From positions 17,989 to 81,988 of the forward strand of contig CAJTYW010000006.1 in NCBI GenBank assembly GCA_910583995.1: a stretch of DNA of 64,000 bases, given 5' to 3'. Origin of the DNA: an uncultured Christensenella sp. GTDB lineage: Bacteria > Bacillota > Clostridia > Christensenellales > UBA3700. Both the position numbers and the translations under genes were made by a program. Positions 1 through 64,000 of this stretch are shown in pieces; the first letter of the stretch is position 1; the number at the start of each line of letters is the position of its first letter. Under the pieces are notes generated by a model that had not been told where the DNA came from, ran no database searches, and worked only from the letters and a program-made list of their open reading frames with translations.

Positions 1-230
1 CCGAAATATGACTAAAAATTTTTAAAAGTCCTAACCTAAAATAAACTTTTAATGTTTTTATGCTTTATTTTTTCATATTTTTCCATTTTTTTTAGATTTT
101 TCCGCTAATTAAGGTTAAAATTACCAATTTTTAAAAGATAATTTTTTATCCTACTACTAATAAAGGGCAAATTTTTGCGACTTTTGTGACACTTTGTTGA
201 AAAATAATTTGTAAATTTTTTGTAAAGCAC

Positions 231-271
231 AAAAATACCGACTCTGTTTGACACAAAGTCGGTATTTTTTT
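231..271 (-). terminator. intrinsic-terminator-like hairpin at the distal end of the sigma-factor operon
   Basis: TACCGACT (236-243) is the exact reverse complement of AGTCGGTA (257-264). An A-run lies on one side and a T-run on the other, so a hairpin plus U-tract forms in either direction. Confidence 0.5.
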
Positions 272-287
272 AATAATTTTTCATTAC

Positions 288-959
288 TTAGGAGACAATA
301 AATAATTTTTCCAATGTTTCTAGAAATGGGCTTTCCCCATCAAAACCTACACCATCATAAGTAATATAAATACGCTCTTTTTTAGTTATTATATTACCCT
401 GAACTTTTATAAAGCTTATTCCGTCATCATCTGTTTCAATGTCTTCATAATAGGATAATTTATGATTTGCTATATAATATTCTTTATCATAAGGAAAGGT
501 AAAAGGTTCTATTTTAAAATTATCATTTACTAATATCGATAAAGTTATGCTTTCAAATGTTTCATCGTTACTAGTATTTACTATAAAATATAATACTTCT
601 GTTTTAGTTTTATCAAAACATTTTGTGACATAATGGTTCATACTACTATCCAAATCAAAAAACTTTGTATATTCATTTAGCTCTTCAACTGTTGAACTCA
701 CTTGATTTATATCTGTGTAACTAAAATGGTCTTGGGGGACATCTGTTTTTAAAATAAGTGGAATAACTATACTTGCAACAATTAAAATCGCTGCAATACA
801 AGAACTAACCATTGCAAGCCTAAATGATTTATGTTTTTGACTTGTGGCTTTTTTATTAAGGCATTCATTCTGATGTTTTAAAGACTTTAACAATTGCTCG
901 TCACGAATGCTATTTAATGATTCATTGACATTGTCTTGAAGTTTTTTAAACTTTTTCAT
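288..959 (-). CDS. single-pass membrane protein of unknown function (anti-sigma-like topology)
   Basis: 223-aa ORF with GGAG SD 8 nt upstream. It has a charged N-terminal ~45 aa, one hydrophobic helix (FRLAMVSSCIAAILIVASIVIPLIL) and then a ~150-aa external domain. It is the last gene of the sigma operon. Confidence 0.6.
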   Translation of the reverse strand: MKKFKKLQDNVNESLNSIRDEQLLKSLKHQNECLNKKATSQKHKSFRLAMVSSCIAAILIVASIVIPLILKTDVPQDHFSYTDINQVSSTVEELNEYTKFFDLDSSMNHYVTKCFDKTKTEVLYFIVNTSNDETFESITLSILVNDNFKIEPFTFPYDKEYYIANHKLSYYEDIETDDDGISFIKVQGNIITKKERIYITYDGVGFDGESPFLETLEKLFIVS

Positions 960-987
960 AATTGACTCCTAATTAAAATTTGCTTAT

Positions 988-2196
988 TTAGTTAATTTGC
1001 ACTCCAAACGCATCTTTGATATTTGTTTTGTAAGAAATGTTAAAATATCCTGTTGTCAAATCTTTTATACCTGTTGCAACGACTAAATATTTATCGTTTC
1101 TTTTTGTGCCATTTGTAAGCGTATATGTAATATCTTTATAACCAAAAGCAGTCATAGTGTGATTATATTTGCTTATTTTGATTGATAAATTATCACTATT
1201 ATTTTGAGTTTTTATTGTTACTACATTAAACATTGACAAAAATAGTGCAATTGGCCAACCATTATCAATATAATTTTTTGCTATATTATAATCAAAATTG
1301 CCTGCTGACATACAAGAGTTATAGGATATTTGATAATTACCATTTCTTTTTACATATTTTTCCATACCGGTTTTAAATTGGTCAATAGTAGCACCTACAC
1401 CTGTACTATTTGTTTCCATATCGTAAAACAAATCACTTGTCAATTTATCTGTTGTAGCACTTTTGCCATAATATAAGTAATTAGAAGCAAGGCTACTGCC
1501 GGGATTGTAATTAGGTATTAAATTTGTTTTGTACCTATCCCAAAATTGTATTATATTTGCACCTGTAACTGCTGCACAGCCATCAGGAAAACTATCTGAA
1601 CCAATAAGATACGGATGTTTTTTAGCTAGCTGATATGTATCCTCTGATTTTGACGAAAAATTGATAGTTTCGCTTTCATAAGTCAAATCGTCATAACTGC
1701 CAAAATGTGCTACTTCTCTCAAACTATCTAAAAGGTCTTGATTTAAAAGCTCATTTGTTTTTGCAAAATAATAGCTATCTTCCGCAAAATATAAATAAGT
1801 CATATCACAAACATAAATCCTTTTACAATCATTTAAAGAGTTGTACGGATTTTTTGTGTTAAAAAACACTTCCGCAACTTCAAACTCGCCAAATGTGCAA
1901 ATCACTATTGCATAGCCTTTTTCTTCATTTACCGAAAAATCATAAACATAGCCTAGCTTTTGCAGATTTATATCGTATAATAATTCTTTTTGTGCGGATA
2001 TATTTATGTCAGCGCCATAATTATCTTTTGCAAGAACTTGAATATTTTCCAAAAATACTTGGTCATATTCGTTACCATCTAATTCCATTGCAAATGCTAC
2101 AGGAATATTTTGTGCTACAACATAGATGCCCGTTAAAGCTATAATAATTATGGCAACTACTAAAAATAAATTAATTAATACTTTTTTCTTTTGCAT
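988..2196 (-). CDS. membrane-anchored/secreted putative papain-fold cysteine peptidase (streptopain C10-like pattern)
   Basis: 402-aa ORF with AGAGG SD and an N-terminal signal anchor (VLINLFLVVAIIIIALTGIYVV). The C-terminal half has a Cys context DGCAAVTGANIIQFW and a His context NHTMTAFGY, resembling the nucleophile/His motifs of C10-type peptidases. The family assignment is from memory only. Confidence 0.5.
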   Translation of the reverse strand: MQKKKVLINLFLVVAIIIIALTGIYVVAQNIPVAFAMELDGNEYDQVFLENIQVLAKDNYGADINISAQKELLYDINLQKLGYVYDFSVNEEKGYAIVICTFGEFEVAEVFFNTKNPYNSLNDCKRIYVCDMTYLYFAEDSYYFAKTNELLNQDLLDSLREVAHFGSYDDLTYESETINFSSKSEDTYQLAKKHPYLIGSDSFPDGCAAVTGANIIQFWDRYKTNLIPNYNPGSSLASNYLYYGKSATTDKLTSDLFYDMETNSTGVGATIDQFKTGMEKYVKRNGNYQISYNSCMSAGNFDYNIAKNYIDNGWPIALFLSMFNVVTIKTQNNSDNLSIKISKYNHTMTAFGYKDITYTLTNGTKRNDKYLVVATGIKDLTTGYFNISYKTNIKDAFGVQIN

Positions 2197-2215
2197 ATTT
2201 ACACCTCTTTACTTA

Positions 2216-2752
2216 TTAAGGGCGTTTATTTTGCGATTTTGTTACAGTATTGTGTAAATTTTTTATTTTTTTGATTGCTCTAGAATGTTTCTGTCTAATT
2301 GTGCCATATTTTATGCCTAAAAAATTAGAAATTTCTTTTGCGCTATATCCAAAAACATATATCATTTTAATTATTTGTTGAGTGGTCTCATCTAGCTGCC
2401 TTATGTAAATATCCAAATCGCCATACAAGTCATCATCAATGGTTACTTCTCTTGTACTGTAATTGTTATTAATTCTGCAATACTTGCGCTCGGTTTTTAA
2501 AAGCTTTAATGCAATGTGGTCGCAACATTTATAAACCCATTGTGTTGGATACTTTATGTACTGGGTATAACCCGTTTTTACAAGGTATTTAAAAAATTCC
2601 TGACTGACATCTTGTGCAATTTTATCTCCGTCTTCATATTTATCGCTTATATAAATGATTATTCGGCTGTAGTAAAAGTTAAAAAGCTCTTCCAATGAAT
2701 CATTATTTGTATTTAATTTTTTCAAAAGGTAATTAAACTCAATATGATTCAT
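2216..2752 (-). CDS. sigma-70 family (ECF-like) RNA polymerase sigma factor
   Basis: 178 aa with GGAGAAAG SD. The C-terminal region-4 HTH is GYSAKEISNFLGIKYGTIRQKHSRAIKKIKN. Size and layout are typical of group 4 sigma factors. Confidence 0.8.
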   Translation of the reverse strand: MNHIEFNYLLKKLNTNNDSLEELFNFYYSRIIIYISDKYEDGDKIAQDVSQEFFKYLVKTGYTQYIKYPTQWVYKCCDHIALKLLKTERKYCRINNNYSTREVTIDDDLYGDLDIYIRQLDETTQQIIKMIYVFGYSAKEISNFLGIKYGTIRQKHSRAIKKIKNLHNTVTKSQNKRP

Positions 2753-2824
2753 ACTTTCTCCGTTAAAATTAGTTTGCGTGCAGACGATTTTATTGCAAAA
2801 AACAAAAATGTATACCTAAAATGT

Positions 2825-2853
2825 ATTATAACACATAGTTAATTGTTTTACAA
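2825..2853 (-). promoter_or_regulatory. sigma-A type promoter for the sigma-factor operon
   Basis: On the minus strand: TTGTAA (2853-2848), a 17-nt spacer, then TATAAT (2830-2825) preceded by a TGT extended -10. It lies about 70 nt upstream of the 2752 start. Confidence 0.55.
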
Positions 2854-2862
2854 CATAAAATC

Positions 2863-2894
2863 AAAAAAAACGGGACGCAATGTCCCGCTTTTTT
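2863..2894 (-). terminator. bidirectional intrinsic terminator
   Basis: CGGGAC (2871-2876) pairs with GTCCCG (2882-2887), flanked by A8 and T6 runs. It lies directly downstream of the ABC gene fragment. Confidence 0.55.
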
Positions 2895-2911
2895 GTGTAA
2901 ATGCTTTTATT

Positions 2912-3127
2912 TTAAATATTAAGCATTGTATAATAAATACCGCCTTTTGCAATTAGTTCTTCGTGTGTGCCGCGTTCCGCTATTCCGTCGCTTGTTAAAA
3001 CTATGATTTCGTCGGCATTTCGGATTGTAGACAATCTATGTGCGATTATTATGCTAGTTCTTCCCACGCTCAAACTTTCAAGAGATTTTTGAACCAATCT
3101 TTCTGACTCATTGTTCAATTTCACCAC
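2912..3127 (-). pseudogene. 3' fragment of an ABC exporter ATP-binding gene (C-terminal ~65 aa only)
   Basis: Translation is [39 protein letters not shown]...[16 protein letters not shown], the D-loop/H-loop end of an MsbA-type NBD. Walker A/B, the signature motif and the TMD are absent. ABC homology stops at about 3110-3127, where the recombinase reading frame ends. Confidence 0.85.
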
Positions 3128-4481
3128 CCTTACTATTGTACTCAGTTTCAGTCAGTTGTCCTGCTCTTTTATCTCGTATCAGTTCAAGCATCATTTCTTG
3201 GTTATGTTCTATGGCTTTCAAAGTCGTGTCTAAATCAGCTGAATTAGTGTTTTCGAGTTATGTTATTATATTCTCTCTTAAAGTCGCCTTAACTGTTTGA
3301 AAATCTTCCACAAGTCTTCGTATCATTTCCAAAAATGCATCTTCTATATATTTTTCTCTTATATAAATTTGATTGCATTTTTCGTTTCCCTCAAGTTTAT
3401 GCGTTGCACATACCCAAGTTCGTGTATATTCACCTTTTATGTATTGCGCATGTCTTCTAAAATAATCCCCACATACACCACATAGTATTTTCTTACTGTA
3501 TGGGTATTTGCTACTGAATCTGCCGAAATTATTATTCGAATGTCCTCTTATTGCTTCACGCCTTTTAATTTCGTTTTGTACCATATCAAACTCTTCTTTA
3601 CTTATTATTGCTGGATGGCTATTTTCGATATAATATCTTTCGGATTGTCCTTTATTCTTATATCGTTTTTACTCAATACATCTGGTTTATAAGTTTTTCC
3701 TAAAATTAATCCCCCATAATATTTTTCATTCTTCAATATACTCATTATGACTGATGAGCACCATGTCGTCTTGCCAGATGGCGTAATATATCCATCATCT
3801 GTTAATCTTCTTGCTATATTTGAAGCTGAATATCCATACATATATTCTCTATATATTCTTTTTACTATTTCAGCTTGTTCTGGAACTATCACAAAATTAT
3901 GATTTTCATCCCTTGTATATCCTAGGAATCGCTTATAATTCACATGAATATCTCCATTTTGGAATTTTTTTGATATGCCCATTTAACATTAGTTGATATC
4001 GTTCTTGATTCTTGTTCTGCCATTGCTGCTAATATAGTTATTAGCACTTCTCCACCAGGAGATAATGTGTCAATGTTTTCGTTTTCAAAATATACGCTTA
4101 TACCTAATTCTTTTAGCTCTCGTATACAATTTAGTGCATCAACGATATTTCGTGCAAATCTTGCTATCGATTTAACTAGTATTTTATCTAATTTTCTATT
4201 GCGGCAATCATTTAACATGCGTTGAAAATCTGTTCGTTTATCCGCTCTTGTTCCTATTATACCTTCATCCGCATAAAAATACCTGCGAATTCCCACCCTT
4301 CATGATTTTGTATGTATTTGTTATAATGCGATACTTGTCTTTCATAACTATCCTCTTGTTCCTCTTTTTTCGTGCTTACTCTCGCATATGCACCCACTCG
4401 AATAAGTTTAGTAATAGTTGCTGCAGTTGTCTTAATGAATGATGCTGGTATTGTTTTTACCACTCTTGGTTTATCATACAT
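3108..4481 (-). pseudogene. large serine recombinase, inactivated by at least four frame disruptions
   Basis: Five consecutive minus-strand ORF pieces together give a resolvase domain (AYARVSTKKEEQEDSYERQ; ADEGIIGT...; LVKSIARFARN), a recombinase domain (FLGYTRDENHNFVIVPEQAEIVKRIY), a zinc-ribbon (CGVCGDYF...WVCATH) and a C-terminal coiled coil (hand-translated 3108-3257: [49 protein letters not shown]). Frame breaks are near 4270-4296, 3960, 3600 and 3258. Confidence 0.85.
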
Positions 4482-4584
4482 TGTCTTGTTCCCTCCATAT
4501 TTTTTGTTTTCTTTGCCAATCTCTTATATCACCATGTTTGCCATTGGTATATTTGCTAGATAGTTTTACTCCATTATAAAATTC

Positions 4585-4620
4585 AAAAGTCACTATCCAA
4601 TCTAGAATAGTGACTCTTTT
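4585..4620 (-). terminator. intrinsic-terminator-like hairpin downstream of the ATPase gene
   Basis: AGTCACTAT (4588-4596) pairs with ATAGTGACT (4607-4615), flanked by A- and T-runs. Confidence 0.45.
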
Positions 4621-4693
4621 AATAAATATATATATTATAATTACTTATTAATTACATATTTTTCGCAAATTATACTTTGTTTATAATATATTA

Positions 4694-6115
4694 TTAAATG
4701 TTTTTTCCTTTACCAATTAGATATAAAAATGCAAATGCTGGAATTCTATACAAGTGAGTATTCTCTCTGTCAAATAACCCATAATCATTTTCATTTTTTG
4801 TTATTACATAACCTGGTGTATCTTTCATCCCATATACTACTATTCCATCTTCATCACTAATTGAGGAATTATTTTTCATTTTTGTCTCTACATATTGAAT
4901 TGGTTGTCCTGCATATTGTACTACAACATCTACTTCTGCTCCTTTACCATCTCTAGTGTATCCAACTTCATATAATGAATTTTGTGCCAAATAGTAATCT
5001 TTAACATGCTTATACACAGCAGTTTCCAATGAATATCCTAATTCAGTATCATTTGTATATATATCTGCACCTAAAACGACAGCACTTCTTATTCCGCTAT
5101 CAGATACATAAATTTTATTTTTGCTTTTCAAGACTTTTTTCCCAGAAATATTTAACTGTTTACTTATGTTTATAAGATTTGCATTTTCAAGATATGTTAT
5201 ATATTTTTCAATTGTTGGTCTCGTTACCCCAGTAAATTCCTTACTCATTGCCTCTAAATTAATTATGCTTGAGCTATTAAAACATAAATATAAGAATACT
5301 TTTTCCAATTCATCTACACTGCGAATTTCATAGATAGCTGGCAAATCATGTTTAATTGCTCTTTCCATAACATCTTCACGCAAAAGTTTTTGTGCATATA
5401 CAATATCTTCCGCATTTACAAGTTCAGGGAATCCACCCATTTGCAAATATCTCATCATATGCACTTGCAATGATTTTAACCCATAAATAATATGTGTCTG
5501 TTCTTGTTTTGATAATTCATGCATTTTAAACACATTGTCAATATCAATATCTAATGCAACACCTTTTATATGACAGTATTCATAAAATGATAATGTTGGT
5601 ATTTTTATAACGGTCCATCTGCCAGCACCACTCTCACGAACATTATCTTCTACAACTGCACTTGCTGAACCCGTTGCTACTGCTTGCATTAATGGATTCA
5701 TATCATACACCATTTTCAAATAATGTGTCCAATTTTTATCAAACTGAACTTCATCTATGAACAACCAAAACTTCTCTTCGCTTGAAATGTTGTTGCGATA
5801 AATATTTATCAATTTCTCCAAGCCCTTCATACGAATAACTGGATGGTCAAATGTGAAAAACAATATATTTTGTGGTTTTACACCTTGTTCAAGTAATTCG
5901 GATATAATTTGATACATTATTGTTGTCTTTCCTGTTCTTCTTGCACCACTCATCACAACAATTCTACGCAAATCACTCTCCAATGCTTTTTTGCAAGTAT
6001 AATATCCATTTCTTTTAAAGCTTTTAATTTGTGTCTTAGGAACTGCCCCTGTTTGCCACCATGGATTCATAGTATACAATATTGATAAAATATTACTTTC
6101 ATTTACTATTGCCAT
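4694..6115 (-). CDS. AAA-type ATPase of the AAA_14/DUF4143 kind
   Basis: 473 aa with AGGAGGG SD and Walker A SGARRTGKTT. Length and C-terminal region are typical of the widespread 'ATP-binding protein, DUF4143' family often found on mobile DNA. Confidence 0.75.
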   Translation of the reverse strand: MAIVNESNILSILYTMNPWWQTGAVPKTQIKSFKRNGYYTCKKALESDLRRIVVMSGARRTGKTTIMYQIISELLEQGVKPQNILFFTFDHPVIRMKGLEKLINIYRNNISSEEKFWLFIDEVQFDKNWTHYLKMVYDMNPLMQAVATGSASAVVEDNVRESGAGRWTVIKIPTLSFYEYCHIKGVALDIDIDNVFKMHELSKQEQTHIIYGLKSLQVHMMRYLQMGGFPELVNAEDIVYAQKLLREDVMERAIKHDLPAIYEIRSVDELEKVFLYLCFNSSSIINLEAMSKEFTGVTRPTIEKYITYLENANLINISKQLNISGKKVLKSKNKIYVSDSGIRSAVVLGADIYTNDTELGYSLETAVYKHVKDYYLAQNSLYEVGYTRDGKGAEVDVVVQYAGQPIQYVETKMKNNSSISDEDGIVVYGMKDTPGYVITKNENDYGLFDRENTHLYRIPAFAFLYLIGKGKNI

Positions 6116-6295
6116 ATTTACCCTCCTAGTAATTGTAGTCTTTATTACAATTCAAATATAGCACATATTTACAATAAAGTCAACAATTATTATAAGTATA
6201 CTTTGAATTTTTCTCGATATTATTATAAATAGACTGCAATTTTCGACAAATATCTTTTTTATCAGCTTATAATTTATTTGATTAACTTTTATACT

Positions 6296-6364
6296 ATTCG
6301 GTCATATTTTGCATTTTCATTCGGTTAGATTTCTAAATTTTATTCGGACAAATTTTAACAAAGA
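6296..6364. repeat. three tandem 23-bp direct repeats starting ATTCGG
   Basis: ATTCGG occurs at 6296, 6319 and 6342 (period exactly 23 nt). The units are attcggtcatattttgcattttc / attcggttagatttctaaatttt / attcggacaaattttaacaaaga. Confidence 0.5.
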
Positions 6365-6399
6365 TTTTGGTATTTATCTGTAATATTTTTAGCATTTTA

Positions 6400-6687
6400 C
6401 TATAATATCACTCCCTTTTCCGCCGCCATCGCTTTAAGTATTGCATCGCCTTTGCTACTTGTCTTTTGATTAGGTTTCTTGCGAGCTTCCTTTAATAATT
6501 TATTTAGTCTTGGAAGTTTTTTCTGTCTTGCAAGAGCCTCTGTGTGCCATGCTAATGTCAACATGTTCTCAAAGTCAAGTTGTTCTTGTCTCTTTTTGAA
6601 TTTTGCTATTAACCCCAACTCAAAAGGAGTATACTCTCCTACTATAAGTGGATCCATTCCCCATACTGCAACTGCTTGCTCGGTCAA
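6400..6687 (-). CDS. phage protein in the second tail-assembly-chaperone position
   Basis: 95-aa ORF immediately after the chaperone-like ORF and before the point where a tape-measure gene would be expected. It has a basic C-terminus. Confidence 0.45.
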   Translation of the reverse strand: MTEQAVAVWGMDPLIVGEYTPFELGLIAKFKKRQEQLDFENMLTLAWHTEALARQKKLPRLNKLLKEARKKPNQKTSSKGDAILKAMAAEKGVIL

Positions 6688-6710
6688 TACAAATAAGTCA
6701 AAGGTGGCGG

Positions 6711-7028
6711 CTACGTTTCCCCCGTTTCGGTTTCTTGTTCTGTCTTATCTTCTCCAAATGCCATACTCAATGCTTTTCCAAGTTTTTCTGCGATTTCAAC
6801 AATATTTGAGTGTTCATCAATTAGATTACCTACTTTTTCAATAGTTAATGTTTTGTCTTCATGATATAATCCACCATAAGCAATAGCAAGTAGGTCTCTT
6901 ACACCTAACTTATCCATTTCTAACGAAAGCACAGACTTCCCTGTTATAGCTTCAATTTTTGCAAGTGCATTCATACCATATCTCAAAGTTCTTGGTTTAT
7001 CTAAATTAATTATTATTCCTTGTTTCAT
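6711..7028 (-). CDS. phage tail assembly chaperone-like protein
   Basis: 105 aa and acidic at the C-terminus. It lies directly downstream of the major tail gene (2-nt gap), the canonical siphovirus order. Confidence 0.55.
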   Translation of the reverse strand: MKQGIIINLDKPRTLRYGMNALAKIEAITGKSVLSLEMDKLGVRDLLAIAYGGLYHEDKTLTIEKVGNLIDEHSNIVEIAEKLGKALSMAFGEDKTEQETETGET

Positions 7029-7029
7029 C

Positions 7030-7446
7030 TTAATTACCTCCTACTACATCACTTGTTTCAAAAGACAACGCACCATTCCCTGTAAATTCAATGCTTATAG
7101 ACACAACATCATCAACTGGGTCTTCAATTGAAAGACTATTAATGTATGCCTCTCCCGTGTAATAATTTTTATCATCAACATACAATTTCACTACTACGGT
7201 TAATCCATTAAGGAATGCCGTTTGCGATGCTCCTTGCCCCTCTTTGTCAACAGGAACTTCATAATCTCCTTCGCTGGATGCAGACCATTCTTTCAGTCCT
7301 GTTATGTATTTCTTCCAATCATCTCCAAGGGATGTAGTTTCAAGAGGATCCAAAGATAATTCTAGCGACCAATTCTTAATTCCTACAACTTTTTTACTTT
7401 CATCAGCACCAATGACAACTTTACCATTTTTTCCTGCAACTGCCAT
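7030..7446 (-). CDS. phage major tail protein (TP901-1/phi13-like)
   Basis: 138 aa. Size, position and sequence style (KNWSLELSLDPLETTSLGDDW...EGDYEVPVD) are typical of siphovirus major tail proteins. Confidence 0.7.
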   Translation of the reverse strand: MAVAGKNGKVVIGADESKKVVGIKNWSLELSLDPLETTSLGDDWKKYITGLKEWSASSEGDYEVPVDKEGQGASQTAFLNGLTVVVKLYVDDKNYYTGEAYINSLSIEDPVDDVVSISIEFTGNGALSFETSDVVGGN

Positions 7447-7456
7447 AGTTACCTCC

Positions 7457-7867
7457 TTATTTTTCGTTATATAAAAATTCTAATTCGATACTAGACATAT
7501 ACTCATTAGTATCGAATTTCAGCGCAGTATTTCCGTTATATTCATAATCCGACTTAATAAATACTGCTTGTATAAACAATCCATTCATATCTCCATAGTA
7601 GTCTTGAAAAATGCTTTTTACTATGCGAGATAGTTCTCTAGATTTTTTATATGTTGTATCATGACAAACAAACTGGATTGTTTGTCTAACAAAGCCTGTA
7701 TCACCTTGCAATGCCGAATAATAGTTCGCCAAAACAGGTGTATATACTATTGCAGGCAATGGTGCATCTTCTGGCAAAATAATTGGATAAATGCGATTAG
7801 AAAGATACCTTGATAACTTTATATCTTGACATAATTTTTCATAAACTGCCTGACATATATCCTTCAT
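7457..7867 (-). CDS. phage tail terminator / tail completion protein
   Basis: 136 aa, located between the gp10-family gene and the major tail gene. It overlaps the upstream gene by 4 nt. Confidence 0.5.
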   Translation of the reverse strand: MKDICQAVYEKLCQDIKLSRYLSNRIYPIILPEDAPLPAIVYTPVLANYYSALQGDTGFVRQTIQFVCHDTTYKKSRELSRIVKSIFQDYYGDMNGLFIQAVFIKSDYEYNGNTALKFDTNEYMSSIELEFLYNEK

Positions 7868-8163
7868 AATTTTCTCCCTACTGCCCTTGAAATCTCTGCA
7901 ACAATTGCATTGTTAATTTGGTTTTGATTATCATCTACAGCATTCCTTAAAAATGGATTTGCTGGTCTTCCTCTTGCTCCCAATTCAACATGTGTACCAT
8001 ATTTCAATGACTTGTCATAGTCTACTTGCACTGTTGCTTTTACTGCTGTTGCCTTACACTCACTTAGATGTAAACTTTGTTTCAATGCTCCACTATCTAC
8101 TGGACAATTTCTTTTCGCATCTTCAAGTGCTATCTTCCCACCTGCTTTTGCTCCTGCCATCAT
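7864..8163 (-). CDS. phage HK97 gp10-family head-tail connector protein
   Basis: 99 aa with AKRNCPVDSGALKQSLHL...VELGARGRPANPFLRNA, the characteristic gp10-family pattern. Confidence 0.7.
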   Translation of the reverse strand: MMAGAKAGGKIALEDAKRNCPVDSGALKQSLHLSECKATAVKATVQVDYDKSLKYGTHVELGARGRPANPFLRNAVDDNQNQINNAIVAEISRAVGRKL

Positions 8164-8210
8164 TATTTACTGCCGCATCTTCCATTGCTTTCAAATCTTT
8201 TACAAGTTTG

Positions 8211-8438
8211 TTAGCACCATCGATCTCGGTTTTCACTTTCCTTTGTTTTGCACTGTAACCCATCAGACACCAACTCCTTTGCACTTAATGTTGTAGTTGA
8301 ATGTGCAGTTCTGACATCTATCTCTCCAACTTTTTCATAAACTTTGCTACCATATTTAATTCGATGAAGAACCGTAGAATACCGTTCCGTGGTTGCGAAT
8401 ACATAAACCCTTTTTCCGTAGAAAGTAGTTTGGAACAA
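8211..8438 (-). pseudogene. phage head-closure/head-tail adaptor fragment
   Basis: The 75-aa ORF resembles only the C-terminal part of SPP1 gp16-type adaptors (HRIKYGSKVYEKVGEID). Phage homology ends abruptly upstream at about 8440. Confidence 0.4.
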
Positions 8439-8719
8439 GTATTACTACCTATTTTAGACTACTTTCTGCGCAAAAATACGAAGACTTCCCCCTTTGCACA
8501 AGGTGGTTAAAGGGTTATTCTTTATGGATTCGCAATATATTTTAGCACTTTTTATCGAAAATATTAAGGATTATCAATGTTGAAAATAAAAAAACCACTA
8601 CGCATAAGGTTATCTGTTATAAGGATTTCCTTGTGGGCAAAGAAATAGCACACTAACTTCGCTTACGAAGTATAGCGTGCTATGCTTTATAAAGGATTAT
8701 AAAGTTAAATTGAAATTTA

Positions 8720-9226
8720 TTATTGCATTACCTTTTCAAATCGAAAAAAGTAATCTCCGCCTACCATATCGTCTGGTATATTCGAATCCTTATGTCTTGG
8801 ATTGAAAAATTCGACAGCATGAAATCCCAAACGATTAATATAAAAGTGGATATTTCTTTTTTCAAAATAGGGTGTAAAAGTTTCCCAAACTTTCGTGCTT
8901 GGATACAACCGTTCGATCTCGTTCCAAATTTTTTGTCCTACTCCCTTGCTTTGTATTCCGCATTCAACATATAAAAAGTCAAGATGATTATGCCGTGTGT
9001 CTTCGTTTATAACTACGATAGCGCCACCCGATATTTTTCCGTTCAATACCGCCTTATAAGCTACTGCGCCTTTTTTGGACAAAGATTCATCAATGTCTTT
9101 TTCAGACAATATTTCAACATCTAAATTATTGAATATTTCCATAGCACCTTGCTGAAAAGCATCCTGCATATCTTTCTTAAATATAGCGATATCTTCCTTT
9201 TCAATCGGCAAAAGAACAAACTCCAT
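8720..9226 (-). CDS. GNAT family N-acetyltransferase
   Basis: 168 aa with AGGAGA SD and the acetyl-CoA motif IQSKGVGQKIW. Confidence 0.8.
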   Translation of the reverse strand: MEFVLLPIEKEDIAIFKKDMQDAFQQGAMEIFNNLDVEILSEKDIDESLSKKGAVAYKAVLNGKISGGAIVVINEDTRHNHLDFLYVECGIQSKGVGQKIWNEIERLYPSTKVWETFTPYFEKRNIHFYINRLGFHAVEFFNPRHKDSNIPDDMVGGDYFFRFEKVMQ

Positions 9227-9295
9227 TTTTTATTTCTCCTTTAAATTACTGTTTATAATAGTTTCATTATAGCATAACCATTCGGTCTTTGTGAT

Positions 9296-9487
9296 TTATA
9301 TCTCTTTGAGTTTGGTCAACACCGTATCGTCTTGTATAATGACGTGAATATAGCGACCGCATTGCGGACACTTGATAAAAGTATCTGTACCGTTTTTGCC
9401 TTGCGTCAGCGTTGTTCTGCAATAAGGACAACAAGCATAAAAATAACCTTCAAGTACTCCTCTTGTTCATCTTTCGGTGCTGCCATT
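9296..9487 (-). pseudogene. small zinc-ribbon protein gene interrupted by a frameshift in a T5/A5 tract
   Basis: Hand translation gives ATG at 9487 then MAAPKDEQEEYLKVIF. One frame over it reads YACCPYCRTTLTQGKNGTDTFIKCPQCGRYIHVIIQDDTVLTKLKEI* (stop 9296-9298). One extra T in the homopolymer would join them into 63 aa. Confidence 0.35.
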
Positions 9488-9502
9488 TGTGACTCCTGCG
9501 TT

Positions 9503-10318
9503 TTAAGAAAGTATGCCTTTTCTGACCTCCACTTTAAAAAGACCTGCAAGCTCTTTAAGTTGACTATCCGTTATAGTGTTTAATCTCGGAAGGTGTGCCG
9601 TTTTCATAAATATCTCCGATGCCTTTTCCACCGTTTCTATAAGTCCGAAAGTTTCATCAAGAGTTTTACCTGCGCCATAAATACCATGCAAAGCCCATAC
9701 GACTACTCTTGCCAACTTCATCTTTTCCGCCGTTGCTATACCGATTTCATTTGTGCCACAAAGCATCCACGGCAAAACTTCCACTCCGTCGGGGAATACA
9801 ACGATACACTCCGTACTCATCTGCCAAAGCGTATGAGTAAACTTTTTTGTATCGAGTTCGTGAACATAAGTCATAGCAAGCAAGTTTGTCGGATGCGTGT
9901 GCATTACCACCCTGTTTTCTGGATCAACCTTTAATCTTTCAATATGGCTCATAAGATGTGCGGGCAATTCACTTGTAAATTTACCGCCGTCTACATAACC
10001 CCATAAGAGTTCTGCGTTTATCCCATCTTTTGCAATACGGAATAATCCAAGATTTGTTTCGGGATCGCCGTTTACATTCTTGAAATACTTGCCCGTTCCT
10101 GTTACGAGAAAATATTTGCCGACAAGCTCTTTTGCATTAAAACCGAGCGGAATGGTTCTCCGCACTTTCGTTATATCTATATGTTCGGCAACTTCTTCTT
10201 CGGGAATAAGGTAACTGATATTTCCGCCGTTACGCTCGTCCCAACCATGTTTGTACATATTGTCTGCCGTCGCCGCCAATTCTTTGACAAATCCGATGTT
10301 AGTAATTAGTTCTGCCAT
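9503..10318 (-). CDS. rhaD: rhamnulose-1-phosphate aldolase
   Basis: 271 aa with GWDERNGGNISY, and MHTHP and ALHGIYG metal-ligand contexts of the class II aldolase RhaD family. AGGAGG SD. Confidence 0.9.
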   Translation of the reverse strand: MAELITNIGFVKELAATADNMYKHGWDERNGGNISYLIPEEEVAEHIDITKVRRTIPLGFNAKELVGKYFLVTGTGKYFKNVNGDPETNLGLFRIAKDGINAELLWGYVDGGKFTSELPAHLMSHIERLKVDPENRVVMHTHPTNLLAMTYVHELDTKKFTHTLWQMSTECIVVFPDGVEVLPWMLCGTNEIGIATAEKMKLARVVVWALHGIYGAGKTLDETFGLIETVEKASEIFMKTAHLPRLNTITDSQLKELAGLFKVEVRKGILS

Positions 10319-10338
10319 AGCCGTTCGTTCCTCCTTTG

Positions 10339-11571
10339 CTATGCCCGTGCCTTTAAGACACTATCTTCATATTCTTGTATTTGTTTGTACCAATCTGCGC
10401 CCACAACTTTTTCACGATTCAAATACTCCGCCCATACCGCTTCAAACGGCAATGTTTTGAGTTCTTCCTGCATTATCATAAGCTCGGTAAAGTTGCTTTT
10501 ATCCTGTAATTCTCTTAACCGCTCGTTAGGCAATAACAACGCCCATAACAAGGCTTTCTGCATATTGCGCTGTCCGACAATCCACGCTGCAAGACGGTTG
10601 ATGCTTGCATCGAAATAATCAAGTCCTATAAGCACTTTATCCGTTGCATCATTTCTCACGATTTCCTTTGCTATCTCTTTCAGTTCGTCCTCGAACAGTA
10701 TAACGTGGTCACTATCCCAACGGACTCCCCTTGTAACGTGCAACGCAACTTTATCATAGAACGCCAAAAGCGCAGGAATTTTATCCGAAACGTATTCAAG
10801 CGGATGATAATGTCCGTTATCCAACAGACAGCAAATATCATTCTTCGCCGCATAGTTCTGATAAAACTCGTTACTGCCTACGGTGTAACTCTCAACGCCT
10901 ATTCCGAACACCTTGCTCTCTACTGCAACGATAACTTTCTTTCTATCGTAACCGCAGGACAATATTTCGTCCAACGATTTTTTGAGCCTTAATCTCGGCG
11001 TAAGTCTGTCGGCGGGAACGTCTTTGTAACCGTCGGGTATCCAAATATTCACAAGGCATTGCGTATTCATCTCGGTTGCAAAATACTCTGCAATCTTCAA
11101 ACAAGCCTTGCAATGCTCTACCCAAAACTTTCTGATGCTTTCGTCGGGCGATGATAAGGTAAGACCGTCTTTTACGTTTTTATGGCTGAACATTGTAGGG
11201 TTAAAGTCTATCCCCTGTAAGGCGATTTCCTTTGCAAAGTCCACCCAAGCCTTAAAATGTTTAGGTTCGTATTTATCACGGTCAATGTCTGAGCCTACTG
11301 CGTAGCTTGCGTGTAAGTTCAAACGCTTTTTACCCGGCATAAGTGCAAAGGCTTTTTTTATATCCGCTTTGAGTTCTTCAAAGTTTCTTGCTCTGCCCGG
11401 ATAGTTACCCGTTGTCTGTATGCCGCCCGAAGCGGTACCGCCGCCGTCGAGTCCTACGACGTCGTCCCCTTGCCAACAATGGATTGACACGGGAATATCT
11501 TTGAGTTTTGCAAGCGCAGCTTCGGTATCAACTCCGTATTCTGCGTATGTTTTCTTTGCGTATTCGTACAT
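10339..11571 (-). CDS. rhaA: L-rhamnose isomerase
   Basis: 410 aa with SIHCWQGDDV and overall RhaA-like sequence. Adjacent to rhaB and rhaD. Confidence 0.9.
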   Translation of the reverse strand: MYEYAKKTYAEYGVDTEAALAKLKDIPVSIHCWQGDDVVGLDGGGTASGGIQTTGNYPGRARNFEELKADIKKAFALMPGKKRLNLHASYAVGSDIDRDKYEPKHFKAWVDFAKEIALQGIDFNPTMFSHKNVKDGLTLSSPDESIRKFWVEHCKACLKIAEYFATEMNTQCLVNIWIPDGYKDVPADRLTPRLRLKKSLDEILSCGYDRKKVIVAVESKVFGIGVESYTVGSNEFYQNYAAKNDICCLLDNGHYHPLEYVSDKIPALLAFYDKVALHVTRGVRWDSDHVILFEDELKEIAKEIVRNDATDKVLIGLDYFDASINRLAAWIVGQRNMQKALLWALLLPNERLRELQDKSNFTELMIMQEELKTLPFEAVWAEYLNREKVVGADWYKQIQEYEDSVLKARA

Positions 11572-11572
11572 A

Positions 11573-12886
11573 TTAGTCCCTCGCTATTTGTATTTTCAGA
11601 TTCCCGATGGCCGTAGCTTCAATGGGAAGTGCTTTCACTTTTATTTTACAAACTTGTTCCGTCAATTCGTTTAGCAAGCCGTTCTTTGCTCCACCGCCCA
11701 CTATATAAAGCGCATCGAAGTCTTTGCCGCTGTTTGCTTTTAATTCGTCAAGCGCGTTTTTGTAACTTATCGCAAGACTGATAAATGCACAGCGGAAATA
11801 ATCGCTTTCGGTTTGCGGTTTGATAATCTCGTTTTCCAACCACTTATCAAACGCTTCTTTCATACTTTTGGGGGCAAGGAATAAGTTATCGTTTACATCA
11901 ACGTAATCGTTGAACATGCTTTGTTTTGATTCTTCCACGATTTGCGGAAAAGGCTTTTCGGGGCAAAGTTCGTCGCGCAGGCGATTAACTAACCACATCC
12001 CCATAATGTTCTTCTGATAGCGTGTATAGCCTATGCCACCCTCGTTTGAATAGTTTGCCTTACGGCTGTTTGCGTTTGTGATTGCATTAGGCACTTTCAG
12101 TCCCAACAGCGACCACGTTCCCGACGATATATACGGACTGTTTGTATCCATTGGTATGCCTTCAACGGCGCTTGCCGTATCATGGCTTGCACACAAAACA
12201 ACTTCTGTTTGCCCGCCTACCGCCCAAGCTATTTCGGGCTTTAACATACCTACGCTCGTTCCCGGCTGAAATAATTTCGTGAACAACCTTTTAGGCAAAC
12301 CGAGCTTTTCTATTATCTCTGAATCATATTCTTTTGTTTGAGTATTTACCAAGCCTGTCGTCGTAGCATTGGTGTACTCGTGCATCTTTACTCCTGTGAG
12401 CATATAGTTCAAGTATTCGGGTATCATTAGGAAATCCGATGCAAAATCCAACCGACCACGCCGATTATCTTCATAAAACTGATAAACAGAGTTAAACGAT
12501 TGAAACTGTATGCCCGTTCTGTTATAGAGTTCTTCAAAAGGAACAAGTTTGTGTACTTCATCAATGACTGCTTCCGTGCGATTATCACGATAAGCAAGGC
12601 AAGGCGTTAATTCGCCGCTATTAGTCATAAGAACATAGTCCACGCCCCAAGTATCTATGGCAAGGGATTTAATAGTCGAATACTTTTTGAACGCTGCTTT
12701 TATACCTTTTTTAACGTTTTCAAAAAGACTGCTTGTGTCCCAAACAAGGTGTTTGTTTTGCATTTTCATTCCGTTAGAGAAACGATACACCTCTTCAGTT
12801 TTTATTTCATTATTTTCGAGCCAACCGACTATATGCCGTCCGCTTGATGCTCCGATATCTATTGCTAAATAATAGTTCATAATCAT
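11573..12886 (-). CDS. rhaB: rhamnulokinase (FGGY family)
   Basis: 437 aa with N-terminal YLAIDIGASSGRH and C-terminal GGGAKN FGGY motifs. The start codon is ambiguous (12886 or 12880). Confidence 0.85.
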   Translation of the reverse strand: MIMNYYLAIDIGASSGRHIVGWLENNEIKTEEVYRFSNGMKMQNKHLVWDTSSLFENVKKGIKAAFKKYSTIKSLAIDTWGVDYVLMTNSGELTPCLAYRDNRTEAVIDEVHKLVPFEELYNRTGIQFQSFNSVYQFYEDNRRGRLDFASDFLMIPEYLNYMLTGVKMHEYTNATTTGLVNTQTKEYDSEIIEKLGLPKRLFTKLFQPGTSVGMLKPEIAWAVGGQTEVVLCASHDTASAVEGIPMDTNSPYISSGTWSLLGLKVPNAITNANSRKANYSNEGGIGYTRYQKNIMGMWLVNRLRDELCPEKPFPQIVEESKQSMFNDYVDVNDNLFLAPKSMKEAFDKWLENEIIKPQTESDYFRCAFISLAISYKNALDELKANSGKDFDALYIVGGGAKNGLLNELTEQVCKIKVKALPIEATAIGNLKIQIARD

Positions 12887-12972
12887 ATAAGTTCCGAATG
12901 TTTTACAAAATCCGCTGTTGATTTTGTTGTGGCAATCGGTATGTCATATACCGTTGCAATTCTCATTAGCGC

Positions 12973-13866
12973 TTATTTTTCGCTACGCATTACTCCATCT
13001 ACAAAATTCTTTGCTTGCATTAAAGCCTTTCTACTTTCTGGGAATGAAGGTATTACTTGAAAAGCGTGCATTTTTTTGTGATAAACCATAAGTTCGCTTT
13101 TTACTCCAAATTTCTGCAGTCTTTTATTAAGCTCTACCGAATCATCATATAAATATTCGCTGTCCGACACTCCAATAAATGCAGGTGAAAAACCAGTGAA
13201 ATCACCGAATAAAGGCGCGGCGAAAGGATTTCGTTCGTTATCGGTATTTATGAGATACGTCGATTTTACTTCTTCTAAAAACGTATTGCCTAAAATGCAA
13301 TCGGTTTTTACGTTTCTCTTATAAGACTGCAATATTTCCGTATATTGAACGGTAGGCGAAAACAACACTATGCAAGCGGGCAATTCCACTCTTTGCGTCT
13401 TTGCTTGCAATAATGTTGAAAGAACAAGATTGCCACCTGCGCTCTCGCCTATCACACATATATTTTTTGCACCGTGTTTTTTGACAAGCGTTTTATATGC
13501 TTTCAGACAGTCTTCTGCTCCGCAAGGGAAAGGGTATTCGGGGGCAAGTCTATATTCCACGCTGTAAACATTGTATCCGAACTTGTTTACAACATATCCC
13601 GTAAATGCCCGCCTTGCCGCAGGCGATCCGCCGACAAAACCACCGCCATGAATATACATCCATACCTTGTCCATCGAGTTGCCCTCTTTTGAAAGATATT
13701 CCCCAACAAAGCCGCCGCTTGGAATTTTCTCTACCTTTACTTTTCTCGGCGCAGAAGATTGAATTTCTTTATTGCGCCGCCCGACGTAATCAGGCGGACA
13801 ATTTTTATCGAATTCGACTTTGCCCTTGTTCACGATTTTGCAAGCTATAAAATGCAACAAACTCAT
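12973..13866 (-). CDS. alpha/beta hydrolase, HGGG-type esterase (carbohydrate/acetyl esterase candidate)
   Basis: 297 aa with the oxyanion motif IHGGGFVGG and the nucleophile elbow GESAGG. It overlaps the upstream gene by 4 nt. Confidence 0.75.
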   Translation of the reverse strand: MSLLHFIACKIVNKGKVEFDKNCPPDYVGRRNKEIQSSAPRKVKVEKIPSGGFVGEYLSKEGNSMDKVWMYIHGGGFVGGSPAARRAFTGYVVNKFGYNVYSVEYRLAPEYPFPCGAEDCLKAYKTLVKKHGAKNICVIGESAGGNLVLSTLLQAKTQRVELPACIVLFSPTVQYTEILQSYKRNVKTDCILGNTFLEEVKSTYLINTDNERNPFAAPLFGDFTGFSPAFIGVSDSEYLYDDSVELNKRLQKFGVKSELMVYHKKMHAFQVIPSFPESRKALMQAKNFVDGVMRSEK

Positions 13867-14675
13867 CTTAATTCCTCCGCAAAATTTTTAACTTCCGATA
13901 TGAAGTTTCTGCAATAGTCGGCTTGCAATGCTACCGCGCTTTTCCGTAGCCAATAGCATTTTTTCGCAAGAGTCCCTGCATAGTGCATTTCGATAAAGCC
14001 GTGAACAGCCTTTTCGTACTCTTTCATCTCTACCGAAACGCCGCTCTTTTTTAATAGCTCATAAAAACCTATTCCGTCCACACGCAAACAGTCGTTGCCC
14101 GCTGTAATGATGAGCGTGCGCGGCATCTTACTTGCCTGTTCTTTATTCATAAGCAAAGGACTTGCCGTAATAAGTTCTCTCGTTCCTTTGCCCTTGAAAT
14201 ACTTTTTTGCCATATAGTTCAAGAATAACTTTGGTATTCCGAATGCCTTTTTAGGACGATTTACTGAACGAACGTCAAGCCACGGATAGTTGAGAATTTG
14301 AGCACACACATACTCTCTCATCTGCATACTTACTACAACTACCGCATTTGCGCCCGCACTATGTCCAATCGGAATTATCTTTGAACGGTCAAAGTCAAGT
14401 TTTGCATTTCCGATTAAATACTTTAATGCGTCGCAACAGTCATCCGTTGCCGTAGGATATGTAAATTTTGTCGCATGACGGTAATCAACAGACGCCACGT
14501 TTACGCCGCACTCGTTACAAAGTGTTTCACAAAGGTGAATATCGTCGCTTGCAGTTCCGCCATAGTATCCGCCTCCGTGTATTTCCAACAACAGCGGCGA
14601 ATTGATATTTTTCGCTTCAAAATATAAAATTTTAATTTTACCGCCGTCGTGGGTAACACATGTCAATTCCGTCAT
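13863..14675 (-). CDS. alpha/beta hydrolase, HGGG-type esterase
   Basis: 270 aa with IHGGGYYGG and GHSAGA. It overlaps the GH78 gene by 4 nt. Confidence 0.75.
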   Translation of the reverse strand: MTELTCVTHDGGKIKILYFEAKNINSPLLLEIHGGGYYGGTASDDIHLCETLCNECGVNVASVDYRHATKFTYPTATDDCCDALKYLIGNAKLDFDRSKIIPIGHSAGANAVVVVSMQMREYVCAQILNYPWLDVRSVNRPKKAFGIPKLFLNYMAKKYFKGKGTRELITASPLLMNKEQASKMPRTLIITAGNDCLRVDGIGFYELLKKSGVSVEMKEYEKAVHGFIEMHYAGTLAKKCYWLRKSAVALQADYCRNFISEVKNFAEELR

Positions 14676-17215
14676 AATTCGTAAGTCCCTGCTCCAACCG
14701 TCTGCGTTCCGTTCGGCAATTCGATAGTTGCCGTAGTGTTGGCGGGTACGGTAATCGTATATTTAACCTTATCGCCGTTTCTTACCCACTTGCTTGACAC
14801 TTTACCGAATATGCTGTCGTACTCACATTCGGCGTGAGTTATGCTGCCGCCGACTTTCGGTGCAATAATAAATTTTCTCTCTCCGGCGACTTTAATTCCG
14901 CACATACTGTCAAACAGCCATTCGCAGACGGCACCCTTACTGTAATGGTCGAGCGACGCTACGCCTCCTTGCGCTTCCGTTCCTTCCCAACTCTCCCAAA
15001 TAGTGTTTGCCCCCATTTTCGGCATAAATAACCAACCGGGCATTTCCTCGTTTTCAAGAAGCCTGTAAGCATACTCAATGTTTATATCTGCCAGAACGTA
15101 GAGTATAAACGGAGTTGACAAAAAGCCCGTACCCAAACGCCAGCCGTAGTTATCAAGCGCCTTTATCAAACGCTTTTTTGCATATTCCGTTTGCTTGTCG
15201 TTCAAAAGTTTAAGATACAGCGGACGCACGAGTTTCGCCTGTCTGTCCGTATCCATACCGTGTTTCTTTGTCTCTACAAGTTTTTGGTAGCCTATTGTTG
15301 TTCTGTCGGCATACTTTTTGAAGTATTGCGCGTCTTCCGCTTTACCGAGTAAGTCGGCGATTTTTTTCATATGTTCAAGCATATAAACGATATACGCCGT
15401 AGTTTCTTCGGGATGAGGACTTACAAAGTCGGATATAGCAAACGCCTTGACATCAACGGGTTCAGCCCATTCGCCGTAAGACTGACCGTAATTGGATATC
15501 ATTTTACGGTATTTACGCTTTAATCCCGTAGGCACACTCGTAAAATAATGCTTGCCGAGTGTCTTTATCTTGTACATTGCAAATCGGCGCATAGCATCGT
15601 AGTTATTCTCCAAAATACGTTTATCTCCGTACTTTTCGTAAATACGGTAAGGTATCAGTACGCCCGCATCCGACCAACCGGGAGAACCATCCATTACGTT
15701 CATATAAAAGTCGATACCGCCCATAGGCGTAATCTGACGGAAATTACCATTCTTTCTCTGCCCGTCGCACATATCCGCAACATATTTTCTTGCCATAGCT
15801 GCATAATCGACGAAATAGCTTGCCGTATTACAAAAAATCTGCGCATCGCCCGACCAACCATGACGTTCCCTCGTAGGACAGTCGGTTGGAACGTCGGCGT
15901 GATTGTTTCTCGTTGACCACCGTGTACACTCGACTAATTTATTAATCAGTTCATGCGAACAGTTAAATTTAATCGTGTCTTGCATATCCGAATAAACGGC
16001 AATCGCAGTAAAATCTTCGGGTTGCCAAGCAATATCCGTTTCAATTAATACGTACTGAAAACCAAAAATTGCGAACTTCGTTTTATACTCGTTTACGCCC
16101 TCTTCTGCCGTATAAACAACCTGCTGTAAAGGCGTAACCTTCGTGCGCTTTTTATTGGCGCATTGAATATTCTTTTGGGTAAATTCGCCTTCTTTGTCGA
16201 ACATTTCCCCAAAGCGAAGTTTAATTATTTGCCCCTTTCGAGCTTTTAACGAAAATGCGATATAACCCGCGATATTCTGTCCGAAATTGAGAACGGTTGC
16301 TCCCTTCGGGGTTTTAATAACCGTAGGCTTAAACGTTTCGTGTTCGGTTAAAGGCACATTGTTGGAAGCGGAAGGAATTACTTCTTGCTTCGTTAATTTA
16401 GCCTTCCGATTGTAAGAAGGCATACGGTAAGCCTCCACGATCTCACCGTCTTTATTGTCGGCAAAGCGAATCGCGCCGTCATTGCTCCAATCCCAAGTTT
16501 CATCAGATATAATACGGCTAATATTCCCGTCTTGCCCCGTAATCTCTAACTGTGCCAAAAACTTCGTTTGCTTACCATATTGGTTTTTCCGTCCCCAAGC
16601 GCCGCAACTGCCTCTATACCAACCGTCGGCAAGCTCAACCGTAAAATCGTTCTTGCCGCTTACAACGGCTTCTGTTACGTCGTAAACCTGAAGCTGTACG
16701 CGCTTTCTATAATCGGTATGTCCCGGGGCAAGACAAAACTCTCCTATTTTCTTACCATTGAGTTTTGCCTCGTATAAGCCGCAAGCCGTTATGTATAATC
16801 TTGCTTTTTGGACACAAAAAGCGTTAAACGTTTTTCTGAAACAGTCCACGGGATAACGTTTTTTCTTATTTACGCCGTAATTTCCGCATATCCATTTCGC
16901 TTTGAAATCGGAACTACTCAACAAACCCATTTCAAAAAATGCGTCTGCTTTTTCACCCTCTTCGTCGTGTTCGTTCCATACCGTAACAGCCCATTCCACA
17001 CGCTGACGGGAAACAAGTTTCGGCAGATAGTCCGCATACATCTCATCTGACAAAACCTTGCCGCTGTCCCAAACGGGTTTTCCGTCGGTTACGGCGATAA
17101 TACGGTATGCACTTTGCCTTTTACCGCCCTCGCACGTCCACATTAAACGCGGATTTTGTATATCTATCCCGATAGGATTAATTAAATATTCCGTTTTTAG
17201 ATTGATTGCCTTCAT
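14672..17215 (-). CDS. alpha-L-rhamnosidase (GH78)
   Basis: 847 aa. The N-terminus INLKTEYLINPIGIDIQNPRLMW is the typical start of bacterial GH78 enzymes, and length and context fit. GGAGG SD. Confidence 0.85.
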   Translation of the reverse strand: MKAINLKTEYLINPIGIDIQNPRLMWTCEGGKRQSAYRIIAVTDGKPVWDSGKVLSDEMYADYLPKLVSRQRVEWAVTVWNEHDEEGEKADAFFEMGLLSSSDFKAKWICGNYGVNKKKRYPVDCFRKTFNAFCVQKARLYITACGLYEAKLNGKKIGEFCLAPGHTDYRKRVQLQVYDVTEAVVSGKNDFTVELADGWYRGSCGAWGRKNQYGKQTKFLAQLEITGQDGNISRIISDETWDWSNDGAIRFADNKDGEIVEAYRMPSYNRKAKLTKQEVIPSASNNVPLTEHETFKPTVIKTPKGATVLNFGQNIAGYIAFSLKARKGQIIKLRFGEMFDKEGEFTQKNIQCANKKRTKVTPLQQVVYTAEEGVNEYKTKFAIFGFQYVLIETDIAWQPEDFTAIAVYSDMQDTIKFNCSHELINKLVECTRWSTRNNHADVPTDCPTRERHGWSGDAQIFCNTASYFVDYAAMARKYVADMCDGQRKNGNFRQITPMGGIDFYMNVMDGSPGWSDAGVLIPYRIYEKYGDKRILENNYDAMRRFAMYKIKTLGKHYFTSVPTGLKRKYRKMISNYGQSYGEWAEPVDVKAFAISDFVSPHPEETTAYIVYMLEHMKKIADLLGKAEDAQYFKKYADRTTIGYQKLVETKKHGMDTDRQAKLVRPLYLKLLNDKQTEYAKKRLIKALDNYGWRLGTGFLSTPFILYVLADINIEYAYRLLENEEMPGWLFMPKMGANTIWESWEGTEAQGGVASLDHYSKGAVCEWLFDSMCGIKVAGERKFIIAPKVGGSITHAECEYDSIFGKVSSKWVRNGDKVKYTITVPANTTATIELPNGTQTVGAGTYEL

Positions 17216-17248
17216 ATCGGTCCTCCAATAAAATTTTTTATAACAATA

Positions 17249-19687
17249 CTATGAGTTCAGCTTTTTGCACAAATTCAAAATCCTACTCGCACACTTTTGT
17301 ACCGTAGCTTTTGCAACTTTCCCCGATTTAACTGCTTTTAACAACTCTTTATGCTGAAACTTATCTCCTGCCATAATTAAATCGTTTTCGGCGCAAATAG
17401 TTTCTCCCGCTACCGCTTGATCTTTTGCGACGCTTTGCCAATCGGTCATTACAACTCCGTTAAACCCGAATTCGCAACGTAGTATGTTTGTAATAAGGTC
17501 ATACGAACTGTTAACGTATGTACCGTTTACTTTATTGTAACTTGACATAACGCATTTCGGCTTTGCTTTTCTTACCGTTAGTTTGAACGCTTTAAGATAA
17601 ATCTCTCTTAACGCACGCTCATTAACTTCGCTGGACGATTTCATACGATTATCTTCCTGATTGTTACAGCAAAAATGTTTAATAGTGACTGCACAACGTT
17701 CATTACTCTGAACGCCCAACGTCAATGCGCTTGCCATTTCTGCGGTAAGCATAGGATCTTCGGAATAATATTCGTAATTTCTTCCGCAAAGAGGATGCCG
17801 TTGTATATTCATACCGGGCGCCAACCATATCCCTACTTTATATTGTTGCATTTCGCACGAGACAGCTATTCCGATTTTCCTAATTAATTCGGGCGAAAAC
17901 GTTTGCGCTTGCACCGTTGCGCTCGGCCATGCCGTACAATACTGATAAACAAGCTGCGCCTTTTTACTTGTTTTACTCCATAAGCGGTCTAAAAATCTAA
18001 ACAGTTTTTTAGCTTTCACTAAGTCCTGTGGCAATTTGCCGCCTGTTTTAATCTTGCCGTTGGGTTCAACGGCGTATTTCATCGAAATTCTTATTCCTGC
18101 AGGACCATCCGCCATAACGATGGGATGATATCCATATTTTTTACAAACCTTTGTGTCTATTTGTCCGCTTGCGCCGACAACGCCGGGTATTCCGCCGCTC
18201 ATCAAAGTTGGATCTCCAACACACAGACAAGTTAATTCTTTGGCGTTCATTTTTTTCGTTTCGGGCAAAATATCCACTTTGGGAGCATCGTAATTATTTT
18301 GAACAAACTGTATCGCATTTTCGTCCAAATGCAGAATATCGCCTACGGGTTCTTCTTCCCCAAACCGAACAGGTGCAGCAATTTCTTCAACTCTGCATTG
18401 TGCCAATTCAATCGGTTTGCATTTTTCTACAATAAATTCCTTATCGACCACAATAGTTGCGACTGGCATTGTATTACGAGAAGAGTTACCGACTCTGACG
18501 ATATAATTACCTTTTTCTAAAATGAAACAGGAACGCGTTTCGTCGTATGCGGCAAAATCTTTTAATTCAAACCCCAACGTTACCGTTCCGCATTCTCCAA
18601 CCGCTATCAAATCGGTTTTTGCAAAGGCGGCTAACTGCTGATATTCGCGTTTGATTTTTCCCGACGGGCAAGATAAATATATTTGAACGACCTCTTTACC
18701 CGCCGTTTTTCCTATATTTTCAACTTGTGCTTTTACCGTAACTTCCCCGCCCGATAATTCCGCCTTCGCTTTTATTTCAAATTCGGTATAGGAAAGCCCG
18801 TATCCGAAAGCATATTTAGGCTTGATATCGAATGTGTCAAAATATCTGTATCCGACGTAAATACCGTCTTTATAAAGCTCTCTGTCTGTGTTTCCGTCCA
18901 AATAACTGAACGAATCAGAGCAAGGAAGGTCTTGTAAATTTTTAGCCCAAGTTGCAGCAAGCTTTCCACAAAAATTTTGTTTTCCCAATAACAAATGCGC
19001 TAAAGCCAAACCTCCGTTTTGCCCTGCCTGCCCCATAAACACGACTGCGCCGAGCTTCATTTCGTGCAAAGGATTTAAGTCAATACATGCACCCGTATTG
19101 AGAACAAGTATGGTGTTTTTATAATGCTCCGAAATGAATTTAAGGTCGCGGATTTCTTTATCGTCAAAATTGTACTCGCCTTTCTTAACACGCCTATCCA
19201 TACCTTCGCCCGCCTGTCGTGTCAAAACGTAAAGTGCAGTATCCGTATCGGAATCTGCAACGTCGCGCTCGGTTATATCGCGTCCCGTGGGATAAACGAT
19301 AGGAAGCGCAATCGCATTCATCAAATCCCAAAATTGAAAAACATTATATTTTTTTGCTATTTGCTTGATTTTGGCATCGCGCTCCTCTTCACCGCGGTGC
19401 ATTTGTTCGTCACAAGCGTCCAACCACATCTTTGACGTAACCTGTAATCCGCACGACTCCAATCCTTCTTCGACAGAAACACTGTGACGGTTATTCACCT
19501 CCCCGCTTCCGGTACCGCATTTTGCCGTATGCCTTGCACCCGCGCCGAACAACGCTATTTTTTTACATTGCAACGGCAACGCGCCGTTATTTTCAAGCAA
19601 TACGATTCCTTCACAGGCGACTTCCAACGATAATTCCGAATTTCGTTGTTCCAGCTCGGAAACTGCTTCATTAAACTTATCGGTCAT
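17249..19687 (-). CDS. GH3 beta-glucosidase with reversed (circularly permuted) domain order
   Basis: 812 aa. The alpha/beta-sandwich domain (GIVLLENNGALPL, GQAGQNGG) and Fn3-like domain (EVVQIYLSCPSG) come first. The TIM-barrel domain (MADGPAGIRIS, KHFCCNNQE, nucleophile context VVMTDWQS) comes last. Confidence 0.85.
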   Translation of the reverse strand: MTDKFNEAVSELEQRNSELSLEVACEGIVLLENNGALPLQCKKIALFGAGARHTAKCGTGSGEVNNRHSVSVEEGLESCGLQVTSKMWLDACDEQMHRGEEERDAKIKQIAKKYNVFQFWDLMNAIALPIVYPTGRDITERDVADSDTDTALYVLTRQAGEGMDRRVKKGEYNFDDKEIRDLKFISEHYKNTILVLNTGACIDLNPLHEMKLGAVVFMGQAGQNGGLALAHLLLGKQNFCGKLAATWAKNLQDLPCSDSFSYLDGNTDRELYKDGIYVGYRYFDTFDIKPKYAFGYGLSYTEFEIKAKAELSGGEVTVKAQVENIGKTAGKEVVQIYLSCPSGKIKREYQQLAAFAKTDLIAVGECGTVTLGFELKDFAAYDETRSCFILEKGNYIVRVGNSSRNTMPVATIVVDKEFIVEKCKPIELAQCRVEEIAAPVRFGEEEPVGDILHLDENAIQFVQNNYDAPKVDILPETKKMNAKELTCLCVGDPTLMSGGIPGVVGASGQIDTKVCKKYGYHPIVMADGPAGIRISMKYAVEPNGKIKTGGKLPQDLVKAKKLFRFLDRLWSKTSKKAQLVYQYCTAWPSATVQAQTFSPELIRKIGIAVSCEMQQYKVGIWLAPGMNIQRHPLCGRNYEYYSEDPMLTAEMASALTLGVQSNERCAVTIKHFCCNNQEDNRMKSSSEVNERALREIYLKAFKLTVRKAKPKCVMSSYNKVNGTYVNSSYDLITNILRCEFGFNGVVMTDWQSVAKDQAVAGETICAENDLIMAGDKFQHKELLKAVKSGKVAKATVQKCASRILNLCKKLNS

Positions 19688-21657
19688 TAGTGTTTTTTCT
19701 CCTTTTCAGCGTACTTTTCAAGTAAATCCTGCATTTTTTTATAACTTGCGTTGCCTTTTTCAAGCTCAATTGCCCAAGCGGCGTCAATACGTTCCCGACG
19801 CCTTCTTGCTTTCTCTTTACGAGCGACAAGTTGCTGAGGTGTCAGTTTGGCAAGTTTGGCTGTCTGCTTTTCTTCCGCTGCTTTTAATTTTGCAGTTTGC
19901 TTTTCTTCCGCCAAACGTTTCTTTTCGGCTTCTTTTGCATTCTTTTCGAAAATTTGTCTGATATGCTTTTCAAGTTCCTCTTCGTAGTTTAATCCCTTCT
20001 TTTCACATTTGGATTTTAATTCCGAACGGAAAATTTCCTCTGCTTCTTCATCTGCCAACTGCTGATCCATCTCCAGCTGTACTTCTGGTTCTACCCAGAC
20101 TTTACCGCTCTTTTCACAAGCCTCTTTTTGACGTTCGCGTATTATCTTTTGCTTTCTTTCCAACGTCTTTTCGACACCGACAAACGCCAACAATACCGCA
20201 CTCAGTATTCCCGTAATAACTTCAAGTCCTACAAACAAAAACGATATGGCGTTTACAGTGCTTCTGGGCTGTTGTATACCTACGGTAAACGTACCGTCAA
20301 TCGCCATTTTGTAAGAGCTTAAATCTAATTGAGAGAGCCAACCGTTTTGTTCAAGGATAGCTTTTGCCTCTCCCAAATCCGTTACGTTGAGCGGTGGTAT
20401 ATATCCGCTTGCATTCAGAGCCGCATTCAGAATGGCAAGTCCAACCCCCAACAATACGATTGTTATCGTAGAATAAATCGACATTGCCAAGCTATCGCTT
20501 CTGAATCCCGTCTTCCATTCCAAATGGTCAAATGAATCGGAAAATAGCGACATAAAGATATAAGCGCACGGCAGCCCACCGATATTCTTGATAAACTGTC
20601 CTATTAAAACCACAATCAAATTTGTAGGAACCATCCAACAAATCGCGCTACCGACGGCATAAAAAACAAATCCCGCAACAGTCACATTTTTCTTGCCGAA
20701 TTTTTTAGCAAGCGGCCATACGGCAAAGATACCGATACCCATTGGAATACCGCCGATTACGGAAATTAAGGTTTGCGTTATACCATCGTTATATGTACCT
20801 AAAACATAGTTACAATAATATATTAAAGCACTGTTTTTCAAAGTTCCACCCAATGTATAAATCAAGCTATACACTAAAAGCAAAACAATATATTTATCTG
20901 AAAACACAGCTTTTATTTGCATTTTATAAGGAATTTTAATGGTTTCTACTTTTCCTAATTCTTCAGTAACTCTCTCTTTTGTAAAGTAATACTCCAACAG
21001 CATAACAGGCAACATAATGATACATAAAACCGACATTACGCTTATCCACAATGTTTGGCTGGATCCTATCATCGGTAAAATTACCATAGGGAAAATTAAT
21101 GCCGCTATTATGCCCGTAACCATAATCGTAGCCACTTGATTGAAAACTGCCAAAACACCCCTCTGTGACGAGTTACGGGTAGAAAGAGGAACCATCATAT
21201 TGTGGCTCATATTATAAATCGTATAGGCAAATGAAAAGAAAAGATTATACGAAATTATTACCCATACAGCTTTCCAGCTTATTGACATATTAGGCACGAG
21301 ATAAAGCAACATACCCGTAATTGGAACTAAAAATGCGGATAACAACAAATACGGACGGGCTTTCCCCTGTTTATTTTTTGTCCGATCGATAATCCAACCC
21401 ATAATAAAATTAGTTATGGCGTCTAAAATTTTAGAAAAAATAGGAAACACTATAAGGAATGCTCCACCCCACAAACCGCCGAGTTTCAAAACGTCAGTCC
21501 AATACTGATTTAGAAACGAGCCCCCTAAAACAGCATTTATTAACAATGCACCGCACGGACCGAGTAAATAGCCAAGCCATTTTTCTTTCCCCGTTATGTT
21601 TCTTGAGCGTATGCGACTGTCAAAGATACGACCATTCAACATTTTACCTGTTGTCAT
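19687..21657 (-). CDS. GPH/MFS glycoside:cation symporter with a ~170-aa charged C-terminal extension
   Basis: 656 aa, with about 12 hydrophobic segments in the first ~485 aa followed by a Lys/Glu-rich tail. A TAATG overlap joins it to the downstream GH3 gene. Confidence 0.8.
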
Positions 21658-24096
21658 TTATTTTTCCTCCTTTTCTTTTGGCAATTTCGGAACTTTTATT
21701 TTTGTGCAAAAGCACTTGATTCCTTTGAATAAATGTCCGTTTGCCATATTAACAAACCCTTGTGCAAAGTTATACGGACAATTTGTACCCGCAGACATCG
21801 ACATTGTAATAATCGAGTTGCTTTCGAGTATTCTTTTTAAGAACATTGCGCCTTTTATCTTGTTATCTCGCTCCGCTCCTTCGGGTAGTTTTTTCGCCTT
21901 TTTCATATCCTTTTTCGCTACGGACAACACGGCGTTATAAAGGATCTTACCCATAAACGTCGCTCGCATATCCGTAAAACGACTTTCAAGCCTGATAGGT
22001 TTTTTCGGTGGAATTGCGGGAATTTTCAATCCCGACATTTTCTCAAATAGTGATTCGCTCATTGTATCGAAAGTCGCCGCGCCATATACTGTATTGATTT
22101 CTTCCGAATACGGCATAACCGCATTATCTCCGTCAAGTGTTACCGTCTGACTCAATCTCATGGTTTGGCAGTCGGAACAGAGCTGCAATTCATATTCGCC
22201 GCCTTCCGTTGCCCATCGGTTTTCTTTTACATTCCAATAACGCAAATCGTCTTTCTTTACCGTAATCGCTACTTTTTTGCTTTCGCCTGCTTTCAGATAA
22301 ACTTTCGTAAAGCCTTTCAGTTCCTTTAACGGCTTGAACACTCCTTGCGGTGCTTTGACATATAGCTGCACGATTTCCGCGCCATCATATTTTCCGTTAT
22401 TGACAACCTCGCACGACACTTTGTATTCTTCGTTGTTTTCTTCGATTTGCATATCCCAATAATCAAAAGTTGTATATGACAGCCCGTATCCAAAAGGATA
22501 GCGCACTTCTTTGTTCGCTGTCAGATAATAACGATAACCAACAAATAAGCTCTCTTTATAAATTTCGTTTACAGTCTTTGAAAAATCATTTCCGAACGGC
22601 ACGTCTGCATAGCTCTTTACCCAAGTTTCGGCGAGTTTACCGCAAGGCGATTTTACACCGAACAACAAATTATAAGTTGCCGTTCCACCGTTTTGCCCCG
22701 GCAAATACATATTGAGTATTGCGTTTACACGATCCGCAAACGGCAATTCCATAGGCGAACCACTGTATAATATAACCGTTATCTTTTTGCCCGCTTTGAT
22801 AAGTGCATCAATTAACGCAAGTTGGTTTGCGGGCAACTGCATATTTTCTCTGTCGCCACCCTCACTCTCAACGTAATCGGTCAACCCTGCAAAAACAAGA
22901 ACTTTATCATATCCCTTTGCTTTTGCCACAGCTTCCACTATAAGTTTATCATCCGCTTCGAGCTTGTTTTCTGCATATCCACGGCAAAATTCATAAGCGA
23001 CTTTATGTTCGTCAAATGCAATTTTAGGCGTAGAAAGGAATGTTGGATTTATCATCGAACTACCTGCGCCTTGATAGCGCATCTTATCGAACAAATCTCC
23101 GACAACAAGAACTCTCTCGCTTTTATCAAGCGGCAATACACCGTCGTTCTTTAACAGCACCGCGCAATCTTCCGCAATCTCGGCGGCAAGAGCATTGTGC
23201 GCTTCCCAATCGACATCAATACCTTTTTGATTATTTTCGTAACGCCGAACAAGGCGCAGGATATTTTCCACCGCCTTATCTAAATCTTCCATTTTAAGCG
23301 TTCCGTTCTCTGCTGCATCTATTATCAATTTGCGACAAATTGCCGTATCTCCTGGCATTTCCAAATCAAGACCTGCCGATACACCTTTCACTCTATCGTG
23401 CGTTGCGCCCCAATCGGACATAACCACACCGTCAAAACCCCACTCATTGCGAAGTACGTCTGTAAGCAACCATTTATTTTCACAACAATATTCGCCGTTA
23501 ATTTTATTGTAAGCGCACATCATTGTGTGCGGTTTGCTTTCCTTAACAATAATTTCAAAGACTTTAAGATAGATTTCGCGAATGGCTCTCATATCGCATA
23601 CGGAATCGCCCATAAAGCGGAAATTCTCGGCATTGTTAAGCGCAAAGTGCTTTACCGAAACGCCACAACCTTTCGACTGAACGCCGTTTACTTCTGCCGC
23701 TCCCATTCTACCTGCAAGCAAGGGATCTTCCGAAAAATATTCAAAGTTTCTTCCGCATAATGGATTACGCTTAATACAAGCGCCCGGACCGAGCAAAATG
23801 TCTATTCCGTAATGCAACATTTCCTCGGCAATCGCTTCGCCCATTTTGTATGTATTGTCGGGATTCCAACTCGACGCCGTGCTTACTGCCGTAGGAAAGC
23901 AAGTTGCAGGTTCGCTGCCCGCAACTCCGTTATCTCCGCCCTCTTTTTGTACGCGAAGTCCGTGCGGACCGTCTGACATTCTTGCAGACGGAATACCAAG
24001 CCTCGGCACGGGATTAGTGAACATAAAGTCCACACCTGCTAAAAGTGCCGCTTTTTCTTCTATTGTTAAATTTTCCAATAAACTATGAATATCCAT
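21658..24096 (-). CDS. GH3 beta-glucosidase (canonical domain order)
   Basis: 812 aa with MSDGPHGLRV, KHFALNNAE, nucleophile context VVMSDWGA, then the sandwich domain and Fn3-like EIVQLYVKAP. Confidence 0.9.
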   Translation of the reverse strand: MDIHSLLENLTIEEKAALLAGVDFMFTNPVPRLGIPSARMSDGPHGLRVQKEGGDNGVAGSEPATCFPTAVSTASSWNPDNTYKMGEAIAEEMLHYGIDILLGPGACIKRNPLCGRNFEYFSEDPLLAGRMGAAEVNGVQSKGCGVSVKHFALNNAENFRFMGDSVCDMRAIREIYLKVFEIIVKESKPHTMMCAYNKINGEYCCENKWLLTDVLRNEWGFDGVVMSDWGATHDRVKGVSAGLDLEMPGDTAICRKLIIDAAENGTLKMEDLDKAVENILRLVRRYENNQKGIDVDWEAHNALAAEIAEDCAVLLKNDGVLPLDKSERVLVVGDLFDKMRYQGAGSSMINPTFLSTPKIAFDEHKVAYEFCRGYAENKLEADDKLIVEAVAKAKGYDKVLVFAGLTDYVESEGGDRENMQLPANQLALIDALIKAGKKITVILYSGSPMELPFADRVNAILNMYLPGQNGGTATYNLLFGVKSPCGKLAETWVKSYADVPFGNDFSKTVNEIYKESLFVGYRYYLTANKEVRYPFGYGLSYTTFDYWDMQIEENNEEYKVSCEVVNNGKYDGAEIVQLYVKAPQGVFKPLKELKGFTKVYLKAGESKKVAITVKKDDLRYWNVKENRWATEGGEYELQLCSDCQTMRLSQTVTLDGDNAVMPYSEEINTVYGAATFDTMSESLFEKMSGLKIPAIPPKKPIRLESRFTDMRATFMGKILYNAVLSVAKKDMKKAKKLPEGAERDNKIKGAMFLKRILESNSIITMSMSAGTNCPYNFAQGFVNMANGHLFKGIKCFCTKIKVPKLPKEKEEK

Positions 24097-24209
24097 AATT
24101 TCGATACTCCTATTTCACTTACATATAAATTATAACAAATTTCGTGCTCTAATTTCTTGCATAATTGTTCTATTTCGGTTATAATTGTATTGTTTTTAAG
24201 GAGACCACA

Positions 24210-25418
24210 ATGGAAACAATTGATTTGAATTATCTTTGCACCGTAATTAGTAGCCTTTCAGGCGTACCAATAAGAGTATTTGAGAATAATAAGCAAACCT
24301 TTTATTATTCTATCGTTAATTTGCCCAAAGACCCTATTACACCCTATAAAACTAAAATTTTCGATATAGTAGACAATGTCGGATATTTTATAACTCCGAA
24401 TTTTAATTACTACGGAATAGTAAACTGTCCGCCACATAAAATTGTCATCGGACCAGCACGCCAAACAGAAAATAATGAACAGAACCTAAAAGAATTAGCA
24501 TTTAGATGCGACGTGCCTTCCGACGATATTGATGATTTTGTTTCTGGAATGAAAAGTATTGTCAAAATGCCGTTAAATAGCATAATGCAAATACTTTGTA
24601 CCATAAATTACGTACTTAACAAAGAAAAATTGTCGTTAGAAGATATAATGATTTATGATGATGAACAGCAAAATATAAAAGAGATACTTGAATCTGATCG
24701 AGCAAACCAAAACTTTAATTCAGATCTTGCCGAAATTCAATCACAACAAGCAACACATAACACCCTCGCGCTTGAACAGACATTGGTAAATATAGTCCGT
24801 AAAGGCGATACGGCCGCACTCCGAGAATGGATTGCAAACGCCCCCGCGGTACGTGGCGGCACTCTCGCATCAGAGCAAATGCGACAAATGAAAAATATGT
24901 TTATAGTTACCGCTACACTTGTTTCCCGTGCAGCCATTCGTGGGGGTATGGACATAGAAGATGCTCTTTCTCTCTCCGACGCTTATATTCAAAAATGCGA
25001 ACTTGTATATAGCGTTGATCGCATTACAAATTTGCAATACCATATGGTTCTCGACTATACAGAGCGCGTTGAAAAATTAAGGCTTGGCAAGTCCCCATCA
25101 AAACTTGTTACGGATATAAGCAATTACGTTCAACACCATCTATCCGAACCCGTTGATATTGAGACTCTTGCAAAGGCAATGTATTTAAGCAGAACCAGAC
25201 TGTCGGTAAAATTCAAAGAAGAAACAGGCATGACACTTACCGATTTCATCCTAAAAGAAAAAACCGAAGAAGCAAAACGTCTTCTTCGGTATACCGATAA
25301 AACCTTACCCGCCATCAGTGCTTATTTAGGATTTTCATCCCAAAGTCATTTTTCAAGAGCTTTTCGCAAATATGCGGAATTTTCTCCTAGTGAGTACAGA
25401 AAAAAATATAATTCTTAA
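24210..25418 (+). CDS. AraC family transcriptional regulator
   Basis: C-terminal AraC HTH (ISAYLGFSSQSHFSRAFRKYAEFSPSEYRK). The start is placed at ATG 24210, preceded by AAGGAG, rather than the alternative-codon start at 24165. It is divergent from the GH operon. Confidence 0.85.
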   Translation: METIDLNYLCTVISSLSGVPIRVFENNKQTFYYSIVNLPKDPITPYKTKIFDIVDNVGYFITPNFNYYGIVNCPPHKIVIGPARQTENNEQNLKELAFRCDVPSDDIDDFVSGMKSIVKMPLNSIMQILCTINYVLNKEKLSLEDIMIYDDEQQNIKEILESDRANQNFNSDLAEIQSQQATHNTLALEQTLVNIVRKGDTAALREWIANAPAVRGGTLASEQMRQMKNMFIVTATLVSRAAIRGGMDIEDALSLSDAYIQKCELVYSVDRITNLQYHMVLDYTERVEKLRLGKSPSKLVTDISNYVQHHLSEPVDIETLAKAMYLSRTRLSVKFKEETGMTLTDFILKEKTEEAKRLLRYTDKTLPAISAYLGFSSQSHFSRAFRKYAEFSPSEYRKKYNS

Positions 25419-25503
25419 TTTTTGAGGTTCACCCCCTGTGTCTGTCTGCTACCCTTTTCGGCATTTTACTACGCTACTTATCATTCATTAGTGAAAAAAA
25501 TAA

Positions 25504-25539
25504 TGTCGTATTTTGTCGAAAGATGAAATACGGCATTTT
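25504..25539 (+). terminator. intrinsic terminator of the AraC gene
   Basis: TGTCGTATTT (25504-25513) pairs with AAATACGGCA (25526-25535), with one G-U pair, followed by TTTT. Confidence 0.45.
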
Positions 25540-25688
25540 AATACTTACAAACGTCGTATTTAAGCTAACAGAATGCATATTAATGGAAATGTCACAACGG
25601 CATATTTTTCGCAATGTTTCCCCAAACTATTATTCTTAATAGTCTTTTGCGTAAGTTAAAACTTAAATCTGTCCCACTATACCGAAGC

Positions 25689-25740
25689 ATAAAAAATAAG
25701 CACTCACTCTCCGTTAAGGATTGTAAGTGCTTATTTTGTT
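25689..25740 (-). terminator. orphan minus-strand intrinsic terminator (ancestral rlmD terminator)
   Basis: A perfect 10-bp stem, AATAAGCACT (25695-25704) with AGTGCTTATT (25726-25735), is followed on the minus strand by a T6 run. No intact gene lies upstream of it. It sits 46 nt downstream of the rlmD tail remnant. Confidence 0.55.
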
Positions 25741-25781
25741 GATTATCGCCTCTATTCTGCCTCCCAAAGTCATTACTTTGA

Positions 25782-25818
25782 CTATTTTTGTTTAAGACAA
25801 ACTAGAGTTTCGACATGG
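25782..25818 (-). pseudogene. displaced 3' tail of a RumA/RlmD-type methyltransferase gene
   Basis: The minus strand reads CAT GTC GAA ACT CTA GTT TGT CTT AAA CAA AAA TAG = HVETLVCLKQK*. The intact gene at 45740 ends HIETLVCLDRKEKK*. No homology is seen further upstream. Confidence 0.5.
25795..25818. repeat. left copy of the 24-nt direct repeat bracketing the defence island
   Basis: agacaaacTagagtttcgaCatgg here versus agacaaacCagagtttcgaTatgg at 45762-45785, 22 of 24 identical. Confidence 0.6.
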
Positions 25819-26223
25819 CATACTCCTGTTAAAGGTATAGAAAACGCACAAATTCATAATGTGTTACAATGAAAAGTCTAGCCAAAAAAATAAAATATCA
25901 AGCCTTTACAATTCCTTTCAATTCAATGAATTGCTGTTGAAAATATTCTTAATAATATTTAGACTTTCTTCGCAAATGGTCGTTCCAAAGGGTTTCTTTC
26001 TATTCACGCCCAATTTTGATTCATAAAAGTCATCTACAATTTTTATTTTCTAACATTTCCAAAAACATAATCAATTAAAAACTCTACTTTGTCCATCTGG
26101 CATGCTATTTACATAATCTTTTTTAATGTATTATTATTAACTGTTGCTAGCGCATATATTTTGTTATTATTTTTATTTTTTCAGGTGTTGCACCTGATAG
26201 TATACTTTATCTTATTGGATAAT

Positions 26224-27420
26224 TTAATTGAAATCAATTAAATTATCCATATCATATATTGCTTCTTGTTCTAATTTACAATTATTCTCTAACATAAAAT
26301 CAATTAAAACTCCATGTTCTACAAACTTTTCTTTTAACCGTTTTAAATTGATTTGATCATTATTAGATAATTTGGACCAATAATTTTTATGGGTAAGCAT
26401 TGTTTCAATATCCATATTGTACATTTGAAAAGGCATCTCTGATTTCGCTTTTAAATTATTATAAATATTTATTCCACCATAATCAATATCTCCATAATGA
26501 AAATATTTTAGATGATTATTCCCAGCGTAGATTTTTTGTAAAAATATATTTTTATCATTATTATGATACCCTGCCAAATATACAATTGTTGCATTTGTTT
26601 TATTAAAACTTAAATATTTTGTATAATTTTCAATCGTAAATAATTCATCATCATGCACAATTATTTTATCCAATTTATTTATATCTTTTGCACAAATACC
26701 TATTCCATATTGGAAATCAGCTATGTTTATTTTACTTCCATTACAAAATACTACTTCAACATTTCCTTTTAAATTAATAAATGTCGGTGTTTTAACAATA
26801 TTATAATAAGAACATAGATCCTCAAAATTCTCAAATATTATTTCTCCAAAACGATTGAATAATGTTAAAAACACACTGCCAAGTTTTTCAAAAGTTTTAG
26901 AATCATTAAATACTTTTTTACTGAAATTCCTGAGCAATATTTCATCTTTTTCTCTACATATCTCATTGATAGCGTTAATATTTCGTTCAATCTCATTCTC
27001 ATGAATATAAGAAAATTTCTTTGCTAAATCAATGTTAAACTCTAAGTATTTCTGCGCTATCATACAATTTTCACATCGCTCCAAATCTTGCAAAAAACTC
27101 AAATGTTTTCCAAGTGCAATTTCAGGCAATTCTTTACCCAAATACTCATAGATTTCATTAATTTTGTCATAATTAAGTTCAACTTCAAGCAATTCAGCAC
27201 AATTTCGCTTACAAAACACAAAACCTAAATTTTCAATTTCTTTTACTGATTCTTCTATTTCTGGTCTTATATCAAAAGCATTATCGCAATGATATTTGGC
27301 GAACACTTTACTTTTGTCTGTATTAAGTGCGATTTTTCTTCTTTTTGATGCTGTTCCGTTTTTTAGAGAATTTTCATACTTTTTTAACAAACTATTCAGT
27401 AATTCAACATTAAAATTCAT
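26224..27420 (-). CDS. jetD: Wadjet JetD (DUF3322 + Toprim-like DUF2220 nuclease subunit)
   Basis: 398 aa with the Toprim-type glutamate context LFTIENYTKY and DxD context HYGDIDYGGINIYN. It lies 2 nt after jetC. Confidence 0.8.
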   Translation of the reverse strand: MNFNVELLNSLLKKYENSLKNGTASKRRKIALNTDKSKVFAKYHCDNAFDIRPEIEESVKEIENLGFVFCKRNCAELLEVELNYDKINEIYEYLGKELPEIALGKHLSFLQDLERCENCMIAQKYLEFNIDLAKKFSYIHENEIERNINAINEICREKDEILLRNFSKKVFNDSKTFEKLGSVFLTLFNRFGEIIFENFEDLCSYYNIVKTPTFINLKGNVEVVFCNGSKINIADFQYGIGICAKDINKLDKIIVHDDELFTIENYTKYLSFNKTNATIVYLAGYHNNDKNIFLQKIYAGNNHLKYFHYGDIDYGGINIYNNLKAKSEMPFQMYNMDIETMLTHKNYWSKLSNNDQINLKRLKEKFVEHGVLIDFMLENNCKLEQEAIYDMDNLIDFN

Positions 27421-27422
27421 AA

Positions 27423-30400
27423 TTATTCCTTCACTTGTGCTCTAATTTTCATAACATTATTGTCTTTTACCACAACAATTTTTGTATCAATACTCAAAAA
27501 TATGTCTTTTGCCTTTGTATCTGGAACAGCTATCATCACTTGTATTTGCAATCTATTAAAATACTCTATCATAGATTTAACTCTTGGAGCATCCATCTTG
27601 TCAAATGCTTCATCCAAAAATACCAAACAAGCAGAAGATTTGGTTCTACCACGATTTTCATAAGATGAAATTTGATTGAACGCTGCAGCTATAATAACAT
27701 AAAACGGATTTTGATTTTCTCCTCCACTTTTACCTCCAACGACATCATTGTAAGAAAATCTATTGCCATTTTTATCAGTAATTTCTATATCATAACTCAA
27801 AAAATTTCTATAATCAGTAAATTTTCTCAACATTTTTTCTTCTTTTTCCGAGTTATCGTCTCTTGTCAAATCAGTAAACAAATCATCTAACAATTCTTTA
27901 TTTTTAGCACTTAATCCTTCATCCAACAATGATTTACATTCATAATTTTCATCGCTTATAAAAATATCATAATATGGTGCAAACTCTTTAATTTTGCTTT
28001 TTTCAACAATTATCTTATATCTTTCTTCTGTTTCACCAAAAGGTTGCAATTTTAACACTTTGTTTAACTGCTCGATATTTTTTCTTTCTTGAAGGATATT
28101 TTTTCTTATAGATATTATGTATTTTTCTTGGAAATCATTTTTGGCTTGGCTCAAAACTTCTATCGCTTTATTTTCATATTTTGGCAAATCATACGAACAA
28201 ATTTTGTTATATTCTTGCAAGTACCCATTGATGTTTTCAATGCAAACCATTTGTTCAAAATTGTATAATGTTTTATACTCCTGCATAGCTGATAAAACAT
28301 TTTTTTCGTTATTATTCATTTTATTTTCAAGACTCTTAATCTCGCTTTTTATATCGCCAACTTTAGCATATTGTTGCGCAAAACTATCAAATCCAATCAT
28401 TATTGAATCATCTTTAATCAAATTTGCATATTTTTGTTCTTCTTCAACAATTTTTTCTCCTATATCTTTACTTCGCAATTCAGCTGTGTTTTGTTTTTTC
28501 TGAATATCTTCAATTAACTTACTATAAGATTTTTTGCTATCAAAACACTCTTTTAGTTCTTTTTCATAATCCTCTTTCTTTTCAATTTTTTCAGCCAAAT
28601 CATGAGTATCCAATGCGTTGAAATCATCAATCAATTTCTCACAAATAAGACTAGTATCATCATACTCTTGCCAATGATTTGAATTCATCAATAGCCTTTG
28701 GCAATTGCTTTTACTTTTAAGATTGATTTTAGCTTGAATTTGAAACAATTGTTCACTGTACTCAGATCGTAATAGATTTTTATTTTTTATTTCTGCTTTA
28801 ACCTGTTCCAATTGTATTAAAATAGATTGCGAACCAATATATGGTGTCTCCCAAACAGCTGATTTTGTCTGCCTAGCCGCCTTATTTTTGTACACCATAA
28901 CTGTTTTTGTTATTGCGGATTCATAATTTTTTAATTCATTTTCATTTGCTACACAAATTACTCTACCAAGCAAATAATTTGCATATTTAGCTGCCCTATT
29001 GTCGCTTGGTTGTAATTTTTGTGCAAGTGAATTTTTGTCAGGCACAATATCTACAATCTTTTTAGTGTTAACAAGGCCTACACCATATATTTTCTTCTCT
29101 TTTTTAAATTTTTCATAAGCATTTAATGCAATATCATAATATTCTTCTGGCACAAAAATATCAAATCTTTTTGTATTCAAATATCCTTCTATAGCATTAC
29201 GCCATTCCTCCTCGCCTTGTTTAATTTCTAGCAGATTGCAAAATGGTATTGGTGTAATTTTTACACCTGTTTTTTTATAAATTTCCTGTGAAATAACTTC
29301 AATCAAATTTGTTACAGATGGCTTAAAAACTGGAGCGCCTTGCTCTAATGCTCGTTGTTTCTTCATCAATTCATCTAAATCTTCTTCAACAGCAACTTTT
29401 AAATTGTTCAAATTATTTTTTTCAATTCCAAGCTCATCAAATTTTTGTTCTAATGCTTTTGAATACTCTTGCAATTTTGGCTGAAATTTGTTAAAATCAT
29501 CTCCGTTGTCAAATCTTATATATGCCAATTTGATTTCCAATAATTTTGCGAGTTCTAGCTCATTATCAATATCTTTTTGATATTGCCTTATGCTCTCTTT
29601 TATGGTTTTTAACTTTTCTTCATTTTCTTTAATTTTGTCAGCTAAATATTTGTATTCAGTCATTTGAACATCAGAATTCATTTGAAACAGTATATCTTTA
29701 ATCTCATCAATACGTTTTTCCAAATACTCTTCTTCTTTCTTTTTACTTTCAACTTCCGTTTTTAGACGATAAAATTCACGCGTATATTTTTCTTGTTCTA
29801 TTTTTCTTTTTTCAATTGTTTTTTGGCACTCCAAAACTTGCAATTTGCGCACTATGTCCTGACACTTGTAATACTCGTTCGCATTGTCATTAACTTTTTT
29901 AAGGATCGCGAGTTTCTTTTTAGAATCCTTAATATTTGTAACATAATGTCTATATTCCCTAATTGTATCTCTAATGCTATCCAAATTAATATTTTTTTCT
30001 GGCAACAAAAAATCAAATATCAATTGGTCAAGTGAATAATCAGCCTTGAATGCAATAGCTTTAGGCAAAAGTTCTAAATACTTATCATTTTCAAGCCCTA
30101 ACTTAATTCCTATACTATTTCTTATTTCACTCAATTTACCAGTAAACTTACGAATATCCATTTTTCTATCCGTGCAAAATTTATCCAATTGTTTATAATT
30201 TTTAATACTATTAGTATTTTCATCAAAAAACAAGCCATTTTCCATGTTTTGCTGGTCAATGCAATAAAAATGTTGGCTAGCTTTAGGATCATTTTCATAA
30301 AGTTCAAATACACACCCCAATAAAAATGGTTTTAGCGTGTACTCATCAAAAAACTCAAGCTGAATATGCGAAATAATATTTGTATCAGGTCTCAAACAAT

Positions 30401-30632
30401 CTTTATTGCTAATAGTTCCACGCATATATGTTTCAACAGTTCTTGTGCCTTTGTCACGCGCGGATTGGTTGAACTTAATTTTCCCGCCACTAATAATAAA
30501 ACAGATAGCATCAATCAAAGTTGATTTTCCTGAGCCAGTACGACCTGTAATCAAAACATTTTTATTAATTTCAACTGTTTCATTAAAATATCCATGCCAA
30601 TTTATAAGTTTAATCTTCTTTAATACCTTCAT
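27423..30632 (-). CDS. jetC: Wadjet JetC (SMC-like ATPase)
   Basis: 1069 aa with Walker A GRTGSGKSTLIDAI, a long coiled-coil middle, the signature-like GGKSGGENQ and Walker B LVFLDEAFDKMD. Confidence 0.85.
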   Translation of the reverse strand: MKVLKKIKLINWHGYFNETVEINKNVLITGRTGSGKSTLIDAICFIISGGKIKFNQSARDKGTRTVETYMRGTISNKDCLRPDTNIISHIQLEFFDEYTLKPFLLGCVFELYENDPKASQHFYCIDQQNMENGLFFDENTNSIKNYKQLDKFCTDRKMDIRKFTGKLSEIRNSIGIKLGLENDKYLELLPKAIAFKADYSLDQLIFDFLLPEKNINLDSIRDTIREYRHYVTNIKDSKKKLAILKKVNDNANEYYKCQDIVRKLQVLECQKTIEKRKIEQEKYTREFYRLKTEVESKKKEEEYLEKRIDEIKDILFQMNSDVQMTEYKYLADKIKENEEKLKTIKESIRQYQKDIDNELELAKLLEIKLAYIRFDNGDDFNKFQPKLQEYSKALEQKFDELGIEKNNLNNLKVAVEEDLDELMKKQRALEQGAPVFKPSVTNLIEVISQEIYKKTGVKITPIPFCNLLEIKQGEEEWRNAIEGYLNTKRFDIFVPEEYYDIALNAYEKFKKEKKIYGVGLVNTKKIVDIVPDKNSLAQKLQPSDNRAAKYANYLLGRVICVANENELKNYESAITKTVMVYKNKAARQTKSAVWETPYIGSQSILIQLEQVKAEIKNKNLLRSEYSEQLFQIQAKINLKSKSNCQRLLMNSNHWQEYDDTSLICEKLIDDFNALDTHDLAEKIEKKEDYEKELKECFDSKKSYSKLIEDIQKKQNTAELRSKDIGEKIVEEEQKYANLIKDDSIMIGFDSFAQQYAKVGDIKSEIKSLENKMNNNEKNVLSAMQEYKTLYNFEQMVCIENINGYLQEYNKICSYDLPKYENKAIEVLSQAKNDFQEKYIISIRKNILQERKNIEQLNKVLKLQPFGETEERYKIIVEKSKIKEFAPYYDIFISDENYECKSLLDEGLSAKNKELLDDLFTDLTRDDNSEKEEKMLRKFTDYRNFLSYDIEITDKNGNRFSYNDVVGGKSGGENQNPFYVIIAAAFNQISSYENRGRTKSSACLVFLDEAFDKMDAPRVKSMIEYFNRLQIQVMIAVPDTKAKDIFLSIDTKIVVVKDNNVMKIRAQVKE

Positions 30633-31236
30633 CTATATCCTCTTCTTTCTTAGTGCTATTAGAAAATTCGTTTATCATTTGTTGCAATTCGCTCAAACTA
30701 TTCTCTATCACAAGCAATATTGTAGGCAATATCTCAATTGTCATTTCCATGCTGAATTTATCAAAATAATCTACAATTTTGTATTTTTTTAAATTTCTCA
30801 AAGAATCCTCATAATTTTTGTCATATCTTTTTTCCGCATCAAAAATTTGAGTACTTTTCATTTCAAAATCTACTTCTTCCAAAGTTGTATAAATCTTGTC
30901 AATATTTGAAGTTGTTTTACTTTGTTTGTAATATAATAATCTCAATACTAAAATCAACACAGTATCAAATTTTTTAAATTTTACTTTATTTCTGTCCACA
31001 ATTGATATCAATCTAATCACGCCTAAGCTTTCATCTTTCACACATTCGTATTCTATGTACTTCAAATAATCATTGATTAATTTAAAATTTTCTATAACAA
31101 AGTAGTAATCATTTTTGTCTGTTTCTTTAGATTTGACCAAAAATGTTTCATTAAGCAATTTGTTGCATACCCTTGAAAATGTATTTTTATCAGTGGTATT
31201 AAATTGTCCATACTCATAAATAAAATTATTTCCCAT
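30610..31236 (-). CDS. jetB: Wadjet JetB (DUF4194, kleisin-associated KITE-like subunit)
   Basis: 208 aa. AAGGAG SD lies inside the end of jetA. It overlaps jetA by 11 nt and jetC by 23 nt. Size and position fit JetB. Confidence 0.75.
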   Translation of the reverse strand: MGNNFIYEYGQFNTTDKNTFSRVCNKLLNETFLVKSKETDKNDYYFVIENFKLINDYLKYIEYECVKDESLGVIRLISIVDRNKVKFKKFDTVLILVLRLLYYKQSKTTSNIDKIYTTLEEVDFEMKSTQIFDAEKRYDKNYEDSLRNLKKYKIVDYFDKFSMEMTIEILPTILLVIENSLSELQQMINEFSNSTKKEEDIDEGIKED

Positions 31237-32653
31237 AATAATTTTTCTCCTTTGCTATTTCGAAATCTTTTATTCTATAACCATTTTTGCTAATATATTC
31301 TTCTTTATAATCAATAGAATAACTTGCTTCTTTGTCATTGCCATATAATTCCACTAAAAACAATTTAAACAACTCATTATCGTCAGCAATAGGAATATCA
31401 CACAACTTTAATATTTCTTTGCCTTTCAACAACTCATCCACATAACTATTTATCTTGTATATTGAATATTCGTCTTCCTTAAACAATTCTTTAAAGCACT
31501 CTTCCATTCTTTTTTCATCATACTCTGGAACACTATTCGTATAAGATTCTATATGAGTTTTTCTTTTTCGAGGAGTATACAATGAATTATTTGAAACTAT
31601 ATCCTGCTTATATAATGCAATTTCAAATTCTTTATCATCTTCAATATCCTTAAAATTCCTTAATATTGATACAATTTCACCCTCTATATCTTTGGTATTA
31701 TTCATTATGAATTCCATCTTTTTTCTGGCTGACTTCAAATATTTGTTATTTTTCTTATCAATCTCATCCAGAATATTAGATATATTTTCATATTGATGTT
31801 TAACATAATTGATTTTTTTATAGATTTCCGATTCTGCAAATAAAAGCAAATCATCTGTTTTTTCTTTTCCAGAATATTTCACTTTCATATAATTATCAAT
31901 CAATTTTGGGATATTATTGTAATCTTTCAATCTATCCAAATAATTTATTATATCCGTTGAATAGCGATATGGATTGTCAACAGTATTAATATTCCTAAAT
32001 GCCCTCATAACAACTTGGTCGTTGTATTTATACAAAACATTATCCATGATCTCATCAGGAGTCATCTTTTTGTTTTTCAAAAGTTCATCTATGTATTTTT
32101 TTATTGTAGAGTTTAGAGTACGCAAACTACTCATCAAATCTATAGTCGCTTTATGAACTTGCTCTAATGTTCCTATACCTTCTGCATAATCAAAATCCTT
32201 CAGCAATTTATATGTTGTAGCAACAAATCCCGTATACTCTAATCTTGAGATTTCCTGCGCTTCTAACTCTTGCATTGCTTTCAAAATAACACTGGCGCCA
32301 TCATTCAAAGAATACAATTGTTTAAAATTTTCTGTCTCCACATCTAACCAATTGCACCTAACAAACAACCGAATTTTTGCATTTGTTTTGTCTGCATCAC
32401 TTTTTTCTGTAATATCTAGGTCATCCTCATCAACAATTTCAGCATGTTGCCTTACTTCCCAAAATTCATTTATACAATTAACTAAAATTTCTCTTTCAAT
32501 AGAAATAACAGTCTCATCGTTGTTAAAAAGCTCATAAATTCTAACAAGCAATGCATAATTAATTTCCCTATCTTTGCTTGCAAAAACTTTGAAAAAATTT
32601 TGTCCTACAATATCAAATATCAATTTTCCCCTCCGGATATTATTTAAATACAT
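31226..32653 (-). CDS. jetA: Wadjet JetA (DUF3375, kleisin-like subunit)
   Basis: 475 aa, first gene of the jetABCD order. ATG 32653 has no SD. An in-frame TTG at 32623 is preceded by GGAGGGG with a 4-6-nt spacer, depending on which G residues are counted as the core, and may be the true start. Confidence 0.75.
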   Translation of the reverse strand: MYLNNIRRGKLIFDIVGQNFFKVFASKDREINYALLVRIYELFNNDETVISIEREILVNCINEFWEVRQHAEIVDEDDLDITEKSDADKTNAKIRLFVRCNWLDVETENFKQLYSLNDGASVILKAMQELEAQEISRLEYTGFVATTYKLLKDFDYAEGIGTLEQVHKATIDLMSSLRTLNSTIKKYIDELLKNKKMTPDEIMDNVLYKYNDQVVMRAFRNINTVDNPYRYSTDIINYLDRLKDYNNIPKLIDNYMKVKYSGKEKTDDLLLFAESEIYKKINYVKHQYENISNILDEIDKKNNKYLKSARKKMEFIMNNTKDIEGEIVSILRNFKDIEDDKEFEIALYKQDIVSNNSLYTPRKRKTHIESYTNSVPEYDEKRMEECFKELFKEDEYSIYKINSYVDELLKGKEILKLCDIPIADDNELFKLFLVELYGNDKEASYSIDYKEEYISKNGYRIKDFEIAKEKNYYGK

Positions 32654-32683
32654 TTTATTAGTTAATTAGAAGTTCTAAACCAT

Positions 32684-35600
32684 TTAATCAATTTCTTTCA
32701 TTTTGTTTAGCAAGTTTTCGTAAGTGTCAACAACTTCATACCTAACATTTTCTGCAAGTCTTAAATCATTAAACAACTTTCTTACACACTCGGTTTTTGC
32801 TTTTTCAATTCCTCTAAGTTCCAATGATTCCATACTGCCTTTTGTTTCTGCAACAAAATAAATATGTTTTATTCCCATATTGTCATTAAATGCTATTGCC
32901 CAATCTGGTGCATAATCTCCAACTGGTGTCGGAATTTTGAATGTTCGTGGCAATTTTGCATACACGCAAACCTCATTTGCCGCATCCAAATCCTCGGCAA
33001 ACTTGCGTTCAACACTCTTTTCTGCTGAACCATCTGTTGATACATAATCTTGAATTGCTTTCTCAGCCTTGAACGCCTTGTTAAAGTCAATTTTTGCTTG
33101 ATTTACTGTAAATATATCATTATCATACTTGCCGTCAGTAATATTATAAGTAATATGGTCAACAATCATAGTTGCTTTTTGCTCGTTAATTAGCTTTATA
33201 ACTTTAGATATAAATTCTTCTGGATTAACCTTAAATCTGCCAAACACATCGGCTCTTATGCCTTGCAAAATTCTTACTATTGATTTTCTTATAAGGTTAG
33301 TTCCATCTTTAATCTTGCCAACAAGGTCATACTTTGCGTTATTGCTAGCAGCATTTTTAACAGCCTTCGTACTTGTCTTTGATACACCAAATGATGCACC
33401 TTGATTAACTTGCAGTTCATCCATAGTTTTTCGTTGTTCACCAACTGTTATTGTGTATTTCAATTCGGAAACAAACAACTTTTCATTTATGGTTATAATT
33501 GCTTTTTTAATAAGTTCTTCGCTATCAAAAGCAACTGTGTAAGCGTATTTATGATTGATTTGCTCCCACAATTTTTGAAATTCTTTTTTATAGAAATTAT
33601 CATTAAGTGGGTTTTCTTTGACTGCTGGCTTGCGTCCATCTGCAATGATGTCATCAAGCACTTTTTCATCAAATATGCCTTGCACTAATTTGTGTATACT
33701 TTCATTATATGGAGCTAAAATCTCTGGCATTTCTTTAAAAGTATTATTTGCCTTATCTTCAAAATATTTATCGGTCAAATGGTTCTCTTTATTTAAATAA
33801 CCACTAAATCTCAAATAACTTTGAATATCACTTGCCATATCCTTATCCACAACAATTTGACTTGTGCCATCGCTAACAACTTTATCCATAAAATATTCAA
33901 TAGTTGCTTTTGTTGGTCTATCGGCAAGATTTGCTTTGATGTCTTTTTGAATATCTGCAACGAAGTCCTTATAACTATCAGTTGCTACAACTGTTAGTTT
34001 ATTGACATTTAAAAAAGTTGTTCTATCTTTGCAATAGTGCAAATCTACTCTGTCACCAAGCATATTTACAGCAATTCTAAGTCCACGACCAACTTCTTGC
34101 CTTTTTGCGACAGCTGAATCGCCGCCTGGCTTTAATGCACAGATTTGAAATACATTTGGGTTATCCCAGCCTTCCCTAAGTGCAGAGTGTGAGAAAATGA
34201 ATCTTGTAGGTTCATCAAAAGATAGCAACCTTTCTTTATTCTTCAAAATAAGGTCGTAAGCTGAAATATCTTCTGAGCCTTCGCCCTTTTTCTCGTTTGA
34301 GTCAATCATTCTGCCTGTTTTCTTATCTATTGAAAAATATCCCTTATGAGTGTCTTTAGTATCGATTTTTGAAAGGTATTTTGTATATGGAGTTTCAATT
34401 ACACTTAATTTTTCATTAAGTGCATTTGTATATTCTTCCTCAAATATTCTGGCATATTCGCCTTTTTCATCGGGCTGAGAATAATCTCTATAATTAGCAA
34501 CCTCATCAATGAAGAACAAGGACAAACATTTAATGCCTTTGTTATACAGCATTTCTTCTTTCTCAAAATGCGATACAATAGTTTCTCTTATTTGTATTCT
34601 TCTTATATCTTTATCTGATATATCTCCTACTACTTCACCCACATGAATAACTTCGCCATTTAGGAATGTTACAGTGTTTGTAAATGGGTTAATATCTGAA
34701 ATGGTATAACCATTTTTATATTGCTCCATTTCATGAGATACATAATATAAGTTTTTCTCAACCTCAAGAATTCTGGTTTCACGATTAATAGATTTGTTAT
34801 AACTGACTTCAATCTCCAGTTTTGCCATTGGTGGTTTTTTAGGCGATAACACAATTTCTTGCAGATACATATATCCATTTGTGCCACGCAAATTTTTAAT
34901 TTCAAAACCTTTTACTTGAATTTTCTTTACTAAACTTTTATTATAAGCATCAAGTGCATCCAAACAATAAACAAGGTTATGTTGCTTTTTGTGCGTTGCA
35001 GAAAAATTCATATTAAGAAGTGGGTTAAACTTTTTAAGCGATGTTTGAGTTGCTTCACCACCAAGTTTTTGTGGCTCGTCTATTATAAGTATAGGTCTTG
35101 TTTTTGCAACAACATCAATAGGCTTTCTTGATTGAAATTCATCAAGCACCATATCAATTCTTCTTGCATCCTTACCGCGTGCATTAAAGGCTTGGCTATT
35201 TATTATCATAACTTGGATTTTGTTTGAACTAGCAAAACTATCCAACTCGCTCAGTCTTTTACTATTGTAAATAAAGTAATTGGCTTTTTTACCATATTGC
35301 TCCATAAAATGGTCTTCCATCATAGAAAAAGACTTTTTTACACCTTCACGAATAGCAATGCTTGGCACAACTATAATAAACTTGCTCCAACCATACAATT
35401 TATTTAATTCGAAAATAGTTTTTATGTAAACATAAGTTTTGCCTGTTCCGGTTTCCATCTCAATGTCAAGGGAGCATTTGCCTAGTCCACCAACAAGTTT
35501 ATCCGACACTTTGTAGTTATTTGTTTTTTGAATGTCTTGAATATTATTTAAAATTTCACTTTCATCTAGCAATATTTTAGCGTTTTCAAAACCATCATCA

Positions 35601-35773
35601 TTTTCTTCATAGGCATCAAACATGCTAATCTGTTGATTACCATCTGACTTTTTCTTTATGCCTAAATCTCTTGTATATCTCACCATATCGCAGTAGGGTT
35701 GTCCTGCAAATACTTTGCAAATATTAAATACTGCATCTTGTTGATATGGTTGTGTTTTAAATTTGAATTTCAT
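32684..35773 (-). CDS. res: type III restriction enzyme Res subunit (SF2 helicase + C-terminal PD-(D/E)xK nuclease)
   Basis: 1029 aa with motif I METGTGKTYVYI and motif II LIIDEPQKLGG. The C-terminal nuclease context is DYAPDWAIAF...IYFVAETKGS. The N-terminus KFKTQPYQQDAV is typical of Res. Confidence 0.85.
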   Translation of the reverse strand: MKFKFKTQPYQQDAVFNICKVFAGQPYCDMVRYTRDLGIKKKSDGNQQISMFDAYEENDDGFENAKILLDESEILNNIQDIQKTNNYKVSDKLVGGLGKCSLDIEMETGTGKTYVYIKTIFELNKLYGWSKFIIVVPSIAIREGVKKSFSMMEDHFMEQYGKKANYFIYNSKRLSELDSFASSNKIQVMIINSQAFNARGKDARRIDMVLDEFQSRKPIDVVAKTRPILIIDEPQKLGGEATQTSLKKFNPLLNMNFSATHKKQHNLVYCLDALDAYNKSLVKKIQVKGFEIKNLRGTNGYMYLQEIVLSPKKPPMAKLEIEVSYNKSINRETRILEVEKNLYYVSHEMEQYKNGYTISDINPFTNTVTFLNGEVIHVGEVVGDISDKDIRRIQIRETIVSHFEKEEMLYNKGIKCLSLFFIDEVANYRDYSQPDEKGEYARIFEEEYTNALNEKLSVIETPYTKYLSKIDTKDTHKGYFSIDKKTGRMIDSNEKKGEGSEDISAYDLILKNKERLLSFDEPTRFIFSHSALREGWDNPNVFQICALKPGGDSAVAKRQEVGRGLRIAVNMLGDRVDLHYCKDRTTFLNVNKLTVVATDSYKDFVADIQKDIKANLADRPTKATIEYFMDKVVSDGTSQIVVDKDMASDIQSYLRFSGYLNKENHLTDKYFEDKANNTFKEMPEILAPYNESIHKLVQGIFDEKVLDDIIADGRKPAVKENPLNDNFYKKEFQKLWEQINHKYAYTVAFDSEELIKKAIITINEKLFVSELKYTITVGEQRKTMDELQVNQGASFGVSKTSTKAVKNAASNNAKYDLVGKIKDGTNLIRKSIVRILQGIRADVFGRFKVNPEEFISKVIKLINEQKATMIVDHITYNITDGKYDNDIFTVNQAKIDFNKAFKAEKAIQDYVSTDGSAEKSVERKFAEDLDAANEVCVYAKLPRTFKIPTPVGDYAPDWAIAFNDNMGIKHIYFVAETKGSMESLELRGIEKAKTECVRKLFNDLRLAENVRYEVVDTYENLLNKMKEID

Positions 35774-35791
35774 ATCCGTATCCTTTTTTAT

Positions 35792-36499
35792 TTAAATTCC
35801 CACCAATTCTTGCGATTCATCTATCATAGGTTCTCGAAATTTTCTTAAAATAAATTCTTTAGAATCTTTTTTAGCTTGAAACTCAAAATTTTGTTGATAT
35901 CGTAAACCATCTTTATCATAACATATTGTTATGCTGATTGTTCCTATGCCTTCCATCAAGTCCTTATGATTTATAATTACTGCCTTGTCAACATCTAGCA
36001 AACCACAAATATCAATTTGTTTATTAATCTCAAAATTAGTTTTATCTGTATCAACTTTAAGTTCTTTTATAGCTAAATTAGTTATGGTAGGATTATGCCT
36101 AAATCTCAAATACAAACCCTGATACTTATTGCAATTATCCGTTAATTCAATTATATCATTTGTTCGCAAAAAGTCTTGTTCGCAAGGTTTTAATACATTA
36201 AAACTATCAATCCCATTTTCTTCTTTAACAATTTTATGTGGAATTAAATGTCTCCATCTCATTTTCAATATAAAAATCTTATTATAGTCTTCTTCTGTAT
36301 AGACTTCTGAAAAATGATTAGCGATATTGTTTGTTATAGTATTTTGTGTTCCAAAATTGTTATTATTTCCCTTAACAACTTGTTTTGAGTGTTTTGAATT
36401 ATTAATTTTTGTTGTGTTATCAGTATTAATTGAATTATCTGTGTTGGTTGACTTGTCTACTTTTGTTAAAACATTTCTAAATTTCTGAAAAAATCCCAT
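35792..36499 (-). CDS. hypothetical protein inserted between mod and res
   Basis: 235 aa. Its ATG shares the A of the mod stop (TAATG at 36501-36497). It has an Asn/Thr-rich low-complexity N-terminus and then a ~170-aa globular part. No motif was recognised. Confidence 0.6.
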   Translation of the reverse strand: MGFFQKFRNVLTKVDKSTNTDNSINTDNTTKINNSKHSKQVVKGNNNNFGTQNTITNNIANHFSEVYTEEDYNKIFILKMRWRHLIPHKIVKEENGIDSFNVLKPCEQDFLRTNDIIELTDNCNKYQGLYLRFRHNPTITNLAIKELKVDTDKTNFEINKQIDICGLLDVDKAVIINHKDLMEGIGTISITICYDKDGLRYQQNFEFQAKKDSKEFILRKFREPMIDESQELVGI

Positions 36500-38541
36500 T
36501 AAATAACTCTCCTTTTGGTGGTTGGTGAGTAGGTTTCAAAAATTTGCTCAAAGTTGACGCTGACACTGTCAGTAGCGATTGAACTATCTCTGAATACTGC
36601 ATAAAGCGGTTTCATTTTTGCAATTTCTTTTACTACATCATCTGTCAAATCATTATCAAAGCAGCAAATTAGGTTTGGCTGACTGTCATTATCGTATTCG
36701 CCAACTATAAAAACTTTTTTGTTATTAATAGTTTTCTCTTCGATTTTACTTGAAAGCAATACACCCATATCAAGCATAACTTGGAATAGTAAGTCTTCTG
36801 GTGTTCTATCTTCTTTAATATTATCTTCTAGTCCAGTAAGCAAATCTTGAGTTATATCTTCAGGATTATAGTAAATATCTTTCATACAACTGCTATCAAG
36901 TTTTAAAACACGAAAACCTATGTCAACTTGTCTTGATACATCACTCTTAGGTTGCGTTTTAATAAAATCAAATGCTACTTGCTCATTTCCTTGTAATGCT
37001 TCTAAAACCGAAATTTGCTCGGGCTTATCTATAACTGTTGTATGCTTTAATTCATTTTGTGTTTTTTGAATTTCATTACCTGCTCTGCGAATGCGTTCTT
37101 TTGCTATTTCACAAATATTTTTATACCCTGCTTTATATGCTTCAAATTTTTCATCACATTTTTCCGGTAATTGAACACAAATATACTTTCTTTTACCACC
37201 ATCTTCAGCATTTAATTGCATAACTGCATGTGCTGTAGTTGCTGAACCTGAAAAGAAATCCATAATTATATCTTCTTTGTGAGTAAATGATAATAAATAT
37301 TTAATAAATGAAACTGACTTAGGAAAATCAAAACACCCATCAAGATTTAGTTTTTTTATGTCTTCACTACCTTTCTTATTTTTTAAATACATTGACGAAA
37401 TTTTTTCATAAGTTTTCTTTTTTATTTGTGGATTAAATTTATCATTTTCAAAGTAAATTTCAATAATCTCGCCATTAATTTTAGCAGGGGTTGGTTGACA
37501 TTTATTATTGAAAAAATTCCGCATATCGTTTGAACTTCTCCATCTTGCTTTTAGCTTTACAGGAAATTTAAGTTTCCCTTGTTCTATAACAATTGGATCA
37601 AAGTTTTCAATATTTTCACTACTTCCTTCCACCTTTCTTGTTTCTTTGTATATTCCATCTGGTATATTTCTACATGATAAACCTGCTGGGAATTCGATTA
37701 TTGGCATTGTTTGGTCCGTATTTCCCACTGTCCCCCTAGAAACAGAAATTTTTTCAACAGTTGTTAAATTAAAGTTATTTATGTTTTTTACATAAACAAG
37801 AGAATATTCGTGTTTAAAAATTGTATAATTCTTTGCTATTTCACTTGTTCTATTAACACAAATATTTAGAAGAAAATTTTTATTTCCAAAAATTTCATCA
37901 CAAATTTTTTTCAGATTTTCTATTTCATGGTCATCTATAGAAATGAAAATCATTCCATCATTAGCAAGCAAATCTTTTGCCAACTTTAATCTTGAATACA
38001 TCATTGAAAGCCAGTCTGAGTGAAATCTTCCATTACTATCATTATTTGGGAATAATTTATTCCCTTGGTCATCATAGCTTTTACTTGCTTGCAAATATTC
38101 TTCTGCTGATGTTGCGAAATCATCTTCATAAACAAAGTCATTGCCAGTATTGTAAGGCGGGTCTATGTATATCATTTTTACTTTGTTCAAATATGTTTCA
38201 CGCAAAAGTTTTAGGACATCCAAATTGTCACCTTCAATATAAAGATTTTGAGTGTTGTCAAAGTCAACACTTTCCTCTTTGCAAGGACGAAGAGTAGCAT
38301 TTATAGGAGAATTTGCAGTAAGTATTGCTTGCTTTTTGCCAGGCCAGGTCATAGTGTATCTTTCATCATTGCCTTCAACAACAATATCGCTCAATTCCTG
38401 CTTTAGCAAATCAAAATCTACCATTTTAATCAATTTGCCATTGTTATCATATCCCTCAGTAACACAATTAGGGAATAATTCTGCAATCTTCCCAATATTC
38501 TCATTCACCAAATTTTCACTCTGCATTTTTAATTTTTCCAT
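36499..38541 (-). CDS. mod: type III Mod-like N6-adenine (beta-class) DNA methyltransferase
   Basis: 680 aa. Motif IV IYIDPPYNTGNDF precedes motif I DFFSGSATTAHAV (beta-class order), with a variable region between them. The N-terminus ...IAELFPNCVTE is typical of Mod-type enzymes. Confidence 0.85.
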   Translation of the reverse strand: MEKLKMQSENLVNENIGKIAELFPNCVTEGYDNNGKLIKMVDFDLLKQELSDIVVEGNDERYTMTWPGKKQAILTANSPINATLRPCKEESVDFDNTQNLYIEGDNLDVLKLLRETYLNKVKMIYIDPPYNTGNDFVYEDDFATSAEEYLQASKSYDDQGNKLFPNNDSNGRFHSDWLSMMYSRLKLAKDLLANDGMIFISIDDHEIENLKKICDEIFGNKNFLLNICVNRTSEIAKNYTIFKHEYSLVYVKNINNFNLTTVEKISVSRGTVGNTDQTMPIIEFPAGLSCRNIPDGIYKETRKVEGSSENIENFDPIVIEQGKLKFPVKLKARWRSSNDMRNFFNNKCQPTPAKINGEIIEIYFENDKFNPQIKKKTYEKISSMYLKNKKGSEDIKKLNLDGCFDFPKSVSFIKYLLSFTHKEDIIMDFFSGSATTAHAVMQLNAEDGGKRKYICVQLPEKCDEKFEAYKAGYKNICEIAKERIRRAGNEIQKTQNELKHTTVIDKPEQISVLEALQGNEQVAFDFIKTQPKSDVSRQVDIGFRVLKLDSSCMKDIYYNPEDITQDLLTGLEDNIKEDRTPEDLLFQVMLDMGVLLSSKIEEKTINNKKVFIVGEYDNDSQPNLICCFDNDLTDDVVKEIAKMKPLYAVFRDSSIATDSVSVNFEQIFETYSPTTKRRVI

Positions 38542-39233
38542 TATTTTTCTCCATTAATTATTTTCAATTTATTTAAGTATTTTTTTACTAAATCACATGC
38601 TTTCAAATTTATAGATACAATTTCTTCACTTCTTTTATAACATTGGTTCTCTTCATCATGATTCAGTGTTGCGCCATTAAACAAAACATATTTATAAAAA
38701 AAACATTGTTTATTACATATTTGATAGAATTCGATATAACGATTATATATGTCGTTATTTATAAAAGCTCTAGACTTCCCCAAAATACTAATAAAATTAT
38801 TACACGCATTAACATAGTCAGTAAATCTTTTATTTTTTAATTCTCCTTGCAACTTCAAATCCTTTGGAACATCATCATACATAGGGAACAACATTTTTGC
38901 TTGCATTTCAAGTTCAAATGCTTTTTCGGTAAGCTCTTGCAATAACATTATTTCTATATCAAATTGCTTTTCAGTAACATATATCATTCCAGTGTTAATG
39001 CTTCTATTTTTCTCCAAATCTATATCAAGTTCATTTTTATATTTTTCTATTTCTTTTTGATACTTAGTTTTAACTTCTTCAAATTGCTTATCATACTTTA
39101 ATTGCTGCTTTTTTAACATTTTTTCGGCTAATATATTTCCACCCCACTTTGTAATCGCTACTATTATAGCACCTGAGCTACCTACAGCACCAATTATTCC
39201 AGCGATCAATACTCCTATCTGTTCCCAAGTCAT
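38541..39233 (-). CDS. membrane-anchored coiled-coil protein, translationally coupled to mod
   Basis: 230 aa with an N-terminal TM helix (IGVLIAGIIGAVGSSGAIIVAI), a Lys/Glu coiled-coil segment and a Cys-containing C-terminal domain. Its stop overlaps the mod ATG (TAATG at 38543-38539). Confidence 0.6.
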   Translation of the reverse strand: MTWEQIGVLIAGIIGAVGSSGAIIVAITKWGGNILAEKMLKKQQLKYDKQFEEVKTKYQKEIEKYKNELDIDLEKNRSINTGMIYVTEKQFDIEIMLLQELTEKAFELEMQAKMLFPMYDDVPKDLKLQGELKNKRFTDYVNACNNFISILGKSRAFINNDIYNRYIEFYQICNKQCFFYKYVLFNGATLNHDEENQCYKRSEEIVSINLKACDLVKKYLNKLKIINGEK

Positions 39234-39242
39234 AAATTTATT

Positions 39243-39312
39243 TTATCTCTCCATTTTCTGCAAATCTTTTTTCATTTTGTTGCACTTTATCGTTTAACTC
39301 AAACTTTTTGTT
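39243..39312 (-). pseudogene. remnant of the 3' end of a second DUF4391 gene
   Basis: Hand alignment to 41430-41498 gives about 56 of 69 nt identical, with one 1-nt indel and a 19-nt exact core tgcaaatcttttttcattt. It encodes NKKFELNDKVQQ(frameshift)MKKDLQKMER*, versus NKKIELNDRVRQMKKDLQMLEN* in the intact gene. Confidence 0.7.
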
Positions 39313-39319
39313 CTTCCCG

Positions 39320-40198
39320 TTATTTTTCTACGTTTTCAATTTTATCTTTTATTTCTTTAAATTTAATAGTTCTGTCTTTATTATCAAGTTCTAAAAAAGC
39401 TAATAATATCATTTGATAAAGTTCATCATACCATTCTTCTAGTTCTTCATCCTTCATTTCTGCAACAACTTTTTTGAAATGTTTATTGTTACTTTCGTCA
39501 ATATTGTTATGTCTCAAATTAAAATTATTTAGCATATAAAAAATATTTGTTGTTGATTCTTTATTAACTAGATTTAATGTATCTCTTTTAGCTTCAAGTT
39601 CATTACCAAATCTCAATAATATTTTCTTTTTTGTAGCCAAATCACCTTTTAGCGTATGATGATTATACTTTAAAACTTCCATTGATAAGTCGTCATCTAC
39701 AATTTCTGCAACTGCTGTAACTTCTGGCTTATCTTCAATGACCAAAACTTGTTCTTTTTCCTTATCGTAAATAGCTTGATAATTAAGTCTAGCTAAAATG
39801 TCTTGCATTAAATCAAATAAATGATAAAAATTATTTTTAAAACCAAAGTTTACACAAGTTATTTTTGATTTGTTTTCTGCTAATTTCCAAAAATTAAAAA
39901 CCATTTCTATAATTATCAAGCTTTCATTAACACTATCAATGCAATTTTTAATATTAAATAATAATTCTTTATATCCAATAGTACTTAGAAAATCATCAAC
40001 ATCTAAGCAATGTCCTCTACTTTTCCAAGTTGAGAAACAAAACTCTTCAACAAAATCTTTTAAAGACATATCTCTTGTATAAAGCACTTCATTGCAAGCA
40101 CAAATTTTATCTTCAGAAAACAATCGAATTATTCTATCAATATCATTTTTTATATTTGAATTGTCTCTTACTATTTCAAAAATATTCTTTCTTCCCAT
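39320..40198 (-). CDS. hypothetical protein (292 aa), no recognised domain
   Basis: Long ORF 13 nt after the 77-aa gene, predicted soluble, with an acidic/helical C-terminus. Its stop is 7 nt from the conservatively delimited DUF4391 remnant (39243-39312), and the weaker homology may reach about 39318. Confidence 0.6.
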   Translation of the reverse strand: MGRKNIFEIVRDNSNIKNDIDRIIRLFSEDKICACNEVLYTRDMSLKDFVEEFCFSTWKSRGHCLDVDDFLSTIGYKELLFNIKNCIDSVNESLIIIEMVFNFWKLAENKSKITCVNFGFKNNFYHLFDLMQDILARLNYQAIYDKEKEQVLVIEDKPEVTAVAEIVDDDLSMEVLKYNHHTLKGDLATKKKILLRFGNELEAKRDTLNLVNKESTTNIFYMLNNFNLRHNNIDESNNKHFKKVVAEMKDEELEEWYDELYQMILLAFLELDNKDRTIKFKEIKDKIENVEK

Positions 40199-40211
40199 AT
40201 CTTTCTATACC

Positions 40212-40445
40212 TTAATTTTTTTCTCTCTCAATTTTACTTACACCACTTAAATCTATTGTCTTTTTAACATAGTTTGTTTTTACACCATTAAAATGTTGTT
40301 CTTTTTGCAATTGTTGTTTATTAAGAGATTTTATATCGTATTTTGAATAGTTAACTTTAAATGTTAATTTATTTATTAATAAATATACAATGCTTGATAA
40401 AAATGCTAGCACTGCTAATATTACAAATGTTTCAAAAATTTTCAT
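40212..40445 (-). CDS. small single-pass membrane protein (77 aa)
   Basis: AAGGAAGGA SD, an N-terminal TM helix (FVILAVLAFLSSIVYLLI) and a basic tail. Confidence 0.5.
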   Translation of the reverse strand: MKIFETFVILAVLAFLSSIVYLLINKLTFKVNYSKYDIKSLNKQQLQKEQHFNGVKTNYVKKTIDLSGVSKIEREKN

Positions 40446-40542
40446 AATAATTCCTTCCTTTTTTTAATTATCTAACATTTATAAACTTTTTTTGTCATTT
40501 TAATTTTATAATTTAATTCCATTCTTATATTTAAAATAATTT

Positions 40543-41379
40543 TTACTCTTCTAATTTTTTAGGGGTTGTATCTAGTAATATTTTATTTGTAGCATTTGCA
40601 TTTGATATTACTTTTGTGCCTGTTGCTTTTTCAAACTCTTCCTTAGCACTATTTGAAACATTTCCGCCACGCCTTGCCACACTTTTACTTTCATCAAATG
40701 TTTGTGGTTTTTCTTGTTGTGATAATGTTTTTGTTGTAAGTTCTGCAAGTTGATTAATAGTAAGTTCTATATCTGTCATATTATCTCTAAGACTTTCCTT
40801 TTTTAAGTTTTTAAGGCTTTTATATTCCTTAACACTCAATCCACTCCAAGCCTTTGTAAGTTCGTTTGTAAGAATGGCATAATCACTTTCTTTTTCAATT
40901 CCACGCTCTTTCCATTCGTCAGTAAGTTCTTTGCGTATTTTGATAGATAAAAGTCTTTGAGTTATCCATTCTGGAGAATAGCCTTTTGCACGATAAAAAT
41001 CAGCACCTCTTTGCATTGCTTTTTCTGGGTCGGCAATTTCATCAAGTCTGTCGCTTCCAACATCCGCAAGCCAAAGTTTAAAAGGTTCAGCTTTTGGAGA
41101 AGGAATAGATTGAACAAGGCGTAAAATACCTTTTGTATTTAAAACATCTTGCTTATAAAATTTGCCATCTGCTGATTGCAATTTCAGTTGACTACAATTT
41201 GTAGTCAACTCACTGCCTTCACTTTTTAATCTTGTTTTTAGAACACTCCAATATTTTCTTGGATTTGCACTATCTGTAAGTATTGCAACAACATCCACAA
41301 CAGAAAAATACCAATCTTCCTCTTGCTCATTCCACTGCGTTCTTATTTTTCTATCTTCAAAAACTTTAATGTTTGACAT
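40543..41379 (-). CDS. Bro-N domain protein (phage antirepressor/DinD-like family)
   Basis: 278 aa with GAGGT SD. The N-terminus IKVFEDRKIRTQWNEQEEDWYFSVVDVVAILT...ILRLVQSIPSPKAEPFKLWLA matches the Bro-N fold pattern. The C-terminal helical region is as in stand-alone Bro-N proteins. Confidence 0.7.
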   Translation of the reverse strand: MSNIKVFEDRKIRTQWNEQEEDWYFSVVDVVAILTDSANPRKYWSVLKTRLKSEGSELTTNCSQLKLQSADGKFYKQDVLNTKGILRLVQSIPSPKAEPFKLWLADVGSDRLDEIADPEKAMQRGADFYRAKGYSPEWITQRLLSIKIRKELTDEWKERGIEKESDYAILTNELTKAWSGLSVKEYKSLKNLKKESLRDNMTDIELTINQLAELTTKTLSQQEKPQTFDESKSVARRGGNVSNSAKEEFEKATGTKVISNANATNKILLDTTPKKLEE

Positions 41380-41399
41380 TAAACTTTACCTCAATTGCA

Positions 41400-41431
41400 G
41401 TTGCCGATGAATTCTCGGCAACTTATTTTTT
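41400..41431 (+). terminator. terminator-like hairpin oriented against the operon
   Basis: GTTGCCGA (41400-41407) pairs with TCGGCAAC (41415-41422), followed on the plus strand by TTATTTTTT. On the minus (coding) strand no U-tract follows. Confidence 0.4.
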
Positions 41432-42065
41432 AATTTTCCAACATTTGCAAATCTTTTTTCATTTGTCGTACTCTATCGTTCAACTCAATCTTTTTATTTG
41501 GTTGTCTTTCTGCATCACGCATTTTTATTAATTTCTCAATATATGCCTTTTGATTTTTAATTACAGACATTCTGTCAGCATATTGCTCAAAAGTTTCTTC
41601 TTGTCTAAAAGAATATCCTGCCACATTTGTTACCATAAGTTTATAAACATTTTCAAGTTTGGAAGTAATCGGCATATCTTGTTTAGCAACTTTTTTCCAA
41701 TCACTTTCAAAAGTCTTTAACACTTTTATCTTTTCTTCCTGTAAAACTTTTAGTGCTATAACATATTTTATCTCGTAATTAAAGTGCAACCTAAACAATA
41801 TTTGAAAATTGATGAACTTATTCAATGCTTCAAGAAATTTTGTAGGAACTTCGCTTGTATTTAAGTGTATATCCATTATATAAATTTCTTTTACATTAAC
41901 ACTTGCATCAAGTTTTGTTCTATCTTGCGATAATGTGTTAGAAAGCGTAACATCTATCACATTTTTTGCACTGGTTTTTATCTCTTTATCTGCCTTGATT
42001 GTGCGAAATAAATCAAGCATTTTAAATTTTAAATTCACAAAAGTTTGTTCATTATAATTAAACAT
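41430..42065 (-). CDS. DUF4391-like protein
   Basis: 211 aa with AGGAGA SD, 7 nt after the helicase stop. The central VKEIYIMDIHL...FINFQILFRL and the C-terminal ERQPNKKIELNDRVRQMKKDL resemble my recollection of DUF4391 proteins, which accompany SNF2-type helicases and methylases. Confidence 0.6.
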   Translation of the reverse strand: MFNYNEQTFVNLKFKMLDLFRTIKADKEIKTSAKNVIDVTLSNTLSQDRTKLDASVNVKEIYIMDIHLNTSEVPTKFLEALNKFINFQILFRLHFNYEIKYVIALKVLQEEKIKVLKTFESDWKKVAKQDMPITSKLENVYKLMVTNVAGYSFRQEETFEQYADRMSVIKNQKAYIEKLIKMRDAERQPNKKIELNDRVRQMKKDLQMLEN

Positions 42066-42072
42066 AATTCTC

Positions 42073-45000
42073 CTATTTTACTGCTATAAATGCCACAAGT
42101 TCAAAATCATCAAGACCTTTTATTTTGTCTCCACTTAAAACACTGCTACCTTGCTTAAATAGTGCAACAATATCGCTTTGCTCTTTTACTTCAATAATGC
42201 TTTTTATCGCTTCTTCAAGTAGTTCTGAATATTTTTGCATATCAAGCCCGTCATTGGTTTCTTCATTAAATTGCTTATATGCCGATACTATTGGAACATT
42301 TTCCCCTTTGCAAGATGAGCGAATTACATCCAAAATCTGCTTAACTTCTAAGTGGTTATTCACAATTTCGCCTTCGCTATCAACATAAACTAAGTAATAA
42401 GGATGCAATCTGTTTTGTCTATTTATATTGACACTGTTATTGTAATTTTTAATGATATAAATTACACCCGGCACAATGCCTTTTGCGTTATCGGCTGGGA
42501 CAACACAATGCAAGCCTTTTGGCACTCTTTTTGGCTCGCCATAAGTTTTAATAAACTCTGTGGCATCCATTCTAAATTCGTTAAGTCCAAGGTCGGAAAT
42601 GGAAATGCCATTGTTTGTATCTTCGAGTTCAATGTTTTCGCCTTCACGAAGTTTTTTGATTTGAATCTCACGGTAATCGTCCATTTGGTCATCTGGATTT
42701 AACAAATTATCGTCAGCAGTTGCAGTTTGATCCACAATAGCCATTCTACTTTTTACTCTATCAGTTAAGTTGATATATTCATTTAGTGGTAAAGGTGGCC
42801 AAAAGTTTATAAGTTTAATTACTTTATTTTTACTACCTAAACGGTCAATTCGACCGAATCTTTGCACAATTCGTACAGGATTCCAGTGAATATCGTAGTT
42901 AATACACAGGTCACAGTCTTGCAAGTTTTGACCTTCGGAGATACAGTCGGTGGCAATTAGCACATCAATGTCCTTAAAGCAATCATCATATTCGTGCTTA
43001 TCTATTTTTGTACTCCATTTTAAGTTTTTGTCATTATACGATTCAATAGTTTTATGTATCCAACCAAAAGTTTCTTCTCTATGTTTACTCACTGGACTAA
43101 ACATTGTAAGCAACCAATTTGTCTTCTTTGGGCAATGTTTAAGTGTTACTTTGTTGGATTGTCCTTCAATCATAGCTGTTTCAATGCCATATTTATCTTT
43201 TAAGTATTTGCCTAAATTGTCATACAAATAGCTTGCAGTATCTGCAAAAGCAGAGAATATAAGCACTTTTTTGTTGCCTCTATTCATTGGATTTTTTATT
43301 TTTTCATCAATGATATTTTTAAGTGTATCAAGTTTATAATCGTGTTCCGGTGTTACTTTGTTAAGTTCACTTATCAAACATTCCAAAATCTCAACATCGT
43401 CTTCCATTGCTGCTTTCCACGATAACCTATCAATATCTGCATATTCAATTTCAACTTCTTTACCTTTATCTTTTTTAACAAGATTAAGGCTTCCATCTTC
43501 GTCTTGGTCAAAAATCTCATAATTAAACACTTGCTTAGTTGCTGTTGCATCTGGTCGCATTTGTCCCTTTTCAAACATATCAAGTTTGCGTAGTTCAGAT
43601 CTGTTTAAGTCCAACATCCCTTGCATTGTAAGTCGGAACGCTTGAACACTTGACTCAAGTCGTTTTAGCAAATTTACGGTCATCAATCTTTTTATACCAG
43701 ACGCACGACCACTCCTTGTTAAATTGCTATGTTTGATTTCAACATCATATTTTCTTTCATATTTTGCTTTTTGACTATCTTGCACAAAATCAAACAAACC
43801 ATATACAGCCATACTCATATCTTTTATGGCTTTATATATTTCTTTATATTGTGGAATATCTGTTCTTTTAGTAAGTTCAGGATAATATGATTGAGGTGGC
43901 AATCTGTCAGGAAATTTGCCAATATTGTTGATATTATAATATTTTACAATGTTTTTTCTGCTCCTTGCAATAGTTACACTATCTAGCAGAATTTTAAAAT
44001 CAATACTCAAACCATCTATTAAATCTTTAGTTTTGCGTTGTTCGGCTGGCAACTTGCTCCAATCATTAAATACTGCCTGTGCTTGACGGAAAATTGTTGC
44101 TACATTATATTTTGTGTCAAGACTTTTTTCAAAAGCATCATAGTCTTGGCTATATGCCAAAGCTAACTGATTTTTAAGGTCATTGTATCTATTATTCACA
44201 GGTGTGGCAGAAAGCATCAAAACTTTTGTTTTAACCCCTTCTTTAATAATATGGTTGACTAAAAAGTCATATCTTGTTTCTTTGTCTTTTGCAGGGTTAT
44301 TGTTCCTGAAATTGTGAGACTCATCAATTACAACTAAGTCATAGTTGCCCCAATTTACAAGGCGTAAATCTCTGCCATTATGTGCAGTGCCAACTCTGCC
44401 TAAATCGGTGTGATACAAAACTTCATATCTTATCCTATCTTCGTAAAAAATATTGTTTGTATCGTTACTGCTACCACAATATTGAGTCCAGTTATCACTT
44501 AACCTTTTTGGGCATAGCACTAAAATACTTTTGTTTCTAAGTGAATAATAAGAAATAACAGCAAGAGCCGTAAAAGTTTTACCCAAACCAACGCTGTCAG
44601 CCAAAATACAACCATTATGCTTTTCAAGTTTATTTATAATTGAAATAACACCGTCTTTTTGAAAGTCATATAGAGCATTCCAAATTTTTGTATTTTTAAA
44701 GCCAGTCATTTCATTTGGCATATTGTCTTCGGTTATATCATCAAGGAATTCACTGAATATATTATAAAGAATAACAAAATAAATGAACTCAGGGCTATTT
44801 TCTTGATATGCACTTCCTATCATTTCAACAACTGCATCCGTTATATCTTCAACCTTTGTTTTGTCATTCCAAACTTCATCAAACATTGAAAATAAAAATT
44901 TGCTATGCTCGGCAATATCCGTTTTAGTTATCGCAGTGAAAATATTATTGCTTTGTTGATAACCTAAATCACTAGTTGTAAATCCATCAATAGGGTTATA

Positions 45001-45429
45001 AGTTATAGAAGAACTATCTTTCTTTTCAATACCAATAATGTTAGGTATACCACCAGTTGTTATATTGCTTTTAAATTTTACTTTTTTCTTGACCCATTCG
45101 GCACATTCTTTTGCTATTGCTTTTAATGTCATTTCATTTCTAAGTCTAATCTCAAATTCATTACCATATAAACTATTTTCACGATTTAATTTTGGAATAA
45201 AGAACTCTCGTCTTTCTTTTTTTGTACTATCAGTTAGTTGGTCTTTTGTAAAAGTAGGTGATGTGAATAAAAACTTTAGTTCATCAATTTTTTCAAGTTC
45301 TGCTTTTAACTCCTTGAAAGCATACATGGAAAAGCATGAGGCAGCAATCCTTACCTTTGAACCTTCTTGTAACTCCACTTTCAAATCTTCACCTAACAAC
45401 TTCATCCTATTATCAATAGTCTCAAACAT
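42073..45429 (-). CDS. SNF2-family helicase with N-terminal PLD-like (NgoFVII-like) domain
   Basis: 1118 aa from ATG 45429 (AGAGGAAA SD). The ORF-track start at 45561 lacks an SD. SNF2 motifs are [39 protein letters not shown] and [11 protein letters not shown]. The N-terminal [18 protein letters not shown]...LKFLFTSP resembles the PLD-like domain fused to such helicases (inference). Confidence 0.8.
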
Positions 45430-45469
45430 ATATTTCCTCTGTAAATCGTATAAAAACCTATTATATTTA

Positions 45470-45498
45470 ATTATAATATAAAAATCAACAAATTTCAA
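45470..45498 (-). promoter_or_regulatory. sigma-A type promoter at the head of the defence island
   Basis: On the minus strand: TTGAAA (45498-45493), a 17-nt spacer, then TATAAT (45475-45470). It lies about 40 nt upstream of the helicase start. Confidence 0.55.
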
Positions 45499-45658
45499 GA
45501 GTTTTGTACAATTATTATAGTCTCGCAACATTTTCATATGTTTATTCAATACCTTTTGCAATATTTAGCTGTAAAATTTTTAATATGTTCTCACAGTCTT
45601 AGATTATATTTAGTTATCTGCTAGGGTCAAGACTTCAAAAGGTTTATGTATTTTTGGT

Positions 45659-45702
45659 AAAAAAATTAAGCATCAAGTAAAATTTATGTTACTGATGCTT
45701 AA
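45659..45702 (-). terminator. intrinsic terminator of the present-day rlmD gene
   Basis: TTAAGCATCA (45666-45675) pairs with TGATGCTTAA (45693-45702), followed on the minus strand by T7. Confidence 0.6.
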
Positions 45703-45739
45703 AATGTGTTATTTTACCCTTATTTTGGTATATTTTTCG

Positions 45740-47089
45740 TTATTTTTTCTCTTTTCGGTCGAGACAAACCAGAGTTTCGATATGGGAAGTGTTTGGGAAC
45801 ATATCATAAGGCTGTAGCAAGGTTATTTGATAATCTTGTTTTAGTATTGCGACATCTCTTGCGAGAGTTGCGGGGTTGCAAGATATGTATATTATTTTGC
45901 TTGGTTTTGCTTTTAGAAGTCCTTCAAGTACTTTTGGGTCACAGCCTTTTCGTGGTGGGTCAAGTATTGTTATAAAGTCTTGGTTATTTAATTGCTCAGC
46001 AAGTTTTGGTAGTTCGACTGCACTATCCCCGCAAATATTGATTATTTTTTTATCAAAACCATTTATTTTGGCAAGCTGGTTTGCATTTGTAACGGCTTGC
46101 GGCACTATTTCAATACCATAAACTTTATCTGCAATACTTGCAATTATATTTGAAAGCACACCGACGCCAGAATAACTATCGACCACGATTTTGCTTTTAC
46201 TTGCACTTACTATATCCTTGACTTTTGTATAAATCATATCGCGAATATAATCATTAATTTGCATAAACGACATAGGATTTACAAAAGTTTTTATATTTAG
46301 GATTTCAGTTTGTATATCCTTATCGCCATACAAATTAAAGGCGTTTGTCATTATCAAATTTGTTTTTTCGGTATTATAAGACACATATAAAGAGAATTTA
46401 ATACCGATTTTTGATAGTTCTTTTACAAAATTTTCTGCATAATTAAACTTTTTACTATTTACTACAATTGTAATGCTTACTATATTATTTAGTTTTCTTA
46501 ATACCAAATGTCTTAGTAATCCTTTATGTTTTTTTTCGTTGTAGCAAGTAAGTTTCAAGTCATTTGCGACCTTTAAAAACGCCGTGGTTATTTTATCACA
46601 CCAACTATCAAGCAAAAAGCATTTTTCTATTTCAACAAAATCGTGAGTCTTTTCCTTATAAAAACCAAGGCAGACTTTACCATTTCTTTCAAACAATGGG
46701 AACTGTGCTTTGTTTCTGTAATAAAAAATGTCTTTTGACGGCACAACTTCATTTATATTTACATCAAGTCCTGCATACTTTTTAAAGCAATTAATTATAT
46801 TTTCTTTTTTAATTTCCAATTGTCTTTGATAATTAATATGTTGCATATCGCAACCACCACATTTTCTAAAATGCGGACATATTGGATTTACTCTATGCTC
46901 CGAAGCTTTTAATAATTTGATAACCTTAGCTTTAGCAAAAGACTTTTTAACAAAAGTTATCTCGCATTTTACTATTTCGCCAACAAGAGTAAAAGGGACG
47001 AAAATAACCATTCCGTCCTGTTTTGCAACGCCTTCTCCGTCCATACCAACGCTTTCAATTGTAAGCTCTAATACATCTCCCTTTTGCAT
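45740..47089 (-). CDS. rlmD: 23S rRNA (uracil-5-)-methyltransferase, RumA/RlmD family
   Basis: 449 aa with an N-terminal TRAM-like domain, the Fe-S cysteines CPHFRKCGGCDMQH, and the catalytic context YISCNPATLARD. Confidence 0.85.
   Translation of the reverse strand: MQKGDVLELTIESVGMDGEGVAKQDGMVIFVPFTLVGEIVKCEITFVKKSFAKAKVIKLLKASEHRVNPICPHFRKCGGCDMQHINYQRQLEIKKENIINCFKKYAGLDVNINEVVPSKDIFYYRNKAQFPLFERNGKVCLGFYKEKTHDFVEIEKCFLLDSWCDKITTAFLKVANDLKLTCYNEKKHKGLLRHLVLRKLNNIVSITIVVNSKKFNYAENFVKELSKIGIKFSLYVSYNTEKTNLIMTNAFNLYGDKDIQTEILNIKTFVNPMSFMQINDYIRDMIYTKVKDIVSASKSKIVVDSYSGVGVLSNIIASIADKVYGIEIVPQAVTNANQLAKINGFDKKIINICGDSAVELPKLAEQLNNQDFITILDPPRKGCDPKVLEGLLKAKPSKIIYISCNPATLARDVAILKQDYQITLLQPYDMFPNTSHIETLVCLDRKEKK
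45762..45785. repeat. right copy of the 24-nt direct repeat, inside the 3' end of rlmD
   Basis: See 25795-25818. This copy encodes HIETLVCL of the intact gene. Confidence 0.6.
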
Positions 47090-47766
47090 AAAACGTCCTT
47101 TAAAATTTCTTCCATTCTTTCTTTTTTGTCACGTGGCATACCCACAATATCTCTTATTTTTGTAACAGTAGTTTTTAACACTAACTTATTTAATGGTGCG
47201 GTCTCATAAAAATCTTCTACTTTATCTTGATAGTTAAGATATGCTTTGGATAAAAACCAAGCTACAGCCATATCAACATAGTAATCGCCGTATTTAATGA
47301 CAAATAACCCGTCAAAAATCGTATCTAAATGTTCATCATCTAAAAAATTCCATAACAAAGATGTTATTGAATACCTGCTCCGCCAACCGCCGTCGTGCAT
47401 CATATTCATAAGATAATTGAAGTAATTTTCACTTTTATTTTTTAATGTAGAGATAACTGTATCATTTGTGAACCAGTTATCATTGACACTCAAAAAATAA
47501 TCTATTGCTTCAAATTTCTTTTCTATATCTATATCTTTATATGCTACTATCAAGCCTAAAACTGTTAGCTCTTCTACCGTTGACGGCTTTAAACCTATAA
47601 ATTCAGACAATGGATATTCTTCCGCCAATTTTATTGCAGCAATTCTTAATTTATCCGTCCTTATACCTTCCATTGGCAAACTTGAACGAACCAGCCTTGC
47701 TTGAAATTTTTTATACTTTGGTTCTCTTAAAGCATCTTGTAATTCTTTAGTAATTATATTGTTCAC
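47068..47766 (-). CDS. DNA alkylation repair (AlkD/AlkC-like HEAT-repeat) protein
   Basis: 232 aa. The helical-repeat sequence style and N-terminus resemble the 'DNA alkylation repair enzyme' family. The assignment is from memory. Confidence 0.55.
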   Translation of the reverse strand: MNNIITKELQDALREPKYKKFQARLVRSSLPMEGIRTDKLRIAAIKLAEEYPLSEFIGLKPSTVEELTVLGLIVAYKDIDIEKKFEAIDYFLSVNDNWFTNDTVISTLKNKSENYFNYLMNMMHDGGWRSRYSITSLLWNFLDDEHLDTIFDGLFVIKYGDYYVDMAVAWFLSKAYLNYQDKVEDFYETAPLNKLVLKTTVTKIRDIVGMPRDKKERMEEILKDVLCKREMY

Positions 47767-50342
47767 TTTTCTGACTTCTCCTTTTTAAAGAAAGCCTTTG
47801 CTTTTTTAAGCAATGTTGTATCAAAGTAGACTTTTCCTTTTTCGTCAAGTTTGAATTGGTCTGCAACTAAATTACATACCTTAATTGTATAAATGCTTAT
47901 TAAAAGCAATGTACCTATCATAAATATAGTTGCTGCATCTGTTATTGAAGCTAACTTGAACAAATTAAGATTACCATTCCAAAATCCGTTTGCCATTGGC
48001 ATAAATATTATGCAAAGCATTGCAAGTCCAAACATTACCCCATACAAAATTACACGCAAAGGGTTAAATGGCTTACAAACATTATAAAGAATGATTGAGA
48101 AAGTCAAATAAACACTTATTAGTACTGCAGTATTTAGCTGTTCGATTGGAATTTGTACAACACCTGTAATTTGCGACAATATCATAAGCAAGAAAACATT
48201 GACTGCCACTCCTATACCTGCCGGGATAACCCGTTTGCCGACATTGACAATAAATCGTCCTTCTATCTTGCGATTATTAGGCTCTAAGGCAAGGAAGAAT
48301 GAAGGTACGCCTATGCTGAAAAAGCTTATAAATGACAAGTGTATTGGCTCTAAAGGCATTTCAATACCCATAAATATAAGCATAATTTGGAATAGTATTG
48401 AGAATACTGTTTTTGTTAAAAACAACGCACTCGCTCTTTCTATATTATTTACTACTCGTCTGCCTTCTCCAACTACTTTTGGCATTACAGAAAAGTTACT
48501 GTCAAGCAATACGATTTGTGCGACATTTCTTGTGGCTTCTGCACCATTTGCCATTGCAATTGAGCAATTGGCTTCCTTTAATGCTAAAATATCATTGATA
48601 CCATCACCTGTCATTGCAACAGTATGATTGTTTTCTTTAAATATTTGCACCAAAAGTTTTTTCTGTGCAGGGTTAACTCTTCCAAATACGGTATAATCCA
48701 TAGCAACTTCACGTATTTCTTCGTCTGTCATATTGTGAAGATTTATATATTTATCCGCATTATTGATGCCGACTCTTCTTGCAACTTCGCTTACTGTTAC
48801 TGGGTTATCACCACTAATTACTCTTACATCTACGCCGTTTTGTTTGAAATAATCAATAATTTCAGGTGCATCTGACTTGATATTATCTTCAATAACGATT
48901 ATTGCAATTGGTGTATTTCTAGTAGGAATTTCTTCTATATCTTCCGCTGTTGCACCATTTTTACAAAGTAACAAACACCTAAATCCTAGCTTTGAATTAT
49001 CTTCAATTATTTGCTGCATATTTTTATTAAGCATATCCGTTGCATACTCAGGTGCACCAAGCACATACAACGCTTCGTCTTTAAATTTTACCGCTGTACA
49101 TTTTCTTGTAGAAGAAAAATGTATAACGCTAGACGCTTGCATATACTGCTCTTTTCCAAAATACTTAATAAGTGCATCTGCTGTTTGGTTGCTCTCGTCC
49201 AAAGCAAATTGCATACTTGAAATAATCTTTTTAATTTCGTCTTCTGGCAATTTAGCACACTCGATTTTTCTTACGCTCATTGTGCCATCTGTTATTGTAC
49301 CTGTTTTATCTAAACACAACATATCTACTCTTGCAAGTGTTTCTATTGAATAAAGCTGCTGTACAAGTGCTTTATGCTTAGCAAGTCTTACAACTCCGAC
49401 TGCAAGTGCCACAGATGTTAATAAAAACAATCCTGCAGGAATCATACCAATTATTGCAGTACTTGTTGGAGTAACTGCAAGTTTATATGCGGAATACAAC
49501 TCTCCACCGCTAAATTTTCCTAAATGACCTATTGCATAAAATAAAGTATCGTTAAATGCCAATCCTTTACTTGCTGCGATATCCATTAACGCATCATTCC
49601 AGTTAGTAAAAAATGCGCCTAAAACAATTGGGAAAATGATAATAGATATAATCTTAAAAATAAGTTTTAATGAATGTAACAATTCAGAATCGGCTTTTTT
49701 GAATTTCTTTGCATCCATTGCAAGCTTTTGAATATAGTTGTCTTCTGCTATATGATCAACTTCTGCAACACAACTACCGCTTACAATAAAACTACCAGAT
49801 AATAATGTATCGCCAGTCGCTTTTTTTATTGCTTGTGACTCCCCAGTAAGCAATGCTTCATTAACTTCAACTTCGCCTTCGCGGATTATGCTATCCGAAC
49901 AAACCTGTGCCCCTGTTTTAAGTTTAATTATATCGCCAAGCAAAATATCGTTTAGTTTAATAGATACTTCTTGCCCGTTTCTGAATGCTTTTACATCGGG
50001 AGAAAATAGCAACGATAACTTATCCATTGTTAGTTTTGCACGAATCTCTTGTGCAATACCAATGATAATATTTGCACCGATAATAAACATAAATGTCAGG
50101 TTTTTTGCACCATTAAAATCTTCAATAACTGTAATTAGCCAAATGAAAACCAAAAAACATATTAAATTGAAAAAGGTAAAAATATTGCCAACAAAAATGC
50201 TAAAATAAGACTTTGACGTACCTATTTTAACACTATTTATGTACCCCTTTTGTTTTCTTTCGGCTATTTGTTCATCAGTAAGCCCTGTAGTAATATCTAC
50301 TATTTCCGATGTTAAAGGTTGTCTTTCTTTTTGCTTTTTCAT
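47763..50342 (-). CDS. cation-transporting P-type ATPase
   Basis: 859 aa with the phosphorylation motif CLDKTGTITDG and hinge motif MTGDGINDILALKEAN, plus multiple TM segments. Confidence 0.9.
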   Translation of the reverse strand: MKKQKERQPLTSEIVDITTGLTDEQIAERKQKGYINSVKIGTSKSYFSIFVGNIFTFFNLICFLVFIWLITVIEDFNGAKNLTFMFIIGANIIIGIAQEIRAKLTMDKLSLLFSPDVKAFRNGQEVSIKLNDILLGDIIKLKTGAQVCSDSIIREGEVEVNEALLTGESQAIKKATGDTLLSGSFIVSGSCVAEVDHIAEDNYIQKLAMDAKKFKKADSELLHSLKLIFKIISIIIFPIVLGAFFTNWNDALMDIAASKGLAFNDTLFYAIGHLGKFSGGELYSAYKLAVTPTSTAIIGMIPAGLFLLTSVALAVGVVRLAKHKALVQQLYSIETLARVDMLCLDKTGTITDGTMSVRKIECAKLPEDEIKKIISSMQFALDESNQTADALIKYFGKEQYMQASSVIHFSSTRKCTAVKFKDEALYVLGAPEYATDMLNKNMQQIIEDNSKLGFRCLLLCKNGATAEDIEEIPTRNTPIAIIVIEDNIKSDAPEIIDYFKQNGVDVRVISGDNPVTVSEVARRVGINNADKYINLHNMTDEEIREVAMDYTVFGRVNPAQKKLLVQIFKENNHTVAMTGDGINDILALKEANCSIAMANGAEATRNVAQIVLLDSNFSVMPKVVGEGRRVVNNIERASALFLTKTVFSILFQIMLIFMGIEMPLEPIHLSFISFFSIGVPSFFLALEPNNRKIEGRFIVNVGKRVIPAGIGVAVNVFLLMILSQITGVVQIPIEQLNTAVLISVYLTFSIILYNVCKPFNPLRVILYGVMFGLAMLCIIFMPMANGFWNGNLNLFKLASITDAATIFMIGTLLLISIYTIKVCNLVADQFKLDEKGKVYFDTTLLKKAKAFFKKEKSEK

Positions 50343-50526
50343 AATCCACCATTTAATTATTTAATAAAAAAATCAATTAATAAAAGCTATAAAAATTTAT
50401 CAGGCTATCAATAAATAATTATAGCATTTATCAGCTTATCGTTTGTTTTATACAAATGTTGTAACAATAAATTTTTAATTATAAAAAAATCCGCCGTGAC
50501 AAAACATAGTTGCCCGGCTAAGATTT

Positions 50527-51351
50527 TTATTTTAATATATCAATAATCATATCTGCCGCATTATCATAAGCTTGCAAGCTAATATCTTCAATATTGCCGT
50601 CATCACAAGCTTTTGCAATAGTTGGTTTGATTGGATTTTTTGCAAGCAGTTTTACCCCTAATTCTTTAGCTACTAAATCTGCTTTGCCTTCCCCAAATGG
50701 ATAAATTCTTTTTCCGCAATCGCTACACTCAATATAGCTCATATTTTCAATAATACCAATGATAGGAATATTCATAATCTTTGCCATATTGTACGCTTTT
50801 TTAACTATCATTGAAACTAAATCTTGCGGTGAAGTAACAATTACAATGCCGTCAATAGGCAAAGATTGAAAAGCTGTTAACGGAATATCACCTGTTCCTG
50901 GTGGCATATCGATAAACATATAGTCAATATCCCCCCATTTAACATCTGTCCAAAACTGCTTTAATACATTTGAAAGCATTGACCCACGCCAAACCACTGG
51001 ACTATCGGGAGTTTCAAGCAATAGGTTTATACTTATTGCTTTAATACCTGTTTTTGTGATAGCAGGAATCATATATTCGCCGTCACTCGCAATACCATTT
51101 TCCAACCCAAACATATTAGGAATAGAAGCACCTGTTATATCGCCATCGATAATAGCAGTCTTATAACCTTTTGATTGAAAAACACTTGCTAAACTTGCAG
51201 TAGTTAAAGATTTACCTACGCCACCTTTACCACTAACAATCCCTATAACTTTTTTAATTTTGCTGTCTTTATTTTGCTCAAGTTTCTTTAGTGGACTATC
51301 ACAGCCACCTTTTTGACCACAACTTGAACAATTACCATTGCATTCGCTCAT
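50527..51351 (-). CDS. Mrp/ApbC/NBP35-family Fe-S cluster carrier ATPase
   Basis: 274 aa with P-loop SGKGGVGKS, the Cys pair ECSDCGK and a Cys-rich N-terminus. Confidence 0.85.
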   Translation of the reverse strand: MSECNGNCSSCGQKGGCDSPLKKLEQNKDSKIKKVIGIVSGKGGVGKSLTTASLASVFQSKGYKTAIIDGDITGASIPNMFGLENGIASDGEYMIPAITKTGIKAISINLLLETPDSPVVWRGSMLSNVLKQFWTDVKWGDIDYMFIDMPPGTGDIPLTAFQSLPIDGIVIVTSPQDLVSMIVKKAYNMAKIMNIPIIGIIENMSYIECSDCGKRIYPFGEGKADLVAKELGVKLLAKNPIKPTIAKACDDGNIEDISLQAYDNAADMIIDILK

Positions 51352-51364
51352 TTGAACTCCTTTA

Positions 51365-54283
51365 TTATTTTACAGTTACATATATAGGCAATACAAGTTG
51401 CATATTACTTCCGTCTGTAGTTACAGTAGTGTAATACAAATCAACTTTTTTACCTGATTCACTCAAACTTGCTGCATAAATTTCTTTATCATTACAATTT
51501 GTTTTTCCAAAATCGTGAACATAATATACAGATAACTCTCTATTTGCGTTTTTAGAATATTCTACTTGATATTTATCTTTATTAGTATAAAGCATATTTT
51601 TAATCAATAATTGCTCTGAATAATCTGTTTTATAAACAGCAAATCCATCAATTTTTATTGTATCTAACTTAGAAATATCGGTTATTCTATTTGCTTCAAT
51701 TACATTGTTTTCATTTGCGTTTATACCACGTTTTACAGTATAAATGTTATTTACAGTTACACCTTCTGTTTCTGTCAATACCATTGCTCTGTCTTTTGCA
51801 TTCAATTGAATTTTACTTACATAACCATTTTCAATTGTGATAGCCGCATTTCCTTTTATACCAACCATACCGCTAGCATTTGTATTTGCAGTAACAGATA
51901 GTGAGTTTACATAACAACGCTTAATGCTACCGCCTGTCATTTCACCAACCAAACCACCTGCAATACTTAGTATCTCAAGTGAAGATGTTGAAGTGTTTAA
52001 CTTACCGCTGTTGGCTTGTACTGCTATAGCTGTACTAGCTCTGTGGTCAACATAACACTCGTAAATATCACCACTGCTTAGTGCAGTTATACCACCTGCT
52101 ATTGCAGATACTCTTGTATTGTCCAAAAGTGTTTTTGCGTTTACCAAAGTATTTTTAACAAAGCTGTTTTTGATAATTTGGTTGTTAACTGCAGCTATAC
52201 CGCCCGCTTTTACATTTACTAGTCTTGAAATAGCGTTTATTGTTGAGCCGTAAATACTTGCATTGAAGATTGTGTCATTATTATTTACTGCAATTGCTGC
52301 CGCATAAACTTGTTTACCTGCTGTAATTACAGGTTGTAATTTTTCTTCACTTTCATCTTCTTCAATATAACCTTTAGCTGTAATAGTAGTACCCAAAACG
52401 CCACAACCATTAATCTGACCATTGTTTGTAATAACAAGACCTGCGGTATTTGCAAGAGTTTCAAATTTGCTTGCAACCAAATTTACATTTTGGATTATAC
52501 CATTGTTAACACCTGCAATTAAAGCCACATTATTAACATCTCCGCTTTCGGTTGTGATAGTTATATTACTGAATGTGACATTTTTGAATATAGCACCACT
52601 TGTTATTTCATTAAACAAATTGATTGCTTGCTTGTTATCTTTAACTATAAGGTTGACATTTGAAATTACTTTATAACTGCCATCAAACAAACCTTCAAAA
52701 TTCATATTTCCTGCATAGAAATTACAATTTACTCCTGACATACCACCATCAATATCAGCTGAAAGATAGTATTTATTTCCTGCAGTAGAATTTGTCATCA
52801 TATAATACAAGTCACCAAGATTGCTTATCTCATAGTAACCATTATATTCGCTTTTTTCGTCTTCGATTTTTTTCAATTCTTTTGGAAGGTCACAATATAT
52901 TGCGTGTGAGCCATCTGTATTAGTAAAGTAAGTTTCTTCACCGGATAAAATTCCTTCAGAAAATTCTGCTCTTGCTGTGATAGAAATTTCCAAAACCTTA
53001 CCCCTGTGTTTTAGCGCTGCACTTTCAAATCTCTTTGTTAGATTATCTGAATTTTCGCTTACATTTGTATTTATTACTGATGTGTCACTACTATTACTAT
53101 AAAATTTAATTACATAGTTTTTGCGGTCACTAACACTATCCCAATGTAATACATTTGCTTTTACTTCAGGCTTACCGTCTTCGGCAGCTTCAACAACTTC
53201 GTCATAATTTATTTTAATGTCAGTAGGTTTCCCTAGTTTTGTAAATTGTACGATTTGAGTTTCGCTATTTTCACCTTCACCATTTGTTTTTGTTACAACA
53301 ATTTTGTCTGAATCCAAAAATACATCACTATGCTCGTGAATCGCTTGAATGTAAATAAAATATTTACCTGCGACATCAAATTTTTGTCCTTTATTTGCAT
53401 CTTCCCATTTTGTCTTATACACTTCTAAAGCACTGTTTACATTTGTTTCTGAATAAGAAGATGTGCTTTTTGCAACCGTATCAACTGCAATAGCTTGGTC
53501 CTTAAATGTTTCTGCAGGATTTTCTTGTGTCCAACTTGGGTCAATTTTCAACATATAAATTCTGTAATTTGTTGCGTCATCTACATTTCCAAAAGATATA
53601 TTATATCCTGATAATTCAGCTTTAGGATTAGCTAACTTTTCAGACTTAATATAAGTCGCTTTTGATATAGATAAGCCTGAATCACTAAATTCTCTGCTGT
53701 CACTTTTTGCAATAACTTTGTATGAATACTTACCAGATGTAGACACATTGCTTTTTGGAATTGAATAAGATGTTGTATTTATCTTTCTATACCAATGTAC
53801 TATACCACTTATTTCTTCTGTTTGTTGTATATCATAAGCTGTAGCGTTATCAACACCCAACCAGCCTAAAACTATTGCATTATCGTTTTCTTCTAGTATT
53901 TTAACATCTGTAGGAGCAGCAAGTCTCATAGGTGCTTTATAAGATAAAGCTTCACTGTACGGACTGCTTACTGTTTTTTCTCCATCTCCACGAGCACGAA
54001 CTTGTACGCTTACAGTTGCACCCGGCTCAACTTCAGCCAAACTATAGTGAGTGTCTGTGATATTTTCAACAACTTTTTCACCAATTTTTATATCAAATGC
54101 TTTATAATATTTTTTTCCGTTACCTACAACTTCCCAAGTTACTAAATCGTTTTCAATAGCAACTTTAGGTGCAACAAGCATATATCTGCCTTCAGCATCT
54201 TTTTGCAACGAGCAAGCTGTTGCACATAACACTAAAACCAGTACTAAACAAGCAATAACAAAAACTTTTGTAAATTTTTTCAT
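51365..54283 (-). CDS. large surface (lipo)protein with Fn3-like repeats and GLUG-like repeats
   Basis: 972 aa with a signal peptide ending LCATAC. The N-terminal half contains repeated ~90-aa beta-rich modules. The C-terminal half contains AGG(I/L)xG-type repeats (IAGGLVGEMTGG, KAGGIAAVNN, IAGGITALSSG). Confidence 0.7.
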   Translation of the reverse strand: MKKFTKVFVIACLVLVLVLCATACSLQKDAEGRYMLVAPKVAIENDLVTWEVVGNGKKYYKAFDIKIGEKVVENITDTHYSLAEVEPGATVSVQVRARGDGEKTVSSPYSEALSYKAPMRLAAPTDVKILEENDNAIVLGWLGVDNATAYDIQQTEEISGIVHWYRKINTTSYSIPKSNVSTSGKYSYKVIAKSDSREFSDSGLSISKATYIKSEKLANPKAELSGYNISFGNVDDATNYRIYMLKIDPSWTQENPAETFKDQAIAVDTVAKSTSSYSETNVNSALEVYKTKWEDANKGQKFDVAGKYFIYIQAIHEHSDVFLDSDKIVVTKTNGEGENSETQIVQFTKLGKPTDIKINYDEVVEAAEDGKPEVKANVLHWDSVSDRKNYVIKFYSNSSDTSVINTNVSENSDNLTKRFESAALKHRGKVLEISITARAEFSEGILSGEETYFTNTDGSHAIYCDLPKELKKIEDEKSEYNGYYEISNLGDLYYMMTNSTAGNKYYLSADIDGGMSGVNCNFYAGNMNFEGLFDGSYKVISNVNLIVKDNKQAINLFNEITSGAIFKNVTFSNITITTESGDVNNVALIAGVNNGIIQNVNLVASKFETLANTAGLVITNNGQINGCGVLGTTITAKGYIEEDESEEKLQPVITAGKQVYAAAIAVNNNDTIFNASIYGSTINAISRLVNVKAGGIAAVNNQIIKNSFVKNTLVNAKTLLDNTRVSAIAGGITALSSGDIYECYVDHRASTAIAVQANSGKLNTSTSSLEILSIAGGLVGEMTGGSIKRCYVNSLSVTANTNASGMVGIKGNAAITIENGYVSKIQLNAKDRAMVLTETEGVTVNNIYTVKRGINANENNVIEANRITDISKLDTIKIDGFAVYKTDYSEQLLIKNMLYTNKDKYQVEYSKNANRELSVYYVHDFGKTNCNDKEIYAASLSESGKKVDLYYTTVTTDGSNMQLVLPIYVTVK

Positions 54284-54381
54284 ATTTTCTCCTATTCTAC
54301 AACTAACGCCTATTACGTAATTAAATCTAATTAATACACTTTAATCAAACAAAGTGTATTTATAATTAATCGCAACTTTCT

Positions 54382-54852
54382 TTAAATACAATTTGCAAAT
54401 ATTTTATTTAATAAAGCATTGGTATCCGTAATGCTATTCATGGTATAAATACCTTTTTTAAGGTTTTTAACTTTTAAACCATCTGTGGTATCACACTTTA
54501 CCAAACTAGTTCTTTCTCCATTAACAGTAGTTTCAACAAATATCATTGTAAAACTACCTTTTGTGTCTTTCATTTGCATAGTAATACTGCCTACTACACT
54601 ATCGTTAAATACATTATCTGCAATTTTCTCATCACATTTTTCAATATCCAAAGAATTAAGTTCTGCAATCACCTTTTCAATTTTGCTAGAATTTGATACT
54701 TCTTTTTTGCCATTTGCATAAAATACCGTAACTTGAGAAACATTATCTTTTGACAAAGCTAAATCTTCAAATTTAAAATTTGTATTGCAGCCTGTAAGGC
54801 ATAATAACAACATTACCATTAAAGCAACAACAGGAATTATAATTTTTTTCAT
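54382..54852 (-). CDS. small lipoprotein
   Basis: The start is placed at ATG 54852 (AGGAGG SD). The signal peptide carries the lipobox LTGC. Confidence 0.7.
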   Translation of the reverse strand: MKKIIIPVVALMVMLLLCLTGCNTNFKFEDLALSKDNVSQVTVFYANGKKEVSNSSKIEKVIAELNSLDIEKCDEKIADNVFNDSVVGSITMQMKDTKGSFTMIFVETTVNGERTSLVKCDTTDGLKVKNLKKGIYTMNSITDTNALLNKIFANCI

Positions 54853-55152
54853 TATAGCAAACCTCCTATGCAAAATAAATAAAAACACTTTTCAAATCAA
54901 TTTTTTTATGTTACAATATATTAAATTATCAATATGAGTGTTTTATAATCACCTTATTAATACTTTTTGTAATTTTTCGCAATTTAAACATTGCTATATA
55001 AAATAAATATTTAAACAAAAATATTATACAACATAAAAAATTAGTTGTCAAGAATTAAATTTGTATAATAGCCTGTTTTTTACTATAACTAATTTAATTA
55101 CAAGCTCATTTTAGCGAATAATTCAAACATTTAAAAATTATTGAGAGGTAAT

Positions 55153-56610
55153 ATGCCATTTTCTTCCTTGAGCAGAGATGCTCTTAACAACAGTAGCACA
55201 GTTATTGACAATATGTTTATAACCGATTTGATGCCAAATGCAGATGAAACAGCCATAAAAGTATACTTATATGGTTTAGTTCAATGTGCAGATAAAGTGA
55301 CAAGCAACAATACACTAGATGCAGCTTGTCTTGTGCTTGGTTTAGAAAGAAAGCAAGTTATAAACAGCTTAAAATATTGGGAAGAAGTTGGTGCAATACG
55401 AATTATTAAAGAAAATCCTTTGGAATTTGAGTATATTCCAATTAAATCTATTGCTTTGAAACCAAAAAAATACAATACAGACAAATACTCTGATTTTGTA
55501 TCTCAAATTGAAAATATGATTTTGGATAGAGCTCTTACACCAAACGAATTACTTAAGTATATCGAAGTAGTGGAAGAATATAAAATTTCAACAGATGCAC
55601 TAATTTTAATCACAAAATATTGTGTAGAAACCAAAAACAGACACATTAATTCCAATTACATTTTAACCGTTGCACGCGCTTGGGCAAATGAAGGAATAAA
55701 AACTTTGGAACAAGTGGAAGAAAAACTAAAAGAAATGGAATCACAAACAGATAGTATGCGACAAGTTTTTCTTGCATTGGGGCTTAAATCTACTCCCGAC
55801 TTTGATGACAAGCAATATTTTATCAAGTGGACAACTTCTTGGGGATATGATTTGGAGAGTATTCTTTATACTGCCAAACTTTGCAAAAAACGTGGTGGGG
55901 TAAAAAAACTTGACCGCTTACTAGACAATTTTTACAAGCTTGGATTATTTACTTTGGCAGATATTCAAAAACAAAGCGAATATATCGAATATACACGCAA
56001 TTTAGCATTTAATATTACCAAAACATTAAGCATCTTTTACGAAAACATTGATACCATTGTTGAACTTTATATTACTGAATGGCTAAACAAAGGCTATGAA
56101 GCAATAGGACTTAAAATAATTGCAACTTATTGCTTTAAGCGTAATTTAAGAAATTTGGAAATTATGAACGATATTATTTCTGACTTATATTCTAAAGGCA
56201 TTATTTCTTCAAATAGCGTGCAAGCTTATTTTGAAGAACAAGCATTAATTGATAGTAAAATCAAAAATTTACTAAACACCTTAGGCACATCAAGATATGT
56301 TAATAATACAGACAGAGACTATTATAATACTTGGACTAATGTTTGGGGTATGAGCGAAGAAATAATTAATTACGCAGCTAAACAATCTGTAGGTAAATCT
56401 TTCAGTTTTGCATATATGAATAGCGTACTTGCTGGATACAAAGAAAACAATGTTAAGACAATTGAAGATTGTGAAAAAATTGCAATTAATCCTTCAAAAA
56501 TCGATATTAATAACACAAATACTCAAATTATAAGTGACAAACATATATACTCTAAAGAAGAACTTGACAATCTTTTTAATGAAGAGAATAAGGGGGCACT
56601 TGACTTTTAA
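55153..56610 (+). CDS. DnaD-domain replication initiation/helicase-loading protein (Bacillus DnaB-type)
   Basis: The start is placed at ATG 55153 (GAGAGG SD). About 485 aa with two DnaD-like repeats, immediately upstream of dnaI as in Bacillota. Confidence 0.7.
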   Translation: MPFSSLSRDALNNSSTVIDNMFITDLMPNADETAIKVYLYGLVQCADKVTSNNTLDAACLVLGLERKQVINSLKYWEEVGAIRIIKENPLEFEYIPIKSIALKPKKYNTDKYSDFVSQIENMILDRALTPNELLKYIEVVEEYKISTDALILITKYCVETKNRHINSNYILTVARAWANEGIKTLEQVEEKLKEMESQTDSMRQVFLALGLKSTPDFDDKQYFIKWTTSWGYDLESILYTAKLCKKRGGVKKLDRLLDNFYKLGLFTLADIQKQSEYIEYTRNLAFNITKTLSIFYENIDTIVELYITEWLNKGYEAIGLKIIATYCFKRNLRNLEIMNDIISDLYSKGIISSNSVQAYFEEQALIDSKIKNLLNTLGTSRYVNNTDRDYYNTWTNVWGMSEEIINYAAKQSVGKSFSFAYMNSVLAGYKENNVKTIEDCEKIAINPSKIDINNTNTQIISDKHIYSKEELDNLFNEENKGALDF

Positions 56611-56612
56611 TT

Positions 56613-57539
56613 ATGGATATTAAATCATTAAATGAAACAAAAAAAATATTTACAGAAAGGCGTGCAACAGCATTAGAGAAATGCGAAAAACAAAAGCAAA
56701 TTTTAATGCAAAACGAAGAATATGCAAGCCTAGTAAAGCAAATTAGATTAAACACATTATCATTAAGCAGAGCTTTGGCGAATGGTGATGATTGCTCGGA
56801 ATTCGAAAAGTTAGATAAACAATTAAACAAAAAATTGCAAGACTATGAGAGCAAAATTCTTAACAATGCAAACATATATCACTGCCCTACCTGTAAAGAT
56901 ACAGGTATAGTAAATGGGAAATATTGTGATTGCTTTATAAAAACATATAAACAAGTTCTTAGGAATAAATCTGGTATAAACGCACTCCCCGTATTTACAT
57001 TTAAAGATAACAAGATTTCAACAATAGATTGCAAACAATCTAAAAATTTATCGACACTTTATAATTCAATGTATAAATATTGCAATGAATTTCCGAATAA
57101 CAAATATAAAAATATAATTCTTTGTGGTAAAGCTGGTGTCGGTAAAAGCTGTCTTTTAAGTAGCACACTTAATGAACTTTTGGATAAAGGTATAAATGCA
57201 CAATATTTTACTGCATTCCATTTAAACTCGCTTTTTTTGAAATATCATACTACAAATTTTAATGAAAGAGACTACATATTTGAAAACTTACTTGAAACAG
57301 AAGTTTTAATAATCGACGATTTGGGTATTGAACCAACTATTAAAAATGTTACAATTGAATATCTAACTGTGCTATTATCCGAAAGAGCAGGCAAACATAC
57401 AATAATAGCAACAAATTTATCACCATTGGAACTACAAAACAAGTATGGCGATAGAGTGTTCTCAAGATTAACAAATAAAGAAACCAACAAACTTTTGTAT
57501 CTTGAAGGCGATGACTTAAGACATATTGAGAACAAATAA
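56613..57539 (+). CDS. dnaI: primosomal helicase loader DnaI
   Basis: 308 aa with an N-terminal zinc module CPTCKDTGIVNGKYCDC, Walker A CGKAGVGKSCL and Walker B VLIIDDLG. Confidence 0.8.
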   Translation: MDIKSLNETKKIFTERRATALEKCEKQKQILMQNEEYASLVKQIRLNTLSLSRALANGDDCSEFEKLDKQLNKKLQDYESKILNNANIYHCPTCKDTGIVNGKYCDCFIKTYKQVLRNKSGINALPVFTFKDNKISTIDCKQSKNLSTLYNSMYKYCNEFPNNKYKNIILCGKAGVGKSCLLSSTLNELLDKGINAQYFTAFHLNSLFLKYHTTNFNERDYIFENLLETEVLIIDDLGIEPTIKNVTIEYLTVLLSERAGKHTIIATNLSPLELQNKYGDRVFSRLTNKETNKLLYLEGDDLRHIENK

Positions 57540-57620
57540 AAGTAACACTTCATATTTTATTTAAAATATTGTACTAAATTAATTATAAAAATCTTTATAA
57601 CGATTAAAATAGAGGAATAT

Positions 57621-58127
57621 ATGAACAAATTACATTACATTTCAATGTTAGTATCAAACAATGCAGGTGTTTTAACACGCATATCAGGTTTAATATCTCG
57701 CCGTGGTTATAATATTGAAAGTTTATCAGTTTGTAAAACAGAAGACGAAAACTTGTCAAGAATGACAATTTCATTGTACGGCGACGAAAAACAGATAACT
57801 GCCCTAAAACATCAATTGCTAAAGCAAATTGAAGTTAACGGAGTTACAGAACTTGCGGAAGATGATTCCATTTTAAGAGAACTACTTTTAATTAAACTGG
57901 AAGTTACAGCAGAAAAACGCTCAGAAATTATAGAAATTTGTTCCATATTCAAAGCAAAAACAATTGACCTTAGTCAAAATGCAATGGTATTGGAACTTAC
58001 AGGCAATCCAAGAAAAATAGATGCTTTTATTGAAGTATTACGCCCTTATGAAATTATTGAGCTTGCAAGGTCAGGAACAAGTGCTTTGCACAGGGGACAA
58101 ACTATAATAAAAGATTTCTGCCTATAA
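57621..58127 (+). CDS. ilvN: acetolactate synthase small (regulatory, ACT-domain) subunit
   Basis: 168 aa. ISMLVSNNAGVLTRISGLISRRGYNIESLSV is the typical IlvN/IlvH ACT start. No large-subunit gene is adjacent. Confidence 0.8.
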   Translation: MNKLHYISMLVSNNAGVLTRISGLISRRGYNIESLSVCKTEDENLSRMTISLYGDEKQITALKHQLLKQIEVNGVTELAEDDSILRELLLIKLEVTAEKRSEIIEICSIFKAKTIDLSQNAMVLELTGNPRKIDAFIEVLRPYEIIELARSGTSALHRGQTIIKDFCL

Positions 58128-58251
58128 AAATATTAAATTAAACACAATCCAAAATATAAATATTTTTATAATTCAAAGCAAAAATTTGTTACAAACAGAT
58201 ATAAAAAACTAAATTTTACTACACTTTTTAAAAAAAATTGCATAAAATATA

Positions 58252-58280
58252 TTGACTTAATTGCATTTAGAAGTTATAAT
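58252..58280 (+). promoter_or_regulatory. strong sigma-A promoter of the trpB leader
   Basis: TTGACT (58252-58257), a 17-nt spacer, then TATAAT (58275-58280). Confidence 0.65.
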
Positions 58281-58318
58281 ATAACAAATAAATCGCATAA
58301 TGCAAGGGACATTATGGA

Positions 58319-58343
58319 TAGATTAGTATTAGACTTAGAGGAG
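58319..58343 (+). promoter_or_regulatory. array of five (U/G)AG triplets with 2-3-nt spacers (TRAP-like binding pattern)
   Basis: UAG at 58319, 58324, 58330 and 58336, and GAG at 58341. The spacers are 2, 3, 3 and 2 nt. The last triplets overlap the GAGGAG SD of the mini-ORF. Confidence 0.4.
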
Positions 58344-58351
58344 ATTTTATT

Positions 58352-58393
58352 ATGAATATTTTATCTAAACGATGGCGTTGCCATTTGATATGA
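58352..58393 (+). CDS. candidate 13-codon leader peptide containing a Trp codon
   Basis: GAGGAG SD 8 nt upstream. The ORF is atg aat att tta tct aaa cga tgg cgt tgc cat ttg ata tga = MNILSKRWRCHLI*. The stop abuts the terminator stem. Confidence 0.35.
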   Translation: MNILSKRWRCHLI

Positions 58394-58429
58394 CGCATAT
58401 ATTAGCAAAACAATATTATGCGTTTTTTT
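58394..58429 (+). terminator. intrinsic terminator inside the trpB leader (attenuator candidate)
   Basis: CGCATATATT (58394-58403) pairs with AATATTATGCG (58412-58422) with one bulge, followed by T7 (58423-58429). It lies 150 nt upstream of trpB. Confidence 0.6.
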
Positions 58430-58580
58430 GTTGCAAAATAAATATAGTAGCGATTTTTGACAGGTTTTTTGATTAAAACATACAAAAATTAAAAAAATAT
58501 TCAAATGCATTTTTCAGAGAAAATTTGAATATAAAACAAAAAATGATAAAATAAAAATAAAATAAGACGAGGTAATAAAA

Positions 58581-59807
58581 ATGAAATTTAATGGAATAGA
58601 TTTTGATACATATCACAGAGACTACCCTAACGAAGTAGGATATTTTGGAAAATACGGCGGTGCTTATCTTCCTGAAGAGTTAAAGCAAGCAATGCAAGAG
58701 ATAACAGATGCTTACTTTACAATTTGCAAATCTTCAAAATTTGTAAACGAACTTAGAAGAATTCGCAGAGAATTTCAAGGTAGACCAACTCCAATATCTC
58801 ATTGTGAGAGATTATCCAATAAGTATGGCAATGTGCAAATTTATGTAAAGCGTGAAGATTTAAATCATAGCGGTGCACATAAACTTAATCACTGTATGGG
58901 TGAAGCACTTCTTGCAAAATATATGGGTAAAAAGAAGATTATTGCAGAAACAGGTGCAGGACAACACGGTGTTGCTTTGGCAACTGCTGCTGCTTATTTC
59001 GGATTGGAATGTGACATTTATATGGGTGCGGTTGACATTAAAAAACAAGCTCCTAATGTTGCAAGAATGAAAATTTTAGGTGCTAGAGTTATAGAAGTTA
59101 CAGACGGCTTGCAAACTTTAAAAGAAGCTGTTGATGCTGCCTTTTTAGCGTATAGTAAGGAATATAAAGATTGTATTTATTGCATTGGTTCTGCACTTGG
59201 TCCACACCCATTCCCAACAATGGTGCGTGATTTCCAAAGCGTTGTAGGTATAGAAGCAAGAGAACAATTTTTGGAAATGACAGGCGAACTTCCTGACAAT
59301 GTAGTTGCTTGCGTTGGTGGTGGTAGCAATTCAATTGGTATGTTTACAGCCTTTTTGAATGACCCTGTTAATATTTATGGTGTTGAGCCTTTAGGTCGTG
59401 GTAAAAAGCTTGGCGACCACGCAGCAAGTTTGACTTACGGCGAAGAAGGAGTTATGCACGGCTTTAATAGTATAATGTTAAAAGACGAAAATGGTGAACC
59501 TGCTCCTGTATACTCTGTTGCAAGTGGTCTTGACTACCCTTCAAGCGGTCCTGAACACGCCTTTTTGAAGGATATTGGAAGAGTTATATATGATACTTGT
59601 AATGACGATGATGCTATTGACGCTTTCTTTGAATTATCTAGACTTGAAGGTATTATTCCTGCTATTGAATCTAGCCACGCTGTAGCTTATGCTATCAAAC
59701 TTGCTAAACAAATGAACAAAGGTAGTGTCCTTGTTTGCTTGTCAGGAAGAGGCGATAAGGATATGGATTATGTTATTGAGCATTACGGCACAAGAGAAAA
59801 GAAATAA
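58581..59807 (+). CDS. trpB: tryptophan synthase beta chain (stand-alone, no trpA nearby)
   Basis: 408 aa with the PLP-lysine context [34 protein letters not shown] and SGRGDKD. Confidence 0.85.
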
Positions 59808-59826
59808 TTAATGACAAATAATAAAA

Positions 59827-59853
59827 AACTGCACTTTAAAAAGTGCAGTTTTT
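59827..59853 (+). terminator. intrinsic terminator of trpB
   Basis: AACTGCACTT (59827-59836) pairs with AAGTGCAGTT (59841-59850), followed by TTT. Confidence 0.7.
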
Positions 59854-59908
59854 ATCACTTTATACTATTTCATTCAATAGCAGATAATTAATTTGTTAGG
59901 CTATTTCC

Positions 59909-59937
59909 TTTACTTTAACAGGCTATTATGATATAAT
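59909..59937 (+). promoter_or_regulatory. candidate promoter of the GT2 gene (leaves a ~185-nt leader)
   Basis: TTTACT (59909-59914), a 17-nt spacer ending in TGA, then TATAAT (59932-59937). Confidence 0.4.
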
Positions 59938-60127
59938 CTTTGTGTTATCGGAAGTTATCGCCTATCGACACGCAGTGGTATTTTACAGCAACAGATTTTT
60001 ATTCAAACTGGAAGTGTTTGTGTAAAAAGGCAGTATTGCGACAGCAATAAGAAACGTTAATACTAATTAAAATTTGCTTCCTATAATTTAAATTGCATGA
60101 CTAAAAACTCACTTAAAAGGAGAAATA

Positions 60128-61558
60128 ATGGATATATTTTTACAAGTTTTAGATTACTTTAATATTGTATTTATAGTACTTACAGTAATCTCTACTCTTG
60201 CACAAGTTATATTTATGTTGCTATCTTTATTTTGCAAAAAAGTAGTTTTCAAAAAAGCCGAAAAGCAAAATAAAATAGCGGTTTTAATACCAGCTCATAA
60301 TGAAGGTAAAATAGTTAAAACTTTAATTACCGACCTGCACAATCAAGACTATCCAAAGGATAAATATGACATTATAGTAATAGCTCATAATTGCACAGAT
60401 AATACAAAGCAAGTTGCAATTAAAAATGGTGCACAGGTATTTGAATGTGAATCAGATAAAAAGCTAAAAGGTTATGCCCTAAAAATGGCTATTGACGAAT
60501 ACTTAAAACCAGATTATGATTACGATTTTTATGTTGTTGTTGATGCAGATTGCAGAGTGGAAAGCAACTATCTAACCGAAATGAATAATGCTTATGATTC
60601 AGGAGTAGACATTGCTAGAAGTTATCTAGGTGGAACAAATACTTTTTCAAACACTATATCACAAGTAAGTACTCTTTATGACATTCGCGACGGCAGACTT
60701 ACTGCAAGAGTTAGAGAAAAATTAAAAATGAATGTTCAACTTATTGGTAACAGCTTTTTAATGTCAAGAAAATTACTTGAAGATTTTGGCGGGTTCCCAT
60801 CAAGTGATTCACTTACTGAAGACTCTGACTTAATGGTAAAATGTATGCTAAAAAAATACAGAATACATTATGTAGAAGATGCAATTTGCTATACAGAACA
60901 TTCTGAAAAAGTTTCCGAACTATTTAAACGCAATATGCGTCTTGGAAAAGGCATAAACAAAATCTTTTGGCGTGATGGTATAAAACTAATAGGTAAATTC
61001 TTTACAACTTTTAAAATCACATATATTGATATATTCTTTACCTTGGCATTTTTACCAATATCTTTGATTTCTTGCACTTGGTTTCCTGTATACTATGTAT
61101 TTTTGATATTAAAAATGCTAATAACGGGAGCACCGGTCTTGCATATGACGATGCAGTTATCATTGCAGGAATTTGTACCAATGGCTATATTAGTAGTTGC
61201 TTTAATGGTTATTATGTTATCACTACAAGGTGTTATGGCAGTATTCCTACAACGCGATAGATTGTTAAAAGAAGATAAGTGGACAAAATATTTAAAAGGT
61301 ATTGTTATGATGTGTCCTATTATGCTACTTACCAATTTAGCTATAACTTGTGGCATATTAAGCCCTAAACTAAGTTGGAAACAAGTTGAGCGTATTCACA
61401 CAAATGAAGAAAATTTTGAGCCTACAGATACTCAAAAAAATAATGCCATTACTTCTGAAATTACGGAAACATCAAGTGACGAAAACACGGATAAAACACA
61501 AAATTCAAATCAAGATAATTTGATACAAGCAGATTCTGAAATATCGGAAGAAGAATAA
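60128..61558 (+). CDS. membrane-embedded family 2 glycosyltransferase (processive synthase-like)
   Basis: 476 aa with GGAG SD and an N-terminal TM helix. The GT-A core has FYVVVDADCRV, and RNMRLGKG occupies the position of the Q(R/Q)xRW motif. Several C-terminal TM helices and an acidic disordered tail follow. Confidence 0.7.
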   Translation: MDIFLQVLDYFNIVFIVLTVISTLAQVIFMLLSLFCKKVVFKKAEKQNKIAVLIPAHNEGKIVKTLITDLHNQDYPKDKYDIIVIAHNCTDNTKQVAIKNGAQVFECESDKKLKGYALKMAIDEYLKPDYDYDFYVVVDADCRVESNYLTEMNNAYDSGVDIARSYLGGTNTFSNTISQVSTLYDIRDGRLTARVREKLKMNVQLIGNSFLMSRKLLEDFGGFPSSDSLTEDSDLMVKCMLKKYRIHYVEDAICYTEHSEKVSELFKRNMRLGKGINKIFWRDGIKLIGKFFTTFKITYIDIFFTLAFLPISLISCTWFPVYYVFLILKMLITGAPVLHMTMQLSLQEFVPMAILVVALMVIMLSLQGVMAVFLQRDRLLKEDKWTKYLKGIVMMCPIMLLTNLAITCGILSPKLSWKQVERIHTNEENFEPTDTQKNNAITSEITETSSDENTDKTQNSNQDNLIQADSEISEEE

Positions 61559-61571
61559 ATTATAAAAAATC

Positions 61572-61601
61572 AAATCTCACCTACTTTAGGTGAGATTTTT
61601 T
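61572..61601 (+). terminator. intrinsic terminator of the GT2 gene
   Basis: AAATCTCACC (61572-61581) pairs with GGTGAGATTT (61589-61598), followed by TTT. Confidence 0.7.
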
Positions 61602-61804
61602 GTAAAGTAAATTATACTATCAAATGCAAAATTAAAATAGTATTTATAAAAAATGAAATCAAAATAAAACTATCATAATTAAAACTAAGGAATTTATATA
61701 ACTTATTCTATTATAACACCCTGCTAAATTTTTAATACAAAAAGCTTTAGCTTAAAAGCTCTAACTCTTCAAATTTTTTGTAAGCTATCCATTTATTATT
61801 ACAA

Positions 61805-61833
61805 CAAAAAATACTCTAGTTTTGCTAGAGTAT
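61805..61833 (-). terminator. intrinsic terminator of tuf
   Basis: ATACTCTAG (61811-61819) pairs with CTAGAGTAT (61825-61833), followed on the minus strand by T6. Confidence 0.6.
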
Positions 61834-61878
61834 TTCTTTGCTTAATATCAAAATTTAATTAAATCAGGCTATTTCTAA

Positions 61879-63081
61879 TTACTTAATAATTTTAGCAACA
61901 ACGCCTGAACCTACAGTTCTACCACCTTCACGGATAGCGAAACGTAGACCTTCTTCAATAGCGATTGGAGTGATAAGTTCAATATCCATATCGATGTTAT
62001 CACCAGGCATAACCATTTCAACACCAGCTGGCAATTTGATAGAACCAGTAACGTCTGTTGTTCTGAAATAGAATTGTGGACGGTAACCATTGAAGAATGG
62101 AGTGTGACGACCACCCTCTTCTTTTGTCAATACGTAAACTTGAGAAGAGAATGAAGTGTGTGGGTTGATTGAACCTGGTTTAGCAAGTACTTGACCACGC
62201 TCGATATCAGTTCTTTGGATACCACGTAGCAATAGACCAACGTTATCACCAGCGTAAGCTTCGTCAAGAAGTTTTCTGAACATTTCGATACCTGTACAAG
62301 TTGTCTTAACAGTATCTTTAATACCAACGATTTCGATTTGGTCTTGCATTTTGATGCAACCACGCTCTACTCTACCAGTAGCAACAGTACCACGACCAGT
62401 AATAGTAAATACGTCCTCGATAGGCATCAAGAAAGGCTTATCAGTATCACGCTCTGGAGCTGGGATATAAGCATCAACAGCATCAAGAAGTTCAGCGATA
62501 CAAGCACAAGCTGGGTCATCAGCGTTACCAGCACTTGCAGCTTCAAGAGCTTTGAATGCAGAACCTTTAACGATTGGAGTATCATCTCCAGGGAAACCAT
62601 ACTCAGAAAGTAGGTCACGGATTTCCATCTCAACCAACTCTAACAACTCTTCGTCATCAACCAAGTCAGTTTTGTTCATAAATACAACGATGTAAGGAAC
62701 GCCTACTTGACGAGCAAGCAAGATGTGCTCACGAGTTTGAGGCATTGGACCATCAGTTGAAGCAACAACTAGGATAGCACCATCCATTTGTGCAGCACCA
62801 GTAATCATATTTTTAACATAGTCTGCGTGTCCTGGGCAGTCAACGTGTGCATAGTGACGAGTAGCAGTTTGATACTCAACGTGAGCAGTATTGATAGTAA
62901 TACCACGCTCTCTCTCTTCAGGTGCTTTATCAATTTCGTCATACTTCATTGCATCAGCAAATCCCTTAGCAGCACTATACATAGTGATAGCAGCAGTAAG
63001 AGTAGTCTTACCGTGGTCAACGTGACCAATTGTACCAATGTTTACATGGGTCTTGTTTCTTTCAAATTTAGCTTTAGCCAT
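61879..63081 (-). CDS. tuf: elongation factor Tu
   Basis: The start is placed at the internal Met giving [27 protein letters not shown] (GGAGGA SD). 400 aa of full-length EF-Tu sequence. Confidence 0.97.
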
Positions 63082-63310
63082 ATTTGTAAATCCTCCTAAA
63101 AAATTCAATTTATAATGTTTTTTTATTTTGTACAATAATAAATATTGATTATTGTTTTTCTTAATTATTAAACCTAATATTTGTTTAATAATTGATTTTT
63201 ATAAGTAAATATTTTATTTAAATGTAAAGATAACTATATAAAACTATTTTTGCAAATAAATTTTAAACTTAATTATTCTTTAACAAATCTCAAAATATCA
63301 CTTAAAATTA

Positions 63311-64000
63311 TTATTTATCTTTGTTTCTCTCGCCGATAATTTTTTCAGATACACTTCTTGGAACTTCAGCATAGTGAGAGAATTGCATTGAGAATCCTGC
63401 TCTACCTTGAGAAGTTGAACGAAGTACAGTTGCATAACCGAACATTTCGCTTAGTGGAACTTCTGCAGAAATAGCTTGGTCGCCACCTCTCATTTCCATA
63501 GTCTTAATGCTACCACGACGGCCGTTGATAGTACCGATAACATCACCAAGATATTCATCTGGAGTAACAACATCAACTGCCATAATAGGCTCTAGCAATA
63601 CTGGATTTGCCTTTTTAGCACCTTCTTTCAAAGCCATACTACCTGCGATTTTGAATGCCATTTCTGAAGAGTCAACTTCGTGGTAAGAACCATCATTGAT
63701 AGTAACTTTAAAGTCAACCAATTCATATCCTGCGATAACACCGCTCAAAGCAGCCTCACGGATACCCTTGTCAACAGCTGGGATATATTCCTTTGGAATA
63801 GAACCACCAACAGTTTTATCTTCAATAACAACACCTGAACCAGGTTCGCCCGGCATAAGTGTAACACGGCAGTGACCATATTGACCTGAACCACCTGATT
63901 GACGAATGAATTTACCTTCACTGTCAACAGTGTTACGGATAGTTTCACGATAAGCAACTTGTGGTTGACCAACGTTAGCTTCAACTTTAAACTCACGAAG
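63311..64000 (-). CDS. fusA: elongation factor G, C-terminal part (gene continues beyond the window)
   Basis: The reading frame is open to the window edge. It reads ...[56 protein letters not shown]...[18 protein letters not shown]. Confidence 0.95.

Follow-up and report, generated by a model that had tools for sequence, protein, structure and literature searches.

The 64,000-nt stretch of DNA analyzed here (the window) carries an intact rlmD gene, also named rumA, on its minus strand at 45740-47089. The gene codes for a 449-aa protein that ends in HIETLVCLDRKEKK, contains TRAM and tRNA_U5-meth_tr domains, and scores 357.5 bits against the TIGR00479 rumA/RlmD model (cut-off 183.55 bits). A second copy of the gene's 3′ end lies about 20 kb away, at 25782-25817 on the same strand. 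We translated this region and found HVETLVCLKQK followed by a stop codon, with the His codon at 25817-25815 and the stop at 25784-25782. The translation bears out a first-pass annotation of this DNA, which had reported that the minus strand encodes HVETLVCLKQK and that this peptide matches the RlmD C-terminus. Extending the translation to 25782-25850 gave ...CAFSIPLTGVC-HVETLVCLKQK, with an in-frame stop 12 codons before the His codon. No rlmD-like sequence was found upstream of the orphan tail, either in this translation or in an alignment to relatives that have an empty site (described below).

The two tails share a 24-nt repeat (25795-25818 and 45762-45785) that is identical at 22 of 24 positions. 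The first-pass annotation had placed this repeat at the two borders, and our search of the window found it there. The annotation had also held that homology stops exactly at the repeat, which proved slightly too strict: the repeat is where the strong match lies, but weak similarity continues through the remaining tail codons. In a repeat search of the window, the pair could be followed over 49 nt (78% identity), and the two copies were found to lie 19,967 nt from each other. When up to three mismatches were allowed, the 24-mer occurred at just these two sites in the window, and two matches were found in 0 of 100 shuffles. Within the repeat, a core (TCGAAACTCT) is flanked by two mismatches that are diagnostic of the two copies (25803 vs 45770 and 25814 vs 45781).

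The DNA between the two tails forms a defence island in which every gene lies on the rlmD strand (Table 1). In addition to the genes listed, it holds four ORFs without family matches. The GC content of the island is 24-33%, compared to 30-35% for the surroundings of rlmD and 36-46% for the AraC/rhamnose-rhamnoside cluster (9.5-25.4 kb). We searched the island ORFs of at least 60 aa (26224-45561) against Pfam, PADLOC, PHROGs, and NCBIfam and found no recombinase domain. No phage genes were found in the window's island, and no conjugation or mobilization module was found in it or in the related inserts examined. A plasmid search with the far end of the island (25782-26230) gave no match. All 24 contigs read that code for the exact RlmD carry the island, as do all 24 contigs read that code for the exact AraC.

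Table 1. Coordinates of the island, its genes, and the features at its borders in the window.
Feature	Position	Strand	Basis
Predicted pre-insertion rlmD terminator, bidirectional hairpin for rlmD and convergent araC; now between jetD and araC	25693-25737		Folding; same place in empty-site relative
Orphan rlmD 3′ end, resident tail ...(H)VETLVCLKQK displaced by insertion (attR, host side)	25782-25815	-	L046 alignment
TCGAAACTCT, same in both tail copies and empty site; twin at 45771-45780	25804-25813	-	Sequence comparison
Inserted island, 19,967 bp; not in L046, L047, L048	25816-45782	-	Two homology blocks overlapping on one tail; repeat spacing 19,967
Distal arm of island, ~65 nt conserved non-coding, ends ...GCCA (attR, element side)	25816-25882	-	Six-arm alignment
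Wadjet operon jetABCD	26224-32653	-	JetA, DUF4194, SbcC-like, JetD_C; PADLOC JetD1
jetD	26224-27420	-	Pfam/PADLOC domains
jetC	27423-30632	-	Pfam/PADLOC domains
jetB	30610-31236	-	Pfam/PADLOC domains
jetA	31226-32653	-	Pfam/PADLOC domains
Type III restriction enzyme (Res)	32684-35773	-	PDLC03647, E = 1e-284
Type III restriction-modification methyltransferase (Mod)	36499-38541	-	PDLC03634, E = 1e-204
Bro-N domain protein; PADLOC candidate PDC-S13; phrog_15286	40543-41379	-	Profile searches
DUF4391 protein	41430-42065	-	Profile search
Snf2-family helicase; best PADLOC match 'HKD+Snf2' candidate, also DrmD-like	42073-45561	-	Profile searches
Promoter-like site TTGACC-16-TATAAT, pointing into cargo genes	45603-45630	-	11/12 consensus matches
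Element-borne terminator T1 behind substitute rlmD tail	45666-45702	-	Folding
rlmD/rumA (23S rRNA U1939 C5-methyltransferase)	45740-47089	-	TIGR00479, TRAM + tRNA_U5-meth_tr, empty-site alignment

We compared the window to close relatives that lack the island. A protein search identified an RlmD (P0002) of 446 aa that is 96% identical to the window's and ends in HIETLVCLKQK. It is encoded on contigs L046, L047, and L048, which come from three independent assemblies. On these contigs there is no island: 364 nt after rlmD comes a convergent AraC gene, and next to it the rhamnose cluster. Positions 1-11353 of L046 align with window positions 57092-45737 at 96.7% identity, and positions 11305-21341 align with 25818-15770 at 93.9% identity. 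The 49-nt overlap of these two blocks is the single rlmD tail. In a three-way alignment, the empty site follows the window's attL up to ...CCCATATCGAAACTCT and its attR from TCGAAACTCTAGTTTG... on, through the hairpin and for 10 kb. The hairpin at 25.7 kb directly follows the L046 tail, and the orphan tail is identical to the L046 tail except at 25814, where the codon specifies Val in the window and Ile in L046.

Relative to L046, L047, and L048, these alignments show the window to carry a 19,967-bp insert in the last codons of rlmD. They also show the resident tail and its bidirectional terminator to have been pushed 20 kb away and left as a scar. The first-pass annotation had proposed that the ancestral rlmD ended at 25.7 kb and that an element with its own 3′ end and terminator had inserted there. 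It had named as the informative comparison a set of island-free relatives in which an uninterrupted rlmD is followed by the 25.7-kb hairpin, and the three empty-site contigs have exactly this arrangement, apart from the Ile in HIETLVCLKQK, and support the proposal. By this comparison the scar is a textbook insertion footprint, clear but ordinary. We also considered two other assignments of what is native and what is foreign. The tail and terminator at 45.7 kb resemble the native ones of sister species, so that the orphan copy might have been the foreign one; the empty-site contigs rule this out. The high-GC rhamnose cluster was considered as the real island and was ruled out for this insertion, since the cluster is also present in the empty-site relatives.

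Both borders carry a predicted terminator. The hairpin beside the orphan tail (25693-25737) is separated from the orphan stop by 44 nt. Folded on the minus strand, it consists of a 15-bp stem and an inner 3-bp stem followed by UUUUUU, and a 106-nt stretch containing it folds with an MFE of -30.6 kcal/mol (z = -5.4). It also folds on the plus strand (z = -3.2). A simple terminator scan missed this hairpin because of its long loop. The first-pass annotation had described a terminator 3′ of the orphan tail with no gene to terminate. The hairpin is real, but it is not jobless, as two genes still run toward it, araC on the plus strand and jetD on the minus strand. Behind the substitute tail, the T1 hairpin (45666-45702) has a folding energy of -18.7 kcal/mol (z = -5.2), and a U-run comes after it. 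T1-like hairpins were seen only 3′ of rlmD tails in the fetched loci (about 0.87 Mb), including at the native rlmD terminator of a sister species. This distribution ruled out the idea that T1 is a dispersed repeat, and it hints that the near-end module of the island originated by capture from a host. When both junction regions were scanned against Rfam, the only matches were hairpins far below threshold.

The comparison to the empty site allowed us to place both island junctions to within about ten bases. The CA dinucleotide at each junction (25817-25816 and 45784-45783) is ambiguous between the two partners. As read from the alignment, the part of rlmD that comes after the His-codon CA (45782 to 45740) is supplied by the insert, and the junction most likely lies at this CA, at the edge of the 24-nt repeat. 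The repeat would then likely reflect the likeness of an element-borne rlmD tail copy to the resident tail rather than a duplication made by the insertion. On this reading, with the boundary at or next to the His-codon CA, the G at 25814 would be a polymorphism of the resident tail.

The end of rlmD is variable among related bacteria. Loci L001-L006, which represent the closest species and come from uncultured Christensenella/Christensenellaceae MAGs that are mostly from mouse gut, have the same gene order upstream of rlmD as the window and differ right after the rlmD stop. L002 contains a 5.1-kb restriction-modification island (methylase, DUF4062, ResIII) between an intact and an orphan tail, and L005, L049-L051, and L054 are empty sites matching this island. 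At least eight different C-termini (DRKEKK, DRKEQK, NRKEQK, ERKYQK, ERKK, TLK, ICLKRKQPK, and KQK) occur among RlmDs that are more than 90% identical to the window's and to P0002. The HIETLICLKRKQPK tail is also found on RlmDs that are just ~50% identical. Varied tails on near-identical RlmDs are the pattern expected if the tails travel with inserts.

The near end of the island recurs in front of other cargo. The near-end module (the substitute tail and T1, down to about 45622) is 98.7% identical to that of L083-L092, which are strains of the same species. In these strains the module gives way to a lone Sel1-repeat gene and an arm, and then to a decayed orphan tail (GCAGTATCAAAACTCCGTTTTGTCTTGAGAGAG) and an ABC-transporter gene. 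In L003 the module is about 96% identical, though core genes are just ~76% identical, and it leads into a cluster of agr-like, radical-SAM, and ABC genes. The comparison on the attL side covered this module, which the L083 and L003 inserts have in common with the window. All three sequences are alike as far as the first hexamer of the promoter-like site at 45603-45630, and they diverge within or just after it. Inserts with like ends thus carry quite different cargo.

The distal end of the island is shared with prophages that encode large serine recombinases (LSRs). The window's arm matches its counterpart in the L002 island at 77% identity, and it matches the right ends of two LSR prophages, L063 and L078, at 76-83%. 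Six arms from different inserts could be aligned, with 29 invariant columns and a mean column identity of 77%, and each adjoins a resident tail. Three recombinase-less inserts have an arm: those of the window and L002, and the mini-island of L083, in which the Sel1-repeat gene is the sole cargo. We recovered further inserts through a DUF11 protein, which is encoded by the first gene of the native flank in sister species, and then through the recombinase. Almost all close RlmD relatives came from NCBI, ENA, and Logan. Searches of the JGI viral_contigs and metagenome_contigs collections, in which this clade is essentially absent, gave 0 matches to an arm-plus-tail DNA pattern and to a codon-degenerate pattern.

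The LSR genes of these inserts range from intact to fragmented. In L063, holin and Mtd_N tail-fibre genes are followed by two intact LSR genes (496 and 538 aa), a TIR gene, a 245-aa ORF, the arm, the resident tail, and the native flank. L078-L080 contain phage structural genes, an LSR pair whose first member is frameshifted, the cargo of L062 (AbiH/kinase), the arm, and the tail, and their arm is 100% identical to that of L062. The inserts of L062, L064, and L065 contain UCP028583, AbiH, protein kinase, and DUF2971 genes, and after these a serine recombinase gene in fragments and an AAA_14/DUF4143 gene; L066, a short contig, covers the start of an L062-type insert. L063, L078-L080, and L062, with its degraded LSR, form what we read as a decay series. 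The LSRs of L063, L078, and L082 have Resolvase, Recombinase, and Zn_ribbon_recom domains, and a cargo-bearing interval of 2-6 kb separates the ends of the LSR genes from the arm. In the functional relatives, phage genes are present (tape measure, Mtd_N tail fibre, holin), and genes for conjugation are absent.

The boundary between arm and host DNA is also preserved outside this clade's rlmD site. A related LSR phage, L082, resides in a different host. Next to the GCCA at the end of its arm comes CGCGGAGACGTTGGTC, which codes for the H-A-E-T-L-V of a longer rlmD; read further, the same sequence (CGCGGAGACGTTGGTCGTG...) encodes H-A-E-T-L-V-V-L-S-K-K.... In L072 and L074, the L063 phage (94% identical) has the same GCCA end fused to unrelated DNA. 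The arm ends in ...CCA before host DNA in the window, L002, L062/L078, L063, L072, and L082, and in ...GCA at the decayed L083 site. The boundary is common to two backgrounds of rlmD, a longer rlmD, and a site outside rlmD. These comparisons tie the arm to LSR prophages at the same rlmD codon in at least three backgrounds, and they identify it as the right end of an LSR-encoding phage family whose boundary is placed at or next to the CA of the HxETLV His codon. We considered that the arm might be a gene remnant, as the arms of the window and L002 could be read as ending in LFIVTHYEFVRFLYL and LFIVAYYDLVRILYLW, respectively, before a stop, with synonymous CGT/AGA and CTA/TTA changes. About 20 codons upstream, each of the two has an in-frame stop, the frame is broken in L063 and L082, and no fetched locus contains an intact homologue, so this reading was rejected.

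We propose that the island is probably a decayed or hitch-hiking derivative of this LSR phage family, which would target the HxETLV-coding motif of rlmD. The near end of the insert consists of its own copy of the rlmD tail (T-ATC-GAA...TAA, coding for ...HIETLVCLDRKEKK and a stop), a terminator, and a near-consensus promoter. Because the insert brings these three parts, rlmD stays intact and the cargo is insulated from it. In the proposed model, the arm and the tail copy together would constitute the putative attP of temperate phages that encode an LSR pair. The LSRs would recombine this attP with the HxETLV-coding sequence of rlmD, the predicted attB, with the exchange at the His-codon CA or beside it. 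The predicted junctions are ...CTATACCTTTAACAGGAGTATGCCA/TATCGAAACTCTGGTTTGTCTCGACC for attP and ...CCCAAACACTTCCCA/TGTCGAAACTCTAGTTTGTCTTAAAC for attB, with the slash marking the join. Since phage-type ends are kept in an insert that has no recombinase or phage genes, it would be either a decayed prophage or a cassette moved in trans. On the first option, a prophage would have decayed to an enlarged slot of defence cargo. On the second, the recombinase of a related phage would have moved a cassette that resembles a cis-mobilizable element (CIME).

Several observations weigh against the LSR model. The recombinase gene is absent from the island, and the role of an LSR here is deduced from sequence comparison. 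The intact prophages were compared at their right ends, and a tail copy with a terminator at their left ends is a prediction of the model. A long attP/attB similarity that restores the gene is more typical of tyrosine integrases than of LSRs. The near end could also be captured host DNA, given the likeness of T1 to the terminator of a sister species. By eye, we saw no clear dyad symmetry in attB or in the reconstructed attP.

We considered alternative accounts of the two borders. A chance match, or a remnant of a second, degraded rlmD copy, would suit so short a match, but we consider it close to negligible. The first-pass annotation had already judged chance unlikely, and the judgment stands: the shuffles gave no such pair, and L046, L047, and L048, which join both flanks exactly at the repeat, together with the absence of rlmD homology upstream of the orphan tail, refute this account. 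The polarity could instead be reversed, such that the island is the older state in the species and L046-type strains lost it by recombination between the tail copies. Precise excision would produce the hybrid tail of L046, which resembles attL on its left and attR on its right, and the island is present in every contig read with the exact RlmD or AraC. Yet sister species show this position both empty and occupied by different inserts, which implies that the site has been filled repeatedly, and we regard loss as improbable. Even an excision would imply a mobile insert at an att site and would leave the reading of the footprint unchanged. The main mechanistic rival to an LSR is a tyrosine recombinase acting in trans, from elsewhere in the genome or from a helper element, with a crossover within the shared TCGAAACTCT core. 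Such a crossover is how classical islands come to lie at the 3′ ends of tRNA and protein genes. An element that restores the 3′ end of a gene and matches its target at 22 of 24 nt is typical of that class, and the 10-nt core is identical between its two diagnostic mismatches. Genes for Xer-like tyrosine recombinases lie 1.5-2.3 kb downstream of rlmD in L001 and L005, and a phage-type tyrosine integrase gene lies about 3 kb past the junction in L082. Set against this, none of the arm-bounded inserts examined contains a tyrosine recombinase, and all three phage variants have an LSR pair 2-6 kb from the arm. In L072 and L082, the phage sequence also runs out at GCCA, no farther than the left edge of the core, which fits a cut at the His codon and not one in TCGAAACTCT. 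We therefore think a tyrosine recombinase an unlikely agent.

Two further accounts concern how the island travels, and each strikes us as possible but doubtful. Homologous recombination may have brought it to this genome, with a fragment spanning rlmD, island, arm, and tail from a carrier strain replacing the resident allele after a site-specific step in another genome. The identity between the window and L046 is a mosaic, with stretches at 100% beside stretches at 81-90%. A 42-nt tract of rlmD (45806-45847), 22 nt upstream of the junction, has 12 differences from both L083 and L046, the two same-species haplotypes, and is partly L002/L003-like; site-specific recombination alone gives no explanation for it. 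The high identity of the near-end module in L083 and L003, despite the divergence of the L003 core, also favors import. Right of the junction, though, the window is L046-type from the first diagnostic base, and if the downstream flank of the donor differed, the right crossover would have been confined to the 24-37 nt tail. Import would still need an original site-specific insertion and would thus be a route of spread rather than an alternative origin. The other account extends the LSR model: the rlmD His codon might be a docking site for recombinase-less cassettes with standard ends (a substitute gene tail, terminator, and promoter on the near side and the ~65-nt arm on the far side), moved in trans by the tandem LSRs of resident or incoming phages. 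The cargo at this site ranges from Wadjet plus restriction-modification, through restriction-modification by itself, to a Sel1-repeat gene, and in L003, where the near end was seen, it may be an agr/RiPP cluster. If this were true, the system would be an LSR counterpart of CIMEs and phage satellites that swaps defence cargo between species.

We compared the island to known systems. Islands and prophages in the 3′ ends of tRNA, tmRNA, and protein genes carry a replacement 3′ end (Williams 2002, as cited in PMC4701971), typically with a tyrosine integrase gene beside the intact gene. The window resembles them in that the target is kept intact by an element-borne end, the displaced end forms a direct repeat at the far border, and relatives have an empty site. 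It differs in lacking an integrase, and the associated enzymes are serine recombinases. Hotspots of defence genes are known to adjoin the attachment sites of temperate phages and satellites, such as P2/P4. The intact relatives found here likewise hold variable defence cargo (TIR, AbiH/kinase) between the recombinase genes and the phage end. By comparison, the window's island would be such a slot enlarged to 20 kb, from which the phage is gone, and the host clade, recombinase, and target differ from those of P2/P4-type hotspots.

The rumA gene is a known target of serine integrases from conjugative and mobilizable elements in streptococci (PMC4701971) and from CTn5 of Clostridioides difficile (PMC4120198; see also PMC5704250). 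These elements have a single large serine integrase, insert at an internal site, place attR inside the integrase gene (PMC4701971), and are flanked by direct repeats of 2-21 bp. In vanG elements, about 100 rumA codons are replaced. Integration of the published elements alters the C-terminus and the reading frame (PMC4701971). The target gene (rumA being rlmD), the LSR class in related intact elements, and the exchange of the 3′ part of the gene are common to both cases. In contrast, the site described here is a His codon that precedes the stop by 11-14 codons, and the tail that replaces the original one keeps the frame and differs little from it. The attR of the island is intergenic, the arm is non-coding (no frame is kept across the six arms), and the rlmD frame is preserved. 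Where rumA elements carry conjugation or mobilization genes, the intact relatives of the island are prophages with two tandem LSR genes. Because an internal site, a changed frame and C-terminus, an attR in the integrase gene, and conjugation genes are all absent here, we do not file the island in the rumA-element family.

CIMEs provide a further parallel. They are decayed conjugative or mobilizable elements of the ICESt1/ICESt3 family, with tyrosine integrases, that show accretion at one att site (PMC5704250). Like CIMEs, the island keeps the attR and, as judged from its near-end module, the putative attL of a site-specific family and lacks genes for integration and transfer. The layers at this locus are apparently stacked at one regenerated target, and L062, with its fragmented LSR, represents a decayed intermediate. 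The functional relatives here differ in being phages with serine recombinases, and mobilization of the island in trans is putative. We conclude that the island is a CIME-like, att-flanked, recombinase-less derivative of a site-specific element, which is a known kind of element in a new host clade at a new gene-sparing site.

The locus thus presents a cleanly delimited 20-kb defence island (Wadjet, type III restriction-modification, an Snf2/DUF4391 pair, and a Bro-N candidate) in an uncultured mouse-gut Christensenellales-like host. What this analysis adds to the scar itself is the link to an LSR phage family and to several cassettes that have standard ends. Across species, the conserved HxETLV-coding end of rlmD is a repeatedly used target. 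If the candidate attP, attB, and LSR pair work, they would provide a gene-sparing LSR system potentially useful for engineering these hard-to-culture bacteria. For annotation, alternative RlmD C-termini in this clade indicate which insert is present.

Possible traces of an older insertion lie farther along the window. The region at 3111-6355 contains a frameshifted LSR gene (3258-4296) and an AAA_14/DUF4143 gene (4694-6115) and is 94.8% identical to part of the L062 insert, and phage tail genes are present at 7030-7867. Although KQK is the state immediately before the insertion, this tail probably belongs to an older inserted layer itself. Together with the hairpin and the AraC/rhamnose block, it may form the near part of an earlier, truncated serine-recombinase element; in that case the defence island would have integrated second, at a site that had been regenerated. 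Positions 2919-3119 are the last ~200 nt of an ABC-transporter gene that is complete in L083-type strains. In those strains, this gene is followed by genes for a sigma factor, a 402-aa protein, and a 223-aa protein, as in the window at 2752-288. Given this match of gene end and flank, the DNA from 3.1 to 45.6 kb is replaced or additional relative to L083-type strains.

The rlmD gene itself varies close to the island junction. At 12 positions of a 42-nt tract within rlmD (45806-45847), which lies 22 nt upstream of the junction, the window departs from the two haplotypes of its own species, that of L083 (a strain with another insert at this site) and that of L046 (an island-free relative), which are identical to each other at these positions. 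Some of the variants are shared with the species represented by L002 and L003, and the tract may be a short conversion tract brought in with the island. Farther upstream, the RlmD proteins of relatives (L002, L003, L004, L005, and L006) contain in-frame insertions of variable length, all at one point (residue ~368, window ~45986). These insertions measure ~63-66 nt in L002, L003, and L049 (an empty rlmD-site locus) and ~330 nt in L005, giving proteins of 467-582 aa compared with 446-449 aa here.

A mini-insert occupies the rlmD site in other strains of the window's species (L083-L092). It starts with the same substitute rlmD tail and terminator as the window's insert, followed by a single Sel1/TPR-repeat gene (367 aa), an arm, and a mutated orphan tail. 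A Sel1-repeat gene 87% identical to that of L083 lies immediately after rlmD in the related species L001.

The prophage type found at the rlmD site in the sister-species locus L063 also occurs elsewhere. L072 and L074 carry this prophage at 94% identity, with the same two serine recombinases; its end, at L072 13575-13660 and L074 5359-5445, has the same terminus (...GTGCCA) as in L063. Beyond the terminus lies unrelated DNA (AGTGTAATGGTC...), which precedes an ORF of 174 aa and a gene for a sigma factor. The prophage may have integrated here at a secondary site, or the tandem recombinases may provide a second specificity. In two species (L001 and L005), a XerC/XerD-like gene follows rlmD at a distance of 1.5-2.3 kb, within a 4.8-kb segment that is missing in L050, another empty-site locus; we found no tie between this gene and the rlmD insertions.

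Features of the window and of related loci
Feature	Locus	Positions
Island ORF, 235 aa	window	35792-36499
Island ORF, 230 aa	window	38541-39233
Island ORF, 292 aa	window	39320-40198
Island ORF, 77 aa	window	40212-40445
Mini-insert, ~1.5 kb, rlmD site	L083 (also L084-L092)	9243-10742
XerC/XerD-like tyrosine recombinase gene, 295 aa	L005	14059-14946
XerC/XerD-like tyrosine recombinase gene, 295 aa	L001	12879-13766
Large serine recombinase gene, frameshifted	window	3258-4296
AAA_14/DUF4143 gene	window	4694-6115
Phage tail genes	window	7030-7867
Rhamnose/rhamnoside utilisation cluster	window	9503-25418

Within the island, four ORFs adjoin or interleave with the type III restriction-modification genes. 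Searches of Pfam, PADLOC, and NCBIfam gave no significant match for any of them; the 230-aa ORF weakly matched a single PHROG of unknown function.

The rhamnose cluster to the left of the island encodes a RhaD-like aldolase, RhaA, an FGGY kinase, two esterases, a GH78 rhamnosidase, two GH3 enzymes, an MFS_2 transporter, and an AraC regulator. It was probably gained by horizontal transfer, because its GC content is 36-46% versus ~30% elsewhere. The island-free relatives L046-L048 likewise carry the cluster.

A remnant of an older mobile element spans window 2919-8300 and includes the frameshifted large serine recombinase gene, the AAA_14/DUF4143 gene, and the phage tail genes listed in the table. 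Positions 3111-6355 are 94.8% identical to part of another sister-species rlmD-site insert (L062 14160-17405). Next to this stretch lies a 3' piece of an ABC-transporter gene, 200 nt long (2919-3119); L083-type strains have the gene in full length. The arrangement suggests two stacked insertions and one deletion.
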